A stretch of DNA of 64,000 nt from Nemertoderma westbladi. Its lineage: Eukaryota > Animalia > Xenacoelomorpha. Below, piece after piece: positions 1 through 64,000 of this stretch; the stretch's first letter is position 1; each line of letters starts with the position of its first letter. Where the stretch lies: positions 1-64,000 of the forward strand of contig JAUCBJ010006743.1 in assembly GCA_032718475.1 (NCBI GenBank), read 5' to 3'. Both the position numbers and the translations under genes were made by a program. The notes beneath the pieces are model-generated. The model did not search any database. It worked only from the letters and a program-made list of their open reading frames with translations, and was not told the DNA's origin.

Positions 1-1424
1 AGGGTTAACTTTACGCGGCTATTCAGCTATTGCCTTCAACTAATATTCAATGTTCTTATTTGTTGTACATGTACAGTAGCCGTAGCTGTAGAAGCATTTT
101 ATTATTATTTGAATGCTGGTCGGTGGGTCGGCTTTTATTCAAAGACTTGGGGTCATTCATGATGATGTCAATGATGATGTCAATAACAATAATATTGTAT
201 CTCCATATTAATATAATAGGCTTTCAACCAACCGGCTTTGTATTATATTCATTCGGTATAGTTTAACCTTGACTTTCTAGTTAAGTTATTATATAGTGTT
301 TAGTTTTGTATTCCAGTATTGTTATAGTTTGTTTATTCATAGGCCTAAATGCTTTATAGAGACGTCGAATTACCATAATTAATGGCCTTTCGCATCGATT
401 ATATTAAAGTGTTTCGGGACCTGGGACGACGCCATCCTTTGTTATTACAGGTAATTTATTTATAATAATCCCGTACATAATCATATTAATTACTATACTT
501 ACTATAAGATGGTTTAATTTATTAATTAACTTATTATTTAATTTCATTTACTCAGGTTATTCCAGAGGAACCGTGGCCGGCCGGATTATATAGAGATTAT
601 AGAGAATATAGCGCCGCTATGTAGCGAACTTCTAATTGGTCAATTAAAATTCAACGAATCAGCTGTAGACCCGGGGACTCAGAGCGCGATTGGATATTCG
701 ATCAACGGCACCGTTAGTGTTACCTCGCATCGTGACCTACCCCCCCCCCCCCCCCCCCCCCCCCCCCCGAACCTCCTCCCAATCCCACTGAACCTCTCTC
801 AGTGTGTTATTATATACAGATTAGTTATATACGTTTATACAGATTGTTATCGTCCCCTCCGGTTCGTTCCACCAGGTCCACAATCTGGACGGCTGTATCT
901 CCATAAACCACTACCTCGCCTCTAACTTGGGAGTTCCTCCAAAGAGGAGTTTGGGTTGGGTTGGATGTTGTGGAGAGACTCGGGACGAACGGAGTGCGAC
1001 GTGGTCATGATTAAAAATATTGTAAAAGACAATATAATTTTGTTGAAGTGGAGAATTAAAAATAGTTAAAAATTACAGAAATTATTTATATAGTAAATAC
1101 AATACTTGTGTGAAATAATCTTCATTTTGAATTTTATGTTTTACAATATAAATATATATTTTCGAGACAGAGGGGAAACTGGACGCAAATCACTGGTGGT
1201 GGCACCAAATTTTGCATTCTTCTAATAAATTATAAAATGTTTTACATCAAAATGCAGAACACAAACACACAAAATCCCGTATAAAGCCCACAATACAGAT
1301 ACACCCCGTATATAAACCAAAAGCGCCTAAAATTTGAGTTTAAATATTCGATGGTTTTCAAAATTTGATGCAGCATCGAATTATATCCCGCCGAAGAAAA
1401 ATAAAAGTTTCATAACATTTATAT

Positions 1425-1677
1425 GTCGCAGTGTCCGAGTGGATACGGCGCCTGAACTGCTTACACAATAGTGTTTGGTTGCGCAGGTTCGAATCCGACT
1501 AAAGTCTGTAGAAATTTCGCACTGTTGTGTCCCTAGGCAAGACACTTTAGACATTAGTGCCTACGCCAACCCAGCGGTATAATGGGAACCTAGCTCTGCT
1601 GAGGTAATGATAATAAAAGCGCTTTGAGTATGCTGAGCGTATAAAAGCGCTATATAAATAAACAATATTATTATTAT
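1425..1677 (+). mobile_element. tRNA-derived SINE with conserved central domain and L2-like 3' tail
   Basis: Head GTCGCAGTGTCCGAGTGG (A box) and GGTTCGAATCC (B box, ~1486-1496). Body GTGTCCCTAGGCAAGACACTT...CCCAGCGGTATAATGGGAACC resembles conserved SINE central domains. Tail AAAGCGCTTTGAG...AAAAGCGCTATATAAATA...(TAT)n. TTTATAT on both flanks is a possible TSD. Confidence 0.8.
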
Positions 1678-2184
1678 TTTTTTTTTTTATATCGTCTTTG
1701 ATTTAATCATTATCACATTTGTTTAATCAATATGAAGGTTGCATCTTGTGTTACTTAAAATTAATATAAACAAATTAATATAACTGGTACTTATTGTGTT
1801 ACTTTACTGCAGTGAATTAACTGAAATCGGAGGAACTGAAGGAGTCTCAGTTAATTAGTTAATCATTGTGAGAGTCACAATTCCAACGAGAGTGATCACG
1901 GGATATCCGGTTGGTTTCGATGCGTTGTTGGCTGGTGGATCCGTCGCGGAGTCAGATTTGCCTAGTTAAATAAATGGAAGTTGTTTAGTTTTTGGGATTC
2001 ACTTTCCTTTACTCATTTTTTTTTTTTTGATTTTTATCATTTTGTTTCATTTTAAACTGAGAATTCAATAAAATAAGCTTCTCTATCGTTGATTTTAAAG
2101 TTTTTATTTTCCGCAATTTTGTGGCAAATAAGGTGATATTTGGAAGCAAAATGTGGGTGTCTCCTTGCTGTGGTGGTGTAAAAG

Positions 2185-2318
2185 CTTTTGCGGATATAAC
2201 AAGCCCTTTTTCTCCGCAATATACTGTGTAGGTGTTTTGGCGGACATAACAAACCATTTTTGCCCGCTGTGTCTGCATGTGTGCTTTGGCGGACAAAACA
2301 AGCCATTTTTGCCGCAAT
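2185..2318. repeat. three diverged ~50-bp tandem units (TTTGGCGGACA.AACAAGCCATTTTT)
   Basis: Motif recurs at ~2186, ~2236 and ~2286; possibly subterminal repeats of a DNA-transposon remnant. Confidence 0.55.
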
Positions 2319-4922
2319 GCGCTTAAATACTCTAAAGGCTGGAATTCAGATGACGACCATCTGATGATTTATCTACCAGCTGATTTACTGTACTCGTGGA
2401 ACTTTTTCTTTGTTCTGTTCGGCCAATCAGAGTGATCTTTCACTTTGCGTTGAAAGGGCCTACCGAAAAACACGCAATTCAGTCTGAATGTATCAGTGTG
2501 TTGTGTTATATATTTTCTAAGCCCAGAACACCGGCTTAGGATTCTTCTGTGCTTCTGTAGAAGTTTCAGACTTTGGCCTGAGCATTAGGCGGCTTTGATT
2601 ATCGAAATGCAAAACTATTGCCTAACCATATCAACTGCTTTTTTGTAGACAAGCCGGCACAGCATTCTTAAAAATGCAGCTGCAATGCAGCATGCCGATC
2701 CTAGTAGTATATCAACTGCTGTTGCACTACGTAACACATACTGATTGTTCACCGCCTTATTTTACTGTTGGTTATTAATGGTTATATTTGTTGATGGATA
2801 TGTTGTTATATTTGGAGAATACCGATAAAGAATCATAAAACCCCAATCTTCTTGACTACTGAAGGTGAGAGGACAGGTTACCGGTAGCAATTGCGACTTA
2901 CATTATAGTGGTTTTTGTGTGTATTAAATGCTATTTCATAATCCTTACATGTGTCAGTTGCTATCCTCCTTATATATGATCAAATTCATCAGTGTGAAGT
3001 TGTGTGCAGTGGTGTGATTGGTAATAAAGCTTCTCCTAAAGAATGCACCTTTTGCATAACTCAGTAGCCATCTAGTTGTGATTAGTACTGTATAAGTCAT
3101 AACTCTGTTTTATACTTAAAGTGCCACGTCCTAAAGGAACTGTTAATGTTTCTCCGAAAGTAAATATATTGTCAGAGATTATAGTAACGATCAATCGAAT
3201 AATAAAGTAGGTCTACAACGCAATAATAAGTCAAAGCATCCGAATCCATTCTCCTTTAACAGTGGGGAATGGTCGCGCATAGACTGGCTTCGGCTAATGT
3301 TATTTCAGTGTAATCAATAATTGTTATTGGCTAAAGTTGATTTATAAATTAGAAGACAACTAAAATTGGCAGGTTAAACTGCTAAAGGTCTAAAAGCATG
3401 AACAGTAATAGTTTTTTAGTTTCTTTATTGCACCGTAGGCAATAAAGTCGAAGGTACTGGTCGAACGGTAAGCTGTAGGCCTAACTGCCCAACTGCCCAA
3501 ACCGGTACTTACAAAATTACAACAGTATTATTCGATTTGATAATTATATACCGGAAGGTCTTGATATTTAATCGGGGACTGCTGCCCTGGTTTTTTATTG
3601 GGATTTTACTTATTTCTGTCAGTTTTATTTATCTGTAAGTGTAATATTGAGCAGAAGGCGAGTAAGCCTGCTCAGATTGTATAGATAATTTGTAGGCTGG
3701 ATTGTTGTCTGGCTGTTGTCAGGTCTGAAAGCGATTGCAGTGTGTGTAGAGTGTAGGTCCGATAAAGTAATAGTTAGGAAAGTGGGGCCATCCAGTGTTG
3801 TAAGGTGAATCCCCCCCGAAAGAATAAGTCGTACTACTCGGTTAGAACGCATACTAACTAACCATTTCAGAGTCTGCATATACTGTAGTTTATTTGGGCT
3901 TGCCAGTAGTCTGCCAGCATTTGGTCTGTATTTTGTTTGTATAGTCTGCACGGGTAGCGTAATATTTATTATTCAGAGTTTATGCAAGTATTCGCAACCT
4001 ACATACCCCCAAGTTTATTCCTACAGTAATTGTGCTTGTTATACATACCGTTATAGTTAAATTAACCCCGGTACTACATCAGGGCTGCTTGGCGTAGGTA
4101 AAGACTGGTGATTTTATGCTCTAGTCACTCCAGCAGATACCGCGGTTCTTTTAACTGTCCAAGTATATTTAACTGCTGGTTATTGGTTGTATAAGTATTT
4201 GTACCTAATCTAGGGTTTAGAGTACAGTACTTTCCGAAGGTAATTTAGTTTGTAGGCAGTACATTTGTGTTGTAAAGTGGTTAATAGGCACATTAGCTCT
4301 GGTTGGCTGCGGTAATTAACTTCTAGGTAAGGACACTCCGGGTACATAACGTAGTACTTATAGTGCTGTAGAGCAAAAAGACTGTAAGTTGTCAGACGGT
4401 GGTAATTTCTTATCTGGACAACACAGTGTATTTACTACTGCTTAATTATTTTCAAATACCGTAGTATCCTCTCCGTTTGTGATAACCAGAAATTCTAACT
4501 CCCTGTTAGACTGGTTTGTCGACTTCCTGTGAAATTACCCTAAAATTTGTACGTGTAATTTGTTATTGTTTATTTAGAGATTGTAATCTCACCCTATATG
4601 TAAGTAATTAGTAGTAATAAGTAACTTAGTAAAGTAGAATTATTTGTTTTAGTGTCCAACAGGTAGCACTCCACTGAAAGTGTTTAGCTTCTGTAGTGAC
4701 CCCCTCAACCAGAAATAATAACATTTGTTCAAATATTGACAAAACCCTTGTACGGGTACATATATATTATAAATCAACTCAAACCGATTTATAAAATAGT
4801 AGGCCTGTTATACATCAATTAGGTCCTAATATCAGTTGGACTACTGCTTAATAACAGTAATAAAGTAAAGGAAAGTAACTCTAAAATTCAGAAATTCAGT
4901 TATTCTAAAATAATTGACATTG

Positions 4923-5170
4923 CCGGTATTTATAGTAGGCTTATTATATTTATTTATATAAATTTATGCTGAAATTATATACCGGTATTCTGTAATTAAT
5001 TCTAGTCTATAATCATACTTGTATATACTATAAGTGTATACTGTATACCGGTATTTATAGTAGGCTTATTATATATTTATATAAATTTATGCTTAAATCA
5101 TATACCAGTATTCTGTGACTAATCAGTCCTAGTCTGTAATAATACTTATATATACTATAAGTGTATACTG
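4923..5170. repeat. ~125-bp tandem duplication upstream of element A gag
   Basis: CCGGTATTTATAGTAGGCTTATTATAT...TATACTATAAGTGTATACTG occurs at 4923 and again at 5048 with scattered differences. Confidence 0.85.
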
Positions 5171-5314
5171 GTATCTTAATATATTATATATATATATCGC
5201 GTTACATTGAGTAACGATATCGGTAATTAATTATTAGGCTTACAGTTGATACTGAATTACTAGATCTGCTTTAACTATCGTTATAATAGTAAGCATTCAA
5301 CTGTATAAACAAAC

Positions 5315-6748
5315 ATGGCTGACACAAAGCAAACTCTGTCAGATAGTCTCCTAGAAGCAACAGTCTGCGACTCCGACAGGAGTACCGAACGTTTGAGACC
5401 GAAGTTCAAGTTCCCTCCTACTGTAAGAAAGGTCATCCCTCCAGTAGTAGTATCAGACCCTAGGCTAGTAAAGCACCGTAGGTCTATCATAGGCACTCGG
5501 GCTCAAGTCAAGCGGGACCAAGAGGCAGCTGTTAAACAGCAGCAACATCCGAACCGAGAACTTATTTCTCAGCGGCACAATAGCTCCAGTAGTTCAGATA
5601 CTGTAGAGTTGACACCCGAGCGCAGTGCAATGATGGCAGAAGCAGTTTATTCGGATCCACTTCTCATTCTTCCTGAAGCCGTACTCACTAGGGTATTGAT
5701 TGCGGTGGAGCAACATCAAATCGTTTGGGCGAGAAGTAAGCGATCAACCAAGGACAGTTATGCAGGATACACAAAGGAGGAACTGAAGTCTATTGTCGAG
5801 ACGCAATGGAACTTCCCCGGACCCGGACTCCCGTTTAACTTATCGGAAGCTGCCTGGGAGGACTTATACAGGATGGGAGTGGTAAAGGACACTAGAGATC
5901 CAGCTGTGTGGAAGAGGTCGGCAGCCGGATATGTACAGGGATTCTTCAGCTCTTTGGAGCGATTAGAGGAACAACTGTTCCAACAACCCCAGGGATCTCA
6001 AGAGCAGGGAGAGCTGCTTTATCAAGTTCGAGAACGAATCCTAAGAATCAGACTAATCCTTTCAGCCTTTGAGGAAGCCTCGAAGAGAAGCCAAGACACA
6101 TCGTTGCAAGTTGCCATAAAGACTTGGTTCCAACGGGTGAGTCTTAGAGTCCAAGGGACGACCCAATGGAAAATTCAGCTAACTGAGCTCTCGACCCACG
6201 GAGAATCAACAGAGGCTACCTTTTCTCAGGTGGAAAGCAAAGCGACATCAGAGAAACCTCAGAAGAAGGACGCCATTGACATCTATCTGTCAGACTATCA
6301 GCGATTTATAGTTGACAAAGAGTTAAGGAGACGGCTAGCTGGACTTAACCCTAATAGTGAGGTAGCCAAATTTGTGCTAGTCTCGTTAGATGCGGAAAGG
6401 CTAGCAGCGAATCGAGCTAAATTTGATGAAAGAATCCGCATTATTAGGGTCCAAGAAGAACAACTAAAGAAAAAACAGATAGAAGACAGACAGGAAGCGG
6501 CAGCGGCAGCGATAGAGGCTGAAAGAAAAGCGGCAGCAGCAGCTGCAGAAGCGGAAAGAAAAGCGATAGCAGTAGCTGCAGAAGTGGAAAGAAAGGCGGC
6601 AGTGGCGGTGGCGGAAACAAAACGGAGGGCATCTGAAGAGGCAACCCAACTAGAGTTGGAAAATCTTCAAGAGAAGCAAGACTACTTAAATAAACAGATA
6701 ACAGCTAGTGATATGCAGATGATAAGTCGAACTACTCCCAAGAGACAG
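5315..6748 (+). pseudogene. N-terminal coiled-coil part of element A gag-pol, interrupted by LINE insertion
   Basis: 486-aa ORF with EAERKA coiled-coil repeats. Removing 6749-11064 at the AGACAG duplication gives the in-frame join TTPKRQ-GFTSSDEGDT with the 11065-11187 segment. Confidence 0.8.
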
Positions 6749-7149
6749 TTTAGTTTAGTTTATTGTTATTTATAGGAAAATGTTATAATTAGAACCATCA
6801 CCAAATTTAGTTGTAATGGAATAAAAAGAAAATGTGTATGCAGTGTGCGAGGCGGTGGGTTGGTAAGGGTTGCAGCAATAGCCAGGCTAGTCGAGGCTGC
6901 CAACTGACCAAGGGTAAATGTACTGTATATATAACTAAGTATTATATATTTGAAAAAAGATAAAATAAGAACTGTTATAAACCTTTAATAATTGTTGATC
7001 AGGATCACAAGGAAATATAATAATTTAATTAACCATTTTACAATACACTGTAGTGAAGAAACAGTCCAGCCGCAGTGTATGTGAGTAGGAAATATAATAA
7101 GATAGAGCCAGACATATAGGGAGATATTGTGTAATGTATTATTATGACG

Positions 7150-8611
7150 TTACGTCATGTGTTCAAATAGGTATGTTTTAAATTGACGTTTAAATGAAAA
7201 TTTAGATTTGCTAATAATTAGACTAGAGGGGAGACTGTTCCACAATACTGGCCCAGTGACTGATAATCCTTGGTGTGCTACATTGAGACGGGTTAACGGT
7301 ACTACGAATTTGCCTAAAGTAGATGAACGGGTGTTATATAAATGAATATCAGACAATTTAGTAAAAAAATTTGAAAGAGGGTGATTATTAGAAGATTTTG
7401 ATATATCGTACATTAACTGGCCTAATTGTAATTCAAATATAGATTCGATTGGCAAAATATTTAGTGATTTGTAAAGTGGCACAGAGTGAGCCCGGTAGTC
7501 ACTAAATGTTATGCAACGCAAGATTTTATTAACTTTAATTCTTAGTGGACGTGTTATTGATTTGCAGGCAGTACCCCAAGCAAGAATTCCATAAGTGATG
7601 TAAGGATTAATTAATGTATAATACAGCGTACGTAAAATTTGGCTTGGGAAAAAGTGTCTTAATTTATAAAAAAGTCCGGAGGATCTAGATATTTTTTTAA
7701 GGATGTAATTTATATGCGTTTTCCAGCTCAAATTGTCATCGATAAAGACACCTAAGTACTTAGTGCTATTTACCTTAGTAATTTCTTTGGCTTTAATTTT
7801 AACTTTCGGTAGTCCAAGGCAGTTTTTGTTACTAAAAATAGAGTATTCTGTTTTACTAAGATTAAGTGATAATGAGTTGTCTATAAGCCAGTCCGAAATT
7901 TTTTCCAGTTCAGTGTTTGTGTTGTTAATCAATAATTTTAAGTCTGAATTGAAGCCCAGTAACGTCGTATCGTCGGCAAATAAAGTTGTCAAAAATTTGG
8001 ATGCGTCCGGTAAGTCGTTCACATATTAAAGAAACAGCAATGGTGAAAGGACTGAACCCTGGGACGTTCCGCAGGTTACCGGAAGAGTGGGTGAGATTAC
8101 GCCATTTAAGGATACTGATTGTGTACGGTCTGTTAGAAAACTCCTAAGTAAAGTCTGGGGGGTGCCTCGAATTCCGTAAGATTCTAATTTTTTAAATAAG
8201 GTAGAGTGGTTCAGCGTATCAAACGCTTTTTTTAAATCTGATAAATTGCGCAGATAGATTCTTTTGAGTCAAGGTGAAATCTAATTTTTTCTGTAACCGT
8301 TAGAAAATCCGAAGCCGTAGAAATCCTCTTTCGAAAACCGAATTGTGATGCAGTCAAAATACAGAAACGATCTAAATAAGATTGAAGCTGTGAGTATATA
8401 ACCTGTTCTAGAATTTTTGTAAAAACTGGCAATAATGATATTGGCCTATAGTTATTAGAATCTAGTGGATCAACCCCTTAAAACATGGGATTATTTTAGA
8501 TTGTTTAAGAGAAACTGGATAATGACCTGTTGTGATACATAGGTTAAATAAATATGCTAGATGAGGTGCAATGTATTCAGCAGCAATTTTTAGTAATTTA
8601 CTGGGAAAGTT
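7150..8611 (-). pseudogene. LINE ORF2 reverse transcriptase (frameshifted)
   Basis: Motifs SQFGFR, GVPQGS-like (GTSQGSVLSPLLF region), LFADDT, KYLGVFID and LYYTLINPYITYG, spread over broken frames. Confidence 0.9.
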
Positions 8612-9127
8612 ATAGATAGATAGATAGATTTATTTATACATTATGTAAAAACAATAACAAATACACCAAACAATGTACCGGTATAAAGGTATTGTCCAAC
8701 ATAACATATAGGATTACCCCTAAAGCTTTGCAGCTTATTTCCAAGGGGGTCCTTTATGTTACTTGGTTACAAATACAATATTACACTACGCTAACCTAAA
8801 ACCAATATAAAACGTAATTACACTATGTACATGTACAACTTTACCGAGAGCGTGACAATGCCCGACTCAACGATAAAGATGTAATGTACAGAACAATTTA
8901 TTATAAAACGTAATTACAGTATAAATAGTAAATAATTAATAAACTAATAACTTACTGTAGGACTATTGTACCTATTTTTACATTGCACACGGAGATGAGA
9001 TTTAACTGCAGATTTAAAAGAATGTTGATTATTTAGGTTTTTAATTTCATTAGGCAGAGCGTTCCAATTTTTTATGCCGTTAAAAAAGAAAGTATCAGAT
9101 TCAAAGGATTTACAATTCGGGAGGTAG
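8612..9127 (-). mobile_element. 5'-truncated second CR1-group LINE nested in the first LINE
   Basis: Encodes an ORF2 C-terminus (TFFFNGIKNWNALPNEIK...SFKSAVK). 3' UTR stem GGAAATAAGC-TGCAAA-GCTTT; tail AATAAAT(CTAT)n; AAGTT duplicated at 8607-8611 and 9128-9132. Removal restores ATNDNFPSKLLKIAAE. Confidence 0.85.
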
Positions 9128-9132
9128 AAGTT

Positions 9133-10674
9133 GTCATTAGTAGCGCTGTTTTCATTTATTTGTAAAAGTAGGTAGTGAATTTCAGCTACAGAACTTTCAA
9201 TAAGAGTAAATGAATTCGAGTGTCGATGGTTAATGTGGCGGGTAGGGCATCGGTTAGATCGGGGTATTGTACTGGCAAGTTTTGGTCCAATAGTTGAAAA
9301 ATGTTCGTTGAAAATAGATGCTATTTTATGGGGATCAGACGTTATTTTTGCCCCTACTTCTGTTCTGAAAGTAATTTTGGTAGGGCTTAGGGATTTCTTA
9401 TTTTTGTGTAATACAGAGTTAATTACAGACCACGTCTTGCGCATATTTCCTTTGTTTTTTAAAAATTCTTGATTATAGAATGATTTTTCAGCGGCTCTGA
9501 TTACAGTCGTTAAATTATTACGATATGTTTTATAGGCTTTTTGGGTTTCAGAACACGGTGATTTAATATATTTTTCATATAATTTATTTTTTTTAGAAAT
9601 TGATTTAATTAGCAAAGGAGTTAGCCATGGTTTGCGTGCAATTATTATTTTTGTAATTATTTTTTTAGGTAAGTGTTTTTGGCATAATTGATCAAAAGAA
9701 TTGTAAAAAGTGTCGAATTTTTTATCTGTCGGTATATTATGTGATCGGTAAGCTGCGAGAGGTGGTAATGAAAGGTCGAGCAAAAAACTATTTAAGTTAA
9801 ATTTGCTATAATCATAGCACATTTTAGTATTGGGTTGTTTGAAAAAAGCAGAATAATTATGAAATAACGCAAATGTTCCAAGGTGGTCTGTTGTGCCAAT
9901 TTCTGATAAAAAAACGCCGGCAGTAGTAAAATCATTCGTAATATTAGTAATAATATGGTCAAGCGTTGAATTAGCACCGTGTACAATTCGAGTGGGTTGT
10001 TTTATTAATTGGGAAAATCCGTATGATGAAAGTATCTGTAAGTATCGTGCACTTTCTGATGTCATTTTGTTTAAGTTAACATTGAAGTCACCAGTGAGGA
10101 CGATATCTATATTTTTATCAGATACTTTCGCCAATGCGGGTTCTAGAATATTAATAAAATTATTGTAATTGACAGACGGAGGTCTGTATATTACACCTAA
10201 CACTAAGGACTTATTGTTGGATTTTTTAATTTGGATCCATTTATTATGAATTCCCGACACAGTCAAGTCGTCTCGTTCCGTAAAGGTTAGCGTATCCTTA
10301 ATGTAAATTCCCACACCCCAACCGGAACCTGAGGAACGTCCTTCTGGTCTGTCTGATAGTAGCGGTCCTACATAGTTGTCAAGTTTTAATTTACAGTGAT
10401 TGTCTTTAGCACCTACTAATGTTTCAATAAAAGTGATAACATCAAAATCTTCGTCTAATGTACTTAAAAATTCAGCAGTGTAAGAAAGATTATTGTTTAG
10501 GCTTCTACAATTTATGTGATATACAGAAAAAGAGTTATGATGAGAACCTATACGCTCGATTTCACTGTTAAATTTAGTATCATTATAGTATTCGCTATTT
10601 CGCGCTAAATTTTGAATGTTATTATCCGGATCAATAGTAGCAAAACTAGGATTATCAGCATTTTCGTTGAGCAA
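9133..10674 (-). pseudogene. LINE ORF2 apurinic-like endonuclease and linker
   Basis: Motifs HINCRSL, GVGIYIK, GVIYRPP, TGDFN, PTR, TLDHI, TDH and KPWLT. Confidence 0.92.
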
Positions 10675-11064
10675 ATATAAATCGTCGGAAATTCCGAAAA
10701 TATCATAGTCGTTAGACGGAATATCGCTAAAAGGAAAAATCCCATGTAAACAAAAAATGCAGTAGTGACTCGTAAAAAACTGAGACTGTTCAAGCTCTGC
10801 GGTTTCTCCATGTCAGGCAAGTTCCACACTGCTGGTGATATCTGTTTCTACACACCGCGCATAAAATGGTATTATTGTTATTTTTGAATCCTGAAAAACA
10901 GAGAGCACATGAATTACTACAATTAGAGTTCGTATCAATCTTCCCACCTGCAATAATGCCTCAGCTGACAGCCTGCACACTGCATACTGTCGCTTAATAC
11001 AATGTATATATATTATACACTATGTTATGACTATACACTATACACTATACACTACGTTAGACAG

Positions 11065-14000
11065 GGATTTACATCATCTGATGAAGGTGATACAATAGAT
11101 CCTGAAGGCGGAGGAAATAGATCTCGTTCCAGCCGACGTAGAAGAACGCCCCACCACCAGAAATTGCCTAATTTACCCCCGCTGTGAGAAGGCAACTAGT
11201 TAGTGTAGACTTAGGTAGCCCAGAACCCACAGACCAAATTATTAGAATAGAAAGACTCCCTACTATAGTAGATGAGCCTGAAATAATTGGGCCTGTGCTC
11301 GAAGCCACCCCTTCGGTGATAGAGACACCTGTACTTCCAGAACCTAACTCTAAATTCCCTTTGCACAGTACTAAGTTACCTGTGCCCAGTAGAATAGCCA
11401 CAGAATCAGTCCCAGTCTTGGACGCCGAGCGAGACATCAATGATTTATCGCCCGTCGTCCCTCGTCTACCCGCTACTATGTTGGCGGCTCCCGCTTCGGC
11501 GGTCGAGTGGGTAGATGAGGGACGGCGGAGAATGGATCTCCTGCTCGGACAATTGGAGGAACAGCGCTTGCGTTCCTCCCAGCAGGTCCGAGAGATGGAA
11601 GGGACTGTTCAACAGTTAAAGGGAACAGTAAGAGAAAGTAGGTTAGAGTTGCAAGAAGTGCAGCAGAGTATCGCATTAGAACGCGATAAATTGGTAAATA
11701 TACAAAGGGGTATAACACCACCCCCTGTAACAATGTGTCAACCTGTTAGGTCTGAAGTATTTTATGTACAAGGTGTGGAGCCTACACGCATCTATACTGC
11801 TAGTGAAGTAGAAACTCCTATAGTAACCCCTATTAAGGATAATTACAAACCTGTTGATAATGATATTCCCTATAGTCCTGATCCTAATCCGAGAAATTTA
11901 TATACCGATAACTCGATATTAAATAAAACGATGGCCCAAGAAAGTTTTACGCGTCAAATGGCTAGAACCGAAGCCCGACAAGCGGTAAAGGTGGGAGAGA
12001 TCGTCAAGTTCAACGGGGATGAGATGAAATGGTTACCTTTTAATGAATATTATAAAGATAACATACAGAGTTCCGTACTATCCCACGGAGAGAAACTAAG
12101 ATTCCTCATCGAGTGCTTAGAAGGACCTCCCAAGTTAATGGCGTTAAAGTTTATTGGACATCCAGAAGGATTAAGACAAGTTTGGGATACACTAAACATC
12201 AGGTATGGTAATAGGACTAACATAGCTAGGTATTTGTATGCGAAACTAGTAGCTCCCCGAAAGTTTCTTAGCAGCGGGAATATAGAATTTTCCGATGAGA
12301 TCCAGGAGATCTGTAGACAATTAGATTGGCTAGGTAAGTCTCATGAATATCAGAGTTCTATGGTTGTTTGAGCCGTGGCCTCTACTTTGCCAAAGTCTCG
12401 TACCAGTGACAGGAGAGAACAGGTAACAAAAACTCCTCCTACGTCTCCTAAGAGAATTCATGGAAGAAAGCCCGAGGAAAGAACAAGTGTGCACAACACT
12501 ACCCAAGGTAAAGTAAGTAACATCAAACCCAAATGTGCATTGTGCGACGGGCCCCATCGTTTAAGTGTATGTGATGAATTCTTAAAGAAATCCCTAAAGG
12601 ATAGACGTGACGTCATGTGGGATAAGCGGTTGTGTTATAATTGTCTCAGACAAGGACACCAACAGAGAACTTGTTACTCAGACGCGAGGTGTGCTAAGTG
12701 CAGCGCAAAACATCATATCTTGCTGCACGCAGAATTTGAAAGAACTATCCCGAGTCAGGTAAGTGAGTCCGAACTACATGTCCAATTCAGTGATGTGAAC
12801 GACACTGACCACAGCTCTGAGATGGAAGGATTTTACACGGACGAATTCTCCGACAAAAACGAATCCTGTTATATGATAAACAAGCGGGGTATCGAGCGCT
12901 TACGTATGAGACTGACACCGAGAATGAAGCTCAACCGACCATTCCAGACAGACAACCATCTTGGAAACTTCCAACGTCAGAATTCGTGAATTCCCAGTAG
13001 TTCAACTGAGAGTCCACGGAAAGGGTAAGAGTTTTATAGTAAACGCCCTCCTGGACTCTGGTAGCACAGGAATATTCATCGACAAGGAACTAGCCGAAGA
13101 CATCTTTGCTGGACAACCCAAGTTCCGAACTAAGTTGAACCTTTCAGGAATTATGCAGGTTTGGAAATCTACAGTAGCTACGGACTACTATGTAGGAGCG
13201 TTGTCCACTCCCCAGGATGAACTAGGAGAACATAGCATAAGGTCAGTAAAAATGGTGGCGATAAAGTACTTTGCTACCAGCCAAGTAGAACCTTACAACT
13301 GGGATGAAGATGATTTTACCCAGCAGCATGATATCCCTAGATTCAACACCGACTACCCAGGGGTGCAAATCTTGATCAGTCAAAATGTGCATAAGGCGCT
13401 TGAGACAGTAGAGAAACGGCCTGCTCGACCGCAACCATTGCTAACCTATGCAGGAAGAACTAGAGTAGGTTGGTACTTCACTAGGACCTTCCCGTAGAAC
13501 ACTCATGGAAAGATTACCTACCGAACAAATACATCAGGTAAGTGAGTGGGAAGAAGAAATCAGTGAGGGAGAGATCACACCTGAGGGAACACCATACTCC
13601 TCAGATAACAACGATATTACTCAATTATTTGACGAGGAAAATACAATAGACCTCCTCACCGAGAGTGAAGTTTGGAGAAACCAAATGCAACTGTGCCATC
13701 TTGTCAATCATGGCTGACAACTTGACTACAACGACGAGCTAAATGAGGTGATAGATCAACACAACGCTAAGATTCGCGATAAACACGCCGTACAATTCTT
13801 TACTCAGCACTATCGGTCGAGGAGGAAAGAGCCAAGCAGATCCAAGAAACGACTACACGTTTTCTTAAAGATCAAGGTAGGTATGAGATTGGTCTGCCAT
13901 TCCGACGGCGAGAACCAAACTTTATCAATAACAGACCTTTAGCGGAGAAGAGAATCGCGCAACTACATCGGCGTCTTACAGCCAATGCTTCAGCTAAAGA

Positions 14001-17000
14001 GATGTATAAGACCCAGCTGAAGAAATTCATTAATAAGGGATACACGGAGCGAGTACCAGAAGAAACACCCGTAACTGAGAGAACGTATTACCTAACACAT
14101 CATTACGTTCCCAAACCCGGTAAACCCAACGAAGTCCGGGTAGTATTTGACGGCTCCGCCCTTTACATGGGCCAATCCCTTAATTCTGAGTTGTTGCCGG
14201 GACCCAACTTACTACAATCCTTGTTGGGAATACTCTTAAGACTACGGCAATATTCTATCGCTTTCGCCTCGGATATAGAAGGTATGTTCTTACAAGTCAA
14301 GGCCCTGGATAGGGATCGAGACAGCTTGCAATTTCTGTGGTGGCCTGAGGGAGACCTCAAACAAAACCGGTGGAGTACTGGATGACCATCCAGGCTTTTG
14401 GGATCATCTCGAGCCCCTTGAACGCTTGTTCAGTAGTGCGTACCACTGCTGATGACAACCGAGACGCCTTCTCTAAAGCGGTTATCGACAACATCTAATG
14501 GGATATATACATGGACGATAATTTAAAGTCCCTCCCATTGGTGGAAGAAGCCATTGATGTTGCCAAGGGAACGGTAGAGTGTTTGAAACGCGGTGGATTT
14601 TGACTAACCAAATTCACAAGTAACTCCCGTGAGTTTCTGGAATCGATCCCGGAAGAAGATCGAGGTGTTAAAGATCTGGACCTTATCAAGGACGATCTTC
14701 CGGAAACCAAGATGCTTGGTTTGAAATGGGACACGGAGAGAGATATCCTGTTTTTCCAGCTAAAACAGCGAGATAATCCAGTTCGAACTAAACGGATTTG
14801 TCTAAGTATCCTGAGCACTATTTCGATCCATTAGGATTTATTAGCCCCGTTATATTGGTTGCTCGGAGTTTAGTACAACAAATGTGGTTTGAAAACCACT
14901 CGTTCGACGATCCACTTAAAGGAGTGGATGAAATGGGAAGATTCTCTACCATCCATCGAGAACTTTTCGATTTCCCGTTCATATTTTGGTCACGTTCTCC
15001 CCACGTATTCCTATCAACTCCATGTGTTTGGAGATGCCAGCGATATGGGAATAGGTATAGTAGCCTACCTGAGGGTTGAAACTCCGGATGGAATTAAAGT
15101 GGCCTTGGTCACCTCTAAGGCCTTGATAAACAACAAACTACGAGTTCCTCGAGCGGAGTTAAAGGCGGCTCTATACGCTACAGCCATCGGCCGGAATGTA
15201 ACAGAACAGATCGACTATCCACTGGAGAGAAAACTGTCTATTGGACTGATGCTTTACTCGTTTTGGAGTATATAACAAATGAAGTCTGTCAGTTCAGCAT
15301 CTTTGTTACCAACAGAGTAGACATTATACTTAGTCGCACTAATGTAGATCAATGGAGACATTGCCTTGGGACGATTAATCCAGCCGACATTGCCTCCAGA
15401 GGAGCAACTCCTCAAGAACTGATAGATACTCCGGACTGGTTAGGTGGACCCGACTTCCTAAGTAAAGAAGAAGATGAATGGCCTCCTCATCTTACCATGG
15501 CTGAGATTAGACAAGCCAAGGGAGCGGAGAAAGTCAAACCTAAAACCCGGACGAGTAAATCAAAGTTATTTAAACCCGTGATAGATCTGTCTGTACTACA
15601 CATTTCCGGGGACGACGCTATGGATCTAAACTTCCCCGCCACAAATAAATCTGTTGTGGAGATTAGAGAGAGAGACTGGAAATCTGGAACACCAGATGTC
15701 TCGCAGGGACTCTCACCTCTCCTGCAGAGAGCGATAAATCACTATAGCTCCTGGAATCGGCTTTGTAAGGCCGTCGGGTATTTGAAGCGATGCTACCCAA
15801 GGAGGTGAGGTCTCTATAGGGGTGGCATCAACAGGCGGTGGCGGACTCGTGAGGGTCTGGGGGCACGTTAAATCGCTTCTATAGTGCAAGGGAGTTACTG
15901 AAGGCCCTCGTGTCTAGCGAACCATGAATCAACATGGTGCCGTGGTACCGTCTAGTCGGCCTGTTGCCGTACTGCTAGTCCTGTACACAGTAGGGGTGGT
16001 GGATTAGTGTGATCTGTGGTTTATGTGGTGAATGTGGTAGGTCTATGTTTGGTATGTATGAGTTGACCAGACTCTTTACTGTCTCCAATCGGCTGCTGAA
16101 ACGTGTCTTTTCCCAGGGTAGCACTATTGGAATGGAGGTGTTGCATCGGAATGGGCAGGATTCTGATGATTCTGTTGGTACTACTATTGGAATGGAGGTA
16201 GCACCCGGAATATCTGCTGCAAGGAGGGGTTGGTGTTGTAGTGTGGTCCGAGTGAATGATACTCTGGAATCTGCGGTTTGTATGTGGACGATCAGTGGCA
16301 GTTTGCTTGAGCTTTCTGTTGCTGTGGGTACGTGGTATACGTGAGTGTATGTATGGCCACTGTGAGTGAGTATGGGAACCCTTGCCGGTTGGTCCAGACG
16401 CCGCTGGTATTAGTAGGACAATATCTTTACTGCACCCCAGCATACTTTGTGCACACAAAGTTATTTTGCCCTGACGACAAAATAAGGTACTCTCGACTCT
16501 TTGATCAGTCGATACAATTTTGTCCCCTCTGATTTTGTGACCGATTCGTCTTTCCCGATTATGTCCTCTGTGTGTGCATGGTATGTGTCCAATTTTGTGT
16601 TTACCATTGTATACTTGATTTGTGAACATCAGTTGAGTACACGTGTACAGTGACTAGTAAGTGGTTACTTGTTCCTAGCTTTCGAGCTAGTCAGTATTGT
16701 TTGCGGAACCAACTTCCCCTCAATACTGCCGGCGAGGCGGGTGAAAACGTGTCAATATTCCATGTTGGGTAGCGCAAGCCCACTTGGAACAAGACCATCG
16801 GTTTGGCTCAAGGGCGACCTTGATGCTCGATCGACTATCCACTGGTCGACTGGATGCTATCGACTGGTCTACCCGCCGGTTGACTCTCTGAGTTGGCTCA
16901 ATGTACAGTCAGGCCACAGTAAGTTGACAGTAGCCGACCATCTGGCTACACCAACGAGCTGTGCCGGTGTGATCGGGGGATTGAAAATTGAACCCTGGAA

Positions 17001-18683
17001 GCATCGGGCTACCCTCCGGCCCGGTCTGATAAAAACGGAGTCAGACCAGCCCCAATGGTGGTGGGACAGCGTCTGCCTTGTGGGTGCGCCTCGGGGAGGA
17101 GCCCAGAAGGACGCAAGTGTCCATCATCACTACTCCAGGATGAAGATCGCTAGTGATACTCCTCCACTGAAATCTGCGCAGGTCCATGCTATTAAAGATC
17201 TTCCCAAATACAAGGTATCGGAGCGATTTCTGACGGAGAAGATCAGTTACCAGGAGCATGAAGAAACCAATAAGAAGATACTGAGACTCCTACAATGCTA
17301 TGAAGATTCCGATAAGTATTTCCTGTTGTTGAGAAATCCACAGATGCGCTTAAGGGATCGCTTCTCTAGCACAATGATAGATGGGTTAATACGTGTTGGA
17401 GGGAGACTAATTAATGCTCCATTATCCTTTGACACTAAATTTCCCATACTCATTAGAAATCTTGAAATACAAATCAAGATGATTGTAGCTGTTCACAGTA
17501 GGCTTTACCATGCTGGTAGAGAACGAGTTCTTAGCGAAATTCGAACTCGCTATTATTTTCATAAACCCCGTAGAGCTCTGAACCAAGTTCTTAGGAACTG
17601 TATACCCTGTAGGAAAGCATTCAGTAGGCCATTAACACAGCGAGAGGCAGAATTACCTAGGGAACGAGTAAGCTTCTATAAACCACCCTTTACTAATACC
17701 GGTGTGGATTTATTTGGCCCTATTGAAGTATATCGTGCTAGGACTATAGTCAAGCGATGGTGTGTCATCTTTGTCTGTATGACTTGTAGAGCGATCCGTC
17801 TAGATATCAACAGCTTCATATTTACGCCATGTACTTCATGTTTACGCCGACAGATTGCTCGCTTTGGAACTAGCAACACGATGAGATCTGATAAGGGAAC
17901 GAACTTCATTGGCGCCAATAATGAGATCAAGGCTTACGTTAAAGATTGGAACCAAAGACAGCTGGACGATCAGCTAAGGGTAACAGCATCTAGCTGGTTT
18001 TTCTAGCTAGAGGAAGTTGGGAGAGATTAATAAGAAGCGTGAAGACCGCATTTCACTTTATAGTGCCGTGCCGCGCGTATCTCACCGACGAACTTTTGCG
18101 GACGTTAATGGAAGAAATCGCCGCCTATCTTAACGAGAGACCGCTTATGCCAGTCTCATCAAGTCCCGACTCCCTGGAAGAGCTAACACCCGCGCACTTC
18201 CTACTGAAGAAACCTGTAGCCATGCTACCACGATCGGAAATCACGGACGGAGATGAATACTGCCGACAAACTTGGCAACTTATGCAGTTGTTATCCCGTC
18301 GTTTTGCTGACCATTTCGAAAAACATTATCTGCCTACACTACAACTTCGAACCAAGTGGTTTGCGCAGCAAGAAAACGTCAGCGCTGGAGACATGGTTCT
18401 TATTGTGGAATCAGATCTTCCACGTAGACGGTGGCAGACAGGTCGTATCATCGAGACTCATATCTCCGATGATGGTTTAGTGCGATCTGTAGAACTCGTT
18501 GTCATGCGACGTAACTTTAAGAAACCTGGAATTGTATTCGAAACGCAGCAGCTCAATCGCCCAGTTGGTCGTTTATGTTTACTGGAAAGAGACAGAGAAC
18601 TATCTGGAAACTATGGAAGGCAAGATACTCTTCCCACGACCACCTCCCTAATCCTGCAAACATTTAGGGACTCCCCAACGTAG
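11065..18683 (+). pseudogene. element A gag-pol (Gag, aspartic protease, RT, RNase H, integrase), fragmented by stops and frameshifts
   Basis: Gag: FNGDEMKW, CALCDGPH, CYNCLRQGH, CAKCSAKHHILLH. PR: LLDSGS. RT: RVVFDGS, DIEGMFLQV, YMDD (14508-14519). RNase H: FGDAS, NPADIASRG. IN: H-H-CIPC, GVDLFGP, SDKGTNF, LTPAHFL, DGLVRSV. Confidence 0.93.
15793..17138. mobile_element. unidentified ~1.35-kb insertion within element A pol
   Basis: Bel similarity stops after YLKR and resumes at MKIASD. Excising 15793-17138 restores the in-frame sequence AAG CGA TG|G ATG AAG (KRWMK). No recognisable domain inside. Confidence 0.65.
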
Positions 18684-19199
18684 AGTTTGGAGTGGGTGTG
18701 TGACTATATTATTTTATATTTGTTTTTATTATTTTTATATTTATGTATGTACTATTATGTAATTTTATAATAATCGTTTTCTTTAATTTTTTGTAGTAGA
18801 ATGTTATTTTAGCGATTATTTAGTAGAATTAGTGCCATATATATTCGCGTTTATTACTTAATTACTTATATTATATATTTAGTGTAACGGCGAGAAATGA
18901 TTCTTTTTCTCTTTCCTTACTGTCCGTATCATATTATAAATGCGTGACTACAGTAAGATGAAGTATCCATACTTATTAAAGTACAATAAAGCTCCTACTA
19001 TACTCAAGTATTATTGGTAAGTAGAGTATTAGGAATGCAAAGTTCAGATCCTCGTGTCTCGGCTAAACCAAGCTCTGGGTAGACCTTGGAAACGACTTGC
19101 CTCTTCTCACTGACATTGCTTCTTGCAATATTGCTCTCATACCGTATATTAAATAATACATATAGTAGCGTGATGTCCCTTTAACAGTAGCGTAAAAAC

Positions 19200-19610
19200 G
19201 CAAAATAGATCTGTTAAACCCTTTGACCATCTGTAATTCTAGTCGATTAAGATATCGCGGCACCCACCGATATACTTGAAAGACAAAATTCTAGAATCAG
19301 TGGTTAACGTCCCCAGACAAGTTCTGGAATAATTCGGTGCCCATCTTAAATATTAATTATTTAATATTTATAAAAATCTATTAAAACAAATGTTATAATA
19401 GAGTAAATACATACAAATAAACTCTAAAGAGTTTGTAAACCAGGAAGATCTAGAAATCCAAAATCTGTTAAAATTCCAATCCTTTAAAATTCTAGTCGAT
19501 TAAGATATCATAGTACTTACCGATACTCTTAAAAAGACAAATTTCCTAGAATTAAGGATCCCAGTCCCCAGTCATGCTCTGGAATAAAATTGTGTCTATT
19601 TTAATATTAA
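19200..19610. repeat. diverged ~253-bp-period duplication in the pol-ORF3 spacer of element A
   Basis: AATTCTAGTCGATTAAGATATC...GACAAA...CTAGAAT...GTCCCCAG...CTGGAATAA at 19235 and again at 19488. Confidence 0.8.
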
Positions 19611-20412
19611 ATAATAAAATTTACGGGAATAAATTAAATTCATATCCTCTCATGAATTTGATAAATTGTCATTTTATACAATTTATAACATTCCCAAAAT
19701 TCCATTAATTAATAGATCATGGGAGCGGAGATTCACCCTATTAAGTATATTAGCGTGAGAGAATCTCCAAAATATAGTCAATAGCCGATAAAATTCATAA
19801 AATCATATATAAAGGGGAATATTGACAATTAAAGAATTACTATTGAATAGCATCCCAGATCGGTATGCATGAGAATTACCCTAATTCTACTGCTAGCTTT
19901 CCATAATGTCACCATAGCAACAACCACGCTAGAATTAGAAGCGAGTTAAAAGAACAATAGAAAGCTTGCCCCATTGAATAGCATACGGAATAAATAGCAT
20001 ACTGCTAGTATCCATCCAAGGATACATAATAATAACGTGGCATTCTGGAAGGCACTTGACTAACGGACAAATGGCCCGAATGTGTTCAATTTGAGACAGT
20101 TGTGTGGAATTTGTGCGTTTATAGGTGAATGTTGCTACTAAAGTGTGTTTACAGTAGCTAGTCGCAGTTGTGAAAGTAGCCCTACCTCTACAGTAAGAAC
20201 CTGAACTAAATCTAAGCCCTTGGGACGGACAGTGGAGTGACTCACGCTGGTTATTGTTGTCGTTGTGTAGCTACTATGTTGGCGATAGGCACCGCGACAA
20301 CAGTACATCGGCGCTGAGGATCTTGCGCTGTCCGGGGCAGTGAGGGGAAGGCAGCAACGCCCACTAGCCTAATTAAAATTAATTATAATATTGATAAACT
20401 CATATAGCAGCT

Positions 20413-23400
20413 ATGACTGAGTTGATAGAAGATGATCTTGGTATCAGGGAGCGATATACCTTACCGTTGCAAGCGTTTGTTGATAGCTTAATACACGGCG
20501 ACGCTAGTCTAACTACTACGGAGGATGATGGCCGTTATATCGAACCGCCAATGTCCAAGGAACAACTCACGCGTGAATTGGACTATAGAAAATTCACCGC
20601 TTGCTATACGCATTGTAATGGTACTTATATGGACTTCTTAACTACTGGTCATCCTATTGATTTACACGATACGGATGGTGTAGACACCGAAAGGGAAATG
20701 GTTCTATTTAAATATCATACCCAGCGGAGTCGGAACGACAAACCGAGAATCGAACATAAGAATTATATTCGAAACCGACTCGAAAGAGAAGACGTTGAAG
20801 AGCCGGATAAACGCAGCGACTTCAACGAATATCTGGAATTCTTGAGAGAAACATATCTCAATATTGCCAGTCAACAAAATCTAGAAACTCGATATCCTCA
20901 AGGTATACATCATGACCCTATGATAGAATTCAAACGGCTCTATTTCACTATGATGTATCTTACCGTCGATCGACCGCTACCTGTTGTCCCAGATAGTTTC
21001 GAACAGATGGAGGAATATTGTAAAACTGGAGAACGATCACCCGCGTTTCCCCTACAGGACGTGCGTCTTTGGTATTATTGCGATGAATGCCCTAGACCCA
21101 ACCAACAAACTGAAAGACATAAACACCCGTGGAGACGTTGCGCTAAACACAGTTTTACTCGCTATACTTACGGGAGTTTCGAGCAAAACTTGTTCAACGT
21201 ATCACCTACGCTCGCTCGACTCAAACGTTCCTTAAATAAACCCATGATCGGAGTTCCGGAATACTCGGTCAGGCCTCTTCATTCCCTAGTGAGACCCCAA
21301 ACTCTTGATCCTAATAGTATCACGGATCCTCCCGAACTGTACTCACTGTTCAAAGATTTGGTGTTACCCGAACAATTAATCGGTGGCACCCCAGTAGTGG
21401 GCTCTCTAGATATTCGCCCATCGTACCTATCCGGATTGGGACGCGGACATCTAATATCGCCATTCAACCCATACAATCGTCTCAGTTTAACCCCGATACA
21501 ACCCGTCACTGAAGTTGAGGAGGGCGTTGTACGAAATGCGTTAGACGCTATTTGGCAGAAGATCGGAAAGGGAACCTACGATTGTTTAGAGAAACGCCGA
21601 TTGCAGCAACAAGTCCAAGCGGTGAAGGAGTTGGCCTTACCCCAGTTTGATCGAGAAATCCAGAACCTCGAGGAAGACATCGAACTTGTACGAACCTATT
21701 CTCTACAAGAGTTTTTAGACAAACGCTTACAACGACAAGTGGAGGAAAATCAGCTCAAGGAGAAACACATCGAAATGGATGAGAGAGAAGTAGCAGCTTT
21801 AGCCCAACCAGAAGCTCAAATCCTTATGACTGATCTCTATTCCAAAACCATCATTCAACCCTCGATGGTTCCCCATTTCGGAGACAAACTCTTCGCAACG
21901 GTACAACCCCAACCGGTTGATATCAACCTGAGATCTCAAGATCTTATTGCTGACGCTCCTATGTTACAGCGTCCGCCAATCGAGGCCGCTCGTGTCGACG
22001 GTATACTCGTTGAACCTCCGGACAATCGAGCGGATCTTGTCCGTCGTATGGTACACGAAGTCAACATACGCGCTAGACCTTTACCGAACTCGTTTTATGG
22101 GATCAAAGACCACCCTTATTATGTCAATCTAACACAATATTATATGGTAAAACCGGAAGATCCGACACATAGTCTAAAGTTTCTACCTCTAATAAATCCT
22201 CTCGATCTTGTTGAACTCGAACAATTGCAGAAACATCTGGATCAGTTAGTGAAAGTAAACTCATTCAGAAAACCCTACAATGTTTCCAGAATAGAGAAGG
22301 ATATGACGCCTCCGTATAATCTCGATGGATTTATCAAAACTCGATTAGTCCATTGGAATCTCGGCGTATTATTCGAGGAAGAGAGAATACAAAGATATGG
22401 AGATGTAGAGACGTATACTACACAGTATCTGAAGTATAGGGATCTCCCTAACGCTAGCGAATGCGCCACCTTGTGGCATCCGGTCGGGATGACCCTAGAG
22501 AACGCCACTAAAGAGTGGAACGAAACTCTTAACGTTATCGAAATGTATGGAGTTGTCACTTATGATAACAAAGGTAGTGTTCCGGTCGGAGAACTGGGAA
22601 CTACGCGCATGATACATATACGAGGACTAGCTGGTTCTACCCACGTGTTTACTCGAGCGTGTTTTGATGTGATTGATTATTCTTTTGAGACTCTCACCGA
22701 GATACAAAAGAAACTCCGACATAGACAATTCGAACTCGCGCAGCGTTACGTCACGGATACTGAGCATAAACCGGCCATGGGTATAGATGGATCGATGTTA
22801 CCCCAGCCAGTGCTTGAGATGTTGTTTATTGAAAGAATCCTTAAAATCGGCTCAGCTGTTTATGGAGATCTCCAAAACGACTTCAGGAACATGGAGAATA
22901 TTCCATATCCTTTCGTAGACACCCAGCTGATTGCTCCCTGGGCAGAAGGGCAAGGTTTCTTCCGAACTATGTATGCCAATACACCCAGCGGCATAAATAA
23001 AGTACAACGAACCTCCATCGGACATCTTGCCTTCCAAGAATACGGATGGAATTTCAAAGTAGGAAACCCTATCAACTATCAACAAGTATATGGAGATCAT
23101 TATTCTCGATTATACTTCGACGGACCATTGACCGCACCTGGCGTCGTGTATAGCTTCATGAGTAGACTTCATGAGGTTCCCCTTTGCCCCTCATTAGCTA
23201 TATACACTATCCTCGAGAACGCCGCACTTGCCGGTTGGATAGCTGATGAGTGCAGTCGTACTATACGCGCCTATCCCTTGATACTTGGAACCAAGCTCGC
23301 CAAGCTAGATGGACACAATAAATTCATCCGCTTCGAATGCTTTAGGCACTTTCTGACTCCATTCCGTAACGTTGATAGTCAGTTCAAGGACCGCGCTCTG

Positions 23401-23631
23401 ACCAAGCTCAGCCTAAGAGACTCAGCTGCTGAGAAGTTAGACAGTGCTGGATTCACCATTTTCAAAGACGTGTGTATACAGAACTTACATTCCTCTGTTA
23501 TACAAAGACCTCGAATCCCCACGGGTTATTCTATTGTGGAAGTTCAGACACTGGGTTTGCTTGAGGAGACAGCTACACCTATCTCCGCTATGCAATTGGA
23601 AGACGAACCAAAATGCTTACAATCCGATTAG
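20413..23631 (+). CDS. element A accessory ORF3 (1072 aa): unknown N-terminus plus DEDDy-like 3'-5' exonuclease domain; frame continues past the TAG into a zinc-knuckle-like motif
   Basis: GVVTYDNKG (ExoI, E>K), LPQPVLEML...KIGSAVYGD (ExoII), FVDTQ and IYTILEN (ExoIII-like) align colinearly with element B ORF3. In-frame CRLCASQDH follows the stop codon. Confidence 0.72.
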   Translation: MTELIEDDLGIRERYTLPLQAFVDSLIHGDASLTTTEDDGRYIEPPMSKEQLTRELDYRKFTACYTHCNGTYMDFLTTGHPIDLHDTDGVDTEREMVLFKYHTQRSRNDKPRIEHKNYIRNRLEREDVEEPDKRSDFNEYLEFLRETYLNIASQQNLETRYPQGIHHDPMIEFKRLYFTMMYLTVDRPLPVVPDSFEQMEEYCKTGERSPAFPLQDVRLWYYCDECPRPNQQTERHKHPWRRCAKHSFTRYTYGSFEQNLFNVSPTLARLKRSLNKPMIGVPEYSVRPLHSLVRPQTLDPNSITDPPELYSLFKDLVLPEQLIGGTPVVGSLDIRPSYLSGLGRGHLISPFNPYNRLSLTPIQPVTEVEEGVVRNALDAIWQKIGKGTYDCLEKRRLQQQVQAVKELALPQFDREIQNLEEDIELVRTYSLQEFLDKRLQRQVEENQLKEKHIEMDEREVAALAQPEAQILMTDLYSKTIIQPSMVPHFGDKLFATVQPQPVDINLRSQDLIADAPMLQRPPIEAARVDGILVEPPDNRADLVRRMVHEVNIRARPLPNSFYGIKDHPYYVNLTQYYMVKPEDPTHSLKFLPLINPLDLVELEQLQKHLDQLVKVNSFRKPYNVSRIEKDMTPPYNLDGFIKTRLVHWNLGVLFEEERIQRYGDVETYTTQYLKYRDLPNASECATLWHPVGMTLENATKEWNETLNVIEMYGVVTYDNKGSVPVGELGTTRMIHIRGLAGSTHVFTRACFDVIDYSFETLTEIQKKLRHRQFELAQRYVTDTEHKPAMGIDGSMLPQPVLEMLFIERILKIGSAVYGDLQNDFRNMENIPYPFVDTQLIAPWAEGQGFFRTMYANTPSGINKVQRTSIGHLAFQEYGWNFKVGNPINYQQVYGDHYSRLYFDGPLTAPGVVYSFMSRLHEVPLCPSLAIYTILENAALAGWIADECSRTIRAYPLILGTKLAKLDGHNKFIRFECFRHFLTPFRNVDSQFKDRALTKLSLRDSAAEKLDSAGFTIFKDVCIQNLHSSVIQRPRIPTGYSIVEVQTLGLLEETATPISAMQLEDEPKCLQSD

Positions 23632-23813
23632 ATTCAGCCCACAGCGCCCCGGAGCAGTGACAACGACTACGTTTTGGAATGGTATCAAGGTCCACAATGT
23701 CTTACTGCGTATGATTATCGACATGCCAATTATGTCTCCAGGAAACGTTGTCGATTGTGCGCATCTCAAGACCATTTCACCCCGGTGGACTCCAACGTAC
23801 CCTGCTCCTACTT

Positions 23814-24350
23814 TGTGACGGGATCCAGGAGGGATCCCGATTTATCCGATGTGGTATTTAGTCCACGCGTCCCCGCCGTGTATAAGAGTGAAATAAAGAT
23901 AACTGAGTTCTGAAGTTCGGTGTATAATAAGAGGTTATAGGATATAGATATATTGTGAATGTGTACAAGGCGGGATACGGTAACTAAAGTCCCGTGATCC
24001 CCTAACTAAACTAATTGGCTGTACCCTACGCTAGCACTGCTGCACTGAGATAACTGAATCACTGATTAATAGGTTATTGGTTATATTGCACGGTGGCCTT
24101 ACTGCTACTCAATCGATGCCATTCCCCCCTCTGATTGGTTAATACCCTTGTTGGCGCCCCGTGGAGTATTCCCGTTCACTCCACCTGTTCTCTCTGGGTT
24201 AGGGGTTTGGCCCCTGACCCTCTATTGTGTGCTTCCTTCCCACTCTTATTGGGATGGCACGAGTTGGTTAATTGCCCAATCTCGTGGCTCCCAATATTGC
24301 TTATCGGCTAATAACTTTATGGGGTGTTGGCGGGATTGAATAAGCTAACA
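23814..24350 (-). repeat. 3' LTR of element B (537 bp)
   Basis: TGTGACGGGATCC...TAAGCTAACA; direct repeat of 37521-38058 with 5 differences seen (4 substitutions, 1 indel). Confidence 0.96.
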
Positions 24351-24359
24351 CTCCCCCCC
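24351..24359 (-). promoter_or_regulatory. polypurine tract of element B
   Basis: Minus-strand GGGGGGGAG immediately precedes TGTTAGC of the 3' LTR. Confidence 0.85.
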
Positions 24360-25059
24360 ATGCTATCTTCCCGGTAAGAAGATAGCATCAACCAAAAAGT
24401 GCGCTACAATCCCGCTGGATCCCGATCTAGTATCGGGTGTGGGGTGGAATTCTTTTCTCTTGGAGCCGGCTTTCCAGGCCGCCCCCTATGGGTATGATAA
24501 CGCTACCCTGTGTGCCTGGCGTCTCATGTCGGGCCGATCGCGCTCACCTCTTCACGCGATTTTTGTTTCCCCAACACTTTCGCCCTACCTCCCCTCTACT
24601 CTCACCCTAACTCTCTCATACCCCCGGACCTCCTCGTCCCTCACTCAGCCTCTTATTCTCCCCCCCCCCACACTAGAATTGCGCTCGCACTCTCTCCGCA
24701 CTTCACACTCTTATTCCGATTCTCAAGTCCACTTTGACTGTTTTATCTCTCCTGACGAACCTCCCCCCCCCTCTCGTGCCGCCGCACTCAAGAAGTGTGA
24801 AATTGTCAGTTGTCTCGTCCATAGTGCCATAGTCAATTGTCCCCCAGTCCCAGTAGCTAATTGAGAAAGGTTGTATGACTATAGTACTTACTCCAAACGT
24901 ATGTATTTTACTGCTAATCACTACGTACGTACATACGAATTGCACTTATATGGTTATTTGCAATAATTAAATTTATACTTAATAGTTCGTACGTTACATG
25001 CGGCGCCTTCCAGGCGCACCACGTCCCAGTCTCAGTCTCATTCCCTCGCCTCCGGGAAC

Positions 25060-27594
25060 TTATCTGTACCTCCTCACGTCCTCCTCCCTGGCCCGTTTCT
25101 TGGTTATCACCGCTCCTCTGGCATCATCCGCTTTCTGCTTCCGGACCTTTGCCGCCACTTCCTTGCTGATCCCGGTCGTCGGCTCCTTGGGCGCTGGTGT
25201 TATTAAAGCCCGATACCGCTTCGCCGGTGGCCCCTCAGAATGGCCTGGTTGTTTCCCTCGTGTGGCGTCCCATAGGATCATCTTCATTGCCTTTGGTACG
25301 TGTTCCGCCAAGAAATCCCTAAACTCCCTCCGGTTCTCTGGTGTCCACCTGTCCAGGTACCGTTGCGTGTTCATAACTCCGGCGAACGATGCCGCCGTAG
25401 CTACCTCTTGATAGGTAAACGGTAACCTTCGCTTTATGATTTCCATGTGGGTCTCCTGGTTTATGAGGAAGAAACCCCACTTGAACTCTTGGGCCTTCAT
25501 GCGCTGGCGCATCATGGCCCCGACGTCGGCCCACTCCTCGAACCTCGTGAACTTCTCCTCGTCACTCATCCAGTCGCACTCGCGCCCGTAGTGTCCCCGA
25601 AAGTGGCACTTTGGACATCGGTTATGCAACCGTGGACACGCCCCCATCCTGTGACTTGGTTCTCTACAATAGAGACAAAAGGTTCCCCGTTGGAACCGGT
25701 ATAGGCAGCTGCTTTCCTGATGGGTCTGTCTCCCACAGTAGTCGCAGCCGAGTACCAATGTCTCGCGTCCCACCTCGTCCTTCGTCCCAAGCGATCTCCG
25801 CGGTCTATGGAGTCGCTGGTAGGCAAACTTCTCCACGTTGCTCTCCCTGTTTACGTCGATCTCTCCGCCCCTCTCGGGCATCGTCTCCCCGAATACTATC
25901 CGTGGTGCCGTCCCCGGTTGCTCGCCCAACCTGATGGTGCTCCCCGCGAAATCCATCGCCGGCCCCTCGTGCACACAGGTCCGCTTGCCGGATCTGTTCC
26001 AGAAGGCCCTCGCCCCACTGGCCGTCACCACCCTTCCGCCAACCCAGTCCGTGTCCGAGTGGCCTATCCTTTCGATGGGCGGCATCTCTCCGAACTCGTC
26101 GTCGTCGTCCTCCTCTTCTGGTAGTGTCTCCAATCCCGGTATCCCGATGGATCCACTATGTCCCTTCCCGCCTTGGCTCTCGCCCGTAGCTCTCCATCCC
26201 TCTAGCTCCCTTAACTTCCTTGGCGGTTGGTCGCCCTCGGCGCCCGCTGGTATGGGCATCGCGTGCAACCCCGACGTCGACTGTTTCGGCGATCCCACCG
26301 TCCATCCCAATTCTCGCCCTAGAGACTCCCCCGAACTCCCCGACGAAGTCCAATGAAGTTCGTCTAGGCCCGCCTGTTCCTCGAAGCCGTAACTCTGTGC
26401 CCTGGCCTCCTCTTCCCTCTCCTCTGCTTCTATCCTCTCCCGTCTAGCGACTTCTTCCAGTCGCTTTGCTTCCCGTCTATCCATCTCTAGCTGCTCCCAT
26501 CTCTGATACGGTGTATCCGTCTCCCCATCTACCAGATGTCGGCTGTTGTAGTACACCGACTCGCCCTTCAGCCCCGGGTGGTCTACCAGACCGTCAAAGG
26601 CCGTCTTAAAGGCTCTCCTGTAGCTTAGGGGTGATCCCGATAACAGAAATGCCCCTGGTTCTCTTTCGATAACTACGGTCATGAATAAGTTAAGTAAACT
26701 TATCATCATCCAGTCCTCCTGCAGGATATATCGCTTCTGATATACCTTTATCGCTCCTCTGCGAAACTGATATACCTCCTGCTTTCCCGGTCTCGCTCCC
26801 CACTTCAGCGAGTTCGCTAGTTCTGCTCCGTATTCTTCCCTAAACTTCCCCCAATCCATTGGTTTGTGGCATACGAGCCCCAATAATTGGCCCATCGCCA
26901 CCGCCCCGCATTGGCCTGAGTTCTCGACCACCCCCAATCCATCCGGTGCCGTCATAGCCATAAAGACTTTCTGCATATCCAGGAGGTTGGTGGCGTCCGG
27001 ACCGATGATCCTCTCCGCGTCCTCGCGAATCGCCGATCCCACTTTCGTCGTCGACTTCTCTCTTACTAAGACCTGTACCGCTTTCGGCAGTCGGTCTAAT
27101 TTCGGCCCGTCCTTCTTCCCATACGTCCCTAGGTCGAATAAGAAGATGTCCCCATTTGGCGCTGCCAAATGCAAGAGTATGGTCCTGGCCGACCCTGCCG
27201 TTCCTCGTCTCGAACCCGCTTCGTCTTCCACGGTTCCCTCGTCATCTAGGATCATATATCCTCCTCTGTTGACGGACTCTATGAATCTTTTCCAGTCCTT
27301 CCTCGGCGATTCCCTCGGATACTTCGGAATCCCGAACTTCGCCTCGTCTCCTTTCACCACGTAGTGGAAGTGTTGGAAGATCGCGTTGTCCAGCGACGGC
27401 GTCCCGTAGGTCCCGACCAACCGCTGTTCGTGCGCCTCCCGGAAGTGATCCTGCAGCGCTCGTGCCGCGTGACCCCTTTCCAACCTCTCGTAGTATCCTC
27501 TCGTCTTCTCCTCCGGGTGTCTTTCGGTGAAATCCACCAATATTTCTTTTCCTCCTGACTCCGCCTTTCTCTTCCTGATCAGCTTACTCGCCAT
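25060..27594 (-). CDS. element B accessory ORF3 (844 aa from first ATG): DEDDy-like 3'-5' exonuclease, acidic/coiled linker, three CCHC zinc knuckles
   Basis: Exonuclease motifs: YMILDDEG (ExoI DxE), LLHLAAPNGDIFLFDL, LPKAVQVLV...KVGSAIRED (ExoII), NLLDMQ, QKRYILQED (ExoIII-like). Knuckles: CDYCGRQTHQESSC, CLYCREPSHRMGAC, CPKCHFRGHYGREC. Basic N- and C-terminal NLS-like patches. Confidence 0.85.
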   Translation of the reverse strand: MASKLIRKRKAESGGKEILVDFTERHPEEKTRGYYERLERGHAARALQDHFREAHEQRLVGTYGTPSLDNAIFQHFHYVVKGDEAKFGIPKYPRESPRKDWKRFIESVNRGGYMILDDEGTVEDEAGSRRGTAGSARTILLHLAAPNGDIFLFDLGTYGKKDGPKLDRLPKAVQVLVREKSTTKVGSAIREDAERIIGPDATNLLDMQKVFMAMTAPDGLGVVENSGQCGAVAMGQLLGLVCHKPMDWGKFREEYGAELANSLKWGARPGKQEVYQFRRGAIKVYQKRYILQEDWMMISLLNLFMTVVIEREPGAFLLSGSPLSYRRAFKTAFDGLVDHPGLKGESVYYNSRHLVDGETDTPYQRWEQLEMDRREAKRLEEVARRERIEAEEREEEARAQSYGFEEQAGLDELHWTSSGSSGESLGRELGWTVGSPKQSTSGLHAMPIPAGAEGDQPPRKLRELEGWRATGESQGGKGHSGSIGIPGLETLPEEEDDDDEFGEMPPIERIGHSDTDWVGGRVVTASGARAFWNRSGKRTCVHEGPAMDFAGSTIRLGEQPGTAPRIVFGETMPERGGEIDVNRESNVEKFAYQRLHRPRRSLGTKDEVGRETLVLGCDYCGRQTHQESSCLYRFQRGTFCLYCREPSHRMGACPRLHNRCPKCHFRGHYGRECDWMSDEEKFTRFEEWADVGAMMRQRMKAQEFKWGFFLINQETHMEIIKRRLPFTYQEVATAASFAGVMNTQRYLDRWTPENRREFRDFLAEHVPKAMKMILWDATRGKQPGHSEGPPAKRYRALITPAPKEPTTGISKEVAAKVRKQKADDARGAVITKKRAREEDVRRYR

Positions 27595-28099
27595 TCCGAA
27601 CACTACACTCGCTCACCTGTAGGGTGGTGCCTTACCAAGGCGCAATACAGATGAGTGATGTATTAAGATGTTCCGATACAGTTCGATAATGGCCTACTTT
27701 TCTACTTAACTGCGCCTTTCAAGCTTAATTTAATCTAATTAATTTCGGAGCTAGTAAATCAGCCTAATTTACAATTTCCGTCCGTTACTTTTATTATGTT
27801 CTAGAACGACTTTCTTTGTGTTACCACTATTTTCCGATTTTAGCCCTATTCTATTTATTTGTTTATTTTGCTTTGATTCTACTGTCCTACTACTTACTAC
27901 TGCCTATGGATTTATTCTATTCTCTCTCTGATCCATATTCTGGCCTACTCAGTGGGCCTATGCAGTACAGCAGTATGCGTCGTGTGGCCACACGATTTAT
28001 CCAGCTGCACTCATATGCCCCCCTCTCGCTACTAACTCTACTTATTGCTAACTAATATCTATATCCTATTTACCCCTTTTACCTCTTACTCTCTCTCTC

Positions 28100-28803
28100 T
28101 AACTAATGGTACTACGTACCCTCTAACTCTAACTCTGACTAGGTACCACGTACCTACTAACTCTAACTCTAACTAGGTACTACGTACCTACTAACTCTAA
28201 CTCTAACTAGGTACTACGTACCTACTAACTCTAACTCTAACTAGGTACTACGTACCTACTAACTCTAACTCTATCGGTACTACCTACCCTCTAACTCTAA
28301 CTCTGACTAGGTATTACGTACCTACTAACTCTAACTATCGGTACTACGTACCCTCTAACTCTAACTCTAACTAGGTACTACGTACCTACTAACTCTCTAA
28401 CTATCGGTACTACGTACCCTCTAACTCTAACTCTAACTATGTACTACGTACCTACTAACTCTAACTCTATCGGTACTACCTACCCTCTAACTCTAACTCT
28501 AACTAGGTACTACGTACCTACTAACTCTCTAACTATCGGTACTACGTACCCTCTAACTCTAACTCTAACTAGGTACTACGTACCTACTAACTCTAACTCT
28601 ATCGGTACTACCTACCCTCTAACTCTAACTCTGAGTAGGTATTACGTACCTACTAACTCTAACTATCGGTACTACGTACCCTCTAACTCTAACTAACTAG
28701 GTACTATGTACCTACTAACTAACTAATTTTAGGTACTACGTACCTACTAACTAACTAACTAACTAACTCTAGGTACTACGTACCTACTAACTAACTGACT
28801 AAC
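28100..28803. repeat. array of ~21 units (~31-40 bp): GGTAC-TAC-GTACC hairpin plus (CTCTAA)n spacer
   Basis: Repeated TAGGTACTACGTACCTA / TCGGTACTACGTACCCT separated by CTAACTCTAACT, lying between pol and ORF3 of element B. Confidence 0.92.
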
Positions 28804-28913
28804 TCTTATTTTTATTTTATTTTATTTTATTTTGTGTGGGAAGGGCGTCTCGCCCTCAATCCCACCCCCCTCAGTCCAAAACTTGGACGACTAAACTCCA
28901 CACTAACTCCGCT

Positions 28914-31900
28914 CTAAGGTGCTCCTTCTAAGAGACAGCATTTACCTACCGCTCTCCTGTAGGTTTTTATGTCCTTTGCACCTATCTTTCCACCTATCCG
29001 CACTTCCACCGATCGGACTCTTCCGTCCTCGTCGGAGTAGGTGCCTACAACTCTCGCCAACCGCCACTGGTTGTTGATAATAGTATCATCCGTGACGATT
29101 ACGAGATCTCCCTCTCTTAACTCCCTGTTCGGTTTCCTCCACTTGCTTCGCTTATGGAGTGTGGGTAGGTATTCCTCTACCCACCTTCTCCAATACTCTG
29201 CGCTAATTGCTTTAGCTACTTTCCAACTTTGGCGGGAGTGTATATCATCTGGGTCTACACCCCGCATATCGATGGTAGCTGGCCTTTCCATCAGGAAATG
29301 GCTAGGCGTCAACACGTCTAATGACTCAGGGTCATCATTCTCCGGGTATAGCGGTCTGCTATTAATGATCCCCTCGCACTTCGCAAGTACTGTCCGTAAG
29401 ACGTCTTCAGTGACCATGTGGGTGTTCATCAGCTTCGTCATTAGACGTTTTGAACTGCCCACGAGTCTCTCGACGCATCCTAACGTATGTGGTGCATACG
29501 GCGTCCTTCTCTCCCACTTCACTTGTCGTCTTCTCATGGCCGCTCTGACTTCTTCTCCCTCCAAGATGTCTAAGGCCTCTGCCATCTCACTCTCTGCGCC
29601 CACAAAATTGGTGCCGTTGTCGCTATATATCACCGCGATCGTCCCACCTTTGCGGTCCCTAAACCTTTCTAAGGCGTTAATGAACGCTGATGCGGTTGCA
29701 TCTTGGGCGAGTTCTATCCCTACCGCCCGCGTATTGTTGCATACGAAGATAATGCCGTAACGCTTCTCCGTGTGTCGCATCACTTTGATCTTTATCGGCC
29801 CGAACATGTCCACACCGCAATGCGTAAATGGCGGGTCGTGCTGTCTTACCCTACTCGCCGGTAGTGGCGCCATCTCCTGTACGGCTCGTTCCTTCTTCGC
29901 TCGCCGGCAGGTCTGGCACTGCCCCACTACCGCTTTAACCTTCTTCCTTAGTTGTTTGACCCAATAGGTCCTCCTTATCTCTGTGAGGGTTCGGTTGGTG
30001 CCCCCATGCAGTATCGATTTGTGGGAGTCCCATATGATCTGGTGGACTATAGGCGATCCTGTGGGAATGATGATGGGTTTCGGTGGCACGACTATACTGT
30101 TGTTATATCCCACCCTAGAATTCATTACTAGAATCCCATCCTCGTTGAGTTGTGGCGACAGCGTGATCAACTCGCTATCCCGTCGGAGGTGCTGTTGGTT
30201 ACCGACGCGTTCCACCTCGTCGCCGTAGTTCTTGCGTTGTTCATAGCGGATCACTGCCTTGGCCGCTCCTTCCAGATCTATGGTTGTCCTGGTCTTCTTG
30301 TCCTTGCCGACTCCCGCAAGGAAATTCCCAAAGGCTCTCCAGTACGCCACTAGTTTCTTGGTCTTATACCAACTAGAACTGTAGCTGAGGAGTTTATCCG
30401 TCGGGTTATCGCACAGTTCCCTTCCTGGTTGCACGTCCCTGATCTCCCTCACCATCTGGGAGTATATCTCTTCTCCCTCTGAATCTCCTTCTCCTTCTGA
30501 TACTGGTTCCGAGCCCGGGTCCACCTTCCTCATCGGCGGCCAGGCTTCTCTATCGCTCAGAAATTGTGGCCCATGTTGCCACAATACTTCCTTCTTCAGG
30601 AAAGTGTGGCGTTCCACGCCCCTCGACAGCAAGTCCGCTGGGTTCTCATCTGTTGGGCAGTAGTGCCACCTTTCCAGTTCTGTGCTCGCCCTTATTTCGT
30701 CCACTCTATTCGCGACGAATATCGGGTATCTCGTCTTTTCGTTGTGTAGCCAACCAAGCACTACCATGGAGTCCGTCCAGTAGTGTGTCTCCACTATGTT
30801 GGGAATTGTATCCACTAGGTAGGCTGTGGCTCTAACTCCTAGTCTCGCAGCTGTCAATTCTAACTTGGGAACAGATGCTGAATCTGGCGGCGTTGACTTA
30901 GCTTTGCTAAAGGCTAGTCTGGGCTTGTGAGGCCCCTCTCGTTGTACTAAATAGAGTGCCGCTCCGTATGCCTCTAACGACGCGTCGGAGAACATATGTA
31001 GGTCCAGATTCGTCATGTTCCCGTCCGGGAAATACACTCGCGGCATGTTGTATGTTCCCATCCTCTCCAAGTCTCCTGTCCATTTGCTCCACTGTTTCTT
31101 GATGTCTTCTGGTACCTCTACGTCCCACTCATCCTTCAACTTATATACTCTCTTGAGTATCTGTTTCCCCGTGACTAGTAATGGGGATGCTAGGCCTAAG
31201 GGATCGTATATCCTTGCTATATACGATACGTAACCCCTCTTCGTATGGGTGTCTGCGCCCTCCTGGCTCAGCTGATACTTCAGTTCGTCTGTTTTTCTAT
31301 CCCACACGATTCCCAACGCCTTCTGCTGGGATTCCGTTCTCTTAATCGCCATGTCCTGTCCTTTGGCTGTTGTAGGGTTGTCCATGGTCGATTCTGGTTT
31401 CTTGTCTTCTATTTCCCTGATAAATTCTTCTGAACTGGATTGGAATTTGGTCAGGTTGAAGCCGGATCCTTTCAGGATGTCGCGAACCTCGCGCCCTGTT
31501 TCCAGTATCTCCTCAACCGTATTTCCAGACTCCATGCCGTCGTCTACGTAGAAACCGCGTCTGATCATATCGACGGCCCTACTGCTATATCTATCTTCCT
31601 TGCCCTTTACCGTGTCTCTCACTGCCATAGTCGTCGTAAATGAGGACGACTTGGCCCCCATATTTTGTACTACCATCTTATACGCTGGTATTACCGGCGG
31701 TTCTTCTTCGCCGTTATACCATAAGAAGCGTTGACTGTCACTATCTTCTTCTGTTACTCGGACTTGGTTGAACATGCCTTCTATGTCACACGTGAAGGCG
31801 TGTTTCCCATTCCTAAATCTAAGTAGTACTTCTATGCCCGAATTGTATATGTTTGGGCCCTCTAGTAGGTAATCGTTTAAGCACTTTCCGTCGGTCTTTG

Positions 31901-34900
31901 CCGATGCATCGACTACCATCCTAAGTTTACCTTTCTTTGGGTCTAAAGCTACGTGGAGTGGCAGGTAGTATGTCCTGTCCGTGTTCGGTTCGTCGACCGG
32001 TAACTCCACGGCCCATCCTTTCTCGACGTACTTCTTGATCGTTTTGTGAATGTACTCGTTCTTCTCGGGGCTCCGTTGTAGTGTTTGTTTCAGCTTGCGG
32101 AGTCTCGTGAGTACCATCCCTCTATTATCGGGTAGCGGTATCTTCGGTAGTTTCCATACCATTCCTATTGTATACCGCCCCTCATCACACGTCATCGATT
32201 CCTCCACACTTTGTAGAGCCTGCTTGTCTTCTACCGAGGTCCCGACCCCGGTCTCTTTCAGTCCCTCGAAGTCCTGTCTGAGCAGTCTTTTAAGCTGCTC
32301 CTCTGCTCCCTCGTCACCCATTTCCTGCATTGTTCCCGCGAACATGCATCCTGATGTCTCCGACATCCTGAATGGTATCTTGCTCTTAATTGGACCACTC
32401 AGCGTCCACCCGAATGGCGTTAATATGGCCACCGGGTCGCTCTGCTTGTCTTCGCCGAAGACCGTTTGCATTCTCTCGTGGGCCGTTGGGCAGTCCATGC
32501 CTACTATGATGGATACCTTCCTAACGTCCACGTCTGGGATTGAGAAGTCAATGTTGTCCAGGAATTTGTATTGCTCGACCTCGATGTTGGTTGGCCGCCT
32601 GGCATTGATGTTAATTGACTCTATTACTTGGATGGGGTCGATGGTTGCCCCATAATCGCATCCTGGTGCCACTGCTGCAATTGCGCACCGTCCTGTCCTC
32701 ATCTCTAGGATCTCGTCTTTGCTAGAGATGGTTGTCACCGCCATCCTGCTTGGCCTCGTTCTCAACCCTATTTCTTCGGCTACCCATTCCTCAACTAATG
32801 TGAAGGCAGCTCCACTATCAACCAGCATTAGTGTTGTTACTGATCGATTGCCTTCCCCGATCACTCGTACTGGTACTACTCCAAGTAGCACTGTTCCTCT
32901 CTTCTTCGCCCCTACTGTGCTCGTTGCCATCGTCTGGCCTCTCCTTTGGCCAAACTTGACCGGTTTCTCTTGGCATTCCCTGGCCTTGTGTCCACTCTTC
33001 ACACATCGCGAGCAGATTTTATTGCTCGACGCGTAATCTATCTGGTCTTGCCTCGGTAGCGCCTGCCAGTACCTGCAGTTCATGGTTTTATGAAGCGCAT
33101 TTGCGTGTAACTGGCATTTGCTCTTTGGGTCGTAGCCCTCTTTATACAATGCATTGCGTATCGCAGTCATATTCGTACCAAAGTCCCTACTATTCTTATT
33201 GACTGGGTTTGACCTACTGGACGTACTGGGGTTATGTTTATTCATGTTGTTATTGTTCCCCTGTCCGTCCCTTGATGTTGTCTTATCTTCGTTTGTCTGT
33301 GGACTTGCAGTCCCCTGCGTTGCTGCGTATGGCAATGATTGTCTGAGCCTCGGCAATGCGTTTGATGTATTGTGCTCCGGTTTGGGCCTGTAATGATCTG
33401 TCTTTGGTCCCTTTCCCAGGCTATCTTCACTATAGACTGGGTCCATTATTAGTTCAGCCTCGTAATTTAAGAAGTTTGACATTTCTTCTAAACCTGGTTC
33501 CGCACCCTTCTTGTCTCGGGTGGAGAAAGCGATCTTCCTCCATTTATTGCGCAGCCAACTCGGTAGTGCCTGCGCTATCGTGGTGATGTTATTGGACGCG
33601 TTGAGCTCGTATGGCGCGTCTAGCGTCTTCAGCACGATCAGCGCCTTCTCGACTTTGTTAGCAAACGTCTTAATGCTAACGGGGTTATCCTGTAGGCCAC
33701 CCGATGTTATGCCTCTCAGCGTCTGCCTGATGATCTTGGCCGGGTGCCCGTATTCCCTATCCAGTGCCCGCCATGCTGTCGTGAAGCCGCCCTCTATTCC
33801 CTGATATTGCCTCACGATGTCGTATGCTGGGCCTCCCGTGTACACTTGTAGATACTTTAGGCACTCCGCCTGCGTCAAGTTTTTTGTTAGTATTTCGTTA
33901 CTATACATTCGCCGAAATTGTAAGTATTCTTCCGGCCTGCTCCCATCGAATTTGAACGGTTCCACGGGTGGTAATTCGATCCTCGTTTTCAACGCATCGA
34001 TCAACGTGGCCATCCCCATTGCCTGCGCTTCTAATGGATTCGACGGGTGCTGTATAGTTTCCCCTGTCTGGTGCGGTTCGTCCGTCCTATTTCTTGATCT
34101 TCTCTGACTCGGATATGTCATCAGGGGTAGCGGCCCCCTCCATATGTCTGTATCACACGACCTGTTTCCATCTAGGGGTCTCGTTGTTCTTGTTCCTGTC
34201 GGGGTATATTGTTGATATTGCGATGGGGGAATGTCACCCTGTCCCCCCCCCACTGGTATGTCTGGTACTGGGGTTGATGTTAATATGTTGGGGCCCATAC
34301 ACCTATCCGCAATAATTCCCCCCTCCCCTGGGTATATGTTATGTCCCTGCATGCTGTAGTCATACTGCTGTGCTGGTACCGGTATAGGCCTATCAGCTTC
34401 CGGCCTACTCGCCGGTATGTATTCCGCGACTTCCGGGTTTAATCCCGTTGTCCGCGCTATCCTATCGCCTACATCGCCTCTCTCAGTATGGCCTACGGTA
34501 TGTGCAGTAAGACCTACAGTATGCCCTATAGTCTGCATGTGTTGCTCGGGATCGAAGTTTATTCTTCTCGAATAATCCTCCCCGCGGCTACCGTATTCTC
34601 GATCGGTAGGTATATTCCGCCGGAAAGTTTCTCTTCGACCCCCCTCTCCACTGTTTTCATCTTCGTACCGGTACATCGCGTACCCCTCTCTCGGCGTGTA
34701 ATGCGTCTCACCGGATCGCATCCCTCCGGGGCGACGGCAATCTCCCGGAGTCCGACCCCATTGACTCTCCGTTCTCATCTCGACTATCGACGGCTCGCTG
34801 TCCGTCCTCGCTCTTCTATCGTTTGCGGCGATACTTCTACTACTCTCTTCCTCTCTTCTCCTATCAGTGGAATATTCCCGCTCACGAGATCTCTCGTCGA

Positions 34901-35243
34901 CCTCCCGGTTAAACCCCACTGTTCTTCTTTCCTCCTCTGATCGGGCTCGACGCTCCGTCTGCCCTCCCGCGACGTCAACCTGTCTTTCTCTGCTCGATCG
35001 CACGTCGCCGGGGATACTCGCAATCCCCCTATTACTCTCCGTCGCCGGTTGTTGCGGTTTACCTTGTTCGGCCCTCGCATTGTCCGCTGACGGCTGTGGG
35101 ACACTCTCTGCCCCCCCCCCCCTCTCGCCGCTAACTTTCTGTTGTGGGGTGCTCGTAGCCCCCCCCCCACTCGCTACATCTAACTTCGCTACCTCTCGCC
35201 CCGCTACTATATATCTCTCTAGTCGACACATCAACCCTACCAC
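28914..35243 (-). CDS. element B Gag-Pol polyprotein (Bel/Pao), main portion
   Basis: 2109 uninterrupted codons. Motifs: FKFDGS Gag, CSRCVKSGHKAREC, LVDSGA, RMVVDAS, DIEGMFNQV, FYVDDG, FSDAS, YWTDS, NPADLLSRG, GVDMFGP, SDNGTNF, ERLV, LTPSHFL, DGRVRSV. Confidence 0.96.
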   Translation of the reverse strand: MVGLMCRLERYIVAGREVAKLDVASGGGATSTPQQKVSGERGGGAESVPQPSADNARAEQGKPQQPATESNRGIASIPGDVRSSRERQVDVAGGQTERRARSEEERRTVGFNREVDERSREREYSTDRRREEESSRSIAANDRRARTDSEPSIVEMRTESQWGRTPGDCRRPGGMRSGETHYTPREGYAMYRYEDENSGEGGRRETFRRNIPTDREYGSRGEDYSRRINFDPEQHMQTIGHTVGLTAHTVGHTERGDVGDRIARTTGLNPEVAEYIPASRPEADRPIPVPAQQYDYSMQGHNIYPGEGGIIADRCMGPNILTSTPVPDIPVGGGQGDIPPSQYQQYTPTGTRTTRPLDGNRSCDTDIWRGPLPLMTYPSQRRSRNRTDEPHQTGETIQHPSNPLEAQAMGMATLIDALKTRIELPPVEPFKFDGSRPEEYLQFRRMYSNEILTKNLTQAECLKYLQVYTGGPAYDIVRQYQGIEGGFTTAWRALDREYGHPAKIIRQTLRGITSGGLQDNPVSIKTFANKVEKALIVLKTLDAPYELNASNNITTIAQALPSWLRNKWRKIAFSTRDKKGAEPGLEEMSNFLNYEAELIMDPVYSEDSLGKGPKTDHYRPKPEHNTSNALPRLRQSLPYAATQGTASPQTNEDKTTSRDGQGNNNNMNKHNPSTSSRSNPVNKNSRDFGTNMTAIRNALYKEGYDPKSKCQLHANALHKTMNCRYWQALPRQDQIDYASSNKICSRCVKSGHKARECQEKPVKFGQRRGQTMATSTVGAKKRGTVLLGVVPVRVIGEGNRSVTTLMLVDSGAAFTLVEEWVAEEIGLRTRPSRMAVTTISSKDEILEMRTGRCAIAAVAPGCDYGATIDPIQVIESININARRPTNIEVEQYKFLDNIDFSIPDVDVRKVSIIVGMDCPTAHERMQTVFGEDKQSDPVAILTPFGWTLSGPIKSKIPFRMSETSGCMFAGTMQEMGDEGAEEQLKRLLRQDFEGLKETGVGTSVEDKQALQSVEESMTCDEGRYTIGMVWKLPKIPLPDNRGMVLTRLRKLKQTLQRSPEKNEYIHKTIKKYVEKGWAVELPVDEPNTDRTYYLPLHVALDPKKGKLRMVVDASAKTDGKCLNDYLLEGPNIYNSGIEVLLRFRNGKHAFTCDIEGMFNQVRVTEEDSDSQRFLWYNGEEEPPVIPAYKMVVQNMGAKSSSFTTTMAVRDTVKGKEDRYSSRAVDMIRRGFYVDDGMESGNTVEEILETGREVRDILKGSGFNLTKFQSSSEEFIREIEDKKPESTMDNPTTAKGQDMAIKRTESQQKALGIVWDRKTDELKYQLSQEGADTHTKRGYVSYIARIYDPLGLASPLLVTGKQILKRVYKLKDEWDVEVPEDIKKQWSKWTGDLERMGTYNMPRVYFPDGNMTNLDLHMFSDASLEAYGAALYLVQREGPHKPRLAFSKAKSTPPDSASVPKLELTAARLGVRATAYLVDTIPNIVETHYWTDSMVVLGWLHNEKTRYPIFVANRVDEIRASTELERWHYCPTDENPADLLSRGVERHTFLKKEVLWQHGPQFLSDREAWPPMRKVDPGSEPVSEGEGDSEGEEIYSQMVREIRDVQPGRELCDNPTDKLLSYSSSWYKTKKLVAYWRAFGNFLAGVGKDKKTRTTIDLEGAAKAVIRYEQRKNYGDEVERVGNQQHLRRDSELITLSPQLNEDGILVMNSRVGYNNSIVVPPKPIIIPTGSPIVHQIIWDSHKSILHGGTNRTLTEIRRTYWVKQLRKKVKAVVGQCQTCRRAKKERAVQEMAPLPASRVRQHDPPFTHCGVDMFGPIKIKVMRHTEKRYGIIFVCNNTRAVGIELAQDATASAFINALERFRDRKGGTIAVIYSDNGTNFVGAESEMAEALDILEGEEVRAAMRRRQVKWERRTPYAPHTLGCVERLVGSSKRLMTKLMNTHMVTEDVLRTVLAKCEGIINSRPLYPENDDPESLDVLTPSHFLMERPATIDMRGVDPDDIHSRQSWKVAKAISAEYWRRWVEEYLPTLHKRSKWRKPNRELREGDLVIVTDDTIINNQWRLARVVGTYSDEDGRVRSVEVRIGGKIGAKDIKTYRRAVGKCCLLEGAP

Positions 35244-37404
35244 AGTCGGGTCTATTCACCCCCGCCTCTCCCTCTGCTATTGCGTGGCCTTCCAGGCCCT
35301 CTGCTCCCTGTCTACCAACTACGTGGCCTACCAGGCCCTCTGCTCCCTGTCTACTAACTACGTGGCCCGACGTGTTTACATTAATAGCACCCATATTGGA
35401 AACGGAATTAATTTGCTCATTTGAAACAAAATCATTTGTATTATTCTGCGCGACTACGTTATCTGAATTATTTTGTAAATTCGGGCTAAGATCATTATTT
35501 GAATTATTCGAATTATTCTGTGTAATTGCGTTATTTAAGTTATTTTGTAGGTCCGAATTCGAGTTATTATTTTGATTATTTGAATTATTTTGCGTAACTA
35601 CATCAATATTAGGATTATTTTCTACATTAACACTGGGATTGTTCTGATTTAAATTTAAATTACTACCACCAGGCAAAGTATTTCCTGTAATAAAGGTTTG
35701 ATTAGCGTTATCCCATACGGTACTATTAATATCAACAACGTCTACTGTACCATTATTATTACCCCCCCCGCCCGTACGGTCGCACCAGTTTTGGGTCTGT
35801 CGTGCGGTCCCTGTCAGTGGAGTATTAATAAATATATCTATGGCCCTCGGCTCCTCAAAAATACTCGAGCCGGCCCCAGTTTCAGACGGCGGTCCCACTC
35901 GCACGTATTCCAACTCGTGCGCCCCTCTAATTATATTTCCCGCATACTCACTCTGCCGTTTCTCTAATTCCTTGCGCTCCTTTTCACTCTCTGCCACTAT
36001 CCCCTCACGCTCCTGGGTGTCCTTGATGGCCGAGTCTGCGGCACTCTTAATGCTCTCCCTTCGTCTCGCCCCACGCTCTTTGCGTTCCTTTTCCTTTCTC
36101 GTCTCATATTCCTTGCGTTCCGCCTCACGCTCCTTCCGTTCCCTTTCCTCTCTCGCCTCACGCTCCTTGCGTTCCTTTTCCATTCCCGCCTCACGCTCCT
36201 TGCGTTCCGCCTCACGCTCCTTGCGTTCCTTTTCCATTCTCGCCTCACGCTCCTTGCGTTCCGCCTCACGCTCCTTGCGTTCCTTTTCCTCTCTCGCTTC
36301 ACGCTCCCTACACTCCCTTTCCTCTATCTCATCATACTCCCTTAGGCTTTTCAAAGCCCTTTCGGCCCTTTCTCCGGTTTCTCTAAGCAATACCGTTTCC
36401 CTCTCTAACCGCACTCTTCCCTCCTCTAGCCGTTCCTTCATTTCTCTCTGACCTTGCTCTGCCATGCTGAGACGGTATGCGGCTCCTATTTTTCTCACCG
36501 CTCTTTCTTTCGCGGAGGATGTAGCAGACTTATCGGTTACGACCGACTTCCCCCGCCTTCCCGACCTACTAACTTTCTCCCACTTCCCGGAGCTTTCTCC
36601 GACCGACGAGGCCGAATCCTCGGTGTTAACCTCGGATTCGCCCTCTTCAGGTCCCTTCCAACCCACTGGTTTCACTCCCCGGGCATCGACCAAGTATGGC
36701 CCTATGTACACTGGCGCTACGCTAGGTTCCATACTCCCACACTCCCATAGTTCAAACAGTTCGCCGGCTATCCTTTCTGCTCTCTCCCCGGCCAGTTCTC
36801 TCTGCCCAAAACGTATTAGGTAATTTAAGTGTTTATCCGACTCACCTAGTCGCTTTCTCAGTCTCACCTCGTCTACCTTCGCCCCTTCCTTCTTGGCGTC
36901 GTTTATCAGCTTCCGGGTCGCGTTGTAGGCCCGTCGAAGTCGCTCAGAAACCCCGACGTCCTCGTCGCCGACCTCTCCTCCGTCCCTCCGGGTCCGACGT
37001 CGTACCGGCGGCTCCACCGTCGCCGTTCCGGTGGGCCGTCCGTCGCCCTCGGTCTGTAGCTGGCCGGCGACATCGGTACCGATCTTTCCTCCGTCTCTTC
37101 GTGTCCGGCGTCGCACCGTCGGCCCCACCGATTCGGTGGGCCGCTCGTTGCCCTCGGCCGGTAGCTGGCCGGCGACATCGGCGCGCCGTCCTCCGTTTCG
37201 TGTCGACTCATCTCCTTCTCCCTCCGTCTCGCTCTCTCTCTCTCTTGGCTCGACTTCGGGTTCCAGGCCCTCCTCGTCCTGGACTTCCGGTTCGCCCGTT
37301 ATCGATGGCTCCGGCGTCGTGGGCCTGTATCGTTTGGTCGCGGCCTCGCGGATCGTTAGGTCTTCGTCCGGGGTCCGCGTCGGTGTCTCGCCCGATTCGC
37401 TCAT
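35131..37404 (-). CDS. element B upstream Gag portion (coiled-coil ERKEREAE repeats, Asn-rich tract), separated from gag-pol by a +1 shift at a G10 run
   Basis: 757-aa ATG-initiated ORF starting 117 nt after the 5' LTR and overlapping gag-pol. Deleting one G of 35159-35168 fuses SEWGG-ATSTPQQ. Confidence 0.8.
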   Translation of the reverse strand: MSESGETPTRTPDEDLTIREAATKRYRPTTPEPSITGEPEVQDEEGLEPEVEPRERESETEGEGDESTRNGGRRADVAGQLPAEGNERPTESVGPTVRRRTRRDGGKIGTDVAGQLQTEGDGRPTGTATVEPPVRRRTRRDGGEVGDEDVGVSERLRRAYNATRKLINDAKKEGAKVDEVRLRKRLGESDKHLNYLIRFGQRELAGERAERIAGELFELWECGSMEPSVAPVYIGPYLVDARGVKPVGWKGPEEGESEVNTEDSASSVGESSGKWEKVSRSGRRGKSVVTDKSATSSAKERAVRKIGAAYRLSMAEQGQREMKERLEEGRVRLERETVLLRETGERAERALKSLREYDEIEERECREREAREEKERKEREAERKEREARMEKERKEREAERKEREAGMEKERKEREAREERERKEREAERKEYETRKEKERKERGARRRESIKSAADSAIKDTQEREGIVAESEKERKELEKRQSEYAGNIIRGAHELEYVRVGPPSETGAGSSIFEEPRAIDIFINTPLTGTARQTQNWCDRTGGGGNNNGTVDVVDINSTVWDNANQTFITGNTLPGGSNLNLNQNNPSVNVENNPNIDVVTQNNSNNQNNNSNSDLQNNLNNAITQNNSNNSNNDLSPNLQNNSDNVVAQNNTNDFVSNEQINSVSNMGAINVNTSGHVVSRQGAEGLVGHVVGRQGAEGLEGHAIAEGEAGVNRPDCGRVDVSTREIYSSGARGSEVRCSEWGGGYEHPTTES

Positions 37405-37520
37405 CTCGTCTGGTCGGTGGAGTTCGGCTAGCTAGCAGTGTAGTTCTTAGAGTTTAACTGGGGCGGCAGCTCGGATTTAGTTACTGAGTTTAGCTGGGGA
37501 AGCAACACCGTTTTAGTTAC

Positions 37521-38058
37521 TGTGACGGGATCCAGGAGGGATCCCGATTTATCCGATGTGGTATTTAGTCCACGCGTCCCCGCCGTGTATAAGAGTGAAA
37601 TAAAGATAGCTGAGTTCTGAAGTTCGGTGTATAATAAGAGGTTATAAGATATAGATATATTGTGAATGTGTACAAGGCGGGATACGGTAACTAAAGTCCC
37701 GTGATCCCCTATCTAAACTAATTGGCTGTACCCTACGCTAGCACTGCTGCACTGAGATAACTGAATCACTGATTAATAGGTTATTGGTTATATTGCACGG
37801 TGGCCTTACTGCTACTCAATCGATGCCATTCCCCCCTCTGATTGGTTAATACCCTTGTTGGCGCCCCGTGGAGTATTCCCGTTCACTCCACCTGTTCTCT
37901 CTGGGTTAGGGGTTTGGCCCCTGACCCTCTATTGTGTGCTTCCTTCCCACTCTTATTGGGATTGGCACGAGTTGGTTAATTGCCCAATCTCGCGGCTCCC
38001 AATATTGCTTATCGGCTAATAACTTTATGGGGTGTTGGCGGGATTGAATAAGCTAACA
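37521..38058 (-). repeat. 5' LTR of element B (538 bp)
   Basis: Direct repeat of 23814-24350; several CCAAT boxes on the element's sense strand. Confidence 0.96.
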
Positions 38059-38628
38059 AATAAAGGATCTGCAAAGAAAAGAACCCAATGCTATATAATT
38101 TGACCTTATTAAAAAATTTGCACTTTTGCACACTTATTTGTACAAGTGCACTTCAGCAGATCGTAATGGTGGCTCTTATTTAACAAACTTATGTTTATCC
38201 TCTACCGATCTACGATGGTGTATGATCAAGTGTCAGTCACTAAAAGTGTAAAAAATCTAATTTAATAAATCGCGACATTTGCGATTTTGGACCATTTTCA
38301 TGGGCATTTTAAGTCACTTTATATACATAAAAAGTTAAACAAATGTTACGATTATAGTTAGAAACCACTCCAAACGACATTTTAATCCAAAAAATAACAT
38401 TATACGATGAATGGAACTGGAAATAATAGTGTTTGAAATATCGAAAAAATGTGTACTTTTTAAGTGCATTATGCACTAAGAGCACATGCGTCTTTTCCCA
38501 AGTTGTATCCTATTTCACACACTACAATCTATCCTCTACCCAATGAAAAAAGTTTCAGATCAAACGGTCCAGTAGAACAGAAGTTATTGATGTTTAAAAA
38601 TAATCACTCGAAAATTTCAAATTCTCTT

Positions 38629-38701
38629 GGTCACGTAGTCTAGTGGTAATCAATCACGTTAACGATACTTAAGTTCGTGGGTTCGAAACCCAATATGACC
38701 A
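38629..38701 (+). pseudogene. degenerate tRNA-like sequence (tRNA pseudogene or SINE head)
   Basis: 73 nt with GGTCA/TGACC acceptor-like pairing, TAGTCTAGTGG A box and GGGTTCGAAACCC T arm; anticodon arm poorly paired. Confidence 0.55.
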
Positions 38702-40866
38702 TTCTTAATTTTTTGCAAAAAAAATATTTTTAATTTTTGACTAAATTTCGGTTCTGGTGCTCCAAATTCAATAAAATTGGTATATTCTTTGCCGTAATTT
38801 TTTTTTCTATCTTTTGAGAGGGGGTATTTTTGGCCCCAAAAAAAATGAAAAAAAAGGGCCAAAATTACGCGATATTTTTCGACCCTTAAAACTCGTTTTT
38901 TTAATTATTTTATATTTTACATTTTACAGGAACTTTTGGCGCAAAAAGTTAAATTATAATGTAATGGCGATTTATTAAAAAAAAATTTTTTCGTCCCTTT
39001 TTTATAAGTAGTATATTTCACACGATCGTCTGCCGCTTCAGTTATATAATAGCTATGGCACTGTAACTACCGTTGAAAGATAGATAATTTGACGCTCTAT
39101 GAGACTGTTTAAATAAGTCTCCCAGACCTTATGTATTTTTCGAGCTAGACGAGTTCCCGCGAAGCGAGTTTGAAGCGTGAAATTATAATTTGGGCCCTAA
39201 TTTTTTTAATATCGTTTGCGCGGCAAAACCAATCGAATATTTGGATTCCCCGTATCGTTATTAACCGTATAAAATGTACTTTAACCTTCAAGAGTCAAAA
39301 ATAAAAAAGTTGTTAGTTATAAACTTTTTATTATTTTATGGCCCTTTTTGGACCCCTTTGCCTACATATTTTTTGTACCCCCATTCGATAGGAATGTAGC
39401 CCCTGTGGTCTTCTACGCTTTCCGAAAAAGAATTGGCAGATTCCTACTAGCGTTGTCGAATTAAAAATTTTGGAAATAATAATTATGTAAAAAAGATGGA
39501 AAAAACGGACAAAGTTACGGCCCCTTTTTCCACCCGAAATATTAATAAATATCTTACCCCCATTCGATACGAAGGTAGTACCACTCTTCCCCTTTCCAAC
39601 CGCGTTAATTTCGTCCCCGTACGATTAATATTAGCCGAGTCAGAGCGGATCCCGCAAAGCCATTTTGTCCGTTTTTTCAACTTTGACGGACAATTTCGGG
39701 AAAAAGGCGTGGTAATCTTTTTTGAAAAAAAAAAACGAATTCACTAATTAATCCCTTCTATCGTATCCCGGCGTCGGTTAAGCAATAACCTAGGGTTTTT
39801 CGAGCCACTGTAGAGCGCCTTTCAAAAATTTTTTAAAATTGTCAAAAAAATGACGGTTTTTTGTCCGCCGTGTCCGTCGAGGGGATAGATTTGCTAATGT
39901 TAGAGTGGCTAATATCTTAGAATTCCGAGTCGCTCCCCTGGTGCGAAAATAAAAAAAATTTGTTTGTTCCTTCATCGAAAAGTCCCCCAGAATCCCAAGT
40001 TAACCTATATAGTTAGCGATGGCCTGCGGCTTTAGGAGCGGCCGCGGTATTCACCTCCCTCATAGCGGCCGCGGCGGTGTTGCGTCAAATGGAGAAATAT
40101 TTATCCCACCTAGAATAAATTAAACATCACAGGACATTACTTTCGCCGTGAGGAGTAGCCCTTGCATGATCTTGTGCTTTAGCTCCTCACTTAGACAATA
40201 AGCATGGTGCACATGCACAGCCCATAACATTCTTGAGACGCCTCGTAAAGGACACTGGCCTTGAAAATAATCTCGCGAGAAGTCATGGGTGATATGGAAT
40301 TGTTCAGTGTTTAAATCTCCGAAACCCTTTTATTTTTATAAAATTTATTACTTAGACTTACCTTTTCGGCGGACAAAATGTCTTATATTTTTCGTAATTT
40401 ATGGGATAGCCTATTTCGTGCAATACTTACCGGAACCTGTAGTTACTGTATGGTTTGGTGTAGTTTTTCCTGTGGTAGTTGGGTTGGGATATGTAGCACT
40501 AAAATCGATTTGGTATTTTGTTTTTTGATGGGACTTAGTGCCTGAGTACTAACAGTGGCCCAAGTGGCCCTAAATGCTAGGTAGTATCTGAGGGAATAAG
40601 ACCACATGTCCTATTTTATTGTTTTCATATGGAATTGTGGCGGCGCAATTTTGTCGATAAACCGCTAAATAGCATTATTAATGCGACTGCAGTGTAGTGA
40701 GCCGATAGGTAGATGAATAAACTTTTCACGCTTGACATCAACCATATTTGAAATCAGCCTAGAAGATTTGCAACCCTCGTTTTTGGAATTTATTCGATTA
40801 TTCTCGTGACTTGGAACTGTTATTATAAATAAATAATTTGCACCCAAATATAATTAATTAGTTATA

Positions 40867-41351
40867 TATATGGGTCAAAATGTGGCCAAACTTAAGATGG
40901 GATTTTCGTCATTTTTCTTTCAAAACCGATAAACATATATAACATCCGAAAGATATTTTTAAGGAGAATTTGATGAGCACGGTGGTCAGCTATTAAAATT
41001 CACTTCACTAATTCTATTTGGGTTTTAAGTTAAGGAGGGGGGGAATTTTACGCTCTTTCAAATGGTATATAGATATCAACATTATTTGGTTCATTAACAT
41101 TATAAAATTCAAATGCTTTTAACTTATGTATTGAGTGTCTAAACTGGAGAATCTGTGTTTTTTCAAATTCGCGCAGATATTCTGAAAAATGAATACAAGG
41201 TAGCGTTGCAAAAAAATGGTGTTCAATAACCCGAAAAATTCCCGTCATTTTAAAATATAAATTATTGGAAATGATCGAGGAAGTCAAAAGTTACGGCGTG
41301 TCTAATGTTTTTGTTTAGTTTTGGCCACTTTTAGTCATTTTGACCCACATA
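40867..41351. mobile_element. MITE (non-autonomous DNA transposon) in TA-rich site
   Basis: TIRs TGGGTCAAAATG(TGGCCAAA) at 40871 and (TTTGGCCA...)CATTTTGACCCA at 41336-41347, flanked by TA runs. Confidence 0.65.
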
Positions 41352-41482
41352 TATTATAGTAGGGCCTAATTATAATCAATAAGTACGGTAGCGGTATAGG
41401 ATTGAACAACATAACAATAAATATGTAACACCATAGCCAGACAGACAGGTAAATAAATCAGTTATATGGACGCGTTAGTTTA

Positions 41483-42415
41483 TTAGCCTACCCGGATGTT
41501 GGGGTTGGCTCTGGGATCCAGGAAGGGGTCGTCATTGGCTACCGCCCGACCATAGCTGCTCATTATGTAAACCAAAGTAAGGAACCCGACCAACACGAGG
41601 ATCAGCGTCATAACGAACCGCTGCCTGTGACGGGCCGAGCTGGCCCGGTATATTCCACGGTTCACGCGCGACTTCAGCCACCGCGAGAGGAACACCAACG
41701 GCCCCTTACGCTTGTATTTACTCTCTCCGTCTTCCTCACCGTCGCCCACATCCACGAGACTCGCCGTGTCCGCGAACGAGTCATGCGACTTCCGTTGCAA
41801 CCCGAGGTGTGACGTCACTTCCGGTTTACTAGAAGGATTCCCGAAGCCGTCCGGTGGAATGTTGATAGAGGTATTTCCCGATTTCAACGTGGGGTTTATC
41901 ACCGCGATGTTTCGGTTGGGTTGGGTGGCGGCGTTGGGCGCCAGGGGTTGCTCGGAGTAGGGAGTGCTGAAGGCCCCACCGACCGGGGCCGTTGGGGGCG
42001 CCTCGATGAGGGGCAGACCCAGCCCGGGGCGCGCCCAATTAGCCGTAATCAGTTTCTCTTTTAGGGCGTCGGCCACAGGAGAAACGAGATTCGCCGGGGG
42101 AAACAACTTTACTTGGCACAAGCGGCACGTGTAACCGGCTGGTGCGGTAGTACCGGGGAGACTCGCGAAATAGCGCTCAGCGCAGTCCCAATGGTAGACG
42201 TGGTAGCAGACGAGACGGACAGTCTCACCCTCGGACAGGGTCCCGTTGCAGACCCCGCAGCTTGAGTTGTAGTCGCTGTCCTGGAGCCACTGTAAGTAGG
42301 ACTGGATGACGCACCGGGGATGGTTGGCCACCAAGCAATGTTCACACACGTTGACTCGATGTTCGAAGCAGAATAGATTGGTTACCTTGCGTTTCGGACA
42401 CTTGCAGAGACCCAT
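41483..42415 (-). CDS. ZFPL1: zinc finger protein-like 1 (cis-Golgi membrane protein), single coding exon, 310 aa
   Basis: Signature N-terminus MGLCKCPKRKVTNLFCFEHRVNVCEHCLVANH...SYLQWLQDSDY; RING/PHD-like Cys-His domain; TAPAGYTC; KYKRKG; C-terminal TM helix; DDPFLDPRANPNIRV. Confidence 0.96.
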   Translation of the reverse strand: MGLCKCPKRKVTNLFCFEHRVNVCEHCLVANHPRCVIQSYLQWLQDSDYNSSCGVCNGTLSEGETVRLVCYHVYHWDCAERYFASLPGTTAPAGYTCRLCQVKLFPPANLVSPVADALKEKLITANWARPGLGLPLIEAPPTAPVGGAFSTPYSEQPLAPNAATQPNRNIAVINPTLKSGNTSINIPPDGFGNPSSKPEVTSHLGLQRKSHDSFADTASLVDVGDGEEDGESKYKRKGPLVFLSRWLKSRVNRGIYRASSARHRQRFVMTLILVLVGFLTLVYIMSSYGRAVANDDPFLDPRANPNIRVG

Positions 42416-43874
42416 TATAACGTTGTACAAGGTTGCGAGTTGAAGAAATTAACTAACACACTAATTGACTAAATGCCCAATACAGTCTGACAGTAGCCTA
42501 CTGCAGTAGAGTCTACTAGTTTGGCTCCGATATAATATGCCTAATGCAAAAAAGTATACCGGTCCGGTACCCTACAAAATTGTATGATCCAAATAATTTT
42601 GAGTTGAACTAAATAAAGCTTTAAATGGAGTGGAACTAGTACCGGTACCAGAACAGGCTGACAGGTGTGTGCCGTGTGGCAACATCTTTGCACCCATTGT
42701 AGCATTGACTCTTATTGCTGTATCGCTATTCGCGATTACCCCATACCCTTTTGGTTTGGAACTCTCTTCCCTCTAATGTCAGAATGTGGTTGGCGTCGAT
42801 TCCTCATCCACATTTCACAATAAACTCGACCTGTCCTCCCATTGCCAGGGTTCATGGAAATTAACAATGAATAACGTCCACGTATTTTAGTTAATTTATT
42901 TCTATAATATCTATTTCTTTTATAAATAAAAAAAAATTTTCTTATTGTGATAAATGATTTATTTTTACTGTAATAATATAATTTATTTTTACTGTAATAA
43001 TATAATACACTTCTTTGATCCATATTTTAATTAATGTTTCGATCTACAGTACTAAATATGAATAATACTACTATTAATTGTCTGATTTATGTACCATACT
43101 GAATTTTACTCTATAATTTGTTACATATTTTGATAAAAATTATTGCGTATTTTTATTGCATATTTTTTTTTATTTAAATAAATGTTCTGATTAAATTAAC
43201 TAATTTAATTTTTAACAATTTTATTTACTTATTATGCCTACACCAATGTTTCAATGAATGTAATATCTATAAATTCATGTGGATTGCGTAAATATGTAGT
43301 TTTATTGTGTTCTGCATTTCATTTTATTTTGTTTATTAATTAATACATTACTTGGGTTCTATCACATTTGAGGCACAGTGACAAAACACCTTTCCCCAGT
43401 GGCCATTTTTGGACCAATTTGTCTCAAATTTCACACAGACACTCTTTAACCTACTGACCTATATGTAACTTCATAGAAAAAAATTTTAATTAGGTGATTT
43501 TCCGCTTCGAGCAGCACGATAGAAAATCATTAGTTTATGGCATTTTTTTCAAAAAATCAATTTTTGCCTGTTTTCAAATGTGCACCATTTCCTCAATTTT
43601 CCTTCAATTTGCCGGAAAATCTACAGACAGACACTCCAGGTCGTGTATTTAATGTGATGTAAAATTTACGGCTGCAGAGGACGATGTGCCCTTCGCGCAG
43701 CACGTGAAAAAAACTGTATTTTCTAGAAAAATACTTCTTAATTTGACCACTGTCAGTACTACTGCGACTGCCCTGCTAGTACCCTGGTACCAGGCAACCG
43801 CACTACTGCACTACCGGACCGGTACCTACTGCGCTGTAAGTAGGAAAGTAGCACTACATATTGCTGTATTGTCA

Positions 43875-45999
43875 GGTACGTACTAAAAGGTAGAACGATC
43901 TATAACGGGCTATAACGATCTATAACGGGCTATAACTTCCTTATAACAAGCTATAACCACCTATAACGAGCTATAATCTGAAAATTTACAATAAAAAAAC
44001 ATATTTTAGAATGGATTTATTTTCCTAGTCAGTAATTTAATTACGCAATTTTGTTTTTTAGTTCATAATGCTTTTCATCTTTGTGGTATCACGAAATCAG
44101 TCATTACTGCATTAGTCAGCATGCCACTACTGCATTATCTGACTAGACTACAGGACTATCAGACAGTGCAGAAGTGGAGAGGTCTCCCATCTCTCTGTCT
44201 AGTGTCTATTCTCCATCCTGCCTGCCTGCTATTCGCTGTCAGCTTCTGGTCGATATAGAATACAGGAATAGTGAGCAATATTTTTTAGGCCAATAAAAAA
44301 AACTTACCAGTATCAATTAGACATAGGCAGATAGGCCTACCCTAATTTTTAACGGCAGTGATTTTTTATGTCCTTTTATTTGACTATTTTTGTCCTCCTT
44401 TTTTTACGAATTATGCATAATGACTTTTGTTGTCCTTTTAATGACTTTTATTGTCCTTTTAATGACTTTTTATGTATGTATTTCTTCAAACTGTCAGACA
44501 GCTGATTTCTGGACTGTCAGACAGTTGATTTCAACATGCCTATGCCAAAACATTCAAAATTTGTTGATTTCTGGTCTGTCGGACAGTTGGTTTCACTATG
44601 CCTGTGCCAAAACATTCCATGATTCCATGATTTATAGACTATGATATAGAATTCCATATGCGCATGTGGTAAAAGACTCTAAATTTAATAGTTTGTGGTT
44701 GTTGTCGATAATCGATTACCACATGACGTAGCAAATCACTCATTTTATAGCCAAAAACAATTACCAATTGATGGAAAGGAGCAGGTTAAGGCCGGATTTT
44801 CTAACCAAAACAATAAACAGTCACTTTACCAAATCAGGGAAAGGAGCAGGTCACAGTGGCGGGATTTTCTAACCAAAACAATAAACGATCATTTAACTAA
44901 TTGAGGGAAAGGAGCAGGTTACAGAGACGGGATTTTCTAACCAAAACAATAAACGATAACATTACCAATTGAGAGAAAGGAGCAGGTTACAGATGCGGGA
45001 TTTTCTAACCAAAACAATAAACAGTCACTTTACCAAATCAGGGAAAGGAGCAGGTTAAAGAGACGGGATTTTCTAACCAAAACAATAAACGATAACATTA
45101 CCAATTGAGAGAAAGGAGCAGGTTACAGAGGCGGGATTTCCTAACCAAAACAATAAACGATCACTCAATTAATTGAGGGAAAGGGGCAGGTTACAGAGGC
45201 GGGATTTTCTAACCAAAACAATAAACAGTCACTTTACAAAATGAAGGAAAGGAGCAGGTTACAGAGGCGGGCCTTTCTAACCAAAACAATAAACGGTCAC
45301 TTTACCAAATCAGGGAAAGGTGCAGGTTACAGAGACGGGACTTTCTAACCAAAACAATAAACGATAATTTAACTAATTGAGGGAAAAGGGACAGGTTACA
45401 GAGGCGGGATTTTCTAACCAAAACAATAAAGAGTCATTTTACTTTAATTAAAAGGAGCAGGTTACAGATTTTCTAACCACGCGGGATTTTCTAACCAAAA
45501 CAACCGGTCAGCCGGTTGGCCTACCAGTACCGTGTTTAAATGGTAGGCTACACAGTAGGCCTACAGCAGTACCGGTGCCGGTACCGGTACTAAAATACAG
45601 AAATGCGTACTTTATACCTACATCTGTACATACAATACAGCAAAATAGTGCTATATATACTAATACCGGTACTGATAGCCTGATAGAACAGCAGTAGAGA
45701 AACCGGTAGCATGGAACCTAACATTAGATTTTTGGAAGACATAAAAAATAAAAAAAAGGACAAAAAAAGGATTTAAACGGACAAAAAAATTATTGCGATT
45801 TTTAACCTGCGGTATTTTTCAGACCACCGTGTTACTCCAAAAGTTAAACACACCCAAGGGGCGTTTTTTTTAATATAAATTTTCATATTATAGCTCGTTA
45901 TAGGTGGTTATAGCTTGTTTATAGGAAGTTATAGCCCGTTATAGATCGTTATAGGTCGTTATAGCCCGTTATAGATCGTTCTACCTTTTAGTACGTACC
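43875..45999. mobile_element. non-autonomous Mutator/Foldback-type DNA transposon
   Basis: ~100-bp TIRs (GGTACGTACTAAAAGGTAGAACGATCTATAAC...) built from 10-bp CTATAAC subrepeats; perfect 9-bp TSD GTATTGTCA (43866-43874, 46000-46008); no transposase ORF. Confidence 0.9.
44750..45503. repeat. 68-bp minisatellite, ~11 copies, inside the Mutator-type element
   Basis: AAAGGAGCAGGTTACAGAGGCGGGATTTTCTAACCAAAACAATAAAC... at 44840, 44908, 44976, 45044 and onward. Confidence 0.92.
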
Positions 46000-46462
46000 G
46001 TATTGTCACTAATTTCACTAACTTTAATTGACTGAAACTCAATTAAGCTGTGTCCGATTGTTTTGGGTTTTGCAGGAATTGGCAGCTAAAATGCCATCGA
46101 GTGTAAAATTCAATACACGGCGGCAGAACATCTGAATTTCGGTATTAAATTAAATTATTGACAACGACAAGGAGTTCTGTCTCGCACGTTTTTTTTTTCG
46201 ATTACACTATTTTATCTATATAACTAGTTTCCGGTACAATTTTTACAAACTTTTACGAATCTTTAGTACAAATTATGTTATAATAATACTAATAATGAAA
46301 CATCTACAGTAAATATAATGCTTTTTAATCGAAAAACACCATATAACCTTTTCATCAGGTTCTACAGGTAAAAAATGCGATATGCTGTGGATCTTACAAC
46401 CAAACCATCTGCATTAGATCAGATTAAATTTTTAAAATTACAAAGAATTTAATTTACAACAA

Positions 46463-46530
46463 AATGCCACTGTGGTCTGGTCTCGAACCCACAAATAATA
46501 ACCCAGCACCTGTCGGTCGACTGAGCTAAA
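46463..46530 (-). other. degenerate tRNA-derived Pol III promoter-like sequence
   Basis: Minus-strand TAGCTCAGTCG (A box) ... GGGTTCGAGACC (B box); no complete cloverleaf. Confidence 0.4.
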
Positions 46531-47048
46531 ATTGTGCACTTTCTATCTCTAATTTAGTGATAGAAAGTAGTCGAAAGATGTACTTACTCACTCTGTTTTC
46601 TACAAATTTTAGTGAGGATTTTTCACATAAAAATTTGTCACATTAAGGACTCTCTGAGAAAAAATGGCTCGTATATTCGGCTGGCCCGAAGGCGCCTTAT
46701 ATGCCTTTAGGTTAATCCGGCACTGATATAGATGTATTTATTTTTATTATAATAATTTGCATAATTTAAATTATGGACAGACGGGTCGCAACTCGCGATG
46801 TCGGTGCGGTGGAGTGAGGGCGGATCTCTTGGCGAGGGGAGCTGGGCCAAACAGAGGGTGGAATCTATCGATATAGCGATTGTAAACGACCCCTTATGTA
46901 GTCCGGGAGATATTGCATTACCTTACATAGAGATATTTACAGATTTACAGATTTACTGATTCGGGTAGGCCAATTATTGTTGTCATCACTAATCCTACTG
47001 ATGGTCTACACCGGATCTTGACTATAAGCAAAAGCAAAAAATATTTTA

Positions 47049-50000
47049 GATCCCCCGGGTTGTGTTCCAGGACGTCTTTACTGATCCCCCCAGGGGTGTG
47101 TTCCAGAACGTGTTTACTGATCCCCCCCAGGGGTGTGTTCTAGAACGTCTTTACTGATCCCCCCCAGGGGTGTGTTCCAGAACGTCTTTACTGATCCCCC
47201 CAGGGCCAGGGGTGTGTTCCAGAACGTCTTTACTGATCCCCCCAGGGGTGTGTTCCAGAACGTCTTTACTGATCCCCCCCAGGGTGTGTTCCAGAACGTC
47301 TTTACTGATCCCCCCAGGGCCAGGGGTGTGTTCCAGAACGTCTTTACTGATCCCCCCAGGGGTGTGTTCCAGAACGTCTTTACTGATCCCCTCCAGGGTG
47401 TGTTCCAGAACGTCTTTACTGATCCCCCCCAGGGGTGTGTTCCAGAACGTCTTTACTGATCCCCCCAGGGGTGTGTTCTAGAACGTCTTTACTGATCCCC
47501 TCAGGGGTGTGTTCCAGAACGTCTTTACTGATCCCCCCCCAGGGTGTGTTCCAGAACGTCTTTACTCATCCCCCCCAGGGGTGTGTTCCAGAACGTCTTT
47601 ACTGATCCCCCCCAGGGGTGTGTTCCAGAACGTCTTTACTGATCCCCCCAGGGGTGTGTTCCAGAACGTCTTTACTGATCCCCCCAGGGGTGTGTTCCAG
47701 AACGTCTTTACTGATCTCCTCAGGGGTGTGTTCCAGAACGTCTTTACTGATCCCCCCCCAGGGTGTGTTCCAGAACGTCTTTACTGATCCCCCCCAGGGG
47801 TGTGTTCCAGAACGTCTTTACTGATCCCCCCCCAGGGTGTGTTCCAGAACGTCTTTACTGATCCCCCCCAGGGGTGTGTTCCAGAACGTCTTTACTGATC
47901 CCCCCAGGGGTGTGTTCCAGAACGTCTTTACTGATCTCCTCAGGGGTGTGTTCCAGAACGTCTTTACTGATCCCCCCCCAGGGTGTGTTCCAGAACGTCT
48001 TTACTGATCCCCCCCAGGGGTGTGTTCCAGAACGTCTTTACTGATCCCCCCAGGGGTGTGTTCCAGAACGTCTTTACTGATCCCCCCCAGGGGTGTGTTC
48101 CAGAACGTCTTTACTGATCCCCCCAGGGGTGTGTTCCAGAACGTCTTTACTGATCCCCTCAGGGGTGTGTTCCAGAACGTCTTTACTGATCCCCCCCAGG
48201 GGTGTGTTCCAGAACGTCTTTACTGATCCCCTCAGGGGTGTGTTCCAGAACGTCTTTACTGATCCCCCCCAGGGGTGTGTTCCAGAACGTCTTTACTGAT
48301 CCCCCCAGGGGTGTGTTCCAGAACGTCTTTACTGATCCCCCCAGGGTGTGTTCCAGAACGTCTTTACTGATCCCCCCAGGGTGTGTTCCAGAACGTCTTT
48401 ACTGATCCCCCCAGGGGTGTGTTCCAGAACGTCTTTACTGATCCCCTCAGGGGTGTGTTCCAGAACGTCTTTACTGATCCCCCCAGGGGTGTGTTCCAGA
48501 ACGTCTTTACTGATCCCCTCAGGGGTGTGTTCCAGAACGTCTTTACTGATCCCCCCCAGGGTGTGTTCCAGAACGTCTTTACTGATCCCCCCAGGGGTGT
48601 GTTCCAGAACGTCTTTACTGATCCCCCCCAGGGTGTGTTCCAGAACGTCTTTACTGATCCCCCCAGGGGTGTGTTCCAGAACGTCTTTACTGATCCCCCC
48701 AGGGGTGTGTTCCAGAACGTCTTTACTGATCCCCTCAGGGGTGTGTTCCAGAACGTCTTTACTGATCCCCCCCAGGGGTGTGTTCCAGAACGTCTTTACT
48801 GATCCCCCCCAGGGGTGTGTTCCAGAACGTCTTTACTGATCCCCCCAGGGGTGTGTTCCAGAACGTCTTTACTGATCCCCCCCAGGGGTGTGTTCCAGAA
48901 CGTCTTTACTGATCCCCCCAGGGGTGTGTTCCAGAACGTCTTTACTGATCCCCTCAGGGGTGTGTTCCAGAACGTCTTTACTGATCCCCCCCAGGGGTGT
49001 GTTCCAGAACGTCTTTACTGATCCCCCCAGGGGTGTGTTCCAGAACGTCTTTACTGATCCCCTCAGGGGTGTGTTCCAGAACGTCTTTACTGATCCCCCC
49101 CAGGGGTGTGTTCCAGAACGTCTTTACTGATCCCCCCAGGGGTGTGTTCCAGAACGTCTTTACTGATCCCCCCAGGGTGTGTTCCAGAACGTCTTTACTG
49201 ATCCCCCCAGGGGTGTGTTCCAGAACGTCTTTACTGATCCCCCCCAGGGGTGTGTTCCAGAACGTCTTTACTGATCCCCCCAGGGGTGTGTTCCAGAACG
49301 TCTTTACTGATCCCCCCAGGGGTGTGTTCCAGAACGTCTTTACTGATCCCCCCAGGGTGTGTTCCAGAACGTCTTTACTGATCCCCCCAGGGGTGTGTTC
49401 CAGAACGTCTTTACTGATCCCCCCAGGGGTGTGTTCCAGAACGTCTTTACTGATCCCCCCAGGGGTGTGTTCCAGAACGTCTTTACTGATCCCCCCAGGG
49501 GTGTGTTCCAGAACGTCTTTACTGATCCCCCCAGGGGTGTGTTCCAGAACGTCTTTACTGATCCCCTCCAGGGTGTGTTCCAGAACGTCTTTACTGATCC
49601 CCCCCAGGGGTGTGTTCCAGAACGTCTTTACTGATCCCCCCAGGGGTGTGTTCCAGAACGTCTTTACTGATCCCCCCCAGGGGTGTGTTCCAGAACGTCT
49701 TTACTGATCCCCCCAGGGGTGTGTTCCAGAACGTCTTTACTGATCCCCCCAGGGGTGTGTTCCAGAACGTCTTTACTGATCCCCTCAGGGGTGTGTTCCA
49801 GAACGTCTTTACTGATCCCCCCCAGGGGTGTGTTCCAGAACGTCTTTACTGATCCCCCCAGGGGTGTGTTCCAGAACGTCTTTACTGATCCCCCCAGGGG
49901 TGTGTTCCAGAACGTCTTTACTGATCCCCTCCAGGGTGTGTTCCAGAACGTCTTTACTGATCCCCCGGGCCAGGTGTGTGTTCCAGAACGTCTTTACTGA

Positions 50001-53000
50001 TCCCCCCCAGGGTGTGTTCCAGAACGTCTTTACTGATCCCCCCAGGGGTGTGTTCCAGAACGTCTTTACTGATCCCCTCAGGGGTGTGTTCCAGAACGTC
50101 TTTACTGATCCCCTCAGGGGTGTGTTCCAGAACGTCTTTACTGATCCCCCCAGGGGTGTGTTCCAGAACGTCTTTACTGATCCCCCCCAGGGGTGTGTTC
50201 CAGAACGTCTTTACTGATCCCCCCAGGGGTGTGTTCCAGAACGTCTTTACTGATCCCCCCAGGGGTGTGTTCCAGAACGTCTTTACTGATCCCCCCAGGG
50301 GTGTGTTCCAGAACGTCTTTACTGATCCCCTCAGGGGTCTGTTCCAGAACGTCTTTACTGATCCCCTCAGGGGTGTGTTCCAGAACGTCTTTACTGATCC
50401 CCCCAGGGGTGTGTTCCAGAACGTCTTTACTGATCCCCTCAGGGGTGTGTTCCAGAACGTCTTTACTGATCCCCCCCAGGGGTGTGTTCCAGAACGTCTT
50501 TACTGATCCCCCCAGGGGTGTGTTCCAGAACGTCTTTACTGATCCCCCCAGGGTGTGTTCCAGAACGTCTTTACTGATCCCCCCCAGGGTGTGTTCCAGA
50601 ACGTCTTTACTGATCCCCCCAGGGGTGTGTTCCAGAACGTCTTTACTGATCCCCCCCAGGGGTGTGTTCCAGAACGTCTTTACTGATCCCCTCAGGGGTG
50701 TGTTCCAGAACGTCTTTACTGATCCCCCCCAGGGGTGTGTTCCAGAACGTCTTTACTGATCCCCCCCAGGGTGTGTTCCAGAACGTCTTTACTGATCCCC
50801 CCAGGGGTGTGTTCCAGAACGTCTTTACTGATCCCCCCCCTCAGGAGTCTGTTCCAGAACGTCTTTACTGATCCCCCCCAGGGGTGTGTTCCAGAACGTC
50901 TTTACTGATCCCCTCAGGGGTGTGTTCCAGAACGTCTTTACTGATCCCCCCCAGGGGTGTGTTCCAGAACGTCTTTACTGATCCCCCCAGGGGTGTGTTC
51001 CAGAACGTCTTTACTGATCCCCCCAGGAGTCTGTTCCAGAACGTCTTTACTGATCCCCCTCAGGGGTGTGTTCCAGAACGTCTTTACTGATCCCCTCAGG
51101 GGTCTGTTCCAGAACGTCTTTACTGATCCCCCCAGGGGTCTGTTCCAGAACGTCTTTACTGATCCCCCCAGGGGTGTGTTCCAGAACGTCTTTACTGATC
51201 CCCCCCAGGGGTGTGTTCCAGAACGTCTTTACTGATCCCCCCAGGGGTGTGTTCCAGAACGTCTTTACTGATCCCCTCAGGGGTCTGTTCCAGAACGTCT
51301 TTACTGATCCCCTCAGGGGTGTGTTCCAGAACGTCTTTACTGATCCCCCCCAGGGTGTGTTCCAGAACGTCTTTACTGATCCCCCCAGGGGTGTGTTCTA
51401 GAACGTCTTTACTGATCCCCCCCCTCAGGAGTCTGTTCCAGAACGTCTTTACTGATCCCCCCAGGGGTGTGTTCCAGAACGTCTTTACTGATCCCCCCCA
51501 GGGGTGTGTTCCAGAACGTCTTTACTGATCCCCCCCAGGGGTGTGTTCCAGAACGTCTTTACTGATCCCCCCAGGGGTGTGTTCCAGAACGTCTTTACTG
51601 ATCCCCCCAGGGGTGTGTTCCAGAACGTCTTTACTGATCCCCCCAGGGGTGTGTTCCAGAACGTCTTTACTGATCCCCCCAGGGTGTGTTCCAGAACGTC
51701 TTTACTGATCCCCCCAGGGGTGTGTTCTAGAACGTCTTTACTGATCCCCCCCCCCTCAGGAGTCTGTTCCAGAACGTCTTTACTGATCCCCTCAGGGGTG
51801 TGTTCCAGAACGTCTTTACTGATCCCCCCCAGGGGTGTGTTCCAGAACGTCTTTACTGATCCCCCCAGGGGTGTGTTCCAGAACGTCTTTACTGATCCCC
51901 TCAGGGGTGTGTTCCAGAACGTCTTTACTGATCCCCCCAGGGGTGTGTTCCAGAACGTCTTTACTGATCCCCCCAGGGGTGTGTTCCAGAACGTCTTTAC
52001 TGATCCCCCCAGGGGTGTGTTCCAGAACGTCTTTACTGATCCCCCCCAGGGGTGTGTTCCAGAACGTCTTTACTGATCCCCTCAGGGGTCTGTTCCAGAA
52101 CGTCTTTACTGATCCCCCCCAGGGGTCTGTTCCAGAACGTCTTTACTGATCCCCCCCAGGGGTGTGTTCCAGAACGTCTTTACTGATCCCCCCCAGGGGT
52201 GTGTTCCAGAACGTCTTTACTGATCCCCTCCAGGGGTGTGTTCCAGAACGTCTTTACTGATCCCCCCAGGGTGTGTTCCAGAACGTCTTTACTGATCCCC
52301 CCAGGGGTGTGTTCCAGAACGTCTTTACTGATCCCCTCAGGGGTCTGTTCCAGAACGTCTTTACTGATCCCCCCAGGGGTGTGTTCCAGAACGTCTTTAC
52401 TGATCCCCCCCAGGGGTGTGTTCCAGAACGTCTTTACTGATCCCCCCAGGGGTCTGTTCCAGAACGTCTTTACTGATCCCCCCAGGGGTGTGTTCCAGAA
52501 CGTCTTTACTGATCCCCCCCAGGGGTGTGTTCCAGAACGTCTTTACTGATCCCCTCCAGGGGTGTGTTCCAGAACGTCTTTACTGATCCCCCCAGGGTGT
52601 GTTCCAGAACGTCTTTACTGATCCCCCCAGGGGTGTGTTCTAGAACGTCTTTACTGATCCCCCCTCAGGGGTCTGTTCCAGAACGTCTTTACTGATCCCC
52701 CCCAGGGGTGTGTTCCAGAACGTCTTTACTGATCCCCTCAGGGTGTGTTCCAGAACGTCTTTACTGATCCCCCCAGGGGTGTGTTCCAGAACGTCTTTAC
52801 TGATCCCCCCCAGGGGTGTGTTCCAGAACGTCTTTACTGATCCCCCCAGGGGTGTGTTCCAGAACGTCTTTACTGATCCCCCCCAGGGGTGTGTTCCAGA
52901 ACGTCTTTACTGATCCCCCCAGGGGTGTGTTCCAGAACGTCTTTACTGATCCCCCCAGGGGTGTGTTCCAGAACGTCTTTACTGATCCCCCCAGGGGTGT

Positions 53001-56000
53001 GTTCCAGAACGTCTTTACTGATCCCCCCCAGGGGTGTGTTCCAGAACGTCTTTACTGATCCCCTCCAGGGGTGTGTTCCAGAACGTCTTTACTGATCCCC
53101 CCCAGGGTGTGTTCCAGAACGTCTTTACTGATCCCCCCCAGGGGTGTGTTCCAGAACGTCTTTACTGATCCCCCCAGGGGTGTGTTCCAGAACGTCTTTA
53201 CTGATCCCCCCCAGGGGTCTGTTCCAGAACGTCTTTACTGATCCCCCCAGGGGTGTGTTCCAGAACGTCTTTACTGATCCCCCCCAGGGTGTGTTCCAGA
53301 ACGTCTTTACTGATCCCCCCAGGGGTGTGTTCCAGAACGTCTTTACTGATCCCCCCAGGGGTGTGTTCCAGAACGTCTTTACTGATCCCCCCCCCCTCAG
53401 GAGTCTGTTCCAGAACGTCTTTACTGATCCCCCCCAGGGGTGTGTTCCAGAACGTCTTTACTGATCCCCTCCAGGGGTGTGTTCCAGAACGTCTTTACTG
53501 ATCCCCCCCAGGGGTGTGTTCCAGAACGTCTTTACTGATCCCCCCCAGGGGTGTGTTCCAGAACGTCTTTACTGATCCCCTCAGGGTGTGTTCCAGAACG
53601 TCTTTACTGATCCCCCTCAGGAGTCTGTTCCAGAACGTCTTTACTGATCCCCCCCAGGGGTGTGTTCCAGAACGTCTTTACTGATCCCCCCAGGGGTGTG
53701 TTCCAGAACGTCTTTACTGATCCCCCCCAGGGGTGTGTTCCAGAACGTCTTTACTGATCCCCCCAGGGTGTGTTCCAGAACGTCTTTACTGATCCCCCCA
53801 GGGGTGTGTTCTAGAACGTCTTTACTGATCCCCCCCCCTCAGGAGTCTGTTCCAGAACGTCTTTACTGATCCCCCCAGGGGTGTGTTCCAGAACGTCTTT
53901 ACTGATCCCCCCAGGGGTGTGTTCCAGAACGTCTTTACTGATCCCCCCAGGGTGTGTTCCAGAACGTCTTTACTGATCCCCCCAGGGGTGTGTTCCAGAA
54001 CGTCTTTACTGATCCCCCCCCTCAGGAGTCTGTTCCAGAACGTCTTTACTGATCCCCCCCAGGGGTGTGTTCCAGAACGTCTTTACTGATCCCCTCAGGG
54101 GTCTGTTCCAGAACGTCTTTACTGATCCCCCCAGGGGTGTGTTCTAGAACGTCTTTACTGATCCCCCCCAGGGGTGTGTTCCAGAACGTCTTTACTGATC
54201 CCCCCCAGGGGTGTGTTCCAGAACGTCTTTACTGATCCCCTCCAGGGGTGTGTTCCAGAACGTCTTTACTGATCCCCCCCAGGGGTCTGTTCCAGAACGT
54301 CTTTACTGATCCCCCCCAGGGGTGTGTTCTAGAACGTCTTTACTGATCCCCCCCAGGGGTCTGTTCCAGAACGTCTTTACTGATCCCCCCAGGGGTGTGT
54401 TCCAGAACGTCTTTACTGATCCCCCCCAGGGGTGTGTTCCAGAACGTCTTTACTGATCCCCCCCAGGGGTGTGTTCCAGAACGTCTTTACTGATCCCCCC
54501 AGGGGTGTGTTCCAGAACGTCTTTACTGATCCCCCCCAGGGGTGTGTTCCAGAACGTCTTTACTGATCCCCCCAGGGGTGTGTTCCAGAACGTCTTTACT
54601 GATCCCCCCCAGGGGTGTGTTCCAGAACGTCTTTACTGATCCCCCCAGGGTCTGTTCCAGAACGTCTTTACTGATCCCCCCAGGGGTGTGTTCTAGAACG
54701 TCTTTACTGATCCCCCCCCTCAGGAGTCTGTTCCAGAACGTCTTTACTGATCCCCCCAGGGGTGTGTTCCAGAACGTCTTTACTGATCCCCCCAGGGTGT
54801 GTTCCAGAACGTCTTTACTGATCCCCCCAGGGGTGTGTTCCAGAACGTCTTTACTGATCCCCCCAGGGGTGTGTTCCAGAACGTCTTTACTGATCCCCCC
54901 AGGGTGTGTTCCAGAACGTCTTTACTGATCCCCCCAGGGGTGTGTTCCAGAACGTCTTTACTGATCCCCCCAGGGGTGTGTTCCAGAACGTCTTTACTGA
55001 TCCCCCCAGGGGTGTGTTCCAGAACGTCTTTACTGATCCCCCTCAGGGGTGTGTTCCAGAACGTCTTTACTGATCCCCCCCAGGGGTGTGTTCCAGAACG
55101 TCTTTACTGATCCCCCCCCTCAGGAGTCTGTTCCAGAACGTCTTTACTGATCCCCCCAGGGGTGTGTTCCAGAACGTCTTTACTGATCCCCCCAGGGTGT
55201 GTTCCAGAACGTCTTTACTGATCCCCCCAGGGGTGTGTTCCAGAACGTCTTTACTGATCCCCCCAGGGGTGTGTTCCAGAACGTCTTTACTGATCCCCCC
55301 CAGGGGTGTGTTCCAGAACGTCTTTACTGATCCCCCCAGGGGTGTGTTCCAGAACGTCTTTACTGATCCCCCCAGGGGTGTGTTCCAGAACGTCTTTACT
55401 GATCCCCCCAGGGGTGTGTTCCAGAACGTCTTTACTGATCCCCCCAGGGGTGTGTTCCAGAACGTCTTTACTGATCCCCCCCAGGGGTGTGTTCCAGAAC
55501 GTCTTTACTGATCCCCCCAGGGGTGTGTTCCAGAACGTCTTTACTGATCCCCCCTCAGGGTCTGTTCCAGAACGTCTTTACTGATCCCCCCAGGGGTGTG
55601 TTCCAGAACGTCTTTACTGATCCCCCCAGGGGTGTGTTCCAGAACGTCTTTACTGATCCCCCCAGGGGTGTGTTCCAGAACGTCTTTACTGATCCCCCCC
55701 TCAGGGTCTGTTCCAGAACGTCTTTACTGATCCCCCCAGGGGTGTGTTCTAGAACGTCTTTACTGATCCCCCCCCTCAGGGGTCTGTTCCAGAACGTCTT
55801 TACTGATCCCCCCAGGGGTGTGTTCCAGAACGTCTTTACTGATCCCCCCAGGGGTGTGTTCCAGAACGTCTTTACTGATCCCCCCAGGGGTGTGTTCCAG
55901 AACGTCTTTACTGATCCCCCCAGGGGTGTGTTCCAGAACGTCTTTACTGATCCCCCCAGGGTGTGTTCCAGAACGTCTTTACTGATCCCCCCAGGGGTGT

Positions 56001-59000
56001 GTTCCAGAACGTCTTTACTGATCCCCCCCAGGGTGTGTTCCAGAACGTCTTTACTGATCCCCCCAGGGGTGTGTTCCAGAACGTCTTTACTGATCCCCCC
56101 AGGGGTGTGTTCCAGAACGTCTTTACTGATCCCCCCAGGGGTGTGTTCCAGAACGTCTTTACTGATCCCCCCAGGGGTGTGTTCCAGAACGTCTTTACTG
56201 ATCCCCCCAGGGGTGTGTTCCAGAACGTCTTTACTGATCCCCCCAGGGTGTGTTCCAGAACGTCTTTACTGATCCCCCCAGGGGTGTGTTCCAGAACGTC
56301 TTTACTGATCCCCCCCAGGGTGTGTTCCAGAACGTCTTTACTGATCCCCCCAGGGGTGTGTTCTAGAACGTCTTTACTGATCCCCCCTCAGGGTCTGTTC
56401 CAGAACGTCTTTACTGATCCCCCCAGGGGTGTGTTCCAGAACGTCTTTACTGATCCCCCCCAGGGTGTGTTCCAGAACGTCTTTACTGATCCCCCCAGGG
56501 TGTGTTCCAGAACGTCTTTACTGATCCCCCCAGGGGTGTGTTCCAGAACGTCTTTACTGATCCCCCCCAGGGTGTGTTCCAGAACGTCTTTACTGATCCC
56601 CCCAGGGGTGTGTTCCAGAACGTCTTTACTGATCCCCCCCAGGGGTGTGTTCCAGAACGTCTTTACTGATCCCCCCAGGGGTGTGTTCCAGAACGTCTTT
56701 ACTGATCCCCCCAGGGGTGTGTTCCAGAACGTCTTTACTGATCCCCCCAGGGGTGTGTTCCAGAACGTCTTTACTGATCCCCCCAGGGGTGTGTTCCAGA
56801 ACGTCTTTACTGATCCCCCCAGGGGTGTGTTCCAGAACGTCTTTACTGATCCCCCCAGGGGTGTGTTCCAGAACGTCTTTACTGATCCCCCCAGGGTGTG
56901 TTCCAGAACGTCTTTACTGATCCCCTCAGGGGTGTGTTCCAGAACGTCTTTACTGATCCCCCCAGGGGTGTGTTCCAGAACGTCTTTACTGATCCCCCCA
57001 GGGGTGTGTTCCAGAACGTCTTTACTGATCCCCCCAGGGGTGTGTTCCAGAACGTCTTTACTGATCCCCCCAGGGGTGTGTTCCAGAACGTCTTTACTGA
57101 TCCCCCCCAGGGGTGTGTTCCAGAACGTCTTTACTGATCCCCCCAGGGGTGTGTTCCAGAACGTCTTTACTGATCCCCCCAGGGGTGTGTTCCAGAACGT
57201 CTTTACTGATCCCCCCAGGGGTGTGTTCCAGAACGTCTTTACTGATCCCCCCAGGGGTGTGTTCCAGAACGTCTTTACTGATCCCCCCAGGGGTGTGTTC
57301 CAGAACGTCTTTACTGATCCCCCCAGGGGTGTGTTCCAGAACGTCTTTACTGATCCCCCCAGGGGTGTGTTCCAGAACGTCTTTACTGATCCCCCCAGGG
57401 GTGTGTTCCAGAACGTCTTTACTGATCCCCCCAGGGGTGTGTTCCAGAACGTCTTTACTGATCCCCCCAGGGGTGTGTTCCAGAACGTCTTTACTGATCC
57501 CCCCAGGGGTGTGTTCCAGAACGTCTTTACTGATCCCCCCAGGGGTGTGTTCCAGAACGTCTTTACTGATCCCCCCAGGGGTGTGTTCCAGAACGTCTTT
57601 ACTGATCCCCCCAGGGGTGTGTTCCAGAACGTCTTTACTGATCCCCCCAGGGGTGTGTTCCAGAACGTCTTTACTGATCCCCCCAGGGGTGTGTTCCAGA
57701 ACGTCTTTACTGATCCCCCCCAGGGGTGTGTTCCAGAACGTCTTTACTGATCCCCCCAGGGTGTGTTCCAGAACGTCTTTACTGATCCCCCCAGGGGTGT
57801 GTTCCAGAACGTCTTTACTGATCCCCCCAGGGGTGTGTTCCAGAACGTCTTTACTGATCCCCCCAGGGGTGTGTTCCAGAACGTCTTTACTGATCCCCCC
57901 AGGGGTGTGTTCCAGAACGTCTTTACTGATCCCCCCAGGGGTGTGTTCCAGAACGTCTTTACTGATCCCCCCAGGGGTGTGTTCCAGAACGTCTTTACTG
58001 ATCCCCCCAGGGGTGTGTTCCAGAACGTCTTTACTGATCCCCCCAGGGGTGTGTTCCAGAACGTCTTTACTGATCCCCCCAGGGGTGTGTTCCAGAACGT
58101 CTTTACTGATCCCCCCAGGGGTGTGTTCCAGAACGTCTTTACTGATCCCCCCAGGGGTGTGTTCCAGAACGTCTTTACTGATCCCCCCAGGGGTGTGTTC
58201 CAGAACGTCTTTACTGATCCCCCCAGGGGTGTGTTCCAGAACGTCTTTACTGATCCCCCCAGGGGTGTGTTCCAGAACGTCTTTACTGATCCCCCCAGGG
58301 GTGTGTTCCAGAACGTCTTTACTGATCCCCCCAGGGGTGTGTTCCAGAACGTCTTTACTGATCCCCCCAGGGGTGTGTTCCAGAACGTCTTTACTGATCC
58401 CCCCAGGGGTGTGTTCCAGAACGTCTTTACTGATCCCCCCAGGGGTGTGTTCCAGAACGTCTTTACTGATCCCCCCAGGGGTGTGTTCCAGAACGTCTTT
58501 ACTGATCCCCCCAGGGGTGTGTTCCAGAACGTCTTTACTGATCCCCCCAGGGGTGTGTTCCAGAACGTCTTTACTGATCCCCCCAGGGGTGTGTTCCAGA
58601 ACGTCTTTACTGATCCCCCCAGGGGTGTGTTCCAGAACGTCTTTACTGATCCCCCCAGGGGTGTGTTCCAGAACGTCTTTACTGATCCCCCCAGGGGTGT
58701 GTTCCAGAACGTCTTTACTGATCCCCCCAGGGGTGTGTTCCAGAACGTCTTTACTGATCCCCCCAGGGGTGTGTTCCAGAACGTCTTTACTGATCCCCCC
58801 AGGGGTGTGTTCCAGAACGTCTTTACTGATCCCCCCAGGGGTGTGTTCCAGAACGTCTTTACTGATCCCCCCAGGGGTGTGTTCCAGAACGTCTTTACTG
58901 ATCCCCCCAGGGGTGTGTTCCAGAACGTCTTTACTGATCCCCCCAGGGGTGTGTTCCAGAACGTCTTTACTGATCCCCCCAGGGGTGTGTTCCAGAACGT

Positions 59001-62000
59001 CTTTACTGATCCCCCCAGGGGTGTGTTCCAGAACGTCTTTACTGATCCCCCCAGGGGTGTGTTCCAGAACGTCTTTACTGATCCCCCCAGGGGTGTGTTC
59101 CAGAACGTCTTTACTGATCCCCCCAGGGGTGTGTTCCAGAACGTCTTTACTGATCCCCCCAGGGGTGTGTTCCAGAACGTCTTTACTGATCCCCCCAGGG
59201 GTGTGTTCCAGAACGTCTTTACTGATCCCCCCAGGGGTGTGTTCCAGAACGTCTTTACTGATCCCCCCAGGGGTGTGTTCCAGAACGTCTTTACTGATCC
59301 CCCCAGGGGTGTGTTCCAGAACGTCTTTACTGATCCCCCCAGGGGTGTGTTCCAGAACGTCTTTACTGATCCCCCCAGGGGTGTGTTCCAGAACGTCTTT
59401 ACTGATCCCCCCAGGGGTGTGTTCCAGAACGTCTTTACTGATCCCCCCAGGGGTGTGTTCCAGAACGTCTTTACTGATCCCCCCAGGGGTGTGTTCCAGA
59501 ACGTCTTTACTGATCCCCCCAGGGGTGTGTTCCAGAACGTCTTTACTGATCCCCCCAGGGGTGTGTTCCAGAACGTCTTTACTGATCCCCCCAGGGGTGT
59601 GTTCCAGAACGTCTTTACTGATCCCCCCAGGGGTGTGTTCCAGAACGTCTTTACTGATCCCCCCAGGGGTGTGTTCCAGAACGTCTTTACTGATCCCCCC
59701 AGGGGTGTGTTCCAGAACGTCTTTACTGATCCCCCCAGGGGTGTGTTCCAGAACGTCTTTACTGATCCCCCCAGGGGTGTGTTCCAGAACGTCTTTACTG
59801 ATCCCCCCAGGGGTGTGTTCCAGAACGTCTTTACTGATCCCCCCAGGGGTGTGTTCCAGAACGTCTTTACTGATCCCCCCAGGGGTGTGTTCCAGAACGT
59901 CTTTACTGATCCCCCCAGGGGTGTGTTCCAGAACGTCTTTACTGATCCCCCCAGGGGTGTGTTCCAGAACGTCTTTACTGATCCCCCCAGGGGTGTGTTC
60001 CAGAACGTCTTTACTGATCCCCCCAGGGGTGTGTTCCAGAACGTCTTTACTGATCCCCCCAGGGGTGTGTTCCAGAACGTCTTTACTGATCCCCCCAGGG
60101 GTGTGTTCCAGAACGTCTTTACTGATCCCCCCAGGGGTGTGTTCCAGAACGTCTTTACTGATCCCCCCAGGGGTGTGTTCCAGAACGTCTTTACTGATCC
60201 CCCCAGGGGTGTGTTCCAGAACGTCTTTACTGATCCCCCCAGGGGTGTGTTCCAGAACGTCTTTACTGATCCCCCCAGGGGTGTGTTCCAGAACGTCTTT
60301 ACTGATCCCCCCAGGGGTGTGTTCCAGAACGTCTTTACTGATCCCCCCAGGGGTGTGTTCCAGAACGTCTTTACTGATCCCCCCAGGGGTGTGTTCCAGA
60401 ACGTCTTTACTGATCCCCCCAGGGGTGTGTTCCAGAACGTCTTTACTGATCCCCCCAGGGGTGTGTTCCAGAACGTCTTTACTGATCCCCCCAGGGGTGT
60501 GTTCCAGAACGTCTTTACTGATCCCCCCAGGGGTGTGTTCCAGAACGTCTTTACTGATCCCCCCAGGGGTGTGTTCCAGAACGTCTTTACTGATCCCCCC
60601 AGGGGTGTGTTCCAGAACGTCTTTACTGATCCCCCCAGGGGTGTGTTCCAGAACGTCTTTACTGATCCCCCCAGGGGTGTGTTCCAGAACGTCTTTACTG
60701 ATCCCCCCAGGGGTGTGTTCCAGAACGTCTTTACTGATCCCCCCAGGGGTGTGTTCCAGAACGTCTTTACTGATCCCCCCAGGGGTGTGTTCCAGAACGT
60801 CTTTACTGATCCCCCCAGGGGTGTGTTCCAGAACGTCTTTACTGATCCCCCCAGGGGTGTGTTCCAGAACGTCTTTACTGATCCCCCCAGGGGTGTGTTC
60901 CAGAACGTCTTTACTGATCCCCCCAGGGGTGTGTTCCAGAACGTCTTTACTGATCCCCCCAGGGGTGTGTTCCAGAACGTCTTTACTGATCCCCCCAGGG
61001 GTGTGTTCCAGAACGTCTTTACTGATCCCCCCAGGGGTGTGTTCCAGAACGTCTTTACTGATCCCCCCAGGGGTGTGTTCCAGAACGTCTTTACTGATCC
61101 CCCCAGGGGTGTGTTCCAGAACGTCTTTACTGATCCCCCCAGGGGTGTGTTCCAGAACGTCTTTACTGATCCCCCCAGGGGTGTGTTCCAGAACGTCTTT
61201 ACTGATCCCCCCAGGGGTGTGTTCCAGAACGTCTTTACTGATCCCCCCAGGGGTGTGTTCCAGAACGTCTTTACTGATCCCCCCAGGGGTGTGTTCCAGA
61301 ACGTCTTTACTGATCCCCCCAGGGGTGTGTTCCAGAACGTCTTTACTGATCCCCCCAGGGGTGTGTTCCAGAACGTCTTTACTGATCCCCCCAGGGGTGT
61401 GTTCCAGAACGTCTTTACTGATCCCCCCAGGGGTGTGTTCCAGAACGTCTTTACTGATCCCCCCAGGGGTGTGTTCCAGAACGTCTTTACTGATCCCCCC
61501 AGGGGTGTGTTCCAGAACGTCTTTACTGATCCCCCCAGGGGTGTGTTCCAGAACGTCTTTACTGATCCCCCCAGGGGTGTGTTCCAGAACGTCTTTACTG
61601 ATCCCCCCAGGGGTGTGTTCCAGAACGTCTTTACTGATCCCCCCAGGGGTGTGTTCCAGAACGTCTTTACTGATCCCCCCAGGGGTGTGTTCCAGAACGT
61701 CTTTACTGATCCCCCCAGGGGTGTGTTCCAGAACGTCTTTACTGATCCCCCCAGGGGTGTGTTCCAGAACGTCTTTACTGATCCCCCCAGGGGTGTGTTC
61801 CAGAACGTCTTTACTGATCCCCCCAGGGGTGTGTTCCAGAACGTCTTTACTGATCCCCCCAGGGGTGTGTTCCAGAACGTCTTTACTGATCCCCCCAGGG
61901 GTGTGTTCCAGAACGTCTTTACTGATCCCCCCAGGGGTGTGTTCCAGAACGTCTTTACTGATCCCCCCAGGGGTGTGTTCCAGAACGTCTTTACTGATCC

Positions 62001-64000
62001 CCCCAGGGGTGTGTTCCAGAACGTCTTTACTGATCCCCCCAGGGGTGTGTTCCAGAACGTCTTTACTGATCCCCCCAGGGGTGTGTTCCAGAACGTCTTT
62101 ACTGATCCCCCCAGGGGTGTGTTCCAGAACGTCTTTACTGATCCCCCCAGGGGTGTGTTCCAGAACGTCTTTACTGATCCCCCCAGGGGTGTGTTCCAGA
62201 ACGTCTTTACTGATCCCCCCAGGGGTGTGTTCCAGAACGTCTTTACTGATCCCCCCAGGGGTGTGTTCCAGAACGTCTTTACTGATCCCCCCAGGGGTGT
62301 GTTCCAGAACGTCTTTACTGATCCCCCCAGGGGTGTGTTCCAGAACGTCTTTACTGATCCCCCCAGGGGTGTGTTCCAGAACGTCTTTACTGATCCCCCC
62401 AGGGGTGTGTTCCAGAACGTCTTTACTGATCCCCCCAGGGGTGTGTTCCAGAACGTCTTTACTGATCCCCCCAGGGGTGTGTTCCAGAACGTCTTTACTG
62501 ATCCCCCCAGGGGTGTGTTCCAGAACGTCTTTACTGATCCCCCCAGGGGTGTGTTCCAGAACGTCTTTACTGATCCCCCCAGGGGTGTGTTCCAGAACGT
62601 CTTTACTGATCCCCCCAGGGGTGTGTTCCAGAACGTCTTTACTGATCCCCCCAGGGGTGTGTTCCAGAACGTCTTTACTGATCCCCCCAGGGGTGTGTTC
62701 CAGAACGTCTTTACTGATCCCCCCAGGGGTGTGTTCCAGAACGTCTTTACTGATCCCCCCAGGGGTGTGTTCCAGAACGTCTTTACTGATCCCCCCAGGG
62801 GTGTGTTCCAGAACGTCTTTACTGATCCCCCCAGGGGTGTGTTCCAGAACGTCTTTACTGATCCCCCCAGGGGTGTGTTCCAGAACGTCTTTACTGATCC
62901 CCCCAGGGGTGTGTTCCAGAACGTCTTTACTGATCCCCCCAGGGGTGTGTTCCAGAACGTCTTTACTGATCCCCCCAGGGGTGTGTTCCAGAACGTCTTT
63001 ACTGATCCCCCCAGGGGTGTGTTCCAGAACGTCTTTACTGATCCCCCCAGGGGTGTGTTCCAGAACGTCTTTACTGATCCCCCCAGGGGTGTGTTCCAGA
63101 ACGTCTTTACTGATCCCCCCAGGGGTGTGTTCCAGAACGTCTTTACTGATCCCCCCAGGGGTGTGTTCCAGAACGTCTTTACTGATCCCCCCAGGGGTGT
63201 GTTCCAGAACGTCTTTACTGATCCCCCCAGGGGTGTGTTCCAGAACGTCTTTACTGATCCCCCCAGGGGTGTGTTCCAGAACGTCTTTACTGATCCCCCC
63301 AGGGGTGTGTTCCAGAACGTCTTTACTGATCCCCCCAGGGGTGTGTTCCAGAACGTCTTTACTGATCCCCCCAGGGGTGTGTTCCAGAACGTCTTTACTG
63401 ATCCCCCCAGGGGTGTGTTCCAGAACGTCTTTACTGATCCCCCCAGGGGTGTGTTCCAGAACGTCTTTACTGATCCCCCCAGGGGTGTGTTCCAGAACGT
63501 CTTTACTGATCCCCCCAGGGGTGTGTTCCAGAACGTCTTTACTGATCCCCCCAGGGGTGTGTTCCAGAACGTCTTTACTGATCCCCCCAGGGGTGTGTTC
63601 CAGAACGTCTTTACTGATCCCCCCAGGGGTGTGTTCCAGAACGTCTTTACTGATCCCCCCAGGGGTGTGTTCCAGAACGTCTTTACTGATCCCCCCAGGG
63701 GTGTGTTCCAGAACGTCTTTACTGATCCCCCCAGGGGTGTGTTCCAGAACGTCTTTACTGATCCCCCCAGGGGTGTGTTCCAGAACGTCTTTACTGATCC
63801 CCCCAGGGGTGTGTTCCAGAACGTCTTTACTGATCCCCCCAGGGGTGTGTTCCAGAACGTCTTTACTGATCCCCCCAGGGGTGTGTTCCAGAACGTCTTT
63901 ACTGATCCCCCCAGGGGTGTGTTCCAGAACGTCTTTACTGATCCCCCCAGGGGTGTGTTCCAGAACGTCTTTACTGATCCCCCCAGGGGTGTGTTCCAGA
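47049..64000. repeat. 36-bp satellite array, ~470 copies, runs off the window
   Basis: Unit GATCCCCCCAGGGGTGTGTTCCAGAACGTCTTTACT in head-to-tail tandem, no spacers. Confidence 0.99.

Follow-up and report, generated by a model that had tools for sequence, protein, structure and literature searches.

What does the third gene of two highly diverged BEL/Pao retrotransposons encode, and did both elements receive it from the same source? These questions arise from 64,000 nucleotides of the Nemertoderma westbladi genome (contig JAUCBJ010006743.1, positions 1 to 64,000; hereafter the window), in which element A lies on the plus strand and element B on the minus strand (23814..38058). The original prediction held that each carries a homologous exonuclease gene, ORF3, downstream of pol, and that vertical inheritance of this gene marks an old BEL/Pao clade. 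Profile matches, motifs, copy-specific breaks and an excess of third-position differences indicate that the two ORF3s are most probably DEDDy exonuclease genes that selection has maintained.

Organisation of elements A and B

Element B is a young copy. Its 5' LTR (37521..38058, minus strand) and 3' LTR (23814..24350, minus strand) both have TG..CA ends and share 533 identical positions, with 4 mismatches and 1 gap, while a polypurine tract precedes the 3' LTR on the minus strand. A single open frame of 2113 residues (28914..35255, minus strand) encodes gag-pol with the BEL/Pao domain set complete and in order: DUF1759, protease, RT, Pao RNase H (Peptidase_A17), integrase and DUF5641. This frame is overlapped, in another frame, by an upstream ORF rich in coiled coils (35131..37431, minus strand). 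ORF3 (25060..27594, minus strand) is open over 844 residues and comprises the exonuclease domain (26665..27333), a coiled and acidic linker, three canonical C-x2-C-x4-H-x4-C knuckles (25576..25746; residues 617, 640 and 660), for which Pfam zf-CCHC_4 gives an E-value of only 0.17, and a basic tail. No target-site duplication was found, as the flanks at 23809-13 and 38059-63 differ; a later rearrangement or an assembly join is the likely cause.

Element A is more decayed, with stops and frameshifts in its gag-pol (11172..18683, plus strand). It belongs to BEL/Pao by its DUF1759, protease, integrase and DUF5641 domains (Pfam) and by an RT/RNase H region matched by tblastn with B; a knuckle follows DUF1759. 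A coiled-coil-rich ORF (5309..6775, plus strand) lies upstream of gag, separated from it by a LINE, and is probably the counterpart of the upstream ORF of B, judging by position and without a sequence match. ORF3 of A (20413..23631, plus strand) runs for 1072 residues, of which about 690, with no assignment to a known family, precede the exonuclease domain (22480..23277). This length is far above chance, the longest ORF in 200 shuffles being 191 residues.

As predicted, both ORF3s lie on the sense strand 1.3-1.7 kb downstream of pol, with 1729 nt between pol stop and ATG in A and 1319 nt in B. The spacer of A (18684..20412, plus strand) is AT-rich, and the ORF belongs to a multi-copy repeat, in which contigs of other A copies cover the path from pol to ORF3 without a gap. 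The TAG at 23629 is absent from the contigs of other copies, so this stop is specific to the window copy. Beyond it the frame stays open for 61 codons (23632..23813, plus strand; a stretch also present in contigs from other copies of A), and includes a knuckle-like C-x2-C-x4-H-x9-C at 23749-23805 whose spacing differs from canonical CCHC. It then ends at the LTR of B at 23814, as had been noted. However, this is no clean nested insertion, given that B lacks a target-site duplication and that the 3' end of A was not found beyond B. LTRs of A were not found within the window.

Probable assignment of the ORF3s to DEDDy exonucleases

The ten sequence blocks on which the original alignment was built all occur where they had been placed. 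In A they begin at residues 702, 731, 796, 834 and 931 (window 22516, 22603, 22798, 22912 and 23203, plus strand), and in B at residues 101, 138, 169, 204 and 289 (window 27294, 27183, 27090, 26985 and 26730, minus strand). An outside profile of 53 bacterial RNase D/WRN-type (DEDDy, PF01612-type) exonuclease domains matches both ORF3s at these blocks (B, 6.6 bits, E 2e-4; A, 5.6 bits, E 4e-4), compared with E-values of 0.02 and 0.08 for two control ORFs of the same elements and no reported match for a third. None of 1000 block shuffles reached the real score for either A or B, with shuffle maxima (5.4 and 6.0 bits) just below the real scores. Splitting the profile weakened it: a WRN-like sub-profile did not detect A and gave B a score reached by 4 of 1000 shuffles, and with the remaining set the scores were reached by 4 of 1000 shuffles (A) and 6 of 1000 (B).

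Other searches were sparser. The A domain matched two of 18,950 NCBIfam models, both RNase D (E 0.036 and 0.25), and B matched none. Pfam gave no exonuclease match in either ORF3 and PHROGs nothing informative. Against 177,635 PDB sequences, a joint A and B profile returned one match, an RNase D (E 1.8), and neither single domain any at E<=10. With hhalign, B spans the whole DEDDy domain, with Exo I, Exo II, the tryptophan before Exo III and Exo III in order (E 0.005), and A reaches E 0.0012 against 0.34 and 0.76 for controls; the hhalign probabilities for the ORF3s were just 20% and 7%.

The motifs add detail to this assignment. In Exo I, B has D117-x-E119, and A has D718 followed by a second acidic position (22570-22572, plus strand) that is broken in the window copy. 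The register predicts an acidic residue here, at A 720; nearly all contig depth differs from the window copy at this point, with the motif intact in 33, 16, 6 and 3 contigs of four contig sets. The Exo I defect is thus specific to the window copy. Exo II reads K-x(7)-D and then D-x-Q in both (B K184..D192; A K811..D819, with a 30-residue insertion ahead of it). Exo III reads Y-x3-E in both rather than the canonical Y-x3-D; Y289-x3-E293 of B fits the column, whereas Y931-x3-E935 of A aligns via B only. When MAFFT aligned A with the bacterial rows, its Exo I and Exo III shifted register and the acidic set was lost. Among A copies, 26 of the 39 in-frame differences listed fall at third positions (p 2e-5), and the Exo III codon varies silently only. 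There is also an abundant deleted form of A that joins 20787 to 23650 and lacks most of ORF3, so ORF3 is dispensable in cis.

Structure prediction from the B sequence alone was poor (pLDDT 32). Built on a DEDDy alignment, the B model improved to pLDDT 76 and pTM 0.76, values that are partly circular, since 45 bacterial DEDDy rows drove the model. With the same circularity, it resembles DEDDy nucleases at Z 11.6-10.6 and rmsd 3.4-4.2 over 159-187 residues, matching RNases and polymerase proofreading domains alike. In Foldseek its best rows are EXD2.

Two other identities were considered and rejected. An HRDC domain after the nuclease, as in RNase D/Rrp6 proper, was not detected with a 21-row bacterial profile that may miss distant forms (A, E 0.1; B, E 0.34). 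An env-type ORF3 does not fit either, as no segment reaches transmembrane strength: the best 19-residue hydropathy, which falls within the Exo III helix in each ORF3, is 1.32 in A and 1.30 in B.

In summary, weak but concordant profile matches point to a DEDDy fold, and the exonuclease ORF3 predicted for both BEL/Pao elements is supported in its original register. ORF3 of B is highly likely to be a DEDDy gene, and that of A likely.

Possible shared history of the two genes

The direct comparison of the two ORF3s, on which their homology had first been proposed, is not significant alone against shuffled controls (BLASTP E 0.23). At full length and with four matrices, 15, 10, 25 and 185 of 300 shuffles reached the real score; for a hand-picked domain the counts were 6, 4, 5 and 60 of 1000. 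The hhalign probability of A against B was 0.3%, global alignment with unpenalised ends showed nothing, and unguided MAFFT on A and B recovered four of the five blocks at 23% identity. The case for homology therefore comes from the outside DEDDy profile, the pairwise match alone being marginal. The reported lack of nucleotide similarity between the elements was borne out, with no blastn match at E<=0.01.

No homologs were found for A or B at full length, nor, among shorter proteins, for A 640-1010. A phmmer search with B 7-375 against 1.84 billion representatives returned one match, a repeat protein over 19 residues, which was rejected. The tblastn searches of plasmid and phage sequences gave two chance-level rows in one case and none in the other, and the viral contigs scanned held no ORF3 match. 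A metagenome scan with B pol found one contig, which at 1459 nt is too short to show an ORF3. No third element with an ORF3 like that of A or B emerged from the homolog searches.

On balance, A and B appear to have drawn their ORF3s from one retroelement-borne exonuclease lineage, whether by descent or by exchange. It is quite possible, instead, that the gene was acquired twice, either out of the host's own DEDDy genes (EXD2, WRN, Mut-7, Exd1) or out of a pool common to several retroelement groups. The resemblance of A and B does not extend beyond the conserved core, and a wider homology taking in the flanks was rejected: in shuffle tests neither the flanks nor the Exo II-III insert showed significant similarity (141, 1414 and 347 of 2000). 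EXD2 as the best match of the B model also fits this reading, as does the precedent of the bdelloid rotifer elements Juno and Vesta, in which DEDDy was gained on two or more occasions and is also held in common with Athena elements (PMC5408684). However, neither the D-to-E change at Exo III nor the G-S-A in Exo II, common to A and B, occurs in the aligned rows, which are all bacterial.

Somewhat more doubtful is the history originally proposed, in which the gene was captured once, at the base of an ancient BEL/Pao clade, and then passed on to A and B by strict vertical descent. In its favour, A and B share G-S-A and Y-x3-E, the position after pol, the order from exonuclease to knuckle, the missing HRDC domain, an upstream coiled-coil ORF and a common host genome. 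Yet their cores (z 4.2) are no closer to each other than to the best of the 53 bacterial exonucleases (z 5.0 and 4.9; mean 2.0), and their flanks differ. The integrases are 30-32% identical, lower than the 34-38% identity of either one to L002, an unrelated BEL/Pao-like contig and the one outside sequence compared. The architectures are also very different, with about 690 residues before the exonuclease domain in A and about 90 in B, and just two elements are known. Thus, while both elements are BEL/Pao and most likely carry a DEDDy ORF3, the ORF3 core scores, the integrase identities and the lack of a third element in the searches do not bear out vertical descent within one clade.

Proposed function and known systems

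The explanation that we marginally favour as a whole is that ORF3 is a non-envelope, RNA-trimming exonuclease-knuckle gene that protects the element from silencing. The third gene after pol most likely has an RNase D/WRN-type (DEDDy) 3'-5' exonuclease as its core, followed by zinc knuckles. Catalysis would use two metals, with E replacing D at Exo III; the knuckles may bind RNA, by analogy with Trypanosoma RNase D; and ORF3 would be expressed from a separate message. The nuclease likely trims the 3' ends of small or U-tailed RNAs, and this trimming could shield the element from host silencing, the least certain step. We predict that ORF3 is probably an active RNA 3'-trimming enzyme, and only tentatively that counter-silencing is its main use.

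A role in the element's own replication is unlikely, though several features suggest one. The exonuclease could trim the 3' terminus of a primer RNA made by the element itself, of genomic RNA or of pre-integration cDNA, or proofread reverse transcription of an unusually long genome. Element B spans 14.2 kb, compared with the usual 4.2-10 kb given for BEL/Pao in PMC3118150, and processing of the 3' ends of element RNA was proposed by Rodriguez et al. (PMC5408684). The B model's match to proofreading domains agrees with this role. B also has no tRNA-type primer site; instead, its 5' LTR is followed by 9 nt that can pair with LTR positions 364-372. Such a 9-nt match is short, however, and most LTR elements replicate without a nuclease ORF3. 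Rather improbable is a further reading, in which an ancient, long and possibly self-primed BEL/Pao lineage, its pol just 30-40% identical, kept an active exonuclease-knuckle protein with a D-E-D-E site as an anti-small-RNA enzyme or RT proofreader, a retroelement counterpart of viral ExoN. Least probable is that ORF3, with little or no catalytic activity, binds RNA as a decoy or adaptor in the manner of Exd1 or Egalitarian, or that the A ORF is no exonuclease: the replacement of D by E in both Exo III motifs, the alternative MAFFT register of A, the weak scores and WEL1, which has an incomplete DEDDy set and was proposed, without confirmation there, as a dominant-negative silencing suppressor (PMC8062710), are outweighed by the four acidic residues and tyrosine retained in B, the copy-specific nature of the apparent loss in A, and the silent variation of its Exo III codon.

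Exonuclease ORF3s as such are already published for other LTR retrotransposons. With the present elements, BEL/Pao joins rotifer gypsy-like and Penelope-like elements as a carrier of nuclease genes in the envelope slot, and evidence is added for selection maintaining such a gene; the bdelloid study did not find such evidence for its ORF3s within genomes (PMC5408684). As B is an open, young copy, its domain is directly assayable, making a role in counter-silencing, end processing or proofreading testable. Pfam and very large sequence searches miss these diverged proteins, so similar genes probably sit unannotated elsewhere. In open full text, DEDDy ORF3s are described for bdelloid elements only and none for BEL/Pao; subscription journals, Repbase and supplements lie outside this coverage, so a Repbase note could exist. 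The main text of a BEL/Pao survey (PMC3118150) does not contain the word 'exonuclease'.

Among known systems, the env-bearing BEL/Pao elements described in that survey also have a third gene after pol (PMC3118150), whereas the ORF3s of A and B have no transmembrane-strength segment. Dada DNA transposons of Laccaria and Ectocarpus, as outlined in PMC3706591, carry an inserted DEDDy domain with its catalytic residues kept, like ORF3, but within the transposase of a DNA transposon. Arenavirus and nidovirus ExoN, as summarised in PMC7968707, resemble the roles proposed here as a captured DEDD nuclease for immune suppression or proofreading, but belong to the DEDDh subgroup and to separate captures by RNA viruses. 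Trypanosoma brucei RNase D (TbRND) combines a DEDD domain with a C-terminal zinc finger that aids RNA binding, and degrades guide RNAs (PMC7797062). It ranks with the best structural matches of the B model (PDB 7c42; Z 11.1, rmsd 4.1, 187 residues aligned). It is, however, a cellular enzyme with its finger close to the domain, whereas the knuckles of B lie about 320 residues away.

The closest parallels are the bdelloid LTR retrotransposons Juno and Vesta, whose DEDDy ORF3 is shared with Athena/Terminon elements (Rodriguez, Kenefick and Arkhipova 2017, PMC5408684), with exchange between retroelements inferred by these authors. Unlike A and B, they are rotifer-specific lineages with GPY/F integrases and a dUTPase, not BEL/Pao, and their main text, compared here by description, mentions no CCHC array and no 690-residue extension (PMC5408684). 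The active site reads DEED there, compared with D-E-D-E in A and B. Like A and B, they carry a separate sense-strand ORF after pol that encodes an RNase D-like DEDDy domain free of envelope features, in which one acidic motif residue has changed from D to E (PMC5408684).

Arrangement of the BEL/Pao pair

The window holds a tail-to-tail pair of BEL/Pao elements, each with an extra gene (ORF3) after pol. In element A, a coiled-coil-rich ORF (5309-6775, + strand) lies upstream of the DUF1759 gag, with a broken LINE between them (about 6900-10950, - strand; endonuclease 8944-10812, RT 7150-8025). The broken gag-pol (11172-18683, +) is followed by a 1729-nt spacer, in which a direct repeat of 56 nt lies at 19235 and 19488, and then by ORF3 (1072 aa, +; ATG 20413, stop 23629-23631). 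The younger element B (23814-38058, -) has a coiled-coil-rich ORF before its DUF1759 gag (35131-37431, -) that overlaps the open, 2113-aa gag-pol (-) by 125 nt in a different frame, a possible frameshift site. Its ORF3 (25060-27594, -; 844 aa) lies 1319 nt after pol, behind 32-34 nt tandem repeats (28069-28805, near 28.1-28.8 kb). No match between A and B was found by blastn; identity between the pol segments of the two is 30-43%.

The B LTR pair shows 4 base differences and 1 gap in 538. Despite these nearly identical LTRs, no target-site duplication was found around B (23809-23813 versus 38059-38063), and A does not resume behind B, where its 3' end was sought and not found. Recombination between copies could account for this, as could a deletion or an assembly join. 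The 9 nt directly after the B 5' LTR (37512-37520, -) are complementary to positions 364-372 of its own LTR, a putative Tf1-like self-priming signature, though short at nine bases. No TGG-type tRNA primer site was found in B.

Elsewhere in the window, a single-exon ORF with a RING finger (41483-42448, -) resembles ZFPL1; together with the BEL/Pao class of the elements, this gene suggests that the host is an animal. Inverted repeats of about 110 nt flank a 68-nt tandem array (43875-45999) in a MITE- or foldback-like element, and a large satellite array of 36-37 nt units (47000-64000) gives rise to spurious long open frames.

A probable DEDDy exonuclease domain in ORF3

The accessory gene is real, and both ORF3s very probably encode a DEDDy (RNase D/WRN-type) exonuclease. 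Large sequence searches returned no relatives of either ORF3, and outside reference profiles were therefore used. Among 18,950 NCBIfam models, the A domain matched RNase D only (E 0.036 and 0.25). Against a profile of 53 PF01612-type domains from bacteria (RNase D, NrnC-like, WRN-like, Pol I), which excluded A and B, residues 102-215 of B scored 6.6 bits (E 2e-4) and residues 798-843 of A scored 5.6 bits (E 4e-4); three other ORFs of the two elements gave no score. The real scores were reached by 0 of 1000 block shuffles each for A and B, with maxima close to them (5.4 and 6.0 bits). Two sub-profiles were weaker than the full profile, one missing A altogether. With hhalign, the entire B domain was covered and motif order kept, at a low probability of 7% (A 20%; controls under 0.3%). 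A profile of A and B only had a single PDB match, RNase D (E 1.8). Folding of B failed from the single sequence (pLDDT 32) and reached pLDDT 76 on 45 bacterial rows plus A. The B model matches EXD2, T. brucei RNase D, Pol I, Exd1, Nibbler and WRN domains with no clear winner; being partly circular, since bacterial rows were in the input, it shows compatibility with a DEDDy fold only. Neither an HRDC domain (21-row bacterial profile) nor a transmembrane-strength segment was found in either ORF3.

The acidic set of B is D117-x-E119, D192 and Y289-x3-E293. In the register of the original prediction, A has D718, D819 and Y931-x3-E935, with a non-acidic position 720 in the window copy. MAFFT with the bacterial rows favoured another register for A, without the acidic set. 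Other copies of A, compared in four sequence runs, favour the former: at codon 720, nearly all contig depth differs from the window copy and the motif is intact (33, 16, 6 and 3 contigs in X1, X3, X4 and X5), and variation at the codon for the Exo III glutamate is silent only. In this register, the acidic set of both proteins is D-E-D-E. B also has three canonical CCHC knuckles (residues 617-673). In A, a single knuckle-like motif of non-canonical spacing follows the stop, in a frame cut off soon after. A separate C-x2-C..H-x-H..C-x2-H cluster in the unassigned N-terminal part of A ORF3 (21079-21150, +) is a possible zinc site.

Copies of A and descent of the two genes

The stretch is partly present in five of the seven listed runs, from which the four were drawn. 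In X1, 73,972 contigs align to 10900-24400, mostly 90-99% alike, and in all four runs 30 of 30 bins are covered with no drop across pol, spacer and ORF3 start. Because summed contig depth is not copy number, no listed contig spans A pol to ORF3 and some end loose in the spacer, the predicted linkage of the two in other copies is supported, not proven. At position 23629, all contig depth differs from the window copy (21, 8 and 1 contigs in X1, X3 and X4; X5 without cover), so the TAG is copy-specific. Third positions account for 26 of the 39 best-supported listed differences (p 2e-5; 40 minus one in the LTR, with 227 more beyond this listing), which is not a dN/dS estimate, and for 9 of the 16 rows inside the A ORF in a separate listing. 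Deleted forms are common, one skipping 20788-23649. Recurrent internal deletions in other A copies (13617-15341, 15534-18554, 15794-17120, 20787-23650), several in three or four runs, point to non-autonomous subfamilies. X5 has a different organism label, and in some of its pieces 10-15% of the letters differ; it may come from a second species or from mixed material.

The sequence blocks originally aligned between the two ORF3s were all found in place, and unguided MAFFT of both domains recovered four of the five (23% identity). Significance of the pair alone is marginal: BLASTP gives E 0.23, and the score was reached by 15 of 300 shuffles at full length (BLOSUM62), by 6 of 1000 when the domain was picked by hand and by 10 of 1000 with flanks. 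The further claim, an old clade with a vertically inherited ORF3, is unproven. The A-B core has z 4.2, against 5.0 and 4.9 for the best bacterial match of each core (mean 2.0 across the 53); the flanks show no likeness beyond chance, nor does the Exo II-III insert; and the integrases, 30-32% identical to each other, are each 34-38% identical to that of an unrelated BEL/Pao-like contig (L002). In favour of a shared origin are the position, the order of the domains, the G-S-A of Exo II and the Exo III glutamate. On balance, we lean towards a shared retroelement origin of the two ORF3s; strict vertical descent appears rather doubtful.

Possible role and known counterparts

Most likely, the ORF3 protein would be encoded by a separate message of its own, bind RNA via its knuckles, by analogy, and trim RNA 3' ends at a two-metal site. 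The simplest gain for the element, again by analogy, would be the blunting of small-RNA or tailing defences. T. brucei RNase D, with the same pairing of nuclease and zinc finger as ORF3, depletes small guide RNAs (PMC7797062), and arenaviral ExoN suppresses innate signalling (PMC7968707). Alternatively, the nuclease could serve the element itself, by acting on the ends of its primer, RNA or cDNA or by proofreading.

A full-text search of the main text of openly available papers found no BEL/Pao DEDDy ORF3, and the word exonuclease is absent from the main text of a BEL/Pao survey (PMC3118150). DEDDy ORF3s are carried by bdelloid Juno and Vesta, with at least two gains, and are shared with Athena elements (PMC5408684; reviewed in PMC6431247 and PMC5718144). 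Some Dada transposons also carry a DEDDy domain (PMC3706591). ORF3 is a known kind of cargo, in a new host superfamily (BEL/Pao) and a new architecture.

What the first reader, a model, noticed from the sequence alone, without database searches (positions are those of the whole stretch)
25060..27594. Bel/Pao LTR retrotransposon carrying an intact DEDDy-like 3'-5' exonuclease / triple zinc-knuckle gene in the env position
Seen: an uninterrupted 844-aa sense ORF lies between pol and the PPT/3' LTR of a young element. It has ILDDEG (~27238-27252), LLHLA...IFLFDL, LP..V.......KVGSAIRED, LLDMQ and QKRYILQED, then three CX2CX4HX4C knuckles (~25575-25748). No TM or signal peptide was seen, so it is not an env. 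Established: this motif series matches the DnaQ/DEDDy domain of WRN-exo/EXD2/EXD1/Mut-7(Nibbler)/RNase D, several of which act in piRNA/small-RNA pathways. From memory, DEDDy cargo ORFs were reported in bdelloid rotifer retroelements; I do not recall this exonuclease-plus-knuckle architecture as a standard Bel/Pao feature. Inference: an element-encoded RNA-binding exonuclease that could counter small-RNA silencing, trim RNA/cDNA ends or proofread RT.
Basis: partly seen in the sequence, partly recalled or inferred. Interest (0 to 1): 0.9.

Follow-up and report, generated by a model that had tools for sequence, protein, structure and literature searches.

The report
Bel/Pao retrotransposon with exonuclease-like cargo gene
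A young 14-kb Bel/Pao jumping gene carries, where retroviruses keep their envelope gene, an intact 844-residue gene with three zinc knuckles and a domain that is likely a distant relative of the RNase D/Werner-type 3'-5' exonucleases, a kind of cargo so far described in print only for rotifer elements of other classes.

Summary
A 14,245-bp Bel/Pao LTR retrotransposon lies on the minus strand at 23814-38058. Its LTRs differ at 5 of 538 columns. Between pol and the polypurine tract sits an open 844-codon ORF3 (25060-27594) with three exact CX2CX4HX4C knuckles and no membrane segment.

The exonuclease reading is likely but not proven. Pfam, NCBIfam, PADLOC, PHROGs, PDB and billion-protein searches find nothing. 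Both AlphaFold runs failed (pLDDT 32), so the fold is untested. Several weaker tests point to one family:
- Language-model look-alikes are all PF01612 (30 of 30, best 0.95).
- Targeted tests against 51 RNase D-type domains give p about 0.003-0.03.
- ExoI D-x-E and the ExoII D align; ExoIII is unresolved.

The strongest support was unplanned. A second ORF (20413-23631, plus strand) lies downstream of an older, broken Bel/Pao pol. It carries a homologous domain that matches the exonuclease profile clearly (E 3.4e-5, 0 of 5000 shuffles) but has lost two catalytic residues. A profile of both domains hits only RNase D in the PDB.

I read this as a new variant of a known kind: the DEDDy ORF3 of bdelloid Juno/Vesta elements, here in Bel/Pao. 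Function, copy number and selection remain untested.

The parts
23814..24350 (-). 3' LTR of the young Bel/Pao element (537 nt, TG..CA)
   Evidence: 4 substitutions and 1 indel against the 5' LTR over 538 columns
24351..24359 (-). polypurine tract GGGGGGGAG abutting the 3' LTR
   Evidence: read directly from the sequence
25060..27594 (-). ORF3, 844 aa from the ATG (847 from an upstream in-frame GTG at 27603): the cargo gene
   Evidence: GC3 0.67 and RSCU r 0.77 with pol; no TM segment
26668..27315 (-). RNase D/WRN-like (DEDDy-like) domain, about aa 97-312
   Evidence: ESM atlas: 30 of 30 named hits in the PF01612 set, best 0.95. hmmsearch: 13 of 5000 shuffles reach the real score. BLASTP against E. 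coli RNase D: E 8e-4. hhalign: colinear, P 0.05. Two-sequence profile: P 0.0045, 0 of 136.
27238..27246 (-). ExoI D120-x-E122
   Evidence: aligned to the family D-x-E by hhalign and by MAFFT --add
27019..27045 (-). ExoII KVGSAIRED, with D195 on the family's ExoII aspartate
   Evidence: HMMER local alignment, hhalign, MAFFT
26713..26778 (-). ExoIII region, register unresolved: Y278/R282, Y288/Y292 or Y292/E296
   Evidence: disagree
25576..25746 (-). three CX2CX4HX4C zinc knuckles (aa 620-676)
   Evidence: weak PDB matches to retroviral NC and a CCHC protein, E 0.17 and 0.48
27595..28913 (-). 1.3-kb spacer between pol and ORF3: a 34/66-nt tandem array (28097-28792) with a GGTACGTAGTACC hairpin core, then an AT-rich stretch
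28914..35243 (-). ORF2, gag-pol polyprotein: DUF1759, one CCHC knuckle, aspartyl protease, RT, Peptidase_A17, integrase, DUF5641
35131..37404 (-). ORF1, 757 aa, repeat-rich, no family. It overlaps the start of ORF2 by 113 nt in another frame.
37521..38058 (-). 5' LTR (538 nt)
20413..23631 (+). Second cargo-like ORF (P0004, 1072 aa). It starts 1.7 kb downstream of the older broken Bel/Pao pol. That it belongs to that element is inferred from position and codon usage.
   Evidence: RSCU r 0.62 with the old pol pieces
22495..23247 (+). DEDDy-like domain of P0004 (about aa 695-945). The ExoII D and the ExoIII Y are kept. The ExoI E is K and the ExoIII D is S.
   Evidence: hmmsearch E 3.4e-5 with 0 of 5000 shuffles, and hhalign P 0.0012; alignments
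11172..18683 (+). Older, degenerate Bel/Pao gag-pol (DUF1759, RT/RNase H, integrase, DUF5641 pieces in at least 10 frame fragments)

Best explanation
ORF3 (25060-27594, minus strand) is an intact third gene of a young Bel/Pao LTR retrotransposon, and its product is likely a nucleic-acid-binding protein that joins a very divergent RNase D/WRN-type (DEDDy) exonuclease-like domain to three CCHC zinc knuckles.

Shown:
- the element, the ORF, the knuckles and the lack of env features;
- a homologous domain in a second ORF that follows a second, older Bel/Pao pol in the same window.

Likely: the domain descends from the PF01612 group of 3'-5' exonucleases and keeps the ExoI D-x-E and the ExoII D.

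Inferred mechanism:
- The protein is made from the element's own transcript, or from a subgenomic or spliced form.
- It would bind single-stranded RNA or cDNA in the element's replication complex through the NC-like knuckles.
- It would trim, or at least hold, free 3' ends there. This is an auxiliary replication factor, not an envelope protein.

The older relative has lost two catalytic residues yet stays open. The conserved core function may therefore be 3'-end binding, with catalysis kept only in some members.
For: Element and ORF. ORF3 shares composition and codon usage with pol (r 0.77). It has no flanking inverted repeats that would mark a nested element.

Knuckles: 3 exact patterns, against 1 of 20000 shuffles with any.

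Domain, P0001 alone:
- ESM atlas, 372 aa: 24 of 30 hits in the PF01612 set.
- ESM atlas, 237 aa, named clusters only: 30 of 30, scores 0.95/0.94/0.94 with 183/188/183 shared features.
- hmmsearch --max against my profiles of 51 and 43 proteobacterial PF01612 domains: 1.9 bits, reached by 13 and 11 of 5000 shuffles. The local alignment falls on ExoII.
- BLASTP against E. coli RNase D: E 8e-4, aa 239-272 on RNase D 104-143.
- Best BLASTP score against the 51 domains: reached by 7 of 1000 shuffles.
- hhalign: colinear over 133-134 columns, with D120/E122 on D-x-E and D195 on the ExoII D. P 0.05; 5 of 171 shuffles reach it.
- Natural-sequence control: of 153 windows of 250 aa cut from the four large ORFs, the nine best against the profile are all P0004 and the tenth is the P0001 domain. 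No gag-pol or ORF1 window scores higher.

Second member, P0004, aa about 695-945:
- hmmsearch E 3.4e-5 (one target), 0 of 5000 shuffles; hhalign P 0.0012.

P0001 domain against P0004 domain (Smith-Waterman, three gap schemes):
- standard gaps (-11/-1): 13 of 1500 shuffles; the same scheme gave 15 of 2000;
- cheap extension (-12/-0.25): 0 of 1500;
- third scheme (-14/-0.1): 1 of 1500.
- MAFFT gives 24% identity.

Two-sequence profile:
- The only PDB sequence at E<=10, out of 177,635, is 1yt3_A ribonuclease D (E 1.8).
- hhalign against the family: P 0.0045, 0 of 136 column shuffles.

Precedent: DEDDy ORF3 in bdelloid Juno/Vesta LTR elements and Athena/Terminons (PMC5408684, passages; PMC6431247, passages).
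Against: - No curated library sees the domain. Pfam gives 0 families at E<=0.1 for the protein and at E<=10 for the domain. NCBIfam, PADLOC and PHROGs give 0.
- PDB phmmer gives 0 at E<=10 for the N-terminal 372 aa.
- phmmer against 1.84 billion representatives returned only a spurious repeat protein.
- All 3 homologous-protein searches were empty.
- For P0001 alone, hhalign probability is about 1%. My profile of the 21 short stand-alone exonucleases did not report it at all. hmmalign aligned only ExoII.
- The PDB hit of the two-sequence profile has E 1.8, which is not significant on its own.
- Both AlphaFold2 runs were single-sequence and useless (mean pLDDT 32.1 and 32.5). The RNase H-like fold is therefore untested.
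- ExoIII is ambiguous. The register favoured by the P0004 alignment puts R282 where the fourth carboxylate should be. Only the MAFFT-to-family register gives Y292-x3-E296.
- No other copy, no expression data and no dN/dS could be obtained.
- P0004's link to the old element rests on position and codon usage only. No LTRs of that element were found.
- The young element has no recognisable target-site duplication.
Confidence: 0.55

Rival explanations
1. ORF3 is a pseudo-nuclease. The DEDD-derived domain no longer cuts and works only as an RNA or ssDNA-end binding or adaptor module, as EXD1, Maelstrom and Egalitarian do. One possible use is localisation or packaging of the element's RNA.
For: The homologous domain of P0004 has K for the ExoI glutamate and S for the ExoIII aspartate, yet stays open over 1072 codons beside a pol broken into at least 10 pieces. 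In the P0004-guided register, P0001 has R282 at the fourth carboxylate. Inactive DEDD derivatives that keep RNA binding are cited in the discussion of PMC5408684.
Against: P0001 keeps D120, E122 and D195 at the aligned catalytic positions. One register gives Y292-x3-E296.
Confidence: 0.2
2. ORF3 is a counter-defence factor. It would trim, degrade or sequester host small RNAs (piRNA or siRNA) or their precursors that target the element.
For: Cellular relatives of this group (Mut-7, Nibbler, EXD1) act in small-RNA pathways; this is recalled, and mut-7 is named in PMC5408684. The knuckles would give ssRNA affinity.
Against: Nothing in the sequence points to small RNAs rather than the element's own nucleic acids. 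In rotifers the DEDDy ORFs themselves are covered by small RNAs, and no clear copy-number benefit was seen (PMC5408684, passages).
Confidence: 0.12
3. The N-terminal domain is not a DEDD nuclease relative at all. It would be an orphan fold whose short motifs resemble ExoI and ExoII by chance, so ORF3 would be a zinc-knuckle protein of unknown kind.
For: All database-wide searches are empty. For P0001 alone every targeted test is only p 0.003-0.05. No structure was obtained.
Against: Independent methods converge on one family out of thousands. The related P0004 domain matches the family profile at E 3.4e-5, with 0 of 5000 shuffles. The matches are colinear across ExoI, beta2-3, ExoII, DTQ and W-x-ARP.
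Confidence: 0.1
4. ORF3 is a one-off passenger: a host gene piece transduced recently into this single copy, with no role in the element's life cycle.
For: Only one copy could be examined. The element is young, so an open frame alone says nothing about selection. No target-site duplication is seen, and the two flanks are unlike each other, which hints at rearrangement.
Against: Codon usage and strand composition match pol (r 0.77). A homologous domain at about 24% identity follows a second Bel/Pao pol that is itself only 30-42% identical to the first. This fits long co-divergence rather than a recent capture.
Confidence: 0.08

Closest known systems
DEDDy-type ORF3 of bdelloid rotifer LTR retrotransposons (Juno, Vesta) and of Athena/Terminon Penelope-like elements (Rodriguez et al. 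2017, PMC5408684; Arkhipova & Yushenova 2019, PMC6431247; passages read)
   Same: A third ORF downstream of pol that is not an env, has no TM domain and derives from RNase D-like DEDDy exonucleases. Variant catalytic motifs occur there too (DEDD changed to DEED). The function is unknown there as well.
   Different: The host element here is Bel/Pao, not Gypsy-like or Penelope-like. The domain is far more divergent: those were found by HHpred with 'strong homology', while here no library profile scores. It is fused to three CCHC knuckles. I held none of the rotifer ORF sequences, so no direct comparison was made.
RNase D / WRN-exo group of DEDDy 3'-5' exonucleases (Pfam PF01612; E. coli RNase D, PDB 1yt3)
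   Same: The order is colinear: N-terminal helix, ExoI D-x-E, beta2-beta3, ExoII K-x-G-x-A-x3-D, D-[MT]-Q, W-x-A-R-P. RNase D is the only PDB hit of the two-sequence profile.
   Different: The match is below every curated cut-off. ExoIII is unresolved. There is no HRDC domain. The protein is encoded by a retroelement and carries a long disordered linker, the knuckles and a C-terminal region of unknown kind.
Dada DNA transposons with an inserted DEDDy domain (Kojima & Jurka 2013, PMC3706591, passages read)
   Same: A mobile element that carries its own DEDDy-type exonuclease, proposed to process 3' ends made during transposition.
   Different: That is a DNA transposon, with the domain inside the transposase and all four catalytic residues kept.
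Retroviral and retrotransposon nucleocapsid CCHC knuckles; Air1/2 knuckle proteins that partner the Rrp6 exonuclease in TRAMP/exosome (the latter recalled, not from a call)
   Same: Exact C-X2-C-X4-H-X4-C spacing in a tandem array. Weak PDB matches to a retroviral gag NC and to a CCHC protein.
   Different: The knuckles sit in ORF3, not in gag; gag-pol has its own single knuckle. Pfam zf-CCHC does not score them.
Env-like ORF3 of some Bel/Pao and Gypsy elements (recalled)
   Same: Position between pol and the 3' LTR.
   Different: No signal peptide-like or transmembrane segment, and no similarity to any envelope family.

Membership tests
Bel/Pao LTR retrotransposons (Belpaoviridae) | Pao-type pol signature domains (Peptidase_A17, DUF1759 gag-like, DUF5641 C-terminal) | tested here: met
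   E 7.5e-40, 1.1e-10 and 4.5e-24, all above the curated cut-offs
Bel/Pao LTR retrotransposons (Belpaoviridae) | Domain order protease - RT - RNase H - integrase in one polyprotein | tested here: met
   coordinates: Asp_protease 791-841, RVT_1 1144-1265, Peptidase_A17/RT_RNaseH_2 1334-1492, Integrase_H2C2 1733-1784, rve 1808-1917
Bel/Pao LTR retrotransposons (Belpaoviridae) | Direct LTRs ending TG..CA, with a polypurine tract next to the 3' LTR | tested here: met
Bel/Pao LTR retrotransposons (Belpaoviridae) | Short target-site duplication flanking the LTRs | tested here: not met
   the flanks read ...CTACTT and AATAAA..., with no duplication. This may reflect rearrangement and does not bear on the pol-based classification.
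DEDDy 3'-5' exonucleases (PF01612, RNase D/WRN-exo group) | Match to the curated family model above its cut-off | tested here: not met
   PF01612 is not reported for ORF3 or for P0004, even at E<=10
DEDDy 3'-5' exonucleases (PF01612, RNase D/WRN-exo group) | Statistically supported sequence relation to family members (ORF3 itself) | tested here: inconclusive
   Shuffles reaching the real score: 13 of 5000, 7 of 1000, 5 of 171. BLASTP E 8e-4 against RNase D. ESM 30 of 30. The short-exonuclease profile gave no score.
DEDDy 3'-5' exonucleases (PF01612, RNase D/WRN-exo group) | Statistically supported relation for the homologous P0004 domain and for the joint profile | tested here: met
   E 3.4e-5 with 0 of 5000 shuffles, and hhalign P 0.0012. 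Joint profile P 0.0045 with 0 of 136. Only PDB hit is RNase D.
DEDDy 3'-5' exonucleases (PF01612, RNase D/WRN-exo group) | ExoI D-x-E and ExoII D | tested here: met
   D120, E122 and D195 sit on the family columns. In P0004 the ExoI E is K.
DEDDy 3'-5' exonucleases (PF01612, RNase D/WRN-exo group) | ExoIII Y-x3-D | tested here: inconclusive
   Three registers: Y278/R282, Y288/Y292 (read by eye), Y292/E296. hmmsearch on the segment aligned only WGARP.
DEDDy 3'-5' exonucleases (PF01612, RNase D/WRN-exo group) | RNase H-like alpha/beta fold | tested here: inconclusive
   Two AlphaFold2 single-sequence runs gave mean pLDDT 32.1 and 32.5. No fold search was run on them.
DEDDy 3'-5' exonucleases (PF01612, RNase D/WRN-exo group) | Metal-dependent 3'-5' exonuclease activity | not testable with these tools
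   needs a biochemical assay
CCHC zinc knuckles (nucleocapsid type) | C-X2-C-X4-H-X4-C spacing, in tandem | tested here: met
   three exact matches at aa 620, 643 and 663; 1 of 20000 shuffles has any
CCHC zinc knuckles (nucleocapsid type) | Match to Pfam zf-CCHC above its cut-off | tested here: not met
   only zf-CCHC_5 at E 0.44
Retroelement envelope proteins | Signal peptide or transmembrane anchor | tested here: not met
   best 19-residue hydropathy 1.3, no window above 1.6
Bdelloid-type DEDDy ORF3 pool (Juno/Vesta/Athena) | Closer sequence relation to those ORF3s than to cellular exonucleases | not tested
   no rotifer ORF3 sequence was available through the tools

The most novel reading that the evidence does not exclude
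Bel/Pao elements of this host carry an old, lineage-specific accessory gene family built on a captured DEDDy exonuclease fold. The family switches between catalytic forms (D-E-D kept, knuckle-fused) and dead forms. It acts as an element-encoded antagonist of host small-RNA silencing by trimming or sequestering 3' ends. This would be a retrotransposon counterpart of viral silencing suppressors, and a third independent retroelement class that has recruited this fold.
Probability: 0.12. Interest if true: 0.85.

Novelty: new variant of a known kind. Interest (0 to 1): 0.55.

Why it matters
Non-env enzymatic ORF3s in LTR retrotransposons are known from one paper on bdelloid rotifers, in Gypsy-like and Penelope-like elements. 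This case would extend DEDDy-type cargo to the Bel/Pao class. It adds a fusion with nucleocapsid-type knuckles. It also shows two members at about 24% identity next to two distant Bel/Pao pols in one window, one with and one without catalytic residues.

That pattern suggests a long-kept accessory function that does not always need catalysis. Such a function is testable: nuclease and binding assays, copy surveys, dN/dS. If the exonuclease is active, it bears on how large retroelements handle RNA or cDNA ends, or evade small-RNA defence.

My four literature searches found no report of this for Bel/Pao:
- 0 papers;
- 8 papers, none on the topic by title or abstract;
- 1 paper;
- 7 papers.

The library lacks most subscription journals.

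Tried and rejected
Readings rejected:
- Env reading: no TM or signal-like segment.
- Nested DNA element around ORF3: only one small palindrome and no terminal inverted repeats.
- P0005, the single hit of the 1.84-billion-protein phmmer search: a 2805-aa repeat protein that matches a 19-residue stretch 14 times, not a relative.

Searches for relatives that found nothing:
- The search for homologous proteins, three searches.
- Metagenome contigs with ORF3.
- Metagenome contigs with pol: one 1.46-kb contig, too short to hold an ORF3.
- Viral contigs.
- tblastn against phages.
- The scan's own index, by place and by sequence.

Structure: two AlphaFold2 single-sequence runs failed. I did not feed AlphaFold an alignment of the query with bacterial DEDDy domains, because that would impose the fold it was meant to test. 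No fold search was run on the failed models.

Other dead ends:
- hmmalign and a sub-segment hmmsearch did not settle ExoIII.
- hhalign in global mode gave nothing.
- LTRs of the older element were not found.
- No whole genome is held for the window. So copy number, expression and selection could not be examined.
Full report
OBSERVATION. The ORF exists as described. The ORF listing gives 25060..27603 on the minus strand (847 codons from a GTG). The cited motifs are present:
- ILDDEG at aa 118-123
- LLHLA at 143
- IFLFDL at 153
- KVGSAIRED at 187-195
- LLDMQ at 207
- QKRYILQED at 289-297
- three exact C-X2-C-X4-H-X4-C knuckles at aa 620, 643 and 663

Only 1 of 20000 shuffles of the protein contains even one such knuckle pattern. 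No 19-residue window exceeds a Kyte-Doolittle mean of 1.6 (best 1.3), so there is no membrane anchor.

THE ELEMENT. Two direct repeats of 537 and 538 nt lie at 23814-24350 and 37521-38058. They differ by 4 substitutions and 1 indel over 538 columns, start TG and end CA, and bound a 14,245-bp element on the minus strand. A polypurine tract GGGGGGGAG abuts the 3' LTR.

ORF2 (28914-35243, 2109 aa) is a Bel/Pao gag-pol. It has DUF1759, one CCHC knuckle, an aspartyl protease, weak RVT_1, Peptidase_A17 (E 7.5e-40), Integrase_H2C2, rve and DUF5641. ORF1 (35131-37404, 757 aa) is repeat-rich and matches no family.

Between pol and ORF3 lie 1.3 kb. This stretch holds a 34/66-nt tandem array (28097-28792) with a small hairpin core, followed by an AT-rich stretch. 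I saw no target-site duplication. The two flanks also differ in kind: GC-richer old-element DNA on one side and AT-rich DNA on the other.

ORF3 shares the strand composition of the element. Its codon usage correlates with that of pol (r 0.77), and its GC3 is 0.67. No inverted repeats flank it. It is therefore part of the element and not a nested insertion.

IS THE N-TERMINAL DOMAIN A DEDDy EXONUCLEASE? Database-wide methods say nothing:
- Pfam reports 0 families for ORF3 at E<=0.1 and for the isolated domain at E<=10.
- NCBIfam, PADLOC and PHROGs report 0.
- PDB phmmer gives only two weak CCHC hits for the whole protein (E 0.17 and 0.48). It gives nothing at E<=10 for the N-terminal 372 aa.
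- phmmer over 1.84 billion representative proteins gave one hit, a repeat protein matching a 19-residue stretch 14 times, which I reject.
- Three word-seeded searches of 5.8 billion clusters gave nothing.
- Scans of metagenome and viral contigs and of phage records also gave nothing.
- Two AlphaFold2 runs without an alignment (372 aa and 246 aa) gave mean pLDDT 32.1 and 32.5. The fold itself remains untested.

- ESM atlas, 372 aa: 24 of 30 nearest clusters fall in the PF01612 set. The first three are unnamed, mostly basidiomycete clusters.
- ESM atlas, 237-aa domain, named clusters only: 30 of 30 fall in that set. Scores are 0.95, 0.94 and 0.94, with 183, 188 and 183 shared features. The clusters are called 3'-5' exonuclease or Werner syndrome-like exonuclease. 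By the tool's own calibration, 0.95 is reached by about 1 in 100 shuffled proteins.

I then built profiles from 51 proteobacterial PF01612 domains fetched with the genome search and the fetch from genomes.
- hmmsearch without filters scores the ORF3 domain at 1.9 bits. This is reached by 13 of 5000 shuffles with the 51-sequence profile and 11 of 5000 with the 43-sequence profile.
- A profile of the 21 short stand-alone exonucleases did not report it at all.
- The HMMER alignment falls exactly on ExoII.
- BLASTP against E. coli RNase D aligns aa 239-272 with RNase D 104-143: 17 of 40 identical, E 8e-4 for the single comparison.
- The best BLASTP score against the 51 domains is reached by 7 of 1000 shuffles.
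- hhalign gives one colinear alignment of 133-134 columns. D120 and E122 fall on the ExoI D-x-E, D195 on the ExoII aspartate, LLDMQ on the family's D-T-Q, and W-G-A-R-P on W-x-A-R-P. The statistics are only P 0.05 and probability about 1%, and 5 of 171 shuffles reach the score.

A SECOND MEMBER IN THE SAME WINDOW. As a natural-sequence control, I cut the four large ORFs of the window into 153 windows of 250 aa and scored them against the profile. The nine best windows all came from P0004. The tenth was the ORF3 domain. No gag-pol or ORF1 window scored higher.

P0004 is a 1072-aa ORF on the plus strand (20413-23631). It starts 1.7 kb downstream of an older Bel/Pao gag-pol (11172-18683). That gag-pol is broken into at least 10 frame fragments and is only 30-42% identical to the young pol.

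The P0004 domain (about aa 695-945) matches the exonuclease profile with E 3.4e-5 for the single test. None of 5000 shuffles reaches it. hhalign gives P 0.0012. The alignment covers ExoII (LKIGSAVYGDLQ), F-V-D-T-Q, and G-P-L-T followed by V-V-Y-S-F-M-S.

The two domains also resemble each other. Smith-Waterman scores, by gap scheme:
- standard gaps: reached by 13 of 1500 shuffles (15 of 2000 in the first run of the same scheme);
- cheap gap extension, which lets the blocks chain: reached by 0 of 1500;
- a third scheme: reached by 1 of 1500.
MAFFT gives 24% identity.

A profile of the two domains finds exactly one PDB sequence at E<=10 among 177,635: 1yt3_A, ribonuclease D. Its E of 1.8 is not significant alone, but it is the named family. 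hhalign of that profile against the family gives P 0.0045, and 0 of 136 column shuffles reach it.

P0004's codon usage tracks the old pol pieces (r 0.62, GC3 0.43 against 0.44). That it belongs to the old element is inferred from position, strand and composition. No LTRs of that element were found.

CATALYTIC RESIDUES. ORF3 keeps the ExoI D and E and the ExoII D. ExoIII is unresolved, with three candidate registers:
- MAFFT, adding the domain to the family alignment, puts Y292-x3-E296 on Y-x3-D, after a 12-residue insertion.
- The alignment with P0004, and hhalign's extended alignment, favour the earlier V-Y-Q-F-R-R. That gives Y278 and R282.
- Y288/Y292 is a third register, read by eye.
Sub-segment searches did not decide between them.

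P0004 has K at the ExoI glutamate and S at the ExoIII aspartate, so it is probably inactive. It is nevertheless a 1077-codon open frame beside a pol with many breaks.

MECHANISM. Shown: ORF3 is a real, intact, non-env third gene with three NC-type knuckles, and it has a homologue beside a second Bel/Pao. Likely, at about 85% in my estimate: the domain descends from RNase D/WRN-type DEDDy exonucleases.

Inferred: the protein binds single-stranded RNA or cDNA through its knuckles and trims or holds 3' ends in the element's replication complex. The dead relative suggests that end-binding, not cutting, may be the conserved core. Rivals are a pure pseudo-nuclease adaptor, an antagonist of small-RNA silencing, an unrelated orphan fold, and a neutral passenger. 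Their weights are in the Rival explanations section.

COMPARISON WITH WHAT IS KNOWN. Rodriguez et al. 2017 (PMC5408684) describe DEDDy-type ORF3s in bdelloid Juno and Vesta LTR elements and in Athena elements. I read passages of the abstract, sections 3.3-3.5, the discussion and the legends. They report no TM domain, a DEED variant motif, unknown function, and no clear departure from neutrality.

Arkhipova and Yushenova 2019 (PMC6431247, 4 passages) list DEDDy exonucleases among Terminon cargo. Kojima and Jurka 2013 (PMC3706591, 2 passages) report a DEDDy domain inside Dada transposases of Laccaria and Ectocarpus.

My four searches for the same in Bel/Pao found nothing on the topic:
- 0 papers;
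- 8 papers;
- 1 paper;
- 7 papers.
These were judged from listings only.

Unchecked notes of this scan mention Gypsy elements with Rrp6-like exonuclease ORF3s in other invertebrates, one of them fused to a zinc knuckle. I used these as leads only.

VERDICT. I rate this a new variant of a known kind: DEDDy-like cargo in a Bel/Pao element, knuckle-fused, with an apparently inactive relative next door. Fold, activity, copy number, expression and selection are open.

Noticed in passing
window 20413-23631 (+): A 1072-aa intact ORF (P0004) with no Pfam family lies downstream of a broken older Bel/Pao pol. Its C-terminal part is a DEDDy-like domain homologous to that of ORF3, but with K at the ExoI glutamate and S at the ExoIII aspartate. 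Its staying open beside a decayed pol could mean selection or domestication.
   Followed up: yes
window 47052-64000: A 36-bp satellite of about 468 copies at 96% match runs off the end of the window. It is free of stop codons in several frames on both strands, which creates sham ORFs of more than 2000 codons.
   Followed up: partly
window 28097-28792: A 34/66-nt tandem array of about 21 units, each with a GGTACGTAGTACC hairpin core, lies in the spacer between pol and ORF3. A 201-nt piece folds with z -2.9. It might be an RNA element or an internal regulatory array for ORF3 expression.
   Followed up: partly
window 23800-23813 and 38059-38075: The young element has no recognisable target-site duplication. 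Its two flanks differ in kind: old-element DNA on the left, AT-rich DNA on the right. This hints at rearrangement, inter-element recombination or an assembly join.
   Followed up: partly
window 35131-37404 (-): ORF1 of the young element (757 aa) has KEREAERKEREA-type repeats and an Asn-rich tract and matches no family. It overlaps the gag-pol frame by 113 nt in another frame, so a frameshift or re-initiation is possible.
   Followed up: no
window 7150-10674 (-): LINE-like remains: an ORF with an Exo_endo_phos endonuclease domain (8944-10674) and a weak RVT_1 fragment (7150-8022).
   Followed up: no
window 41483-42430 (-) and 44721-45468: A 315-aa ORF with weak RING-finger matches, below the Pfam cut-offs, and a 68-bp tandem array of about 7-8 copies.
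   Followed up: no
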